Shown: positions 1 through 64,000, numbered from the stretch's first letter. The stretch: 64,000 bases of DNA from Trichoplax adhaerens (GCF_000150275.1 NW_002060946.1:2685454-2749453); one strand, 5' to 3'. Program-made: numbers and translations. The notes: generated from the sequence alone by a model not told the origin.

Positions 1-201
1 TTCGAAAAATTCATCAGGATTCGATTCTATTCGTTCTAAAACTTGCAGCCGTCTAGCAAAGAGAGGTCGAGGAACTCCACCAAACGCTCCATGATTTAAA
101 AAAGTCATTTTTGGATCATACATGAAATCACAATCTCGAATCTCTTTCCCAAATTGTTTCTCATTTCCATCTTCATGAGTAAATGGCTTGTACATGTCCA
201 T
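1..201 (-). CDS. 5' end of a class-V aminotransferase-fold PLP enzyme (hercynylcysteine sulfoxide lyase Egt2 / L-cysteine desulfhydrase / isopenicillin N epimerase-like); continues beyond the left edge
   Basis: Manual translation from ATG at 201-199: MDMYKPFTHEDGNEKQFGKEIRDCDFMYDPKMTFLNHGAFGGVPRPLFARRLQVLERIESNPDEFFE. FG..IR..F......FLNHGxFG..P...........E.NP..F is the characteristic N-terminus of this family. Not in the ORF track because it is truncated. Confidence 0.8.
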   Translation of the reverse strand, partial: MDMYKPFTHEDGNEKQFGKEIRDCDFMYDPKMTFLNHGAFGGVPRPLFARRLQVLERIESNPDEFFE

Positions 202-2818
202 ATTCTATCACAATTGGAAATTATAGACCCCGAAACAGCCGCCTAACAACGTTGATATAGCAGATATCACCGACTTACCGAGTGACACTCCCATATTTCT
301 TGATCGAAAACTTTACTAAAAGTGGATGTGTCCATCCATCTGTCTATGTCACTGTAACCTAAGTTACCTAACAACAGCTGGCTCGGTTCGGTTGCGGCTC
401 TTGATTCCTGCCAAGGTATGAGAATTTTTATTCATCTTTAGCATGAATTACTTACTCAAAAATAAATCGTATAAGTCTCTCATTTATCAGTAATCGCTGA
501 CAATATGACTTTGAAAAGGAAAGGAAAAATAGTTGTTATATTTGTACAATATGTTATCTGGTAGTTACTACAGTGTATAATAAATAATAAATAAATATAC
601 AGTAGTCTTACGGAGTATTAGTGACTCAAACAGTTTCAGCACATGACGTGAAGATGTAGCGAATGGATAGCTCTGATATGCTCCTACGTATTATTTTAAG
701 CCCTATCTCCTATTCTTACTTTACTGCATATAATTAGCAGCATTGTGTAGTATACTGAAACAGTAGAATATAGAAGTACAGTACACACAGGGTTAATATT
801 TAAACTATCCGTAAACGGTGCTACGAGATATCTTCAATCAACGTTCGAGTAACCGTTGATCTGAAAGTGCATAAAATATTTCGGATATTATTCATTACCT
901 GCACGTCAGATATTAAATCGATTTCTTGTAGTATTAGCAGCATCAGTAATAGCTTGCAGCAACGTTTGTGTTCGTTGAGGAAATCATAGAAGGAGCAAAA
1001 GCAGGTTGGCATCAAATGCAAATTTGGTAATAAAATCTTTTGTTATCATTATTTGTTATCGTCGCCAGTGTTTATACAGTGTATTGAGCCACGGATCGTA
1101 TGGCAGAGTGTCAAAACAAGTGCTGAAGGTTAAGCGAAAAAAAATTTAGAACTTGAGAAAGACGATCCTTTTGATAAATGCACTTCATCACTGATGAACT
1201 AGTCGGGTCATCATCAACTGAGAATTTGATATTTTGTTCTAAATGTAACCACAGGTATTTTGATAGCTCAACTTGTGCATATTCACAATTATGAGGTCTT
1301 ACAGTAATCAATTAATTAATTTAATACAATTTATAGTTAGACTATAAGCTACATTGCCCATACGGTAGGCGTCTTTCTAAGAGCAGAATAACTGCCTGTT
1401 GGGTATATTCGACTGAATTTTACTTTCCTATGTACAGTACTGTATGTAACTCAGAAGAACTTGTGGGAAACTACCGATAACGTATGATGAGCATTTTGAT
1501 GTTAAATTCGCAAATGTGATTGCTGTTATTGTGTCTGTACAAGCGATCACTAAATTTACTAGAGAAAGCAAAATTGTAAATTGTATCTTTGATTGATGGA
1601 GCTCGTGCATTTGGTCAGACTGAACTACATCTTGACGAACTCGTGATATATCTTTCCGACCACTTTGATTCACTGGTCATTTTTTATTTATCCTTTGCAC
1701 AGCCGCAGCTTGCTAGGTAATGACTTAATATAGTAGTTATAAGCCATTGTGCTACAGTATGTTAATTTAAAACAGGAGTTAATAATCTCTGATAAGATGG
1801 AATGAATAAACTACAGTAAAATTTCTGGATACAGTATACGGATATTCGTAGATATGTGTTACAAATTCCCTACTTTTGGTACGAAGAGCTAATTATAGTA
1901 AATAATTAATATACGACAGGGATCACTTTCATGCTTGCAGTATACTGGCACTGAAAGGTTATACAGATTGCAGACTAATCCCTGGTATAGTAAAATTAGA
2001 GGCTGCTAAAAAGGAGAAGAGTAATTTACTTAGCAGATTGATTAATTTAATGCATTTATTACTTATGGCTTATACAATGCATGCTGTACTCTAACAATGG
2101 TATTTTGCTGCCAGCTTGCTATGAAATACGAGTGTAATACTTCATTGCACAACGTAGGATTACGATTTACGAGTACGATCAATGACCATTGGACAGATAT
2201 GAGACCGAGCTGCCTCATTTATTTTTATTTAATTCTTGAATACAATATAAACATACAGTATTACGGAAGGGTAGTAACTAATTCTACTAGTCATCAATGT
2301 GATATCAGTAACATAACCGCTCTATAGCAGGCGGAAAACCTAAGTTTTGAACGTCTTGACACAAATAGTGTGCATTATTATTGATCATTTCGCATTCAAA
2401 TTGTCGTTGATTAATTTTGTGTGCAGACTAAATCGAATATTTAAAGATTAATTTCAATTAATGTATGGATCATTACAGAAATAGCATACTGTAGGTATAC
2501 CTTCGATGAATTAGTGTACTCACTGTGGCATCGAATGTGGTATAATTTTGCAGAATCATAGGTATTTGAATAAGAATGATATAGGTATAGTAAAACAATC
2601 GTTATTTCCATATCAATGCATTTAATTGATTATGACATCCAAGATTACGAATAGCATGCATTGCATGTCGCTATGATGGTGCTTTAACTAATCAGAGTCA
2701 TAGTTGATACCATTGCGAATCGATCGAATCTACACAATAGCCTTACTGTACTGTGTGTAGATTGAAAACTAATGCAAAATGACTGCATGCAAGCCATGTT
2801 ATGCATCTATTAACGTGA

Positions 2819-3337
2819 CTAACAACTTTGCTCATGCTTAATCAACCATTCCTTAGTTATACAGCCATTGTAAGAACTATAATTTCCTAAGCCGCCGTCA
2901 TTCTTAACAACCCGATGGCAAGGTATAACGATGGGCAAGTCATTTCTTTTCATAGCACTGCCAACTGCACGAGCTGCCCGATCTCTTCCAGCAAGAGATG
3001 CCAAGTCACCGTAAGAAATAGTCTTACCAGGACCGATTTCTTCAGTTAGTGTTTTATATACTTTACTAGTAAAACTGTCCTCGTCGAATGCAGGTAAAGG
3101 TAGCTCACTAGCGTTTAATGGCATCTGCTTGATATTATTAAAATAAGCCAGCATCCATTCTACGCATTTTTGCATCGGTGGAGAAAGTTGTTTGAAATCA
3201 CCGTCCAAACGAGCAACCTTGACACACTTGCCTTGGGCAGGCAGTATTTTGATCTTGTTTAAAATGCCAGCGCTTAATTGAATTCTTATTTTGCCTATAG
3301 GAACTAAGACTTCAGCCATTTCTATTTCGTCGTCCAT
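2819..3337 (-). CDS. MGMT: O6-methylguanine-DNA methyltransferase (single coding exon, 172 aa)
   Basis: Active-site IPCHRVV, HTH region GKTISYGDLASLAGRDRAARAVGSAM, and C-terminal KEWLIKHE. The first in-frame ATG (MDDEIEM) is at 3337; the ORF track's 3415 start is a non-ATG codon. Confidence 0.95.
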   Translation of the reverse strand: MDDEIEMAEVLVPIGKIRIQLSAGILNKIKILPAQGKCVKVARLDGDFKQLSPPMQKCVEWMLAYFNNIKQMPLNASELPLPAFDEDSFTSKVYKTLTEEIGPGKTISYGDLASLAGRDRAARAVGSAMKRNDLPIVIPCHRVVKNDGGLGNYSSYNGCITKEWLIKHEQSC

Positions 3338-3511
3338 GATGACTAACGTTGAAGATGGAAAGCAGCACGTCCGCGCGTTACTGGCTGCAAGCAAGCTCAA
3401 GCTTGTTATCAACAAACAATAGCCAATAAGGAGTGAAGTTGTTGGGGTGACGTAACATGCTACGAAATGATGTCAGTCAGCAAATACTGTACTGTACACC
3501 ATCGTCAGCAC

Positions 3512-3566
3512 TAGAGACCCTTCAAAAATTCATCATATGGGAGAACCTAACTAAAAATGGTCTCTA
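3512..3566. mobile_element. 55-bp hAT-like miniature element (terminal inverted repeat TAGAGACC, 8-bp TSD GTCAGCAC)
   Basis: GTCAGCAC(3504-3511) | TAGAGACC...GGTCTCTA | GTCAGCAC(3567-3574): perfect 8-bp terminal inverted repeats and a perfect 8-bp flanking direct repeat. Confidence 0.75.
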
Positions 3567-3594
3567 GTCAGCACAATTCGATACAATCAAGGGC

Positions 3595-4265
3595 GTCATT
3601 ACTGTGCTGTACAGTACACTGTACTGTGCATTGCAACGACTGTACACTACTGTACAGTGTACAGTACGTCTCTACAGTACGTCGTACTGTACAAAGTAGC
3701 CTTTGATAGTACAGTACTGTACAATACTGTCGAAAAATGGTGTCACGAACGAGTCACAATGCACTACAAATCAGTCGGAAATGCTGAAATACTGTAGGAC
3801 GTACTGTACAGTACTCGACGGTACCGTACAGTACGGTAAAATTTTCACTGTACTGTACTGTACTGTACTGTACAGTACAGTACGTTTCTACAGTACGTCG
3901 TACTGTACTGTACTGTACTGTACACTGTACTGTACAAAGCAGCCTTTGATAGTACTGTCGAAAACTGATGTCACGAACGAGTCACAATGCACTATAAATC
4001 AGGACGTACAGTACTCGACGGTATCCGTACAGTACTGTACTGTACGGTAAAATTTTCACTGTACTGTACAGTATCTGTATCAGAAGTCCATGGGTGATAC
4101 AGCACAGTACGTTTCTACAGTACGTCGTACTGTACTGTACTGTACAAAGCAGCATTTGATAGTACTGTCGAAAACTGATGGCACGAACGAGTCACAATGC
4201 ACTACAAATCAATCGGAAATGCCGAAATAGGACGCACTCGACGGTACAGTATAGTACTGCACCGT
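3595..4265. repeat. CAGTA/TACTG array containing three tandem ~210-230 bp units
   Basis: The core CACGAACGAGTCACAATGCACTA recurs at 3744, 3972 and 4182. Copies differ mainly in the number of TACTG/CAGTA pentamers. Confidence 0.9.
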
Positions 4266-4279
4266 AAAATCTTCACTGT

Positions 4280-4336
4280 TGCTTCAAATCCAATCAGATT
4301 TCATCTTTCATCACGTGAAGAAAATTTAAAATTGGC
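4280..4336 (+). promoter_or_regulatory. Putative cell-cycle (CHR + CCAAT) promoter cluster upstream of GTSE1-like gene
   Basis: TTCAAA (reverse CHR TTTGAA) at 4283, CCAAT at 4290, CACGTG at 4312, TTTAAA (CHR variant) at 4325 and ATTGG at 4331, about 400 bp upstream of the predicted ATG. Confidence 0.4.
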
Positions 4337-4737
4337 TTGACTGTTGTTGTCGATCGATATTAGCAATTTCTTGTTGTTCACGCCTTCCATTAATCAACTT
4401 GTCTACTTCGGTGGCTGCTTTCTTCTTGTCCAATCTATCTCCTTTTAAAGTTCTATCTTGGAAATGCACTTCCAGTTGATTTAATCAAGACACAGACTAA
4501 AGATTAAAACAAGCAAGTTCGTATTATACTGACGAAATTGGACATCAATCTCGCCATTAGCGACCATCCGCCAACATACAGTAGAACGCAGTCTTCCGCT
4601 TGTCCATTGACACATTTCTCCGATCTATTACCAATAATCGTTTCAAAGCAATCAACAGTCCGATCCTATTTACTTGTATAAAATACAGGCTGAAATCATC
4701 GTTATAGCAAGATAGTAAATTGTTTAAAATAATCGGC

Positions 4738-7700
4738 ATGACTACCAAGGCTACAGGTAAATGAATTCGGTAGAGTATGTAAATATTGTATAGCTATGAG
4801 CCGACAGGTTCGTACGGTTTGGGGTGTTGCCGCGGCAATATTCTATCCTTCTGGTGTCAATAGACAAAATAGCTGTTGAAATTAGGCAGTTATTATCATC
4901 GAATATGAAACGAATAATAAACAAATAACTATATTCTACAGTAGGATCAAATATGGATATCCGATTCCAACAATATTAATATAATTAATAATTATAATGA
5001 GTTAATGGCAGTAAGTGCTGTTGTGAAATCATTCACTCAGTATCTACTACTATATCTACTGTACCTGCTTACTGTACCTATGGAGAATACTGGACAGCCT
5101 AAATACCTTGAGATCATCTACTTCTGGCGGTTGCTATACTACAGTATAGCGTCCTAAGCTCTATAAAGTTGATATTGGATTAGATAAATACTACGGTACT
5201 ATGAAATGATACATAGTGTCAGTTTTTGATATAGTTTGCCAAATCCTCAATTAAATAATCGTTCAATACATAATTCGTATCACTGAACATCGTCTAAAAA
5301 CGTATATATGAGTACCCCTATGTGCTTACGGGCGTACACGTCTCTTTTTTAAGCTACTCTGTACCTATTCTTTGCTACATTATACATATAGCAAGGTTAT
5401 AACAGTCAATGATGCATTACGTTACATTTAATGAAGATGTTAGCTGACATACTACTGTCCTCTATTTAGTAATTGGAAGCTATTTATTACAAGTACGAAG
5501 TAATAGTTAAAGTAATACAATATTATTAGTAATCGCCTCTTGACGTGTTATTCATTATAGCTTAGAAAGAACTGAAGTATGAATTTTTGATCTCACCTTT
5601 TAGACTTCAAGCTTTCTACTAGTGAAAATGAATGGTCAGAATTCGAGGAGAGTAAGTTTTCTTATACAGTAAAATTTTTATCATGCTTCAATTACTTTAC
5701 TTTATTGTTAATGAAATGCAGATGTTAAGCCAATTCTTCTAAAAGCGGTTTATTGTTATTAAAATTGACAATTTACAACATGTTGGACGTAACACTACGT
5801 TGTAATATCAGCGTAATAAATTTAATGCAGTATACTACATTTATAACAAATGTACTACATATTTTCGCCCACGTAGAAATACATTCTGAATTATCTTATT
5901 TAAGTTAGTGACAAGTTAAGGTTAATGAATATGTTCTTTATTATTAATATCATGGCGTACAATAGCTACGGGTAGATGCTGACACTAAGAATAATTTTAA
6001 CGTACCTTCCAGTGCATACTACAGTAACAAACGAGCGACTCCTTTATTTCTAAAGCAGTTATTTATTGTTTTTATGCTAGCACTCATTTATTTCTTATCC
6101 GTAATATGTCTCTACTAGACGTGACCAATATTGCAGACGAACAATATGATTTCGACCTAAAATTCTCTCCCGTTCAGAATTTAAAGTAAGAATCTTACAA
6201 GGCCGTACTTGTGATATCTAGCCCCAGTCAAATTAAATTATATAAAAATAAAGTGATTAATATACTGTCATACAAGTGTATCATAGATTATTTGTGCACT
6301 AATTATTCTAGTAGTAAAGTGGAAGAATTACCTTCTAATACTGGCGACAAGGATGAAGTAGACGAGGAAGATGATGATGATGAAGATGTCTTTTTCGGAC
6401 CTGTAGGCCACAAAGAGCGATGTCTTAAAGCTGCTTTAGAACAGAATAAAGTTGAATCAGGTAGTCCTTTAAATGGTCGACAAGTAGTTGAACTATTTAA
6501 GGAAGCTACGTCGATAGCAGTGCAAATAGAACAAAACCAGAAAGGAAATAAATATACACCAACAATACGGACAACCAATAATACCAGGAGATCGTTACCC
6601 ATAAGCACTAATACTTCACAATTAAGTCAAACAAATAATGTCTTAAAAAGAAAGAGTGATCAATTATCAGCAGAAATAGTTAGCAATCAGTTACTCTCAA
6701 GTACTGTTGAGATGGAGAAAACAAACGCTAACACGTTTGGAAAAGTCACGAATTCTAGTGTGTCTAGCAGCCGTCGAGTATCAAAATTGCCAAAGTTCGC
6801 CACAGAAAATGTAAAAAAAAATGCATTTGACTCAGTAAGTTAATTAATCTTATTACTGATTATTTATTGCTATTGATACCAAATGAAGAGCTTAGGATAT
6901 TTATGCAATGTGAATTACTAACACTATATCGAACTGTTACACTTTTGCTAAGCCTGCCCTTGCTTGTCCAAGTTACGTATGTGATGTAAAATCGACTATT
7001 GGTGCAGTAAAATTAAACCTCAATTTCGATGATGTGAAGCAAGGGAATGTTAGTACTTTGATTTATTACTTAAGTAGTTGGTAATACAATAATTACAAAT
7101 GATCTGTATAACTGTTTAACTAGATTGTTCAAGCCGATGTGACTACAACTATGTCAGATACAGTTTCAGAAAGTAAAAGCAATACTCCAAATACTGATAG
7201 GTAAATTCAATCACAGCTGAAATTATGATAATCAAAACTGTTTAAAAAGTATTAATGACACATTTGCCTCATTTTTAAACATTGTTACTTAGTTTGGCAG
7301 CTGAAAAAACTATTAAGGTTAGTTAAATACAACGATACTTATATCAGCTGCAGTTACTCTGCTACTTTATACGATGCTTTATGATGATGCCTTAATGAGC
7401 ATGCTTGAAAAATATTGCAATCATGTAGTATTTATGAAATTGTAAGCATTCTGGTAGCCATAGAGCATAGAGTTATATGATGATATACGCTATTCCTTTA
7501 CTCTTGCTAAATTTAATAGATACCAACCATCAAAAATAACCAAAAGTCGATCCCGATTGCCGCTACCAAGTCTCAATTTAGTAAATTACCGAGAATGGCT
7601 GGCAGAGCTACAAATCTTAAACTGAAATACAGCAAGATACCGACAAATTCTTGTACTGGAAGAGCTCCTTTGAAAGCTTTTAACGGCGCTGCTAAAACTC

Positions 7701-8403
7701 AAATACCTCCAGTAAACAAACACAACATAATTAAGGCTGCGGATAGTAGTAGTTCAACTGCTACTACAGATTCTGTTTCAAACGCCAACAATCATGTTAA
7801 CGCTTATCCTACCAATGAAGTAGCTGATAAGACTACAATCCATGTCGAAACTAATAATATCAATAAAACAGACATGGATAATGAAAAAAAACCTGAAGTA
7901 TCCGTAGACGTTCTATTGGACTTCTCAAGTAAAAATTGTGAATCAAATGTCAACTCCGAAACTAATAGTATCAATAAAACAGACATGGATAATGAAAAAA
8001 AACCTGAAGTATCCGTAGACGTTCTATTGGACTTCTCAAGTAAAAATTGTGAATCAAATGTCAACTCCTCAGAAGCTTCATGCGTAAGTATAATAAAATT
8101 AGAATTGTTACCTTAGTATAATATTAGAATCTTTATAGATTTGATTAGATTTTAATAGAATTTATCGCACCTTAGGCAAATCTGATAGACTTTGAGGCTG
8201 ACATACCGCCGCCTCAGGTACAAAATTTCATAAATAATTGTACAGATTATTATGTTTTATAATTTAAATCAGTACATTCAACCTTTGCGATAAAAATGAT
8301 ACCATTTAAATTGTAGACGCAACTGGATAACACAAAAGGCAAAAGTAAAGAAGAAAGTATCGAGAAAGAGAACGTGGCAGTAGATTTACTTATTTCCATT
8401 TAA
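4738..8403 (+). CDS. GTSE1: G2 and S phase-expressed protein 1 / PSRC1-like microtubule plus-end protein (9 exons, ~483 aa)
   Basis: Predicted exons 4738-4756, 5604-5651, 6119-6185, 6312-6834, 7124-7200, 7293-7317, 7520-8083, 8176-8217, 8317-8403 join in frame (1452 nt). GTSE1_N signature: IADEQYDFDL...DEDVFFGPVGHKERC...SPLNGRQVVELFKEA..IA.QIE. Also SxIP-like motifs (SKLP x2, SKIP) and C-terminal LLDF/LIDF motifs. Exons 1-2 are the least certain. Confidence 0.85.
7847..8068 (+). repeat. 111-bp in-frame tandem duplication in GTSE1-like exon 7
   Basis: Copies at 7847-7957 and 7958-8068 encode ETN(N/S)INKTDMDNEKKPEVSVDVLLDFSSKNCESNVNS; only one nucleotide difference seen. Confidence 0.95.
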
Positions 8404-9628
8404 CTGATCTCCTTATAATCACCAAAACGACAGGGAATGATTACAATATATGCCTCTACTTACTTCTACCTCGTCTCTTAATTTACAATGGAAAGATTTC
8501 ATGAGGCTTACGATATATTTTTAAGGACTGAAAGTAGTACTCGTAAAGTAAGCTGCTTCATAAATAAATATTACTTGTAATGAATCCTTTACAATTCATC
8601 ATGAAATTTCCGTAGTGTAACCAGTATAATTACCTACTTGGGTTTCAAATTCGTAGTGTAAACATTTGATTATTTTACACTATAAAGTATCGATGCTCTA
8701 AAGTTGATTGTACTCATTCATTTTTGCAAGTAACCGATGATTATGCCTGATTACTACAGTTATATAACTATTTTGTAACGTTCCCACGAATAGTAATGTA
8801 AAATTTTGAAACATGTATATTTTTTACCATGATACATACACGACTATGTATAGCTTGAGATTTAAAGTGGTAATAGACCAATAAGACCTTTATGCAGTTA
8901 TTGTGGATTAATGGGTTTCAGTTTGAGTAAACTCTGAATTGTTGAAGTAATGGTTCTAATAAATTATGCACCAAATAATCTTGAAATAATCTAAGAAAAC
9001 TTTTCAATGTTATTAGTTTTATTTTTATTTCACTCTTTTCTTGCATGTCAAATACAATACAGCAACACAAAAAGTAGATCGTAGTTACAAACATAACCTC
9101 GTCCATACTAATAAAAATTAATGAAGTATGACTTACAAGATGCTGCATGTCTCCTTATGTATATGCATTAATTTGCTGACAGCGTTTTGGTTACATTTTG
9201 CAGAGACATAAAACGCAGCTGTGAACGTCCGATAGTGAAATAGTCAGATTTTTACTAAAATTAATTTGACATTGCTTAATCACCAATTGCAAATCTAATT
9301 AACATTCGGAAAAATTGAACCGTAAATGTAGTAACCATAATTCAGGATGTTAAAGCTGCCAGCAAAATCAAAATATATTAATAGAGTAACATTAACTTCA
9401 CTATGCATAACTCGAAGATTGATAGCAGCAATATGTGCCATTGTAGACGAATAACTCAAACGATAGAAGTAACGCCTTGCGAAACTTTGTAACTAGCAGA
9501 ACAGCATAGTTAAGCGTACAATCTCTGACGCTCTACAAAAATTAAGCTGTTCTATACTGTAAATTATCATTGATAGTTTCCACCATATCAACATTTTACT
9601 ACGTTTGAGTTATCAACACAAAATTCTA

Positions 9629-12600
9629 TTATTCTTGTTTTTCCGTCTCTTCCGTAACTTCAGTTTTTTTAACATCATCAATACAGACCCAATCGCCGTT
9701 GAGACCTTCCTTCCAGAGACTCACCTGAAACATAGTTAATATAATTTCATCAATACGAACATGAGCATTTCCGAAGAATATATAACCATCACATAAAACT
9801 GAATACCAAACCATACCTTATTATCGCTTGAGGAAACGGCCAGAATGTTCCCAGTAACAGACCAGCTTACGTGCCATATAGGTTTATCAAGTTGAAGTAA
9901 AATCTGAAATGTGCATTCAATTATATTTATGTCATAATCAAAACTAAAATATTTGAACAAAACTTTTTAAAGATACAAGTTGCAAATGGCAGTGAAGGCT
10001 TTTACAAGATTATTTTCTGTATACCTTAGAAGTCCATTCTCTCTCCGAATTGTCTTCTTCCTTTGTCCAAATTATTACACGTCCATCCTATAGAAGTAAT
10101 AGAACAACGATTTTAAAACTTTTACCCAATCCTAAGAGTTTACAGCAAAAATATTTTTTTACGCACCTCTCCACAACTAGCAATTGTACTGACTGATACA
10201 CCAATATTAGGAGCCCAAGCTACATCTCTTACCCAATCGCTGTGACCATCTAACGATTGATCTAGCTTCCACTCACCATCAATTTCCCTTCAATAACCAA
10301 TATCGCATTAATTATAGTTATCTGTTTGGGAATTGACGATTACAGATACTTACTTCCATATATTCACTTTATAGTCGCAACCTCCAGTAACTAATCTTTT
10401 CACATTAGGCTTCGGATCTCCTTCTGTATTCTATTTTGTAAGTAAATAAGAATCATTAATCAACTTGTGGGATTCATTATCAATACAAAGAAAACTTACA
10501 TCGAACAGAGATCCTGCGTCCACAGATGGAGCCCAACTGACTGCGTTGCAGCCAATCTGAGAAAATATCAATGTTAAGCATATTTAAGGCGAGAAATACT
10601 TCATCGTCGGATTGAATTAAGTAAGATAAGGTATACCGTGTGAGCATTGCTAATTTTCTTTGCCGACCAGTTGCCGTCTAAGAAAGAGTTCAATTTTGTT
10701 ATTAAAATAAAGCATATGGATATCATCACAAAGGACAAACATAAAGAATTAATCTTCAATTCGTATTTATTGCTAATTGATAGATTAGAAATACAATAAA
10801 TTATGTATTAATTATGCCGATAATCATTCCACAGTAGTAATAAATGCTACCTGTGTTTGAGATGATAGCGATAGAACCATCAGATGATCCACTAGCTAGG
10901 ATGATACCATATTCAATCGGAGCCCAACATACCGAATTTACTATATATTAAATATAACGTAACTGGAACTGAGTACAGTATCATAGAAATTAAATATCCG
11001 ACCCGAAGGCTGAGCACACGATTAGAAGGCGGTTAAAATATAAATTAAATTTACCTGACGAATCGTGCCCAGTGTATGTGTATAAATTGCTCCATTTCTT
11101 ATTATTTTCAGCCCAAATGATAACCTAAATTATGAACATAAAGTTACTACCTTACGAAATTGTATCTAGGCAGGCAAATGTAGTGCTAATAGTGCTCACC
11201 TTGCAATCATAAGAGCAAGACGCAAGTAAGTTACCAAACATTGGATGTGACCAAGCCACTTGCCAAACAGGTCCCTCGTGACTGACATTAATATCAAATT
11301 GATATTAGCCAATATTTTAGCGCAAACATTTTAAAATCAAATAACAGCAAATTGCAAATGCGACATTGTAGGCTGTAACGCAAAACGCATGTACAGTACA
11401 GTACAGTTCATGGCGATTAGCTGACATGGTGAAGAAGAGCAGCAATAGTAGAATTTCCTTCGTACATGTCATGCTCGATCTCATGTTATCCAATTCCTAA
11501 CATCTAATCTAATACATACTTTATCAAGGTAGACGATAAGAAATACTGGCCATTTTGATCAACATCAAATACGCGAATGGATCGATCAGAGGAACACGTA
11601 GCCAGTCTCTTTCCATAATAGTCGAGCTGCGCATCGTGCTGCAAGTAATTAAAGTTGGTATTTAAGAATCTGTGATTTCATAGTAAGGAACTTTCCATTC
11701 TATTGATTTAACATGAATAGGTTTACAATATACAGAAGTAGGAAAGCGACTACGAGCACGATTTTGAACCTATTTTTGTAGATCGCTGTGATATCTATAG
11801 TTTAAGCTTTGCTTTAAGCTATAACAATACTGTATTGAGTACATATGCGTATACTGTACGTATACGCAAGAGTCGTTGATTCCATAGTACTGTACACGAA
11901 AAGGGTTTACAATATGTAGATGCAAGTAAGTACGTCAGTACGGCTAGGACTTCATCACAAGTTATGTTGAGCGTTTTACAAAGTCACTAGTAGCAGCTAC
12001 TACCTCAACCTTAAGCTTTTACAATGTATTGTTATGCAATACTTAATTTTAATGATCCATAGCATGTACTCGCCCTATTTATTAAAAGTCTGCAATTTGA
12101 TAGCAACGAACTTTTCGTGTTTTTGCTATTGATTAAGTCGAAAAGGTATATATACAATATACGGAGACAAATTACACAATCTTGAACGTTCTACAAGGTG
12201 ATTAGTAACAGTTACGATATGACTTCCACTTGAAGTTTCAATAAGACCAGGTAGTCAATACGTTTGATTAAATAACGTAATAGTATACTGTAGTAAGCTT
12301 TTACAAGTAGTGTACTCCAATGGCTAGCAGGCCATTCTACGCAGGCATCGAGATTACTCAACGTATCCAAACACCAGTACAAGTATTGCTTGTATTGACG
12401 AAACTCGTTGTAATGTAGAAGGAAAAAAGAGTTTTTTCTGTTACTTTATAATATTATTCAATACACATGACAGACAATACAGTAGCTCTACCTCTATCCA
12501 TCATTACAAGATGCTTAGACTGAATAATAATGAAAACGAATTGATCATTTTACCATTCCAAAGGTGCTTAGCGAATGAAAAGAGTCAAGAAAAGAGTGCA

Positions 12601-12739
12601 CTACAATACTTTCCTTACCAGCATATCTTGATGTTGCGTATCGATATGGTTAACAACGGATACCTAATCATAAATTGGCATTACTATTAAGCTAGAGAAT
12701 GTTTCTAATTCAATATTATTGCAAATTAAACGTTACCAT
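9629..12739 (-). CDS. SEC13: SEC13 WD40 protein (COPII / nuclear pore / GATOR2), multi-exon
   Basis: ATG-only first coding exon at 12739-12737, then [15 protein letters not shown] | [26 protein letters not shown] | [27 protein letters not shown] | ... [16 protein letters not shown] ... [21 protein letters not shown] | [15 protein letters not shown]; stop at 9629-9631. Confidence 0.96.
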
Positions 12740-12824
12740 TTTGAGAGAGAACTACACGACGACGTGGCAAAAATGGCGAACTCCTTGACTGCTTTGACCT
12801 ACAACAATGTCGGAGACTGCTGGC

Positions 12825-13245
12825 GTACTGTACCCGATGATACGGTAATACTTTCATTCTACAGTACTGTAGTTTGCGTCTATACTGTATACTATACTGT
12901 ACATACCGTACAGTACAGTACTATACGGCGAATGGTGCTGCACTTGTCACTCTATAGTATTATGGCTTCTATAATTGTACTCTACAGTACAGTACATACA
13001 GTACAGTAGAATATCCTGCACTGTACACTGTACATGTGCTTGGTATGCATTGAAGCGTTCCGTAGCAATGACGTTCGATAACACTGGCTGCAACTGACGC
13101 GATAGTAGGCTCACCTTACACGGCTACACCTGTTACCTGATTGTACAGTACAATGTGTGATATTACAGTCGAAATTTCTCTACGTGGTATACAGTACAGT
13201 ACAGTGTACAGTACTGTACTGTACTGTACACTGTACATTGTACAG
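12825..13245. repeat. CAGTA/TACTG-rich region upstream of SEC13
   Basis: Dense TACAG/CTGTA pentamers beginning ~90 bp upstream of the SEC13 ATG. Confidence 0.75.
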
Positions 13246-13702
13246 TGCTGGAAGCAGAGTGGCTGATCGGGCTGGATCAAGCTGCCAATCTTGTCGCTTT
13301 GCAGAGCTCCGCTATGGAGTTTAGGAGTATAGTAATTTGATGTTATATTGCCTTTAGTAATCTATGCCTGTGCTATACATTCGATACAGGTACCACTGAT
13401 GTCAGTTGTAAATAGATAGTACCCTGCGAAATGATGGCTACACCTATTACCTGATTGTAGAATGTGGGATATTACAGTAGAAATTTCTCTACGTGGTATA
13501 CTGTAGTGTACTGGAAGCAGAGTGGTTGATCGGGCTGGATCAAGCTGCCAATCTTGCCGCTTTGCAGCACTCCGCCATGGAGTTTAGGAGTATAGTAATT
13601 TGATGTAATATTGCCTTTAGTAATCCTTGCCTGTGCTATGCATTCGATACAGGTACCACTGATGTCAATTGTAAATAGATAGTACCCTGCGAAATGATGG
13701 CT
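13122..13702. repeat. Two-copy tandem duplication (~310 and ~265 bp)
   Basis: GGCTACACCT.TTACCTGATTGTA...GATAGTACCCTGCGAAATGATGGCT starts at ~13122 and ~13436. The first copy carries extra CAGTA/TACTG insertions. Confidence 0.9.
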
Positions 13703-13749
13703 TATACTGTACTACGCTATAGACTTTGCAATACTGTACATGTACAGTA

Positions 13750-13809
13750 GGATACAAGCAACCTACAACCTACTGTACATGTACAGTAGGTTGTAGGTTG
13801 CTTGTATCC
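13750..13809. repeat. Perfect 60-bp palindrome
   Basis: GGATACAAGCAACCTACAACCTACTGTACA|TGTACAGTAGGTTGTAGGTTGCTTGTATCC, directly preceded by the 18-bp palindrome TACTGTACATGTACAGTA (13732-13749). Confidence 0.95.
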
Positions 13810-14765
13810 ATTGCATTACACTACTGAGAGCAGAAGCGTAGTTTAATCTGTCAAGTGCCTACACCTGAGCTTGTGGATTAACAAGTAAAATTGATAGTCT
13901 AAATAAAATCCATAGTACTATAATTATTACAGACGGATTTTACAACTCTGATCGTTATGACTTTGGACCTAGAGGCTACGGATGAGCAAGTGGAAAGCTC
14001 TTATAATAACGTACGCCAAGTCGCCTTTAATACAGAAAACCTTAAGATACACGCTTTTGCGCAATGTATTACTAATTGACCAGTTTCAGTACTGTAGTAA
14101 CTCTGAAACAGCTAGAAATAATGTAATACATCTAAGCTAGTATATGGTTAAACAATAATCAATTTAATCACGCATTTCCGGTATCTTTAAATTGATTGAT
14201 GACATGCAATGCCCATCTTGAACGCTTCTTTGAACACATACTGACATGATGAAACCAATTTTATAAAATAATCAGACTCGTACAACAATCTGAAATATAC
14301 AATATAGAGTACACTCGTATGTACACATATAACTATAATATTCATAGTATTGAAGGATTGCATACGAGATGTAGAATCCATAAGACAGTCAAATCATCTC
14401 TACCATATAGTGTACAGTACCAATTTACATTACATAGTTATTTAAAATTTAAATTTATAAACATACAATTTTTATGCCAAGCTGTCCTATTATATTGTAT
14501 GTAATAATATTATAAAGGCTACACAACTTGGTACGTACTGTACTAAGATACAAACTAATCCGTGATTGTACAGTAGTGGCTAAAGTATTGTGGATATTTT
14601 TTATTAATTTGCAATATTTAAACCAAATTAGAGTAATCAAACTTTGCTTATTTAAAACAATTAGAAATTGAATACCGTAATTGTGACTAAATTTTGCAGC
14701 TTAAAGAGCTGATACCTACTTGATATCAAAGACATTAAATACTGGCAAAGAATTAGCTATAGATA

Positions 14766-16133
14766 CTATACATCGATATCTTCACCGAGAATATCATTTT
14801 TTCGCCCGTATAAATATTTTTCTGGAATGGCTGTTATAGGATTAAAGGATACTAACATCCAGCCTGCTATAGCCAGTATTCCTCGTAGTAAATTAATAAT
14901 TCTCCATGAAGAAAATAAGGTTTGGCTCTGAGTAGTTAATCTACGAACATTCTGATCCGTTACCGTTGGCCAGTAAAAAGATTGATTAACATTATATAAA
15001 CCGATACGATAATCAATTTCAGCGATACTAGTAGACAGTATTAAGCTTAAAATATGAATTAGGATACACAAGGCCAGCACTGGGTGGCGAATAAAGCGGG
15101 TGATTAATGATACATATTCATGACTTTCTAGGTCAAAACGGTCCATAACCGATACAGTAGCGATCGCTAGTAAGAAATAGTAAACCGATTGAGCGGCTTG
15201 AGAAAGCCTGTTGTAACAGGCCAGCACAGTGATAGTTCCATTAACTTGATTTTCAATGGTAGAAATGGATATTGTTTGCCATAAAGCAAAGCCTGCTAGT
15301 AGGCCTTCACAAAAAAATGCAATCTTCATAAAGATATTAAATACTGAAGAACCTAACTGGGCTGAATTAGTAATATTACTCATTTTACTTTTTAAAGCGT
15401 CGATATCTTTATCTTTTTTCATGTCATTTAGGTTACTCTTGTTTACTCTTCGGAATCCGCCGCCGTCTGTTCGCTCAACATAAACAACATTAAGAGGTTG
15501 ACTGGGAAGTGATGGGACTAAATTGGGCGGCTCGGTAATCTCTATATTATAGTCTTTAGATGTAATGACATCTTCTGGTGATAAATTAAGATCGTGATCG
15601 AAATCTGCCTCTGAGTAATGCGATACTGCCGCAGCCGATGTCAACTGGTAATCTTTTCTTTTTTTGCCTTTCTTCTTTCTTGATCTTTCTTCATTTTTAG
15701 TGGTATCTCCATCAACAACATCTGGATTACCAAAAGAATCATTCATTTTTAAACCATCTTTATTTTCATGATCGTCTGCCTGAACACTAGCACGAGAGCC
15801 GCTTTCCATGTACGAATTATCCGCCATTTGTTGACCCGTGGTTCGTTTTTTCTTCTTTTTTATTGATTTAGGAACTATTTTCTCTTGATCATCATGATCG
15901 CTAGCAAATGCAGTTTCACGTTCTACTAGTTTAGCCCTTTTCTCTTCCACATTCTTCTTACGTCGTGAATTAGTAGTTGCTTTAGGATCTTTTGTCACAT
16001 CATCAGTGTCTTCTTGCAAAGCTCTCTTCTTTCTTGTTTTCTTTGTTTCTGTTGTATCAATCATCTGAATTGCACTTGATTGCGGTTTGCGAATTTTCTT
16101 ACGTTGCCTTGAATTGCTATTATCGTCCGCCAT
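14766..16133 (-). CDS. TMEM237: Transmembrane protein 237 (ciliary transition zone), single coding exon, 455 aa
   Basis: Lys-rich disordered N-terminus, SQP..VYVE...GF motif, then four hydrophobic segments: IAFFCEGLLAGFALWQ...QSVYYFLLAIATVSVMDRFD...WRIINLLRGILAIAGWMLVS, matching the TMEM237 C-terminal domain. A probable 5'UTR intron lies at ~16221-16490. Confidence 0.88.
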   Translation of the reverse strand: MADDNSNSRQRKKIRKPQSSAIQMIDTTETKKTRKKRALQEDTDDVTKDPKATTNSRRKKNVEEKRAKLVERETAFASDHDDQEKIVPKSIKKKKKRTTGQQMADNSYMESGSRASVQADDHENKDGLKMNDSFGNPDVVDGDTTKNEERSRKKKGKKRKDYQLTSAAAVSHYSEADFDHDLNLSPEDVITSKDYNIEITEPPNLVPSLPSQPLNVVYVERTDGGGFRRVNKSNLNDMKKDKDIDALKSKMSNITNSAQLGSSVFNIFMKIAFFCEGLLAGFALWQTISISTIENQVNGTITVLACYNRLSQAAQSVYYFLLAIATVSVMDRFDLESHEYVSLITRFIRHPVLALCILIHILSLILSTSIAEIDYRIGLYNVNQSFYWPTVTDQNVRRLTTQSQTLFSSWRIINLLRGILAIAGWMLVSFNPITAIPEKYLYGRKNDILGEDIDV

Positions 16134-17324
16134 TTGTTCTCTAAATGTTATTCCAGATTGTTATTACCAAGCTAATATTTTGGGGATGTACTCGTACTAA
16201 TTATTATAAGGTAGCACACCTAAAATAAATAAATAAATTAATCAATGAAACACCGATAAGATCGCATAAGTATTTTTAGCGATATCGCGAATTAGCGACT
16301 GTATAAATTTAGTACTGGATTTGTAATGAAGATATAAAACTTAAAATTTCGACAGCATCATCTTAATGTAGTATCATTGCATGCAGTCTTTGCATATCCA
16401 TAGAGTCAGTTAGTAGCAATGAGAGTAATTTTATTCCAATTACGAGTGTGAAAGAGCCATAACAAATACTGTACAGTAGTCCTTGTTTACCTGCCTAGTG
16501 ATAATTTAATATTGATGTCGTATCGACAACCCCACTGTAGTAGCGATCGTCAAATCATAACTGTACTTAACAACAATCTAATATTCATCGAGTTCCATCA
16601 ATCAATTGAGCCAAGTCTCAGTTTGTTGCGCGTATCGTATTTATAGACATTATTACTGTTAGCCTATTGTGAAAATGCTTCTTTTATCATGAACGTATAC
16701 AGTGTGTACTCTAGAAGTATCTGTAATTCATAGTGCAAGTATTATTATTATTTATTTGTTTCTTATCAACACAAAATAATATTTTTTTGGCCTCAATTTA
16801 ATGCAGTTTGGTATTGCTTAAATCTGTAGCTTTAACGGCGAGATGTCACGCGAATGCAATGTTTGCGTTATGCCAAATTATCAAGGTAATGACGAGGTAT
16901 ACCGAATTACGATATGTATGTTTTACTTCAGAATCAATTAGCATGCCAACGTACCGTAGACGGCTGTCTATTGCTTTTGTTACTCTAGTGAAAGGTGACG
17001 ACCAAAGTTGCTTAAGGTTAAGATTCAACTGGATAGTATTTTACCAGTCAATTAATTGATTAACTGGGAATCTTTGACGTTCTGATACGCGTCCGTTAAT
17101 TGCGCATCTATAGCATCGTAGCTTGTAGTATTAACGATGATACTACGTAGTATTCCTATAAAGCTACAGCAAAGTGTAATATTAGCGCTCAAGTATAAAA
17201 CCCGGACAACGATGCCTTGGAGTAGCAGGATCATACGATGGAGGCCAGGCCAGGATTTCTAGTACTCGCATATCAAAAATTGTTGTACGATCAACAAAGA
17301 ACGGTAAGAAGAGTACAATAATAA

Positions 17325-17470
17325 CGGTTGAGGAATTCGAATGGCATTATTACGCAAGCGCAAAGGAGCAGTCGGCAATCCATACTGGAGCTGTTAAGCG
17401 GTTGAGGAATTCGAATGGTATTATTACGCAAGCGCAAAGGAGCAGTTGGCAATCCATACTGGAGTCGTTA
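17325..17470. repeat. 74-bp tandem duplication
   Basis: CGGTTGAGGAATTCGAATGG.ATTATTACGCAAGCGCAAAGGAGCAGT.GGCAATCCATACTGGAG at 17325 and 17399. Confidence 0.9.
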
Positions 17471-17481
17471 TTGTAAATGGA

Positions 17482-17637
17482 GTGAAAACGCAACCCGAGC
17501 CCGATAAAACCCGATCCGATCCAATTGTTGATTTTCGAACCCGAAATGAAAACAATCGCTATACAAACACTGTATCGCCATCGAAATTCTGAAGGCGAAT
17601 CCTGCCCTCGGAGTCGGGTTTCGGGTTGACTTTTAAC
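17482..17637. mobile_element. Possible MITE remnant with imperfect terminal inverted repeats and internal ACCCGA motifs
   Basis: CAACCCGAGCCCGA at 17491 versus TCGGGTTTCGGGTTG ending at 17628; further (A)CCCGA copies inside. No clean TSD seen. Confidence 0.4.
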
Positions 17638-17639
17638 GA

Positions 17640-18170
17640 CACTGACACATACAGTACACTGAGTACAGTACAGTACAGTACACCACCGGGTGAATACTGT
17701 ACTGTATTGTACTGTACTGTACGGCAGGATACTGCAAGAGTGATTTATACTGTATCGTGATAGCTTTGTACAGTATTGACCGGCCTAGGATGGTCCAAAA
17801 GTTTGAAGTTGACTGTAAAGCCTTTTTAAGACTAGAGTTCGAGTTTGGGGCTAGTGGCAAACGGTAAGATTTGGTTGGGTTTAGTTTTAGAATAAAAAAA
17901 AATTGGTATACAGTACAGTACTGGACTGTAGTAAAAGACAATCTTACTGTACTGTACAGTGTACAGTGTACAGTACAGTACAGTACTGTACCGTATTCTA
18001 TGCAAAGTGCGAAGTACTGTACACTGTACACTATGTACTGTACTGTACTGTACTGTATGTCACGTGTACTGTGCTGTACTGTACTGTACACACCTTCTAC
18101 AGTTAAATTCAAGACCGCACCTCGAACCGACAGTACTGTACAGTACGTACTGTACAGCATGGAGCCCCGT
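17640..18170. repeat. CAGTA/TACTG pentamer array between divergent TMEM237 and PDZ-Roco loci
   Basis: Long runs such as TACAGTACAGTACAGTAC and TACTGTACTGTACTGTAC. This array produces the spurious YCTVL/QYSTV ORFs. Confidence 0.9.
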
Positions 18171-20156
18171 AGTCCTGCAGCCTGTTTGATTCTGTCGTTC
18201 TCTTTTCATCTCAGTGTGTTGTTGTGCACATTTCTTGTTCATAAAAACTTGAAACTTAAAAAAAAACTTATAGCGACTGGCTGATAGAACCTACACATTG
18301 CATGTTAAGTAGTAGTACTAACTTGACCTAATATATACCCATACTGAGCAATATACCTCATCCTAATCAGACATTGGCACCAGGACAGTCGACTGAGTAC
18401 AGTAGTGTGCTATGCCTTGAAACGCGAGATCATACTTTCTGAATTCCATTTCTCTCTTTCTCTCTCTCTCTTCTTGTGTCTTAATTAATTAAAATCAGTT
18501 TCTCAGTACATTTTGTGTGCAAATTCCTTAAGACTACAGGCTATATTATACCCATCGCAGTGTCGAAATTACAACCTCAGTCAATGCTAGGTGGTCTCGT
18601 CCACTTTACGAGCATTGCGCCCTGCACGAACAGTGAATGAAAGCTAGGTAATCCCTCCTACCGGCGACTTGCCGTTGTTGTTGACTTGTTCATTCGTCCA
18701 TAATCTCCATACCAGACGCTAGACAGTAAGACATGATCCGCTACATGCCAGACATTAAATAGACAAATATACAAGTGTGCAACCATTTTATTTTTGCTTT
18801 CATCAATCACAAACGATGACTGTCTACAGTATTTGTTGTAAGACTACTGCTGTTGTACGCATCATTGCAAGACTCTTATTGTCTCGTACTCTATTCAATC
18901 CACTCCCGCTACTCTCCAACATAAAGGTAACGTGATGATATTTTTATTGGTGGGGCTGGGCAACTAGTTTTGAAAAATAGCGATCGCGCTGTTTGTACAT
19001 ATGGCTGTATACGTATGCATATCATACATCCTCGTATATATACACTATAGTAAGTGACCGTATCAGGCGTACATGAAAAGAAAAGCTTTCAACGGAGCAG
19101 CATCAAGCCAGCTTGCGTATTTTAGCCCCCAATTTTTTTTTTTTGGCTAATCATGCTATCTTAATTGATGTAAAAAAAGAAAATTTATTCCTAGTTGAAT
19201 AGGCAGTATAGTATTAGGACGGTGATATCCGTAGTTCAATACTACTACTACGTTATTAATTGTGCTACGTGATCTTAGATCAACAGCCTTAGTGGTAACA
19301 GCGCAAAATTGCAAGGCTGAATTTGTCCCCTTTGAAGATTGCACACGATTTGGTGTTATTCCTACTCAAGAGATGATGATCAGTACAGCAACAGATGCCA
19401 ACGGTAGCGGTAGGTCTAAAAATGATAACTCATATACCATATTATGCTGTTGTTTGGTATTACCTATTTTTATGCGGTCATCACTTTGATTTCGTGCCCC
19501 CCAAAAAACACTATCAATCGTAATCAACAATGTTCTGTAAGCACAGCTAAGATCTTTTTTAGTGTTGATCCAAAATTTCAATAATTATCTAATTTTTACT
19601 CGGCCTCCACTATCAGCCAATTGGATGGATGGCCTTCGCGCCATCTTAACAGTTATCTTAGGCTATAATCTGTACGCCAATTAAGTTGGTAAAAGAATTC
19701 CCAATCTAAAAAAAGAGAGTATGATCGTGCTTCAAGCGGTCCATTTTTTATCGAAACTCTAAATATGGTAGAAAAGTAGATAAAACACGAAAGCAAAGCA
19801 CTTGAAAATTGACAAAGACGTCTTGCTGTACATTCGCATTCTTCAATAGACACCATCACAAATTAAAGGGGGGTCGATATCTTTTCTAGATAAGATAAAA
19901 TTGTACTAAAGGTACGTTATTATCAATTAATTGAAAAGAGTTGGTAGAGTGTTTATTGAAAGTAAAATAGAGATACTTAATCACGTTATTAGCGTAGGCA
20001 CAAGTAGGCCTTGCAAGACTATCAATTTCTTGGACGTCTGACAATTGCTTTGATTACATCAAACCATCTTATGACATTGCATTAATTTGATTTTTACTCA
20101 CTTTCTTTATCGTTTAATTAAAAGACGCCAACTTTAGCTAATAAGTAACAGTCGCG

Positions 20157-20220
20157 ATCTAATTCTCACACAATGTAACGGTAAGTAAGTAATCTAATTC
20201 TCACACAATGTAACGGTAAG
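20157..20220. repeat. Short direct repeat (29 bp x2, period 35)
   Basis: ATCTAATTCTCACACAATGTAACGGTAAG at 20157 and 20192. Confidence 0.85.
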
Positions 20221-23200
20221 CAGAAATTAGCTTTCTTAATTTCTTTATGAAAGAAAAATTGCACAGTTCTATAGCGACAGCTTCCTGCTTAACTTAAAGT
20301 GTACATTAGCGCCGTCGAACTCGGCTACAGTTACTTAGTTATGGATCCTAAATTGTTTACTTTTATGTGACTAAAACGGTCATCAAACTGTTAGTTTGCG
20401 TTCTCCCATTGATATCTTTTAGTTGCCTAATTAAATTTTGAATGTTTAATGTTTAATCAATACTTTCCTCTTGGTGCTTAGACTACACTGCAATTCCATT
20501 TTATTTTCGAACTTTTTCCTTTCAGCAATTTTATCTCATATGAGCAGTATTGAAACTGACTTATCCTTTATGAATGATTTTAATCTTGAAATACATATCG
20601 TTCATCTGTAGTCATGATCTCCCATTCAAGGAATAATCTCATTTCATACCGATATTCATGTCATGCTAACTCTTTAAGCAAAAACACTACAAACCTCTAT
20701 GGAATGCATCAACGTATGTTTTACTAGCAATTTATTAATTAATGATAATCTCCTATTCATGCTTTCAAGTCAATGCCCGCTTGTTTTCGTTAAAATAATA
20801 CGAAAAAATGTTATTTTCTATCTACCGAGATGAAATTGACATCAATTTCCAAAGTTCGATGTTTTATTTTTTAGATTCGATGTTGAAAAGCGGACAATAA
20901 GAGTTTGTATAAATTAATACTCTGCTCTTGTAACCTGTCAAGCACTAATTCATGCAACGATGTCGTTTTCATCACAGCTAATTAAATTGACGCTCTTTCT
21001 TTCGTTGTCATATTCTAAAGACTGTGGGACCGAGATAGTTCATTACGGTAGTATCCAACTGTTTTAATCAAATCATCAATTTTTTGAATTCTCTCAATAT
21101 CCCTTGATATAGGATGTTGTTGGTCCTAATGCTTACAAATAACATAGAATTAATTTTGGTCAGTTTTAATTGCTGTTATATACTGAAACGACCATACCAC
21201 ATTGATCGCTAATTTGTTTCAAACAAAATTTTTATCCAATCGTTTAGAAATGTATCCTTTTATATAGATATCCATCATGACTGATTTCGAATGGTGAATA
21301 GCTTGCAAGTTAATTTAACGAGCAATATTAAAATAGCATGACACTGGCATCATTGATACTGAGCCAAGTGCATTAACTATTTTGATATTGTCTACAATTT
21401 TCCGAAAACACTCACTACTGCCGTAGTACATTATAATGAAATATGCTGACTCTATTACTGACATGATAAGCCTATTAGGGAGATTTATATAATCTGACAA
21501 ATAAAGAAGTGTTAGCAGCCGGTTCTTCGATAATCACTATCTTTTCTCTTACAATAGTATTCACAGAAGAATAACTCGCCTTCTTCATTCCTACTTCTGC
21601 AGATTGCTAGAACGTAATGCTGTTATTTATAGTCTACCAATAATCAATTCGTTTTCAATAGCAATACTGTCAGGAAATTTCATCACGTTAACGTTTTACG
21701 AAAAACTGAGCCTGCAATAAAGTGGTAAATTGGAATGATAATTTCTCTTTCAAATAAAGATAACGTTCGTTAAATGGACACTCTGACTTAAAGTATGATA
21801 GAAAATAAATTTGATTTACACACTGTGTAAGCAAATGAATCATCAGATACATTTTTATTTTACCGCAAGACTTGTAAGATAATATTGCCTCTCTGCTAGA
21901 ATAATATCGGTGTATTATGAGTATTGATGTCGTATTGGTTATCTACAGAATAATGTGTACTTTAAGAGTAACATTATACACTAAAACTATAGTTGCGAAG
22001 ACTAACAGTACACAACGTCATCAAATTTGCATTGATCCTTATCCTTTCTATTATCATTCACTAAAAAACTTGTTAATTGTAACGTCTGGTGGAGTTGCTC
22101 TATCCTGTACAGCATTTACTTATTTATCATATTTGTTGTCTGCTGCAAATATGAATAATAAGCATCATCATCAATTATCCAATAGGAAGTTATGATTAAC
22201 AAAGTTGACTAATTATTGGCTCCAACATGTTTAACTAGTTAACATTCCGGAAGTAGGGATTACAAAAAATGTCATACAAATTAGTTACGTGCAAAATGAG
22301 GGATTAAAAAATGCAGTCCTTGATATGTCTACTGTACAGTATTATAACGGAAACTAAGCTTTCACCGAAACAACTAATGATGCTTGAATTAAAAGTATGA
22401 TAATTTTAATTGAAATATTTGTGAACATCAATAGACTGCATCGAAATACTGTTATTTCGATAAAGTTATTGTATACGAGGTAGCCGTGATATCAAGATTG
22501 CCACTCATTTAAAAATAATATTATGCACTTCACGTAATTTATTTTGACCGTTATAAGGGATACTCTAATTGGCATCTCGCTCATTATTTTTATTGAAATA
22601 TCCTTGTGATGTTATCTATGCGATAGTAAGCAGTAGTCTGATGTCAAATTTGACTCATACCATGCTAATTTAGATTTACACAAAAAAGTAAACGGCTACC
22701 GTATGATGGTATATCGTTTTAGTTTATACGTAATTAATAAGCAATTGCAGATAATCTATGCTTTACGGATTAAACTTCGACCTTAAATCAACACCTTAGA
22801 AAGTTTACACTTTTAATTTATTTATTAGAAATTGATTTAAAGATAATATGTAAAATTTACGCATTCTAGAGCTATTTAACTTATTAGTAATTACGCATAA
22901 AGTGCAATAGACACATTATAAAAACAGAATGTTACAAAGAGCAATATAGGATACACTATACTTCTAAAATCTTCGTAAATGCAGCAATGTGTCTATCCAC
23001 ATTTTTGCTTCTCTGATTTTATTTAAGTATAGGTTCTGAGCGGATATCACCGCTAATCTTTCGTATTATTGTAGCTAGCTGCCATACTTACATTTTACAG
23101 TTAGATCCGATATTATTGTCTATCTAGCACATGCAATAACAGCGATTCATATTCATCTGACTAGTTCACTAAGCAACTGGTTTAAATTAGTTGATAAAGT

Positions 23201-26200
23201 GCTTAATTTTTTTGCATCTATTGGAAACAGCAACATTTCTTCTTTCGCCAGATTCACAACTATAACACCATCAACTGCAGCTGCAATTACCGCTAACTTC
23301 TAAAAGATGCGATTAGCGTACAATCATTGAATTACATGCTAATACAAAGAAGATTGAATTACGAGAAAATGATACCCGTAGCTTGATATTTTAAGTCACC
23401 AATAATTTTCTTTTCATGGTTGTAACGGTACAATGAGATAATTACTACATTATACCTAAATGTTTCAACAGTAGTCATGATAAATTAGCTGGCAAGATAT
23501 CCTGCTGTCTGAATTGGATTACTACGTGATAATCCTTGACGATGCTAAATGTTTTACTAACTTAAGCAAGCCAGGCTTCAATCTATAGCAGCAATATAAG
23601 TTTACGTTGATGATCTTATCAGTCTAATTGTCAAGCTTTAAAGAATGGCTTCACATACAGACTGAAAATACTATAAAATTGACGGCATTATGTAGAATCT
23701 TTCTACAACTGAAATATTATTAACTACTCAAATCCAGTCCCTTCGAATAAAATATATTGCCTCTATGTTGTTCTCGCTCACCAGTAGCTGCATATTTTGA
23801 GAGTATCCAAAATAAATTTGCTATTAATATAATCGATAGTTGAGAGCCAGTTAGTAGGCACCTACCGCTTCACTACATAGCATTTGAAGACGGAGGTAAT
23901 GATATACTTCATTGTTTTTTTGAGAATATTCTATAATAGGATTAAGGGATGAAATAGATGTGTAGTTCATTTTGTCCGTGGTTGGATTTCGTGTACTGTA
24001 ATGTGCACTTGCAGTATGCACATAAAATGCCAATGGCTAAATATTTCTAGATGTATCTTCATTGCTAATTTCTTGTGGAATATCGATTGATGGAGTCCAT
24101 TTGAATTAACATGTATATTTTATATAAGCACATACTGCTATCACAGCCATATTGACTTTTATGTGCATACAAAATACATAAGAATGGCTCATTTTGCAAG
24201 TCTTTTCATACTCATAGTGAGTAAGATTTAATTGGCATATTTTATTTATTCATTTTACTAAACCAATATGAGTAAATACACCATGATATTAATTTGTAAC
24301 TTTTTTATACATACGAGATAAATTAAGTACTCTCATGTTCGTAACCAGTCTATCTTCTTTCTGTTTACGATGAGTAAATCCCTGCTGTAATTTCGTGAGG
24401 AGTTACCTGACTCTCTTTACCTTCTATAATGCCATCACAAGCTTGATTAATTTGCTATGCAAGAGACTAATTCGTAGCTAGTTGTGCTAATCTAAACACG
24501 AATTAGAATATCTAATTACTGATCGTATGATCAACCTCAATCAACCAACACGTTTTATGTTATACAGTAGTGGCTATATTATATATTACCTAGGCTATTG
24601 TTTTTGTTTGATTATATTATTTTTAATTTGATTGTTGTTATATAACAGTCCATCGACGAATTAATCAAGGCATAAGTACAACACCCGCTAGTATGAGCTT
24701 CTTGTATATTTATTACCAATTGGAGATGATGGCATAGCTAGGTAAAACCCTTAAAACCGTTTAATTGTCTCTCTATCCATCTCTATTTTACCCTCTGTTT
24801 GCAATAGTTAAGAATAGATCATTGCGAAAAAAAAAGTCCACTTGTTTATAAACTACCAATTATTGCCACTATTGATGGCAGGTAGATTGTGCATATTCTG
24901 CAATCTGTATTATGCCTATTCTCGTTTTCTTGCTAATGTTTTGCTTATTAACATTTTTTTGTCTAACATGATAAATCATAGACTTTTTCACACTATTGTA
25001 TAATGACATTAATATTAAGATTAATTTCTTTAGCATATTTACGCTTCACTGTTTGTGATCACTGATAATCAACTTGGTTACTCCCTTAATCTAAAAGTCG
25101 AAAACGCTTCATTATAATTATTAATTGTGATCTTCCCTTACTACTTTCTAGTAGTTCATTTAAATTAGCCATCTTTTATCGATAGATTAGATAATAGCTC
25201 TAACTCTCCGATTAATATAATTATTTTACATTTAATAATTATAATCGCACATGACTTGCTATCGTTCCCGCTATCGTCTGCCATAATGATCATCTATTCT
25301 TAATCGGTAGTTTAATAGATCTAAATGCAATAGTTCAAATTTAAATTGAATCCAATCTATAATAAGAGAGGTTGTATGAATTATATTATTGCCCAGTAAT
25401 AAAATTGTAATCAGCATTAAATTTCAACATTTACTGATGGCATTAATTTCACTAAATACTATCATTAGTCACTTTACGTAGAGAGGAGAAAATGGAGTAT
25501 AAAATGAAGAAAATAATCGCGGTACTAGGGATATTCTGCATTATCTAATAGACATTGTCAATTTAAATATATGTGCATAAACAATAGCCAAAGACAAGGG
25601 GTATAATTAGAGCCACCACTTTTCCATCCATAGGGAGGAGCTCCTTTTAGTATCCAAATCAATGCACATGAGACGAATTCTTAATTATTTTTTATTTCAA
25701 TATCTTGACCTTTCCAACGATTTTAATCCAATCCAATATAAGGACATACTGTAGAGTTGATGTTGGCTATTTTTTTAAAGTCTTGAAGGCTAATACCCCA
25801 TTTTAAAATAAGTTTCTACAAAAATTGAATACAATTTTGCCATCAACAGTATCCGTTAGCACCAATGTCAAAAGGAGACTGCCTTTTCACATGATACAAA
25901 TCATCGTATTGACCACTATAGTATTGGACAATAGCCTATTGATATATAGGAAAAAGTATGTACAGTATTTGCATTTAATTAAAATTCCTCTTTAATTTAA
26001 TATTGAAATCTGTTCCGTATTATGATCGTTTTATTTTTAGTAGCAATTGTCTTAAAAATTTTCTTGATCCAATCAAACTTCTATCGCCTCTAATTATACC
26101 TTACATTACTGCTCTACTGTACTCATATGGTTATTAAGAAGAAGAATATTTCTTGGTATCTCTTAACTAGACAACTATAGCTCTAGCAATATTACATCGG

Positions 26201-26240
26201 TACTGATGTCAGATTTTAATCTTTACTTTTCTTAACTTAG

Positions 26241-29200
26241 ACGAGATCGTTTCGACAACATTATCATCACCAGAGCTGATCGAATGGAGTGATCCATATG
26301 AAGTGGTATTGGTTAGGACAGCCACTGATACAAAGTTGGGATTTTATATCAGCAGTTCGAAGGTAAGTTGAGAATGAACTACAATAAAAATGCTGTATCA
26401 AAGCGTTGGAGTTCTTCCTAGTCAACTTATTTTAGTCAAGCTTAGATTCGATAAACTTTTCTAAGGGTAATATTGCATCGCCTTCTTTATTTTATTTATG
26501 AATACACTTAACGGTATAACCGTACTACGAATTATTTACTATTAAAAATCGAACATACGATGTTGTATGGTGTAAAATCTAACGATGAGTGCTGTAAAAA
26601 GATTACCAACAACTGAAATGGGATACAGATTTTAATTTTGCTATACGAATTCTATTAGTCAATACTTGAAGATTAGATTTTTAGCGATTATTTGCCGTTA
26701 AGTTATATCAAATATTGTTTTGTAAGACATACAGGGCATAAATATTATCGTTTTAGAGGAAATCTTGGCTATTTGTTTTATAATTTCGATTTACGTTCGA
26801 TTGGCTCAATTTAAAGTTTAGTATTCAAACTGGGTGCTATAGTTGCGATTTGTCATCCGTTAAAAACAGCTTGGTCTTTACATAATCTTCTCGAAATATT
26901 TTTATAGTTCATTTAACTTGCATATTTTTATGTTACTTTCAATATTATCCATTTACGTCTCACAATATTCGAATTTGAGTTAGAAGGCCATGAGGAATGT
27001 GAAACATGTTCATAATTCCATTAATAATATAAAATGATTTGAGTTTAGCTTTTGGCTGTATCAATTTACTCGGTTGTGTTATACATCTGTATTCACAAGT
27101 ATAAACGTTATATAGAAAACAAGTTTCTTTAAATTCTACATAAATTCCTTTTTTCGAGGATTGAGAGTTGAGACTAAGCTTAGTGGTGAATTTCTTTATT
27201 ATACTGTTTACGCCGATCAGGATCTTAAAGTTTTGAGTTAAAGCTAGGGAAGTAAAACTGAACTAAATTAATCGAAGGAATTGAATCCATTTATATTTCC
27301 TTAATAAAAGAATTGATTCATTACCAACTAACGTATTGAAGGAAAGATTAAAACACGGTAAAGATATATCTTCTTAATACAGTCATGTACGCATGAACGA
27401 AATATGTCAGTTTTAATAGGATAAGAATAAGATGCAATGAAGAAAGGCGTATATTCAGTAATCCGATTTTTTTGCTTAGTCGAATGCATTATTCTCGGCA
27501 TGGAATCCACCAAAGGCACACCATATTCAGTGATAATCTTAGTAGTATAGGGCAGGGATACAGGTAATACTAAAAGGTTATTGTTTTATTTTATCCTATT
27601 TAATTTCCTATTTTTCTTCCCTTAATTACCCAAATTGGATTATAAGAATGTTTTAGTGAATTATTACTAATAAAAATGTTGTATGATCACATCATTTTGT
27701 TTTTGATGCTAGTTCATCAAGTTAATGTATAAGGTTAGATGCACTAAAACTTTCAAGCATCGTTTCCCAGGCATAGATTCTTGTATACTGCACTATAATT
27801 TAGCCATACCATCTGCCATAGAATGTGCCGTTCGAATGTTCTAAATTCTTACTGAATTATAACTAAAATTCTGATAAAATATATCAGAACTGACTTAGTT
27901 TAAGGCGTCATCCAGAGAATGGTACAAAAGATATACTTTTAAAGATCTTGAAATCTTACTTCTGCGATAGGTTATGAGTCATAGAAAGACGATTTGGATG
28001 TTTTCGATATAAACTTCTTTTATATTTATTCTACTTTTGTAACACTTTCGCTACTTAATTTCGATTTAATTATTATTAAAGAATAAACTGTAAAGCCATC
28101 GCCGGATGAAGAAGTTATATTTATCAAATTACTTTTATCACTTATGCTACGATAACGATATGGCTATATTCATGAGAATGAACGTGGCACTTTTATGAAC
28201 TTTCAGTTAACTTAATAGGAATTCTCAGAAGTCAAATTATAAGCAGTACATCACTAGAGGTATTTTCTATAGATTCTAGTGGGACTAAAGTTAAAATTGA
28301 ATCAACGTAGACAGGCATTATTCTACATATCCTAAATTTCAACGTAACTCCTTTGCATGCAAAAAGGTCAAGTTTAAAATTATTTTGTGGAGTATAACAC
28401 TTATTGAACTTGTAACAGCTTATTATTGCTTCCTATAACACTTACTACAGTTCTTAACTCATTTTTATTGGTAAGAAAGGTTCTAGCACTATAATAGTAT
28501 GTATTAAGTTAGGATATGAGAATCAATCTCCAATATCAAGGAAGTAGAAGATATCTATACTTCATCTTGATATTGTACTAGGTTATATTTTATATATTCT
28601 CCAAAATCGGTGATAACATTACGATTTAAGAAGGGAGTGAGACAGATCGAGGCGGCCAAAATTATTGCTAGGTTGAAATATCTTTGCAATAAAACTTCCA
28701 AGGAAAGAAATCATTCGTCTAAGTAAAATTTTTTATTTCTTTAATTGAGTGAGTTATTAATACACGCGACTAAGACATCACGTATTTATCGGAATTGACG
28801 AAAACTAAGTTATAACACTAATGTATGACAAACATTGGCCTTCTATTTCTATTAGATCTGTCTAAATTTCATTTGAATTTTATTGTAGCATCACTCTTGT
28901 CAATAAATTAGAAACCGTACAATTTATCGTTGACTTGAGATGTATCTTCAAACTTTGCTATTCTATGGTCTTCAACGAATAAAAAAATATAGTTACTGTA
29001 CTGCTATGACAAGCAATTGCTAAATGTTGTAGAATTCAATTTCTATAACTATTACTATAAAATTTGAAAAGTAAATTGAAATTGGACAAATTTATCATAT
29101 AATCTGAGTCATGTTTTACTTTATTGGTCGTCAGAATACACAGCGGTATTTATTTTACACGAAATTGTAGTGTCCAATTATAAATAGGATTTAATATCGA

Positions 29201-32200
29201 CTAGCAAATAAATACAGCTGGTCACCGTAATGTGGCGAGTACGAGTTATTTCATTTATTATTAACAAAATGATAAAATGCTGATTATGTGGTTCGAAAAT
29301 TTTGCTTCTCTTTGATGCATTTGGAACTAAGTTTATTCCATATACTTTGTTAGCTATCGTATTATATAATTTATTGGATGGTAAAACATTTGTTTCATTC
29401 GCTATGGATCTTGTGCAAATAATAATATGAAAGTTATTCTCGCTGAGAGAGGACTGCTTAAAGCAACTAAGTCTGATAATAATACTAGTCTTAGCTAAAT
29501 GTTTCATAGTAATCTACTGCAAAGGTTATAAAGTAGATTTTGAAATATCTTTTCCAGAATCAGTACCTATAAAATTAAGATCATTTGATTAAATTATTTT
29601 GGTATTTGTAATAAATTAGTAATAATTTTATTGACTATTAGGAAATTGCTAATTTCCCATTGAATACGAGTTAAAAGATTTAATTTGATATGCAAAGTGT
29701 ATGATTTTGGGTTAAGGACTGAAATGTTTTATAAAAATATTATGATATAAGTTTCTTTTTTCTGTATTTGCTCAAATCAAAATTCAAATATGGGGATTAC
29801 TAAGGGTCCGAAGTTTTGACCGAACAAACAGATTCCTTAATGCTGCCTAAGTTATCATGTTATCGTGCAATTTGTTATATAGTCTTTAAGCTTAGTAGGC
29901 CAGCTATACAATTCTTAGATATAATTCTTTAATACGGATAATCTACTGACTACGGCAAGCTTCATCTACTATATTACTTTCATGATGATTCAGAATCATT
30001 GCTTTATCATTAATGTGCTCGGATTATCGTCTTAATTCGTAGTAGTACCATGAATGTATGATTTTAAAAATATATTAACACGGCATCGTCTTTTTATTGA
30101 CAATATAGCACCCAATTCGATCTGAGGAAACTTATACAATTATCAATAACATCAAATCGGATAGTATTGCAGATCGTGAACCTGGTCTATTAGTTGGTTG
30201 TCGCATTCTCGCTGTTAATCAAATACATTTGATTGGCAAAAGTTTAGATGAAGCTTATCGTACACTAGCATCATCTCCACCAGAGAATCCACTAATTTTA
30301 TGTCTAGCTAAACCTTTATATCTTCGACCAGGACTATCTATATCAACACCTCACCGATACAGCTTTGGTAATCGCTCCCCTCCATCTCAAATTACTAAAT
30401 TTTTATCCGTTCAAGCACAACGTCGACGAGTAAATTCTTGCGGAGAAGAATACCAACGAAATCGTCATATTATGGAAATGGAGAATAACGCCCCCAGTAA
30501 TCAGAATAATGGTAACAATTCACGATATCATGATTCCCATTCTCAATCAACAACTGCCTCCGGTGTCTCTGGCCCCAGAAAATATTCGCCACCATCAGAT
30601 GCAACTATTTCAGAAAGATCCGGCTATAATCATGCTTCTAATGCAAATCAAGCTAATTATCCTGAACATCCGACATCATATCATCGACATAGCGAAGTCG
30701 ACGGAAGTTATGGACCAACTAACAGCAATGATAACCAAAGTAATAATAATAAATGGCGTGGTAGTAGCGCTGTTTCACAATCAAATTTTGTCAATAATGA
30801 AAATGCTAATACTTCCGCTAATTCATATAATGTTTCTCGTGGGCCTATTGGACGCAATGTTCCCGTACCACCTGTACGCCAAAGTGGTAAAGTTGCTCGA
30901 GTCTCAATTGGTGGTTCAGTATCTAGAGTAACTGTTCCGACGTTAAATGATCGTCAGCGATCAGTTAGTGCGACAGAACTAACCAAAGGCGTTGTTAATT
31001 CTGCCAGCAATAGTAATCCTCCAACGGTTACAACGAGTCGTACGGTTGTTACTAAAGGCCCACATGGCAATAAGGCTGTTGCTAGTCGATCAGTTTCGAC
31101 GTCTGCTATAGCACTTGGCAGTAATGGACAAGCTAAAACGAGCATTACTGTTAAAACAGGCCACAGACATACGATGAATACAGTTGTGGATATGCCCCCT
31201 AAAGTAGTTCGACAACATAAGCAATATCTTCCGGTTACTGGAGGCACTACATTGGTTAAATCCAATGAAGGAGAAATTAACGATCGAGCTAGTGGAAACA
31301 TAGTAACTACGGCAAAAAATCAAATTTCCATTAATATGAGAAAGAATATCAGTAGTACAAGTAATAATGACAGTCAATCAGGGGCCTATGGCCCAAAGCA
31401 AAGTTCTGGAAGAATTGTTATTTCAACTTCTAAGCGAACTGTTATTAATAAGAGAAAAAGTGATCCAAATGAAAGAGGCCAGCCTAAAGTAACCACGAAT
31501 GAGGGCTCTAGGTCAGCAACGCCGACACCAACTCATGACAAAAGCAAAGGTTTTGCGCTGGGATCAGGAGCACAACCGCAAGAAGAGGACTCTAGTGATT
31601 CTTTGAACTACCCTACAGCATGGAGGCAAAATACAAAAACAATTAAATTAGAATCTAGTCGAAGCGATGAACCTTTAGGAATTGATGTCCAAGTTATTGA
31701 CGTAAGTATTAGCTAATTCAATAGAAGAAAGAGATTTGTTATAGTTTTATGATCGTGTGTGTGATGAGTTGTTATATTCTTGGGAGCGTATTAATCATCG
31801 TTGTTACTGTATCACGTATTTATACATCAATAGGATCCTGAAAATCATGGGCATTCTTGCACTATTGTTACCAAGTTGGCCAGTAACAGTATTACAACTC
31901 GGGCTAAAGTAATCTCAGTTTATGATCGATTAGTATCAATCAATGATCTAAGTCTGGAAGATATACCATCGCAAAGTGCAGATGAAATTATTAAAACTGC
32001 AGGTAGAGGAACATGGAAACTAGTGATGCGACAAGTGCTAACTAACCAAGAAAAAGATGCCAAAGAAGTAAAGTCTATGGATTCTACTAGAGTTGAAGAA
32101 ACAATACAAGGTTAGCTTGTCATATACATGTTGTACAACTTGTACGGAAGTAGATGACCGAGTGTAATTGAGCAATGTTAGACGATGCTACCCAATAAAA

Positions 32201-33326
32201 CTGTTACACCAATTTTAAATTGAAATTAAGCTCTAGAATATTTATAACCAATGATAATATAATTAATTAATCAAGCTGTTATATGTTTTTCTTTCTGATA
32301 TCATTAGCTGAAAGTGCTCTAGTTGCTGAAGGAATTATCACCTTAGACGACAATGAAGATAAATTGTCGGAAATACGCCGATTAGCAGTAACGGATCCGC
32401 ATCAAATTATATGGTCAAGTTCTACTGAAACGATCGATGTGGCCAAAATTGATAACCGTTTAGGTTGCAAAATTGTTCCTAAAAAGGTGCAAACTTTTAT
32501 CAAGAATCCTATAGTAGTTTCAATTGTTGTTAATTTCCTTTAGTTGACTTTAACACAGTATTAGAAGGAAGTGCGGAGCAGTAAACGACGACGGTGAAAT
32601 AATATTTAATTTCATCATTATTATAATTCTTTTAGCGTCCTAACAATCCTTCAAGCAATGACATGATTATACAAAATATTGTGAGCGGCAGTAGTGTTGA
32701 TAGAGATGGTCGGATACACCCTGGTGATCTTTTAGTGGCAATTAATAATGTTTCATTAGAAGAGAAATCCTCCATTGAAACTACAAAATTAATTGAGGAA
32801 TCACCTTCCGAGCAGTTTATCCGACTAACATTCAAGAAGCCAATCGATATAAGAGGTTATGGACAAGAAGAGAAATCAACTTATATAGAAGATGCAGAAC
32901 CAGGTGTCGCTAAATTACCGGATCAATTATTTGATACCGTTGGGGCTGAAGAATCCCTTTCGAATTTGGCCGAAAGATCAGATGAGAGATCAGTATCAAC
33001 AGAGTCATCCAAGGCTGTAACTCAAGATTCTATAGCTACACCTGAATTGAGGATTATTCCAGATACCCCTCAATCAGGAACTTCTGGCGATTTCAATACA
33101 GCATTTGCTAATGCTTCATTGCAACGTCTCCACTCTCCATCTTCACTACCTGTTATCATTAATAGTGATGCTGGAGATAGGGGGAAAAGTGATGATCCAA
33201 TTTTTATCAAACCGAAATCTCCTGCAGTGGCGGCTGGAAATCAACACAAAGTAGATCAGCCAAAGCCTCATCATACTGAGACCAAGGAAGTTTTACCAAG
33301 TATTATCGAAATAAAAGATATATCAG
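26241..33326 (+). CDS. Multi-PDZ region (three MPDZ/PATJ-like PDZ domains with a long S/N/T-rich linker); predicted 5' half of a PDZ-Roco gene; start exon unresolved
   Basis: Exons 26241-26362, 30109-31701, 31834-32110, 32308-32486, 32636-33326 join in frame. PDZ1: WSDPYEVVLVRTATDTKLGFYISSSK|HPI...GLLVGCRILAVNQ...AKPL. PDZ2: TIKLESSRSDEPLGIDVQVID|DPE...YDRLVSIND. PDZ3: IDVAKIDNRLGCKIVPKK|...GSSVDRDGRIHPGDLLVAINNVSLE. Candidate start exon ATGGCAG|gt at 24875-24881. The last exon ends at a phase-1 donor (TCAG|gtaag). Confidence 0.82.
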
Positions 33327-34879
33327 GTAAGCAATTTACTAGCTTTACTAGGCGATATAGTGTTGTACTATAGTACCCGTATATCGGAGGCTAAAAACGT
33401 TACTCAATTAACGCTAATCTGATCACATGCTAACGTCCTCCGTAATCAATATTCTACAACAAAATAGTCAAGTTGAATATCAATTTTTGACTAGAATGGT
33501 GAAGTTCTCTTGATATCACCTAGCAGTAAAACTTTAAAACACTGCATTTACTAAGTCCGAGGATATCTTTACGCTGAATCATTTTTGTACTTGATGTTTA
33601 TTGGGTTGAATTTTCCATTGATTATTACAACGGAGTCTACCGCATTTATTACTGTTCCAAATGGAAATTTGTAAAACACAGAAAACTAACACTCTATGAG
33701 CCTCTTGTCATTTACCTGCAGTATTACTCTAAATACTGACAATCTCCTATCGTCAGGACGAACAGTAACAGCCCTAGTCTCTCATTTAAATTACACAAAC
33801 CTAAACTTCATTGAAAAGCTAGTCAATTTATAGAATAGAAAACGTCCATAAACATTTTAGCTATCCGTGTACAGTACAGTAATGACAATAGATAGTGCTA
33901 TACATACAGTACAATTATGCAGTTATCTATTATTAAAAATATGTAAAGCGTCATAGATAAATTAATGTAAACACATTCCCAGATAAGTTATCTAATCCTT
34001 GGCATTTTCCCTTTGACTGGTTCATAATTAATTCATTCATTATACAGTACTGTATATATATAACCTATATACTGTATTATTAACGTTTCATTAATAATTT
34101 CTAATTTGTACTGGCGACATCTACGTATATTTTGGGCATTATTTTATAGAACTTTGCTATCAAATTTGTAGAGAATTTGTATTCATACATTGCATTATTG
34201 CAATGACTAAAATATCTTTCTCGGAAGCATCAACATTGATCCGTAGTTGGTGAACAACGCTTGATTGTTGTTGACGATCGCTGCAGTATTCAACAATCTT
34301 TTTATTACGTATCAAGATTTATTTTATTTAATGCTTAATTATTGACCGGCAGTATAGCAAAGTAGTGAAAAAAAGCCCCGGCACAGTATGTCGTCTCTAC
34401 CCCCGTAAATACACCCTTTCAAGCACTGCGGAGGCTTGACTCCATAGGGTTATCGGGTACGCTGCAGTCATAGACCTCTGGTAGTTTGTCTTGTACTTTG
34501 TCTCGTCTCCAAGGACTTTAGTGGCATCCATTTCTACTCTATTTCCTACTAGTAGGTGGCCACACTGTATAGAATAAGTTAAGTATGGAAAACAGTTTCA
34601 AGGCATGGAGGATTGTAAAGTGCAGACAGTATATTACAGTATATTCTAGATCTTCTATACAGAAGAGTAATGAATCCGCACTTCAAAGGATTGCGCGGGT
34701 CACAGAAGAAAGGAACGAACATTCACTAGTGACGCTGCGCTTCAGTTTTGTTGACGACCGCCGCCGTAACTCAACACTAACTTCCACTCACCCTCACTGC
34801 ACGCGTAGCGTTGACAACGTGCACATTCTTCAGTGAAAAAAATTTTCAACTGCCAAGATTTGCAGTAGACATCTTGGAT

Positions 34880-35205
34880 ATTTTTTTTTGCTGGCATCAT
34901 TTCCTTTTGCCTTTCCTTTGAAATATCTGTAGAAAACTAATTCAATATTCTGAGTTTACTGGACGATTGATCATACGATGGCTTTGGATAGATAGTAGTG
35001 AAGTAAAAAGTGTTTTCTTGATAGTATCCATTGGTAGAGTCTTTGACAAGATCACTTTTTGCTAGCATCTTTTCCTTTGAAATATCTTGTCTTTGTAACA
35101 AGCCAATTGAATATTCTTAATTTACTTTAACGATGGATCACGTTATCACTTTGCAGAGATTGTACTATAGTAAAGTAAAAAGGACTTGATAGTATCTTCG
35201 GTCGA
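34880..35205. repeat. Diverged two-copy tandem duplication (~170 bp) in the intron before the Roc exon
   Basis: TTTTTGCT.GCATC.TTTCCTTT...GAAATATCT...AATATTCT...TTTACT...AAGTAAAAAG...CTTGATAGTATC occurs twice (~34885, ~35056). Confidence 0.65.
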
Positions 35206-35659
35206 GTGATTGAATTTAGGCGTAGACGAACAAATTAGAGAATCTGCTGCTTATAGTAGGCATTTCTATCTTATAATCAATTTTTGGGTCGTCCGCCAGA
35301 AAGCCAAAGTAGAGATGTTGTGGTATTTTTAGTTATTAACCTGTAAAGTAATCAATCTATTTGCAAAAATGGACGTATTCGACGAGCATTGTTCATAATT
35401 CTATATGTACTACTGCAGTAAGGAATAAGTATTTTACACAACGCTAAAAAGTTCACAAGGTATTTCACATACAAGACTAACATCATTCAGCGATATTTTT
35501 ATACGACACTTGAGTTCAGCGTAGAGTACCCAGCGTATCTGTAGCAATGTAATGAACGACAGTGAAAGAGTCTGTAGATCCTTGCAACACTGAATATTTG
35601 TGTGGTTTAGCAACGTACGCATACTTTAAACTAAACTATCTTTTCAATATTTTTTCAAT

Positions 35660-38600
35660 ATGGCAGAAGAATCATTAGCAAAGAGCCTATTAATCGAAGA
35701 AGCCTTTTATACCGCTTTAGCCAATGGCAACGTCAAAGCTAGCCGAGCACGTTGTTTATTCCTTGGCGATAAAAATAGCGGCAAAAGTTCACTCTTTCGT
35801 GTTTTAAGCGGTCAAATGTCCAAGGTAATGCGTAAAATGTCATTAATATCGGATGCAGACGATGCCATGACTTCCGATGGTATTCTTGCTCGAACAAGAT
35901 CAGATTCACTACTACCTCCTGGACTAGATGCACTAATGGATAGTGCAGGTGAAAGTGATGAAGTTTTTAGAGATGATATTCCATTGCGTCCACAACGCCG
36001 ATCTTCTTTTATCCGAAGTAGTAATCAACAAGGTTGGTCACCTAATAATTCAATAAGCAGTGAATCTGGCAGTACAAGCGGTAATCAAGCTAGCGGCTCA
36101 TCATCGAATCCACAGTTGAGTGATTTTGATCGCCATGCTGGCAAATTGATTGCTCACGCCTTAAAACAACTTTATTTTCGAAATACTAATAAATCTAAAT
36201 TAGCGGAATGCTCCACTTGGGATAAACGTATTCCTTACGATAGCGTTGTTAGCTATCTTAAATCAACATCATCAACAGTTACGGAAGATTTGAACTCGAC
36301 TGCACGCTTGCGTTTAGATTTTTGGGATATATCTGGCCATAAATTAACACGTAGTGTTCATCATGTACACTTAGCTAAATTTGGTGTTAATTTAATTGTA
36401 TTCAATGCCGTGAGTATGTTGGCACAAGAAGAGAAACAATTACAAAGTTTACATTACTGGTTAAACTCGATACGTACATATACAACTCCCACAACACCTG
36501 TTCTACTAGTTGGTACTCACGGCGATGAATTATCATCCGATGACATTAAGAATATCAATAGGCAATTAAATAAACATTTTATGCAATCATTTGGTGGACA
36601 GATAGCTCGTAGTAGCTACGATTCAGTAATGTTTTTAGTAGAATCACAGCACGGAATTAAAGATGAAGGGGCTGCTAGATTATTGGAGAAAATGTTCGAT
36701 TGCGCCAGGAGACAAGAATATTCCACTCATGCAATCCCACTAAGTTGGGTTATGTTCCGTGAACAATTAACACGATTGCATAAAGAACACAATATTCGAT
36801 GTGTAACTGTCAGCTCGCTTAGGAAATTAGCAAGACAAGTTTGCAATATCACATCAGAACAAGAGCAAACTCAAGTCTTGGAATATTTACATCACGGACG
36901 AAAAATTATCTATCCAGGTATGTTATAACAATAACTTTTCATAACATTTTAACTGAGTTTTTTAGTAGTGATATTTATTAATAAAGTAGCTCGATTTGCT
37001 AGCATTCCATACTATAACTAGGGTAGAAGCTGTAGTTTGTACTCATACTCCACCAAAAGTACAATACTGTACACTAAATTATATTTTTTGAATAGTTAAC
37101 AGTACATTCTTTAAATACTCTTGTATTACTTGTTTATTCAGTTATCGTTTGTGATATCAAGACCAAAGTGTAATTACTGTAATAGTTCAGATTTTACATT
37201 AACATTTCTTTACAGACTGCAATCAGTTGAAAATTACTTTCGTCTTGTTAGTTTTTGTATCATATAAACATCATTTCTAGGATACTCTATAGCTAACTTT
37301 AGGTATAATTATTATTTTTATGAAAATAATAAATAAATATAATATCCTATCTCAGAACATCAAAAAAAGATACGCGTCTACTCGTATACTATTATATTGA
37401 CTATATTTATTCCATGGCAGGCATAAGATTTATTTGCGTAATTTCGTCCTTGATCATTTTTTTTCCAATAGGGATACTTCACGGTGTTAAAAAAGATCAT
37501 GTGATTCTGAATACTTTTGTCATCATTGATACACAATGTGTCTTGGAAGCAATTACTGCGTTGATCTATCAACCAAGCCATTGTAAAGAAACTAAGCACT
37601 TTCAACACAAATGGGAGAGATTGACTAATTATGCTGTAGTCGACACTGATTTAATGTTACATGCATGGAAAAATTCCAAAGAACCAAGCGAAGTATTAGT
37701 CAGTTTGATGGAAGCACTGCATATTATTTATCGAATTGATGATAACTGTGATTTTTTGACATCGCACCTTAAAGAAAAGAAAACTTTACAAGAATTTGAT
37801 AGTAAACGACCTGGCTTATTTTCTAGCATGAAGCCAGCGCGATTTATTATGCCATATTTACTTAAAAATCAAATGGATGAAAGTTTCTGGGAGGTTTCAT
37901 TAGATGATATTTCGTTCTATTTTGATTTCCATGGTTTCCTACCTCAGCCAATATTTATGTACACCATAATTGATATAATGTCTCAACGTGGTAAGAATGC
38001 TTCGTTAACGACAACGATATGCCAGACTGGAGGAATTTTCTCGTTATTTGATGATATCTATCATTTCAATTTACAACTTTATGCGGAAAAATGCCAATTT
38101 AAAATTACTGCAAGGTAAGTATTAGGCATTATACTTGTATCCTGATTATTGGTTCTCTTTATCTAATCTTTTTTAGCATGTTACGGTAATAATTAGATAA
38201 TGGAATAGTATCTTAAAAGACTTCTTAAATTATTCTTCAAGGTGTAAAGAAGGCTACTCAGCATGGTATTTGATGAATGAGCTCAATGTCATGGTTAAGA
38301 ATATTTGCGACAAGCACTTTCCAGATGTATTTTATCATTGTGGACCTGCGTGCCCAATGGATCGTTGTTTATCTGCTGATCAAGCATTTAATCGCGTTCA
38401 TGTGTTAAAGGTCGATTTCTTGAATCCTAACGCTGCTCTACAATGCGGACAAATTAGGGTCGATGAACATCCTCACGTAAAAGAATGGCTACCAGATGAT
38501 AATATCGAGGTAGGCACTCGATAGTTATTTACGTAATCTTTACTAAATTGTTGCGGTTGCAATACTGCTTGCTAAATTCAATTAAAATTAAATTATGAAG

Positions 38601-39087
38601 ATACTGTATATCGTAGTATCATAATCTATTTGTATTTTATATTTAGCAAGATATTCGTAGATGTACGCCTATATTCAAATATAATTTACATCTAAATTAT
38701 AGGAAAATTCTTGAAAACAATTTTATTAACGGTATATACTATTAATTTTAGGCAACTATTGCCGCGTTAAAAGATCGCAAGAATGAACAGTCTCTGGATA
38801 ATCATATTGATCATTTATCACAAAGTACACACGATGAATTATGCCGTTTGTTAAATCAACATACGCCATCAGTTAAAGACTGGCGATGGCTTGCGCTTGA
38901 ATTAATGGAGATTACAACACAACAGTTGGTACGCTTCAAACTACAAGACAGTCCCAGTAGTAGCCTATTAGCTGAATGGGGTAAAAAATCTCATAGCACT
39001 GTCCAATTGTTAATCAAAAAGCTTCAAGACATCAAGCGAGATGATTGCGTTCAGATTCTATCGCAATGGATCGAGAATCATTTCTAA
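35660..39087 (+). CDS. Roco-family region: Roc GTPase - COR - C-terminal Death domain
   Basis: Exons 35667(or ATG 35660)-36917, 37472-38114, 38242-38509, 38752-39087. G1 LFLGDKNSGKSSL, G3 LDFWDISGH, YWLNSI, G4 VLLVGTHGD. COR start IPLSW...LEYLH..RKIIY...VIIDTQ. Death domain KDWRWLALEL...SPSSSLLAEWGK..STVQLLIKKLQDIKRDDCVQIL. Confidence 0.88.
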
Positions 39088-41509
39088 TATCGATAAAAAA
39101 TTTTAATGTAGATTACGTATCAATCTTTGAAAAAATATATGATTGACGAATAGAGATAGACTCTATTTTTTGTTATGCTTACAATATAGTAGAATCGCAT
39201 TATAATATCAAAAATTATGGTAAACGGCAGCACACTCATCCGAAACTGAATAGCATAACATTTTTAAAAGATGATATGATGCAGAAACAGGTTCCTGACG
39301 CATAATACACTAGTAAAATTTGATAGTAATGTAACATAGCACTGGATTGAGACGGTATAATAAAATATTTTGCCATTTTGATTACGTTCAATTACATTCT
39401 AGTAATTAGAATTATTTTGATTTCTTATCTATTTTTTATTAGTTATTGTATGACATCTTTACCGCTCATATAGTAATGAAAATCTTTTGGATTTACTATT
39501 TGATAGTTTGTTGTATTGTAATAAAGATATAGCCATATACGATATACGACTCGTATATACGAGTAAGTGTATAGGTGGATTAAACATAAGGCATCCACGT
39601 ATAGATATTTTATGACAGCTATGTGCGAAGTTCATATCGTTGATAAAATATTCTCCAAAATACTTCGTGGATCAATTTTTACGAACTTGTGATTTCGGTA
39701 TATCCACGCTCATGCACTTAGTGCATCATTTGTTACAATATTTTTTCGTTCATTGTGGTTTTACTGTTTTAATTGTAACTGTACTTGTTTTACTGCTTCT
39801 TAATGGTGACTATGTAAATTTTGTTGCAAGCTCGATAACATGGTACATAACTATTAATGGAAGGATCGATGATGGCTTCCGTATTTGTAATGGATAATTA
39901 TATGTGTTGCTAATTTCTTAGGATAGTTATCCTGGATGTAATGCGGTATTAATTACTTGATTACAGTATCACTGCAGTGACGTAATTATGGTAATTAATT
40001 TAAACTATCTGCATTTTAAATTATAGTTTTTCGCATCAATGTTGAATATATTCATTAGTCTCTTAAGACTGTCACATCCGAAGCTACTTGATTATTTTTC
40101 GCTGCTACTTCATTAGCATTATGCCAGTTTCTTAGAGCTGATCATAATGTAGTAGGCTAATAAAGTAGGATTTGTGCTATATTAATAAGATCAAATTTTT
40201 AATTACCATGCCGCAAATAAGTAGATAAGGTTGGATTCTTGCAATTGCTTCCCTAACTACAATGACTACAGTAGTTACAAGTAAATCATTAAGTTTGAAA
40301 TCATATAAAAATGATTTTTTATTCTACTATCCTATCAAAATCTCTGGCTAATTAGCCTATGTAAAATAAAAGAATTATCATTTTATAAATCAATTGATCA
40401 ATAATTAGTGTTACAGTAATTGACCATAGCTGTTAGTTTTATTAGATTTGATAAAACGTTTCGGCAAGTTAGGTATCAGTAAAAATTTTAATTTAAACTG
40501 CGATACTTTAGTTACGAATACAAGTACGATCTCCTAATGTTGAATATGATTACGAATTTAAGGCAGTTAGCTAAAATGAAAAGGTAATCTGTGGAAAGAA
40601 TCATACTATTTTATTCATCATTGAATCCGATTATAGTTTGTGTACTGTAAGTTCGGTATTTTATTGTAATTTTACAAGATGTTGATCGTCAATTACTGGT
40701 CAACATTGTAGTTGTTATACTTTTATTTTTGAAATACAGACTGAATAATAATATAATAATTACAATATCTTGAGGTAAAATATGAAACATGTTTAGTCCA
40801 ATTCTTTCCATTACCATTAGTATGCAATGATAATTTTGAACTCATAAAAATTCTTTTATAATATAAAAATATGATTTATCAAATGTTACGGCATTGTCTA
40901 GGATATACTCATGATTAATAAAATATGATATTTAATTATAGGATATTCGATTCATGCAAATTTCTCCATCATTAAATATTAAGTTTTCATTAACACAAAA
41001 AAGGAAATACTTTCCAACTAGTTTCATCGTATGCCATCATATACTAAAATCTTCCTACATTGAGTTAAGTCATATTTTGCAGTGAAAATCAGTTTACTGA
41101 CGTAGGAAAAACCAGTTAATAATGTTTATAAATACATCCGCTTGACATTCCGCTTCGGTCGAAGGATGTGGGACTCCAAGATATAATAGCATCCTGTATA
41201 TAATTTTACATGATGTTTATATTGCTAGCTGTACATTGAAGCCTGCCAAAAGGAGACTAGCATCTATAGCTTTATTGTGCTACAGAAACAGTTAGGTAGC
41301 CCACTTTATTACGTACTAGATAACTATGGAAAGAATAGCACATCATAGTCCAATTGGCGCTGATAAATAAATAATATATTAGATATGTATTTTGATGGCC
41401 ATCCCATTCATACAGGTATAATACAACTGTATCTACTACTTCAGTTTCATGGAATAAATTTTTAATATTAAGACTTTGGCAGTTCTAAAGGCAATGACGA
41501 TCTTCCATA

Positions 41510-41700
41510 TTAACAGTCACACACATTAAAGTAATTTTTTTGTTGGTATATCCTTTCTGCTTCGATTCTATAGCTACCACATACAAACCCTCTTTCCTTC
41601 ACTATTTCATTTTAACAGTTACACACATTAAAGTAATTTTTTGTTGATATCTCTTTTCTGCTTTGATTCTACAGCCGTCATATACAAAACCTTATTTTCT
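41510..41700. repeat. ~100-bp two-copy tandem duplication
   Basis: TTAACAGT.ACACACATTAAAGTAATTTTTTGTTG...TTTCTGCTT.GATTCTA at ~41510 and ~41612. Confidence 0.8.
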
Positions 41701-43325
41701 TTTATGGCATACAGTAAAGGATAATGGATATACTATAAGACCACTTTGCTGCTTTGTTTATGCTTAGAAATAAGAACCCGCTCTTGTTAAAATCTCGAAG
41801 CCACCTGTAGACTGTGGCGAACCCGTTTTATAACTCCTTAGGTTCACTATACACTAACTTGAAATTTGAGTTATTCAATTTGAGCAAATCTCTAACGTGA
41901 CACAATTAGGTAAATACGGTAATTAACCTTAAAATTATTGTTAATTAATAGCACGTTTGATAGAGAAGAATTATTTTTCTTTTCCCGCATAATAACATTT
42001 GAAATTGGCTAAGATAAACTGGATAATCACTTAGCCTCTACGACAACAATTTCCATAACTTATTAATCACTACATAATTTTATATAGCTGTCAGCGACTA
42101 CCTTGTAGGAACATAGTATAAATAGTACTAGTAACCCGTTCATCGTACCAACCATCAATCAATTATTGTATTAACCATAGCAGACTATTTCACTTCTAGT
42201 TCTACCATTCGGCACTTCTTGCTACTACTGAAAGTAGATGAAAAAATCTCTACACGGCATTCATGTTCACAGTAGAATGTGACATTAGTGGATCGATTTA
42301 CATATTCATTCATATAGTACTCGAAAACATACTTGTGATATTTTCTTGTGCCATTTCCTGTGGATTTCTCATTGTAATATCTCACATACATTACATCATG
42401 GTTTATAGCTTACAACATCCCTACATATTTTATAACACGGAAAATTACGGCCGCAGAACGATGGCTGAATGTATTAAACCAGTAACTTCTTGATGTTATA
42501 CTTTATTGAACACTTAAGCTCCTGAAAAATATAAAATGGTTCTAAAGAATACTGTTTTGTCTACAACTGTGATTTATGCTCAATATTTAATTGAGGTGTT
42601 ATATTAGGAGTTAGTAAAGTTATGCTAGTTGTTGCTCGTTCTTATACTTTGTTTACTACTGCATCATATCTTGACGTAACCTCTCTCCGTTACGCCTTAT
42701 AACTCGCAAAATTGCAGTAGTGAAGGGATGATTAAATATACTAGTCAACATGGCCGCAGTGTTGTACTTCATTAATTACATACTAAAGTTGCTGACGCAT
42801 CACGAAAGCAGCACTGGTTAACATTGCTATTTTTTGCTATTTTTTAAGGGCCGACTGCATAATATTACTTCGGACCCGATTAGATGTCAAATATGAGACT
42901 TGTTACTTCTGCTTTTTAGTAGATGTAGAACATGAGTATAAAGATAATTTATTCGGAGATGTTGTCCGTTATATGAGCCTTTAATTAAGCAAGCATACTA
43001 TTATCTAGAATCCAGCTACGATCAGTAAAAAGTAGCACTAATATCCATATTTCTAGGTATAAAATAAAACAATTTATATCGCATGATACCGATTGAACAG
43101 TAACTTCTACAAATAGTTAAAAACATTTATTTTGATAACGAAATTTACTCCGTATAGTTATCCTAATAACTATTGTAAATTTCTCTCTAGATATAACATT
43201 TTACCGTAGTACAAAACTGTAATGTCTTTCAACTAGTTACAATCATAAATTATGTTATAATTATCACTTATCAGAAATTTCTACATAACATTAAACTATA
43301 TTATACTGTATGTACTGAAATTTCT

Positions 43326-46300
43326 TTATTGACGCCGGGAAAACCAATTGACAACGTTCATGAATACGTCAGCTTCGCATTCTACTTCACTCAAAGAGTG
43401 ATTATTTCCAGGATAAGACAACAACCTGTATGCAATTTCGTGCAATTAGTATAGTATATTTTCTAAGAAGTACATAAACACTAACGTTTCTGGTCAAAAA
43501 TGTACGTAAATAAAGTAGCGACTAAGATCACGAGTAAGAATTTGTCCATAGACTTTAAGAAGCCCACTTGGATAAGTAGATCAAAATTCAAAGTTAGGTA
43601 ATATATACACTATATGACATTTACACTCAGCTCATAAATTCATAATTTTAATGTCTAACCTGGTCTCAATACCGCGAGCTTTCAAAGCACGAAAGAACTC
43701 TCGGCCTTGATATGGAGGTACTCTTTCGTCGTCTTCTCCCAATAAGATGAGTGTTGGCGTTCGAACCTATCCGGCATAAGTTAATATTTCATAATATACA
43801 TCTTTTGTTCGTATTTTCAATTTACTTAACAATAAGTAGAGTTATTGTAAGGAGTACTGCAAACACTGTAAAAGTTACTACTTCGTACTTGCGATATATA
43901 ATTCATTGGTGATTGATTTATCATCTTAGAGTAAACATCGGACGAAGAGAGATTACGAAAGTCCCATTTAAATCCGGCTTCAACGTAGCACCTACGCAAC
44001 ATACATTCTCATTCATTTACTACCTAATTTCATGCAATCTAGTATTCCTGATACGTGCAAAAGACGATTTATATGATTTGATAGAGATATACATGCAATC
44101 AGTCCTTACCAATCGGGAATATCGGTAACGTTTAACATACCTGAAGGCAATTTATAGAAGAATATAAATAATAAAATCTAAGTTAAGCCGTGAGAGATTT
44201 GCCTATTCATATCTCAGTGTTATAACTCACTTGCAATATCAGTCACAGGATTTCGCACTGCACAAGCTTTGAAGAGATCCTTTAGTAATTATGAGTAGAT
44301 TAAAACTTGAATTATTTTCAGGTTGGAAATATTAAGTTAATGAAATTATGAAATCGGTTGAGTAAGCCGTCATAAAAGTTAATTGCAAACTATACACAAA
44401 TCGTTTGAGAGTTCCGATAATGCCTTACTCACAGGAAACTGTCCAACCATATGAGTTCCTAAGAATCCACCATGTGATCCACCAAAAATGAAGACCTTTT
44501 CATTATTAATATTTCCGTTCTTTAAAATATAGTCCACTGCTGACTGTGGAATAACATTATATGTACATTACATATCACAAAGGTAAATAACTACGTAGAG
44601 AATACGGATTATTTTTATCCATTTTTATTCTTGGGCATTGAAATTCGTCTTACTTTTACGTCAGCAACGTCAACGATACCGACATTTCCTATAAGAGAAT
44701 CAATACCCTGTTGGCCATATCCCATAGAACCTCGATAGTTTACTACATACGAAAAACGTTAATTAAGATATTAGTGATTCGTTCTTAACAACAGTAATTT
44801 TATTGCTACTTGATTTCAGAGTTACCTTGCAAAACGGCATATCCTAACAGACAGAAGCAATAATAATAAATTTGATAATAACTATAAAATGCTGAGTGAG
44901 GTCCTCCTACGAATGCAACAGACTTAAATGTTTATTTTTATTCTAGAGGTTCGATTTAAATAACTTTGAAGGTAGATTTTGCTATTATACCATGTGGCAC
45001 AACGATAAGAGGTGGCGATGTTACCGCTGTAGGCTTAATAAATATAGCATCAAATTCTAGTAATCGTGAAAGAACTAAATTAGTGTTGATTTGATGGGTT
45101 TTGGGAACGTTTATTGATTTTTACCATCAATCAAGGTGTCATCAGAAACCTTCAAAGTAATTACTTCCCATGATATTCTATCATCAGCTATAACGTTCTC
45201 TGATTAAATGATTACGTAAAAATGGTTAGAAAAAGTCTTTCCAATTTGATATTAGAAAACAGCTTAAGAATACAAATTAATTTCAATTTCTTCGCAAAGT
45301 GTAATGTGCAAGCAACATTTAGAGAGACAGTGCAGATAGAATTACCGAATTCAATCCAATCCATACTTGTTAAGGCATGATCACTTGCAGATGGTATTGC
45401 GGCTATCATCTAAAAACGTGAATTACAACATGAATAGCCTACTATTTCTATAACAGTAGTTACAGAACTTATTTCTAATGTAGTACAATAAGACAAACCA
45501 ATCGATCCGAAATTGCCGGTGATGCATAAGATGCGAGCAGAATGTTTCTATGTACGTCGATGACACTCCAACACCCTCTTTCATTATCTTACAATTATTT
45601 AAAGATTTAGTTAGATATTATTGATTACGTAATTGTTAGCTCCAATGTAAAGTTAATGAGTACCTTTGGTTATACAGTTAATCTTTTTATTAATAGTATC
45701 GACTTCGAAGATATCCTTAGTTTCAAATATAAAAATTATGTATGATAATCAGTTGTTAGGTTTTAATATAATTACATAGTCTGAATCAACATTGAAATGG
45801 TAAAGATTACTTGATAAACTCTTCGGATAGTATGAAAGTACAGTTTATTTCCGTCTTTGTTCCAACATCGTTTCGGTAACTCCATGCTATATATGCCACA
45901 GAAGTCATTATCTTTTAATGTAAAATGTAAACATAAGTGATAACACCAATTACATTATTACAAAAAGTTTGACAAAATTTGAATATCACACAACTCTTAG
46001 GTTTAGAAACTTCTTCAACCAATGTTGAGCGTTCTCTTGTGTTCCAGTCAATCTAGTTATATGAAAGAGTCAAAATATCCTGCTTATTCTAAACATGAGT
46101 AAGGCTTTTAATAAGAAATTATCCATTACTTGCATAAGTGCTGCGCAATTGTGATGTGGCCCACCAGATGGATAACGTATATAAACCTGTATATCACATG
46201 AAGGGTAATTAGATGTTTATTGTACGCTGGACTTTACCATTAAAATATCATATACTAACAAGCTTAGTTCCCTGAGGATTGAATCGAGGAGAATATATAG

Positions 46301-48441
46301 TATAATTTTCTTCAGTGAGTTGCTCTAGAATTACATTATTATGAATACAAAATTTTATTGTAGACAAACTATATATTCGTAGTTTGATAAGCATGAAGCA
46401 TTTAGTAACAGGCAAAACTTAAAAAAATTATAAAGCATTTACCAAACTTTGAATCATCTACAGGGATGTAGTATAAGGCATTTCTAATCCAAACAATAAT
46501 GGTATAGTTATAGTTGAAAGGTTAATATTGTAGTAATCGTAAACGTAAGCACTAGCATACAACCAACCTTCGGCTTGAGCAATAAATGATTCCTAATCGC
46601 CATGGCTCATTATTCCATCCAGCACATACAATGCCAGAACTATCACGACACCAAATTGCCTGAAATCCGAAACAGTATTTACAATTATCAACATTGATAA
46701 AGCATTTACTGAGTACAGTATAGGCTGTATAGTATTTTTAAATTCATATACTTGGCCGGGAGAGATATTTGAAGGAACATCAAGGATTCGAACTGCTCCA
46801 GTATCGATATCTAAAACTACTAAAACTGGTTGATGCACCGGTTCTCTTTCTCCCCAACTTTCTTGAGCCACAAACTTATCTAACTGTAGTTGTTAAGTGA
46901 AAACAAATTTACATAATTAGAAATTATTTAATGTTGGAATATAAATGAGGCAGCTTGCTATAACTATCGCGAAGAATTACTTTATTCGATGCATTTTCGG
47001 TATCATCGCCTACAATTATAAATGTTAAATAAAAAAAATTAGCGAGAATATAGTTTAAAATGGCTACCGTAGTGTTTTAATTTGCCATTACGTTTCTTGT
47101 CGTTGTCATCATTTATATTCGAATCGAAATAAGTCTTAAGAGATTTTTTCTCTTTCTCGGCCACATATAAAATAAATTTTTCGTTTGGGGACCATCTCAG
47201 ACTAGAAAATGTTGCTAAAGCAACAACTTAACATGGTTACAATCTCAATATATAATTATTTAATATCATTTTTAGATTACTATCCATAATGATTGGTTTA
47301 CTTTTAAGAACATGATGAGTAATAAATACAGCGTAAATTAATACATTTAATAATTGCAAATATAGATAGGTTTTTAAAGACTAACATTGGCTAGCTAAGA
47401 AAAGGGAGATGATAGTCTTTTCCAGATTTACGTACCGTCTACAATAACTTTTCCGTGTTTCTTTATAGCTGTCAGATCATAGCTTCGGAGTAGGCCATTT
47501 GCAGTCCAAACCTGTATGATATGCAAGTAATCATGGGATAAGTGTTTAATATGAGTGAAAGCAAGGTTCATTGCAAGCGGATCTAAAGTAATGGAAGTGC
47601 AGCAGATATTTTAGTTTACTATTAGGCATCGTTCAGTATAACTTACCGATAATATTTGCTTATCTTGATCTGATTTGTTCAATCTTTCTGTCTTTAGTAC
47701 AGCTTTTAGTTTACCAGTGTCAGAATAACTGACTTGTTTATAGCTACGTCGATTTATATTATATATGATATAGGTATTATTAGCAAAACTGTAGAGCATC
47801 CGATATTGATTTTATGTCAATCTTATACAGAATTATTACTGGAAACACCTGTAGCGGTGTATTGGACTATCTCGAAGCGATTGCATTTTAAGGGATAATT
47901 CAATTATGATACAGAATTGTGATGATGATGAGTACAAAGTACCTGTTCTCATCTGGCAAAGCCTGGATCCTGTCCACTTTCTCAATATGACCATCATGAC
48001 TTAAACGTATATGATGATGAAGAGTAAATTGGGTCATGGACAAGGTGTCCAGATTTCGTTGCGACCAGTTGGATGCGACTTGAAGGCCATTATTAGAAGG
48101 ATCAGCTAAAATTCTACCAGCCGTAACAGATGGTCGCTTACTGCACTGGCGATAAATTTGCTCCACTTGATTTAAAAGTTGTTGCTGCTAAGATATAAAT
48201 GGGTGGATCAAGTTCAAAAATTGGAATTCCGACTAACACTATGGGTTAATATTCATGGTCAAGATTATTCAATCATTCTTCGAGGGATGAATCCTATTAC
48301 TGTAGTTTATTCATCATCATGACGGTAATAAGATTAGAATTACTGTAGATATATTCTACTATCACTTAGTCATTTACCATTTTAGTCTTCAAAGCTGACT
48401 ATTACTATACGTTATATGTAGAATGGCTGACTTACTTCCAT
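43326..48441 (-). CDS. APEH: Acylamino-acid-releasing enzyme (acylpeptide hydrolase, S9C), many short exons
   Basis: First exon ATG GAA|gt at 48441-48436. Motifs: QESWGE, VVPHGGPH, NYRGSMGYGQ, catalytic Ser motif FGGSHGGFL, ACAVRNPV, TDIPDW, VRTPTLILLGEDDERVP (Asp), YPGNNHSL (His). Stop at 43326-43328. Confidence 0.95.
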
Positions 48442-49869
48442 TTTGAAAGCTGAAAACAACGACTCCGATTGTGGCCAGGTATAGTAAGGTAGAGAGGCTA
48501 GGAGGTTGCAGGCTGCTGTAATAATACCGTACCGTACTAGCGGTTATAAAACTTTTCTCTGGGTATTTGTATGGAAGGTTATAGTCTAAAGAGCATTGGA
48601 ATACAAAGATTGTATATAGAGTTGTACACTAAGCTATCGAATCATACTGCAACTGTTGTGCTATACAATATGATTATCACCGAATAACAATAATAGTAAT
48701 TCTGATTACTAGTCCGTTGATGTGAACGGAGGGAAGGAAGTATAATCATCAAAAAAATAAAATGTTGTGTTTAACAGCAATTATTCTTGCATTTTTTACG
48801 TTATCATTTGCATGTATTATTCTGTACAGTGTACAGTATAGAGTACTGTTTTATGATTTAAATCATGCGCAAAACTAAAGCTAGCATGAAAATAAATTAC
48901 TTGAATTCAAATTGACATTAATAATTGATAGAATTTCAAGCCTTATGTTGATAATTTACAATACAACCATCTCAATTCAACTATGTAGACATTCTATACA
49001 AAGGATAATGCTGTCTTAATCATGAAGTACATTTATTTACCAAATTTCTGCATATACTACAGTATATTATCAGTAAATTGCATATTACCTTCGGATAAAC
49101 GTGCGCTTTGGGTTGGAATTTTAATATTATAATATGGATATTAATGATAATTATGAAAGGAATGTTACTTCTAGAGTTAGGTAGGCACAGAAATAACCTA
49201 TTGATGTTCAATTTTAGAATTTTAACAACTTTGCAAATGATTTATTGATAAGGTTGGAGCTAGTGTCGAAGGCATACAGTATCACTATGGAACAAGCAGT
49301 ACTGGCCTTTAATAGTGTACTTCCTCCACTGTCGTGTAGCTGTATCTCTGCAGATCTTGCCTGAAGCCGCTCTATTGATGAATTCGTTATGTACTCATCA
49401 ACATATTTTGTGAGTACATAACGAACTGCTAGAGCAGCTTCTAAGACACATTTTACGAGTGCACAGAGAATTCATGAATAAATCGGCTACAGCAAAGGAT
49501 ACAAGGAAAGACATGTCTTCAAAATAGCGGAGTCAACAGTATAGTTCCTGTACTACGTATTACCTGAAGATGACTTCTACATACTGATACTTGTGCTACA
49601 GTACACTGTCTAGCACTATAGGCTACAGCACGATTTGGGCTCATACTGTACAGTACAAGGTGGTTATAAAGTCATTTGCTATTAGAAATCCGATTATAAA
49701 TCGACTTTATGAGTGTGCAAATGATGAAGCATGGTCAAGTAGCCCTTCTTAAATGTTCGATTTTGTGCCTCTTGCTTATGAAATACAGTAACTTAGATTG
49801 TCATGTCTCTCCAAGGGTCTGAAAAAAATAATGTACAGTACAGTATATCTTTCACAGCTTGGTTAATAC

Positions 49870-50575
49870 TGTACAGTGTCAAAAGAAATGGATGGTAAAT
49901 TCATGTCTAATGTACAGTATAATTAGTATGAGAAATATCGAATGACTTTCATAACACCCAGTACAGTACAGTGCAAAGATACTGTACTGTACACTGTACA
50001 CAGTGCAGTACTGTACGCACTTACGACGCCACTATTGAAATGATTTCTAGTCAAAATGATCATTTGACTTTTAACCAATCATGACGATGCTTTACTAAAC
50101 TAACCTTTCAGAGCTTGCTTAAATAATAAATAAAATACAGTGTCATAAGAAATGGATGGAAAATTCATGTCTAATGTATAAAATTTAGTACAGCATGTGG
50201 AATATCAAATGGCTTTCCGAACACCCAGTACAGTACAGTACAGTGTATACTGCACAGTACAGTACGCACTTAATGTACGACGCCACTATTGAAGTGATTT
50301 CAAGCCAAAATGATCGTTTGACTTTTAAACCAATCCATGACGATGCTTCACTAAACTAACCTTTCAGAGTTTGCTTAAATAATAAATAAAATACAGTGTT
50401 ATAAGAAATGGATGGAAAATTCATGTCTAATGTATAATTAATACAGTATGTGGAATATCAAATGACTTTGCTAACACCTTGTACAGTACTGTACGCACTT
50501 ACGACGGCACTATTGAAATGATTTCAAGTCAAAGTTATCATATGACTTTTAACCAATCATGACGATGCTTTACTT
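49870..50575. repeat. Three tandem ~260-bp units (third truncated) in the APEH/MCM2 divergent promoter
   Basis: AAGAAATGGATGG.AAATTCATGTCTAATGTA...ACGACG.CACTATTGAA.TGATTTC...AACCAATC.TGACGATGCTT begins at ~49872, ~50136 and ~50392. Each unit has a CCAAT box and a variable CAGTA tract. Confidence 0.92.
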
Positions 50576-50578
50576 AGC

Positions 50579-50666
50579 TTTCGCGGCAATTTCGATTACG
50601 TAACAATACGTAGATACTGTATCGCACAGTGACTCGCCCAATTTCCCGCCAAATATTGCCACGTGA
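50579..50666 (+). promoter_or_regulatory. MCM2 proximal promoter: E2F sites, CCAAT box, E-box
   Basis: TTTCGCGG at 50579; overlapping inverted double E2F site TTTCCCGCCAAA at 50642-50653; CCAAT at 50638; CACGTG at 50660; ATG at 50694. Confidence 0.75.
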
Positions 50667-50693
50667 TTTAGTTCTTGCAACGAGGAGATCAAA

Positions 50694-56700
<6,007 letters not shown>

Positions 56701-57179
56701 TTATACTGTATCAATTGATTTTAGTAAGTTATATGCGCAACATACGCTATATGCTATAAAGTTTCGTATTATATCACTTTATTTGGTGTAAAAATTTTGA
56801 GAATGTTGAGTATGTTTCGATATGCGATTTATTTTTGGCTGCGTTCAACATTATATAATATAATATATCACCTGTCTATTCCTACATACCTCGATCCGTT
56901 ATTGTAATATTGTAAAAATTCTGCTAGCAACTCAAATACTTGTATATTCAATAATTTTATGTCACATTACATGTAATGATGTTCGAATAATTTTTGATTG
57001 CTGCCAATAAAAATAATAATTTACAGCTAACTAAATATTGGAAGAAGGAATCTTTGTGTCATCATTCTCATGCTATAACAGAGATATCATTAATCTAGTA
57101 ATTCTAATATGTAATGCAATATTCTCTTATGAACTGAGAATGTGTGTCTATTCCCTGGAAAGCATTTCCATCGAACCTT

Positions 57180-59147
57180 TTATTTTATAAAACCCTTCAT
57201 CATTTTTCTTAATTTCATACCACTGTATAGCAAGCTCTTAAGAAGTCCTAGATCATAAAAAGCCATCGTAATGCTGTAAGATTCGAAAATCTAGTTGCAT
57301 TAGCAATAGATAAAATACATACCAGCACTTAAAATGCCTTTCAAGCTCTGACTTTTACTACTTTCGCTGACAATTGTTGCAATACCTGAAATGCCACAGT
57401 AAGGATTAAACTGTTATGTTTGAAGGGGTTTTTAATTTACCAGTTAATAACATTTAGATAACTATTAAAAGATTAGCTGTACCATTTTTTACATAATCTG
57501 TACACTTGCGATCCTTTGCTATCTGGTGTACATCTAAGCCGCTATTCGATTTTATCTCCGTTATTAGACGCTTTGGGAGGTTGCTAAGGTATTGAAGCTT
57601 CGTTTGGGAAGTGCAATCTTGCTGTAAAGTTATGTTAGCGAAGGATACAATACGTAAAAATAGCAAATCAAGCAGGAAATAACACAGCTAAGGGTTTAGT
57701 ACGGTAAAGAATGAAAAAGATCACCTGAATTTCATAACCATCCCGATTGATGTGAACAGATTCGAAAGATTGCAAAATGGGATAATATAATTTACGAAAT
57801 TGGGGTAGATTCGGCTTGACAATATTGTAGACCTTATTGCGATTTTCACCAATTGTCATACGAAAATCGCCTAGCCAAAGTTAAATCAAAAATGAGTCCT
57901 ACTTTGCTATTTTGGTTGCACTATGAAACCATTTGTATAAATTAAAAAATTTATATACCTAAGTATGATAGACCGGCAATCGTAAGGTACAAAGATTCCT
58001 CTGTAAAGTTTTCTGGCAGCATTAGCAAGGAAACACGTAAAGTATTTGTCAAGTTAGATGTTAGTAGAGGTCCAATTTCCGGATCTTCTCTCCCTTTAAT
58101 AAATAATACCTTGCAAACCAAAAAAATATCATGTGTTTATCAAGTTTATTTTAGCATAGAAAATTTTATACACGCTATTAAGTGAGTTTACGTATAGTAT
58201 AAAACGTGCACTATTATATTATCATCTCTTTTATCATGAAAGGTAATTTATAACCTACGGGTTTCTGTAAGCGCCCACTGATATAGAGATTATTCCAATT
58301 TTGCAATTCATGGCAGAAAGATCGAACACTTATTACCCCATATTTGATTACCTGTTGAGAAAAATTAGTAAATCTACTGCAAAAAGCTAGTGTTGTTAGG
58401 GATGCTTAGGATTATACTTATCTAAATATATTGTATTAGTTATTAGAAGTACGAATGTAGTACAAGGCCCAAAATTTATATTCTTACACGTTCTTTATGT
58501 TTAACCAGAGTGTTATAATAAACCTTAGCACCAAACGATTCCTGTATTGTACATATGAATTCAGTTCCCAAATATTTTAAAAATGAGTAATGACTTGGAT
58601 TTCGAGCTAAATTATCCGTGTGCCATCGCAAAGGATCTTGTACAGCGAATATGAAATCAACCATATTATCCTATCAAATAGTATGAATATAGATATCTGT
58701 AGTTTGGATTTGAGTAAGAACTTTTTGCATGCTTTAATAGCCTTGATGGAGACTGTTTGGATTTCTACTACTACTGTACAGTGCAGTATTTACAATAAGG
58801 ATGGGTTCGAGCGAGCTACATTACTGTAAGCTGATCGATTGAGTACAATTACCGTTTGCAAAGTGTCTTTTAACAAACAGTGTCATTATGTTATAATGCT
58901 TTCCTATTATTTCAAATAAGTATGATAGAAATGAGACCTCAAATCACACATGATGTACGAGTAATTGAGCATACAGCTCGATTGCAACATAAAACCGAGA
59001 TGATGATTGGACTAGCTTGCATACCGATGTAATTGCTTGATGTTGCTGCTTGAACACACCTGATCCATATGCTAATGCTACGGTTATTCCATTTGGAAAA
59101 TCTGAGACTGTCTGATCATAAAACTGCATGGTAGACAGATTGATCAT
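57180..59147 (-). CDS. TAMM41: Mitochondrial phosphatidate cytidylyltransferase (Tam41/Mmp37)
   Basis: Exons encode ALAYGSGVFKQ, MVDFIFAV...WH..NL.RNPSHYSFL, FGAKVYYNTLV, IKYGVIS...LYISGRLQKP, LYLTIAGLSY, DFRMTIGENRNKVYNIV, QSLKGILSAG, SLLYSGMKLRKM; stop at 57180-57182. Confidence 0.95.
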
Positions 59148-59319
59148 TCCGTTTTGAGCCAGTAAACAGTATTATTGTAATACCATGTTAATTTGTGAAT
59201 GGTTGCGTTAAGAAATTGCGATTGCCTTTCGACAGAGTTACATTGTCATAACAATTCAGTACTGCACTCTACTCCTAACTCCTAACTGGTTAGCATACGG
59301 ACCACTTTTTTAGTACACT

Positions 59320-60050
59320 TACCAGTACACTGCACGAGTGTACCGCTTCCACAAGTGCTGTACACTGTACAGTACATGTACTGTACTGTAAATTTACATC
59401 GAGTACTGTACAGTACAGTACTGTACTGTATTGTACGGTACGCTACACGGCTACAGCATACAGTACAGTACTAAGCACTGCAGTACTGTACAGTACAGTA
59501 CATTTTACTGTATTTTAGAGGGAAATATTGTACAGTACAGTACTGTACAGTACTGTACAGTGACTAGTATTAAAATGGTGAAGACATTTATGGACTGTAG
59601 TAGACAATCTTTCACATATAATTTGACTTTAAGGATTGAAAATTTCAAGTAAATTTCCTCTTTTATTAGAACTAATATTCATACTTACGATTTAATTATG
59701 AAAGAGTTTCTAGAGGAATATAAGTAAAAAATAATGACAAAATTCATTGGTAAACATGTATGTGTTGACCTATACTGTACTTTATACTGCAGTATACACG
59801 TACAGTACTGTATTCCCTACCAAGATCCGCGAACTCTACACTAGTACAAGTTCCCATCCTCGACTTACTGTTCAGTATACTGTATATGGACTATTAGAAA
59901 AAATACCTGGACCTGAAACTCGATCAGGTCTACACTCTAGACACTGTTGCAATTAGATCTGAGAAAAAATCGGTATATGATACACTAATGTACAGTACTG
60001 TACATAACAAATTCACATTTACGTAAAGAAGCGACTACAGTATACAGTAT
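59320..60050. repeat. CAGTA/TACTG array upstream of TAMM41
   Basis: Dense TACTGTACAGTA palindromic units at 59350-59560, sparser to ~60050. Confidence 0.85.
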
Positions 60051-61529
60051 AAATAAATTAATTAATTAAATTAAATTAAATAAACAGCAAAAAGATGATT
60101 CTGTAAATGCCCCTAAATTGAATTATAGTTACCAATTGACCCACACTCGTTATTCTTCGTGTACTCAGTATATAGCCTGTATGTTCTTGTAGTTTTTACT
60201 TTATCGCTGTCGGTCATATGTACAATATAAATATCTACTTATAGCCCGCATTCTTATTAAATTCATCAAGTCAAAAGTATTACAATATTATCCCAGAATA
60301 TCTCGAGCATCCTTCTTGAGTCTGATCAGTGAGCACACAGCAACATACAATCAGTAGCTATCCACACGCTCTGACTCGAAGTCGACTCTGAGTTGATCAG
60401 TCAAGGAAATTATAATTATCGGTCATTTTATTATTACAAATTATAACATGTACATTGTACAGTTACTGAAATTTTTCAGTCAGTCGTCAATCAGTTGAGT
60501 ACAGTCGTTTATCGTACACTACAGTACAGTACACTTCGCATCACATTAGTGGATTGACCAAGAACTACGTAGATTAGGAAGGATATCGAATATTTTACAA
60601 AACTACGGTAATTCATTATTATCATCGCATTACTGCATCTTAGCTGATGCTATGTGTGACAATTACACAATAGGATTATAATATTGATTGTACAATTATC
60701 TTCGGTTATTTGATTTTAATTTTTTTTGTTAATCCACTGTCCAGTTGTTTATAGTTATTCAATGACAATATAATTGAATCGGGTCAAAGTAGCGATTGTT
60801 CTAGGTAAGGAGGGGGTGGTCCTCAAAAAAGAGTTTAGTAAAACGAAAAGAAAGGAGGTATAATCCCCCCAAATTAAAAAATAGGATTCAATTGTAAGCG
60901 TGTTGCGCTATACTATTGCAGTACTGTACAATGCTACTGGCACAGTACATAGAGTATAGAACAGTAGTGACATCAAGTGACGACCGCTATTAACTCATTA
61001 ATTAATTATAAATGACTGTATATAACCTGCATTGTTGTAACCGTCTGCCACACAGTCTGAGCCATAATATCGGCTAAAGTTAATGACTCTTAAAGAAAAC
61101 ATTGAATAGATTGCAAATCGTGGAGATTTGAATATGAGGCAATTATTAGCAGAATGATGGAGTACAGTATAATTCTAGAACTTACAACACTAAAATAAAG
61201 TACTGTATAGTGGAAAACTTGTCTTTGCACCGTATTTTATTTGATTTTAACGTAAGCTTTCAAATCTACAAAATCATCAACAGTCCCGGTACAGTATAGG
61301 TTTGTGAAGTGTCTCCTAGACTAGCCTGGTTTTGTATTTATCGTTGTGCTAGAACTCTTTTTTATTGTGCACTCAGGGTGAATGCTGTACTGTCCATTTG
61401 TGTACTTAAGATACACAAGATGTTACACATACAGACAGGACTTATTCAAGGAAAATAGCCATTGTTGACTGATGATCCACTACACCCATGTGTAAATTAT
61501 TTCTGACGAGTACTGTGGGGTAATGTGTG

Positions 61530-61985
61530 TACAGTACCGCGTATACTGTACTGTACTTTGTACAATATAGCGTGTAGGATTTCTTTTGAGAGAAATCTGT
61601 GCGTACTTTTATTAAGATTTTGCAGCAAAATTCCTAAAATTTTCTACGTGTAATGCTACCGATTTATAAAAAAATTCGATAGAGTCCATCAATTTTTGCA
61701 CTTTTATTTCATTTTGAAAAATTTGAATAGAATTTCTTCACAGTGTACAGTGTACAGTACTGTCAATTCTACAGCATCGAGTACTGTACCATAATTCTTC
61801 TTATTTCAATACTGTACACTGTACTGGTACTGTACGGTCTGTGCATTAGTATACAGTACAGTACAGTACAGTACACTACTATGCGATACAATACAGTACA
61901 GTATATATACATACTGTACAGCACAGTCGTTCTAATTAGTTTAGTTAGTTAGTTTATATTTAGTGTCTGGTCTACTGTACTGCAT
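61530..61985. repeat. CAGTA/TACTG array
   Basis: TACAGTACAGTACAGTACAG runs at 61740-61925. Confidence 0.75.
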
Positions 61986-64000
61986 ATTTTTGAGTTGAAA
62001 AACCGCAAGTTGTCCGACGGTTTGAATCCGAAATTTGGGGTAGGTAGATTGAAGATTTAATCAAGGAATCATATTAGATCGATCGTATTTTTTTATTAAC
62101 TTTCAAAATCGGAGCGTCTAGAAATGTGCTAAAGTCAATTTGAACTCATCGTACAGTAATTTAAATGTAACTTGCAGTCTTGTAATTTATTTACTGTTGT
62201 GAGACGTCAATCAAATGGCGCAGTATTGTACGGTCATGAATATCAATCGCATAATAATATAGTAAGTGTACAGTACGTATTACGATGACTGTATTGTATG
62301 TCATCTAATTCACTTAGCTACGGCAATGGCGAACAGTCGTTCGCTTGACGGCTTTATTAGGATAGATTTCAGTTTAGGAATTTTGTAAATGCCAATTGTA
62401 TGTATCCGTATATAGATTGGTGCAACTTAAGATACTCTTTTAGTGCCACTCGATCAACTCAATTTGTAAGATGTCATCCTAGTAACTTGGCTATTTTATT
62501 GAGACGATACTCTTCAATCGTTTGTAACAATGACAGGGTTTAAAGCGATTTGGAGACAAACCGTTTCAATGTTGAATCGATAGACTGCAGTAGACTAAAA
62601 CTTTCTTTTATCTGTGCTATCACCATGTATAATATATACAGTGGGTATCACAGACATCACGAATAGTTAACAAACGTATCATCTACTGTCTTGTAGACGT
62701 GTTGAGGCCGTTATTGACCCTGCTCAAGTTAAGAGATGAAAAACATAAAAAAAAAATATAATGTACGCCGCTAAAGTTCGATCTCATATTAATTAATTAT
62801 ACAAATTTATTTATAATTAAGCCACCTTAATAACTCTTTACTTTAGTCAAACTATATAGTGTAATAGCCATCTATATAAGTATGTGTAATGGCCATCTAT
62901 CGATTTATGATTCAAAACTATTAAGTTTTTGTTGACTATTCTCATGCTCAATCCGACTCGCTTCTTAAAATGTTTGATGGTAATGGTACTGTACTTGTAG
63001 TAAAGCATACCTACCGTAATTAATTCGCTGCCGTAGCCTATAATACGGTAGGGAATTACTGGTCTACCTGGACCGGCTTAAGTGCTATCGTGAAAGTGTA
63101 CCAATAGTGGCATAATCTTCAAAAAATGAAATTAAATGAACGGTTATGTTACTCTAAATGATCAAATACGAAAGTACAAACGTGCTCTGCGAATAATATT
63201 GATATAGAGTAAATAAATGCAAATGTAAATCGGTAAAAGGAGTTATTGTATTATCGCGGAACCACGGTGGATGATTCTAATTGCTAGATCATGTTTTTAA
63301 TTCCACTTTTGATCCATGAGTGACTTCTGGCAACATTAAGCTAGCCTGATTTCATGTTAACTTTATTATTGTACAGTACTTTTAGTTCATAGTTAGTGTT
63401 TGATAGTAAACTATCAAGAATCCGGTAGTGTTATAAGACATTAATACCGTGGACGACTTAATCAAAGTCGTACTGATAAATGTCAGTGTGAAGTGAGTAT
63501 GAACAAGTTATGATACCCTTGGATATTTCTTTGTTGATAGATTCAGATTTGCTTATTTAGGTACAGATTTCCACAATGAGTTTATTTACAGCTAATAAAT
63601 ATTATGGATATACTGTATTTTATGGAAGGTTAACCTGGTCGGGATGCAGACAGAATTTCATGACTTGAGGATACAGTCCTTATAATGGTAATTCAATTTT
63701 CAAACCATATTTATTAACCTACTGGGATAATTAATCTGACTTTGGAAAGAAAGGAGAATTAACAAATACTAATTAATTAAGAGCCTTTAGTTCTTAGTTG
63801 CTGTATATTTTACTTAGCTTAAAGTTGTAAAAAATTTACCACAATGATTAGCTACGCTACTGCACCTCTAACGTGATTCGTGATCATAATAACCTGACGC
63901 TTAAATAAATTAAGAAGGAAAGCGTCTCTGTTCAAAAGTGTTATAGCTTTAACGTTGGCATTCTCTAAATTTTTTCAATGTTAATAATTTAATTATAAAT

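Follow-up and report, generated by a model that had tools for sequence, protein, structure and literature searches.

A Trichoplax gene that splices three PDZ domains to a Roc-COR-Death module

Human DAPK1, a Roco protein, carries an N-terminal interaction module ahead of its Roc domain and has the C-terminal order Roc-COR-Death, and Pfam describes Roc as a 'domain of DAPkinase'. A second arrangement is found in the CARMA or CARD-MAGUK proteins (the CARD11 family), which have an N-terminal CARD followed by coiled-coil, PDZ, SH3 and GUK domains, and contain no GTPase. Here we describe a locus of Trichoplax adhaerens in a window of 64,000 nucleotides (GCF_000150275.1 NW_002060946.1:2685454-2749453), this being the whole stretch of DNA analysed, with positions counted from its first letter. 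The predicted product resembles DAPK1 both in the C-terminal order Roc-COR-Death and in having an interaction module N-terminal of Roc. However, the kinase, calmodulin-binding segment and ankyrin repeats of DAPK1 were not found, and three PDZ domains are present instead. Pfam searches of the nine exons, from exon 1 onwards, gave no match to a kinase family or to Ank in any of them, and the ankyrin ORFs of related loci matched nothing in the window.

The likeness to the CARD11 family is one of functional analogy only, in that a death-fold adaptor and a PDZ-type scaffold are combined in one membrane-proximal polypeptide; the CARD11 proteins have a CARD rather than a Death domain and lack the GTPase, and homology is limited to the individual domains. 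With LRRK2, LRRK1, MFHAS1 and the prokaryotic Roco proteins of C. tepidum and M. barkeri, the Trichoplax protein appears, from structural models, to share the fold of the Roc-COR tandem. In contrast to these proteins it has no LRR, ARM, ANK, kinase or WD40 domain, and the Death domain is its only recognisable output.

Structure of the gene

An earlier note on this DNA had placed nine exons between 26241 and 39087. Recomputation from the window sequence reproduced its exons, splice sites and phases, giving a chain of 5,360 nt with no internal stops and with AG acceptors and GT donors at all exons. The acceptor and donor phases of exons 1 to 9 are 1/0, 0/0, 0/1, 1/0, 0/1, 1/1, 1/2, 2/0 and 0/stop, and the product is 1,786 aa once an upstream exon supplies one nucleotide. 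The features of the locus are as follows.

24875-24881, plus strand: proposed first coding exon, ATGGCAG/gt, a candidate chosen by sequence pattern
26241-26362, plus strand: exon 1; acceptor in phase 1, donor in phase 0; N-terminal half of PDZ1, including the KLGF loop, as read from the sequence
30109-31701, plus strand: exon 2; C-terminal half of PDZ1, Ser/Asn/Thr-rich linker of about 445 aa, N-terminal half of PDZ2 (PLGI loop)
31834-32110, plus strand: exon 3; C-terminal half of PDZ2; donor in phase 1
32308-32486, plus strand: exon 4; linker plus N-terminal half of PDZ3, with the RLGC loop
32636-33326, plus strand: exon 5; C-terminal half of PDZ3, linker of about 170 aa; ends at phase-1 donor G/gtaagc
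33327-35666, plus strand: intron 5; 2,340 nt, GT..AG
35667-36917, plus strand: exon 6; both ends in phase 1; Roc G domain bearing a disordered insert of about 150 aa, start of COR-A
37472-38114, plus strand: exon 7; remainder of COR-A, first portion of COR-B
38242-38509, plus strand: exon 8; C-terminal portion of the COR region, Cys-rich linker
38752-39087, plus strand: exon 9; Death domain; stop codon 39085-39087
39088-40470, plus strand: probable long 3′ UTR, approximate end

The boundary between the two halves of the gene lies at intron 5. The exon 5 donor reads GAT ATA TCA G/gtaagc and ends at 33326, the exon 6 acceptor reads caatatggcag/AA GAA TCA and begins at 35667, and both are in phase 1. 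The predicted protein is at least 1,786 aa long and comprises a short N-terminus, PDZ1, the disordered linker of about 445 aa, PDZ2, PDZ3, the second linker, Roc, COR and Death.

Exon 1 contains no in-frame ATG, and an in-frame stop is read 36 nt upstream of it. An RNA contig reaches about 223 nt past exon 1, as judged from contig-length arithmetic, which does not give the position of this RNA in the genome. At least 223 nt of mRNA thus lie upstream of exon 1, which implies one or more 5′ exons. At the other end one RNA contig (record 15) runs about 1,385 nt past the stop codon by the same arithmetic, if collinear. No ORF-bearing neighbour was found in 39088-40470, and AATAAA sites are present at 40159 and 40365.

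RNA across the joint between the PDZ and Roc exons

The earlier note had predicted a single gene for three PDZ domains, Roc, COR and Death, and had named RNA across 33326^35667 as its check and the lack of such RNA as grounds for abandoning it. Spliced contigs with this GT..AG joint were found in three of the four runs compared (X5, X8 and X4), which come from three independent studies under two organism labels. Two control joints, 32486^32636 and 36917^37472, were seen in the same three runs. Run X5 is RNA on record, X8 and X4 are guessed to be RNA, and the fourth run, X13, showed even cover with none of the three joints and so behaves like DNA. One X8 contig (record 22; 3,111 nt) starts about 2.2 kb upstream, crosses exons 4 and 5 and enters exon 6, thereby holding PDZ exons and the joint together. 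Read-through past the exon 5 donor was confined to low-depth contigs, and the single-gene prediction therefore stands.

Further joints were read from loose contig ends, each in three runs: that at 32306 reads the end of exon 3, confirming the joint 32110^32308, and that at 38116 reads the start of exon 8. The joints between exons 1 and 2, 2 and 3, and 8 and 9 are predicted from splice signals and phase, from the continuity of the domains and from contig-length arithmetic, the RNA comparison having stopped short of the joint between exons 8 and 9. The contigs carry no strand and cannot place all nine exons on one molecule.

It is very improbable that the central joint is an artefact of short-read assembly, or a processed DNA copy, with no real mRNA junction behind it. 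The contigs bearing the joint reach only 27-30 letters into exon 6, where a rule of thumb asks for 31, and the RNA nature of X8 and X4 is, as stated, a guess. The short exon 6 side is attributed to, though not proven to result from, branching of the contig graph at 35693, the point at which the unspliced path comes in. Against an artefact, the joint skips 2340 nt, its ends are exactly GT..AG and fall on the predicted, phase-compatible sites, and the letters that could belong to either side number only 3. It was repeated in three studies that differ in SNPs, two further canonical splice joints occur on the same contigs, and all three joints are missing from the DNA-like run. Moreover, only one genomic locus holds exon 6, and the joints are therefore not accounted for by a processed copy.

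An alternative in which the mRNA is real but minor would divide the locus into two units, a PDZ-only protein ending in a retained intron (stop 33371-33373) and an 834-aa Roc-COR-Death protein made from an internal promoter (ATG 35660), with the fusion as a read-through (conjoined) transcript of minor significance. Unspliced contigs do cross the exon 5 donor (33297-33755 in X4, 33297-33886 in X5). The last 0.9-1.3 kb of intron 5, from about 34393, is likewise present in unspliced RNA contigs that enter exon 6 (34393-35693, 34799-35693 and 35204-35693, in three runs), whereas RNA cover of its initial kilobase is slight or absent. The ATG at 35660 is in frame just 5′ of the exon 6 acceptor and is preceded by an in-frame stop at 35627, and a patch richer in G+C (34300-34900) is single-copy in the genome. 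We nevertheless consider this division of the locus unlikely. Word depth per RNA run, a rough measure when taken from contigs, was 41-101 for the joint-bearing contig, near that of the flanking exons (41-125) and far above that of the unspliced paths (5-16). The unspliced leader contains 5-10 ATGs upstream of 35660, so translation from that codon is poorly favoured, and in the relatives this place holds an acceptor in phase 1 and no start codon. Searches of intron 5 found no tRNA and no Rfam family reaching the gathering score.

The locus is thus one placozoan protein-coding gene, in whose main mRNA five exons encoding PDZ domains are joined by splicing to four that encode Roc, COR and Death. 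The minor unspliced RNA may be an internal-start form encoding Roc-COR-Death, and such a short form is possible as a minor isoform beside the fusion.

Domains of the predicted protein

Each PDZ domain is split by an intron, and since exons were scored singly, PDZ1 and PDZ2 were scored as half domains and fall below the Pfam cut-off. The half in exon 2 covers Pfam profile positions 25-71 with 14.7 bits, and that in exon 3 scores 18.2 bits and matches PDZ chains of DLG4 and GRIP in the PDB; exon 1 is too short for a Pfam score. The PDZ3 half in exon 5 exceeds the cut-off (2.7e-07; 31.3 bits against 23.2), and the PDZ1 and PDZ2 halves are 35% identical to it. The carboxylate-binding loops of the form x-Phi-G-Phi (KLGF, PLGI and RLGC) close the preceding exons, and all three units were assigned as PDZ domains on this basis. 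Exon 2 as a whole gave no homologues. The earlier label 'MPDZ/PATJ-type' proved not to be specific, because the best solved matches of the PDZ3 half are DLG4, INADL, DLG1 and DVL, with INADL not the best and GRIP also matched. MPDZ and PATJ moreover combine L27 with 8-13 PDZ domains, whereas here there are only three and no L27.

Exon 6 matched the Roc profile PF08477 at 4.5e-12 (46.7 bits, cut-off 27), which places the protein among the Roco family, and its best PDB sequence match was the Roc domain of LRRK2. The AlphaFold model of this exon has a pLDDT of 74.8, rising above 90 in the G-domain core, and its top Foldseek matches (M. barkeri Roco2 RocCOR, LRRK1, C. tepidum Roco and LRRK2) are all Roco proteins. 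COR-A is split between exons 6 and 7 (17 and 14 bits), each piece being under the Pfam cut-off. The piece in exon 7 covers profile positions 60-138, and phmmer aligns this exon with the post-Roc region of homologues that have strong COR-A matches. The exon 7 model (pLDDT 82.6) has C. tepidum COR, 3dpt, as its best Foldseek match (E 1.5e-04, TM 0.54). COR therefore follows Roc immediately on its C-terminal side within one polypeptide, exons 6 and 7 being connected by the RNA joint 36917^37472.

Alignments identified a P-loop (GDKNSGKS), the switch-I Thr (MTSDG), DISG as DxxG, and GTHGD in place of LRRK2 THLD, so that a THxD-like G4 motif is common to LRRK2 and the Trichoplax protein. The nucleotide-binding motifs of Roc are kept, and GTP binding is predicted. 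In distinction from LRRK2, a His stands at the position of R1398 (Ras Q61), and the disordered insert of about 150 aa follows switch I. The insert could be taken to mean that the GTPase is a dead scaffold that no longer cycles nucleotide, leaving the product of a genuine fusion mRNA as a PDZ-Death adaptor. Neither the DxxG region (DISGH) nor G4 (THGD) is canonical, and Pfam Roc was matched only at profile positions 43-119, with the P-loop matched separately. However, the P-loop GxxxxGKS, the switch-I Thr and the Asp and Gly of DxxG are all retained, G4 of LRRK2 is itself THLD, and the modelled G-domain core is confident. The insert and the His occur throughout the subfamily, which argues for conservation and not decay. 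Loss of GTPase function thus seems quite unlikely to us.

Exon 9 matched the Death profile PF00531 at 1.7e-13 (51 bits) over positions 2-85 of 86, and is thus a Death domain proper rather than a CARD, DED or PYD. Its nearest solved Death domains are those of p75NTR, MyD88 and NRADD, and its homologues include the Death domains at the C-termini of proteins from Ptychodera and Lingula.

Relatives, origin and proposed function

The closest relatives are uncharacterised proteins of Asterias amurensis, Ptychodera flava and Lingula anatina, together with three marine metagenome loci (L001-L003). They show 25-30% identity to the Roc exon by alignment, and 31-34% over matched stretches. These relatives share with the Trichoplax protein the G-domain insert, the WDFAGH-type motif and a C-terminal Death domain, and the introns flanking their Roc exon agree with those described here in position and phase (both phase 1). 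Their Roc ORFs end at the same '...PG' as exon 6 and have phase-1 acceptors. Death ORFs lie downstream of Roc in all three metagenome loci, and exon 8 has collinear tblastn matches in each. L001 and L003 have ankyrin ORFs upstream of Roc, the L002 contig having no upstream flank. The N-termini of the relatives differ from that of the Trichoplax protein; they comprise ankyrin repeats (accompanied in L001 by a zinc-finger-like stretch), a second Ras-like domain or sequence with no assigned domain, and no PDZ was seen in them.

PDZ was also missing from the Pfam families listed for the 150 nearest Roc homologues (for 64 of the 150, among the first 25 families listed), and no report of PDZ combined with Roco was found in the Roco literature searched. 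No fewer than 17 ROCO genes are catalogued for Trichoplax adhaerens, with TPR, AAA, MBT, SH3, LRR, CARD, TIR, death and Ras-like domains as partners and PDZ not listed (Civiero et al. 2014, PMC4104024). The present gene shares with that repertoire the theme of Roc-COR amid shuffled adaptor domains, including death and CARD, and adds a partner absent from the list. The architecture is thus as unusual as had been suggested from the sequence, and PDZ-Roc-COR-Death is a real, expressed and new domain combination in an already diverse placozoan Roco family. The Trichoplax reference models of multi-domain genes have been noted to be incomplete (Kamm et al. 2019), so an older model of this locus may have been split; the protein searches listed no entries from this genome.

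The PDZ block is flanked on both sides by phase-1 introns. It may have been inserted into an old phase-1 intron, which, in those distant relatives with sequence available upstream of Roc, follows an ankyrin-repeat exon (and, at one locus, a zinc-finger-like stretch). The phase-1 boundaries and the intron position would fit exon shuffling of a phase 1-1 cassette.

By analogy with the established behaviour of Roco proteins and of PDZ and Death domains, the Roc-COR tandem would act as a nucleotide-dependent switch of conformation and dimerisation. The three PDZ domains, on long flexible linkers, would dock the protein on the C-terminal tails of membrane or cortical proteins, and the C-terminal Death domain would recruit further death-fold proteins. 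The GTP/GDP state of this membrane-scaffolded complex might then gate a Death-domain signalling platform that has no kinase output. We infer that the protein may be a PDZ-tethered, kinase-less GTPase switch signalling through its Death domain, possibly as a junction or immune sensor. Taken as a whole, the explanation that combines a single gene, a GTPase core, a PDZ-docked Roc-COR switch with Death output and a cassette origin is in our judgement quite probable. Trichoplax, a simple animal, would thus have joined three PDZ docking domains to a Roc-COR switch of the LRRK2/DAPK1 type and a Death domain in one spliced gene.

Structure and expression of the gene

The sequence from 24.8 to 40.2 kb was read for the gene model, and the model of the earlier note, in which three PDZ domains precede Roc, COR and Death domains in a single gene, was recomputed; its exon coordinates and arithmetic proved exact. 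The window is AT-rich (30-39% G+C), with eukaryotic intron-exon structure, and the exons are as follows.

Exons of the PDZ-Roc-COR-Death gene (PDZ part, exons 1-5; Roc-COR-Death part, exons 6-9)
26241-26362, + strand: exon 1, AG/GT boundaries, phase-compatible
30109-31701, + strand: exon 2, AG/GT boundaries, phase-compatible
31834-32110, + strand: exon 3, AG/GT boundaries, phase-compatible
32308-32486, + strand: exon 4, AG/GT boundaries, phase-compatible
32636-33326, + strand: exon 5, AG/GT boundaries, phase-compatible
35667-36917, + strand: exon 6, AG/GT boundaries, phase-compatible
37472-38114, + strand: exon 7, AG/GT boundaries, phase-compatible
38242-38509, + strand: exon 8, AG/GT boundaries, phase-compatible
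38752-39087, + strand: exon 9, AG acceptor, phase-compatible, stop codon at 39085-39087

Joined, these exons give an open frame of 5,360 nt with no internal stop and, counting one nucleotide from an upstream exon, a predicted protein of 1,786 residues.

Logan contigs of four sequencing runs from four studies were compared with positions 32200-38150. One run (X5) is on record as RNA under organism label B, and two others (X8 and X4) carry organism label A. The GT..AG joints 32486^32636, 33326^35667 and 36917^37472 were present in these three runs. The fourth run, X13, covered introns and exons evenly and contained no joints; it behaves like DNA and was used as the control. The loose contig end at 32306 carries sequence from the end of exon 3, and the one at 38116 sequence from the start of exon 8. 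The 33326^35667 joint, which links the PDZ exons to the Roc exon and skips 2340 nt, falls exactly at the predicted phase-compatible sites, with only three letters fitting both sides. One 3,111-nt contig of X8 comprises about 2.2 kb of upstream mRNA, exons 4 and 5 and 30 letters of exon 6.

In each of the three runs only 27-30 letters cover the joint on its exon-6 side, where the rule of thumb asks for 31. Joint contigs and unspliced intron contigs (starting at 34393, 34799 and 35204) all end at 35693, which we read as a branch of the assembly graph at that position, where two RNA forms have exon 6 in common. Exon 6 is single-copy in the genome (assembly of 105.6 Mb in 1,414 contigs), which excludes a processed DNA copy as the origin of the joint, and SNPs differ among the three joint-bearing runs. 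The junction is therefore considered real, and the proposal that PDZ and Roc exons belong to one gene is borne out. Word depth, a rough measure only, was 41-101 on the joint path, about 15-16 on the unspliced path into exon 6 and 0-9 for read-through of the exon-5 donor; the fused PDZ-Roc-COR-Death mRNA thus looks to be the main form. The gene is real and expressed.

The evidence for the joints between exons 1 and 2, 2 and 3, and 8 and 9 consists of splice signals, phase, the continuity of domains and the lengths of contigs. A 3′ UTR of some 1.4 kb is suggested by one contig. Upstream of exon 1, which lacks an in-frame ATG, a stop in the same frame is reached after 36 nt. The X8 contig is about 223 nt longer than exons 1-3 account for, indicating at least one additional 5′ exon. 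No such exon was found, nor any further PDZ-like or homologue-like coding piece across the window, and no convincing ORF between 16.2 and 26.2 kb; ATGGCAG|gt at 24875, proposed in the earlier note as a putative first coding exon, is a guess. No protein of this genome, nor a near-identical one, was returned by a representative search, a word-indexed search (no match at all to exon 2) or exact look-ups of four ORFs of the window.

Several other features were observed in the window. The upstream neighbour, on the opposite strand, is a homologue of TMEM237, a family of ciliary transition-zone proteins.

Neighbouring features
2822-3415, - strand: ORF with an O6-methylguanine DNA methyltransferase DNA-binding domain (5e-27)
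6211-6840, + strand: ORF with a GTSE1 N-terminal domain (6.8e-12)
14766-16133, - strand: TMEM237 homologue, uninterrupted ORF of 455 aa (Pfam 3.9e-79)
17325-17464: 74-nt unit repeated 1.9 times, 96% identity
18014-18092: ACTGT microsatellite, the source of long spurious ORFs on both strands (17.6-18.3 kb)

The intron between exons 5 and 6 (intron 5, 33327-35666) also gives rise to RNA. Unspliced contigs (34393-35693) cover its last 0.9-1.3 kb and enter exon 6 in the three RNA runs, and its first kilobase has little or no RNA cover in the same runs. This is the reverse of the pattern that nascent pre-mRNA would be expected to produce. It suggests that transcription starts internally, close to a G+C-richer patch at 34.3-34.9 kb, or that the intron is partly retained; the intron contigs carry no strand information. 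An in-frame ATG lies at 35660, with an in-frame stop upstream at 35627, and unspliced RNA could encode from this ATG a putative Roc-COR-Death protein of 834 aa. The unspliced leader before it contains 5-10 upstream ATGs, and the short form is a possible minor isoform.

The patch at 34300-34900 is unique in the genome, and was rejected as a genomic repeat because it is single-copy. No tRNA and no Rfam family at gathering score was found. The only Rfam match, to a plastid psbA 3′ UTR motif at 35002-35074 (+), stayed below threshold (31.7 bits; gathering score 55.8) and was taken as chance. Intron 5 further contains a tandem duplication with imperfect copies of about 160 nt (34885-35046 and 35056-35213). 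The copies share 70% identity and give a local score of 79, where shuffles reach at most 26; neither Tandem Repeats Finder nor a second repeat search detected them. A direct repeat of 31 nt, at 34258 and 34738, is also present.

Domains of the predicted protein

Domain searches were run on single exons, and the PDZ domains, which are split by introns, and the COR domain were accordingly scored piecewise, never whole. In Pfam, the PDZ half-domains in exons 2 and 3 scored 14.7 and 18.2 bits against a cut-off of 23.2, which the half-domain in exon 5 exceeds with 31.3 bits. Each of the three PDZ domains is split at the same place by a phase-0 intron, and the exon before each split ends in the carboxylate-binding-loop strand (KLGF, PLGI and RLGC). 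Their C-terminal halves are about 35% identical to one another, as expected if a two-exon PDZ unit had been duplicated in tandem. PDZ3 is, by its sequence, a canonical PDZ domain. The solved structures nearest to it are PDZ domains of DLG4, INADL, DLG1 and dishevelled, and a specific affinity with MPDZ/PATJ, the type named in the earlier note, is unsupported.

The Roc domain in exon 6 was matched by Pfam at 4.5e-12. An AlphaFold model of the exon, made with 61 homologues as input, has a mean pLDDT of 74.8, above 90 in the G-domain core and below 50 at residues 81-157, and matches M. barkeri Roco2 RocCOR, LRRK1, C. tepidum Roco and LRRK2 before any small GTPase. Exon 6 also contains the first 50 positions of COR-A, and exon 7 positions 60-138 (Pfam). 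The exon 7 model (pLDDT 82.6) has as its best match the C. tepidum COR domain 3dpt (E 1.5e-04, TM 0.54, 205 columns). Since the models and profiles of the two exons match Roc and COR, the Roc-COR tandem, the defining Roco trait, is present. The Death domain in exon 9 (Pfam 1.7e-13) is nearest, among solved structures, to those of p75NTR, MyD88 and NRADD. All defining features having been found on testing, the gene product is a member of the Roco family.

Aligned Roc motifs comprise the P-loop GDKNSGKS, the switch-I Thr, DISG for DxxG, and, at G4, GTHGD (THLD in LRRK2). The Roc domain looks competent for nucleotide binding, as judged from these motifs. A Ser-rich insert of about 150 aa after switch I occurs throughout the subfamily and is disordered in the model. 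In the alignment of the Roc exon with its relatives, His directly follows DxxG across the subfamily (WDFAGH), here as DISGH (36320-36330, exon 6). LRRK2 differs in having R1398 (Ras Q61) at this position, and the human R1398H variant, which one abstract calls protective, changes the same site. The PDB chain that exon 6 matches best by sequence comes from LRRK2 Roc and carries His at the R1398 position; PDB sequence matches of Roc are not uniform at the equivalent residue.

Relatives and origin of the PDZ block

In the alignment, exon 6 shares 25-30% identity with its best relatives; the top matches reach 31-34% over matched stretches. The top relatives are exon-sized ORFs on eukaryotic marine metagenome contigs. 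In three of these (L001, L002 and L003), COR-like ORFs and a Death ORF lie downstream of Roc, collinear with exons 6-8. Two contigs have an ankyrin ORF upstream.

Ankyrin ORFs upstream of the Roc ORF
7911-8615: contig L001
6329-6700: contig L003

A zinc-finger-like stretch in front of ankyrin in the L001 ORF was recognised by eye from its Cys/His pattern, and L002 spans just about 1.1 kb upstream of its Roc ORF. The annotated relatives come from Asterias amurensis, Ptychodera flava and Lingula anatina; they are uncharacterised, measure about 1,050-1,090 aa and end in Roc-COR-Death.

The Roc ORFs of the relatives terminate at '...PG' exactly as exon 6 does, and their Roc exon has a phase-1 acceptor a few codons ahead of the conserved PYEV... 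helix, as in Trichoplax. Because boundaries and phase are the same, the two phase-1 introns flanking the Roc exon are old. The PDZ block starts and ends in phase 1, forming a symmetric 1-1 cassette, and occupies the old phase-1 intron position where the relatives have ankyrin exons. Such an arrangement is the expected signature of exon shuffling, by which we infer that the PDZ block was probably acquired.

Among the families listed for the 150 best Roc homologues (25 listed families for 64 of the 150), the partners were COR, TIR, Death, LRR, Ank, WD40, caspase and nucleoporin autopeptidase; PDZ occurred in none. A Protein Atlas search gave only generic Roc/COR clusters, none of them bearing PDZ. 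At least 17 ROCO genes are known from Trichoplax adhaerens (Civiero et al. 2014, PMC4104024; echoed in PMC11378527); their shuffled partners are TPR, AAA, MBT, SH3, LRR, CARD, TIR, death and Ras-like; PDZ is absent from this list (PMC4104024). The architecture is thus unusual, as the earlier note had held, and the gene extends an already known domain-shuffling pattern. No description of a PDZ-Roco fusion was found in the papers retrieved for PDZ with Roco or Roc-COR, which deal with the LRRK2-dishevelled interaction or with bacterial conflict systems, and no mention of PDZ or Roc was found in a placozoan immunity paper and its supplements. Trichoplax reference gene models are incomplete for multi-domain genes (Kamm et al. 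2019), which may explain why the architecture was overlooked.

DAPK1 shares the Roc-COR-Death order but has a kinase and ankyrin repeats, both of which the Trichoplax gene lacks. For this reason, on the grounds of architecture, the gene was not classed as an orthologue of DAPK1.

Possible function and significance

Roc-COR tandems are switches whose conformation and dimerisation depend on the nucleotide, the ligands of PDZ domains are short C-terminal tails of membrane and cortical proteins, and Death domains form homotypic oligomers. The protein is best read as a scaffold-anchored GTPase switch controlling death-fold recruitment: the three PDZ domains, on long flexible linkers, would provide the scaffold anchor for the Roc-COR switch, which would govern recruitment of death-fold partners without a kinase. 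Junctions, receptors, immunity and cell death are candidate settings among which the sequence does not discriminate. A more specific role, as a guard-type sensor of the integrity of epithelial junctions or receptor tails in this early-branching animal, is unlikely. There, the three PDZ domains would keep the protein on membrane-protein C-termini; if these tails were lost or modified, as after wounding or through a pathogen, the Roc-COR GTPase would switch and the freed Death domain would nucleate a death-fold signalling complex. On this reading a PDZ-less isoform, made from an internal promoter, could serve as a soluble regulator. If true, this would be a kinase-free, NLR-like use of the Roco switch, and PDZ polarity scaffolds and death-fold signalling would already be directly coupled in placozoans.

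The Roco proteins LRRK2, LRRK1, DAPK1 and MFHAS1 are relevant to cell death and to Parkinson's and bone disease. It is debated how inputs and outputs connect to the Roc-COR switch, and Trichoplax is known as a natural collection of Roco architectures. The gene is of interest to specialists in Roco proteins and early-animal signalling; it settles no long-standing question, and its function is a matter of inference. It adds a case, supported by RNA, where a PDZ scaffold module forms the input and a Death domain the sole recognisable output, with no kinase, and so offers a simple system in which to ask whether Roc-COR alone gates death-fold assembly. With its old phase-1 introns and an upstream module that differs between lineages, it also provides what is probably a concrete example of exon shuffling in early animal signalling proteins.
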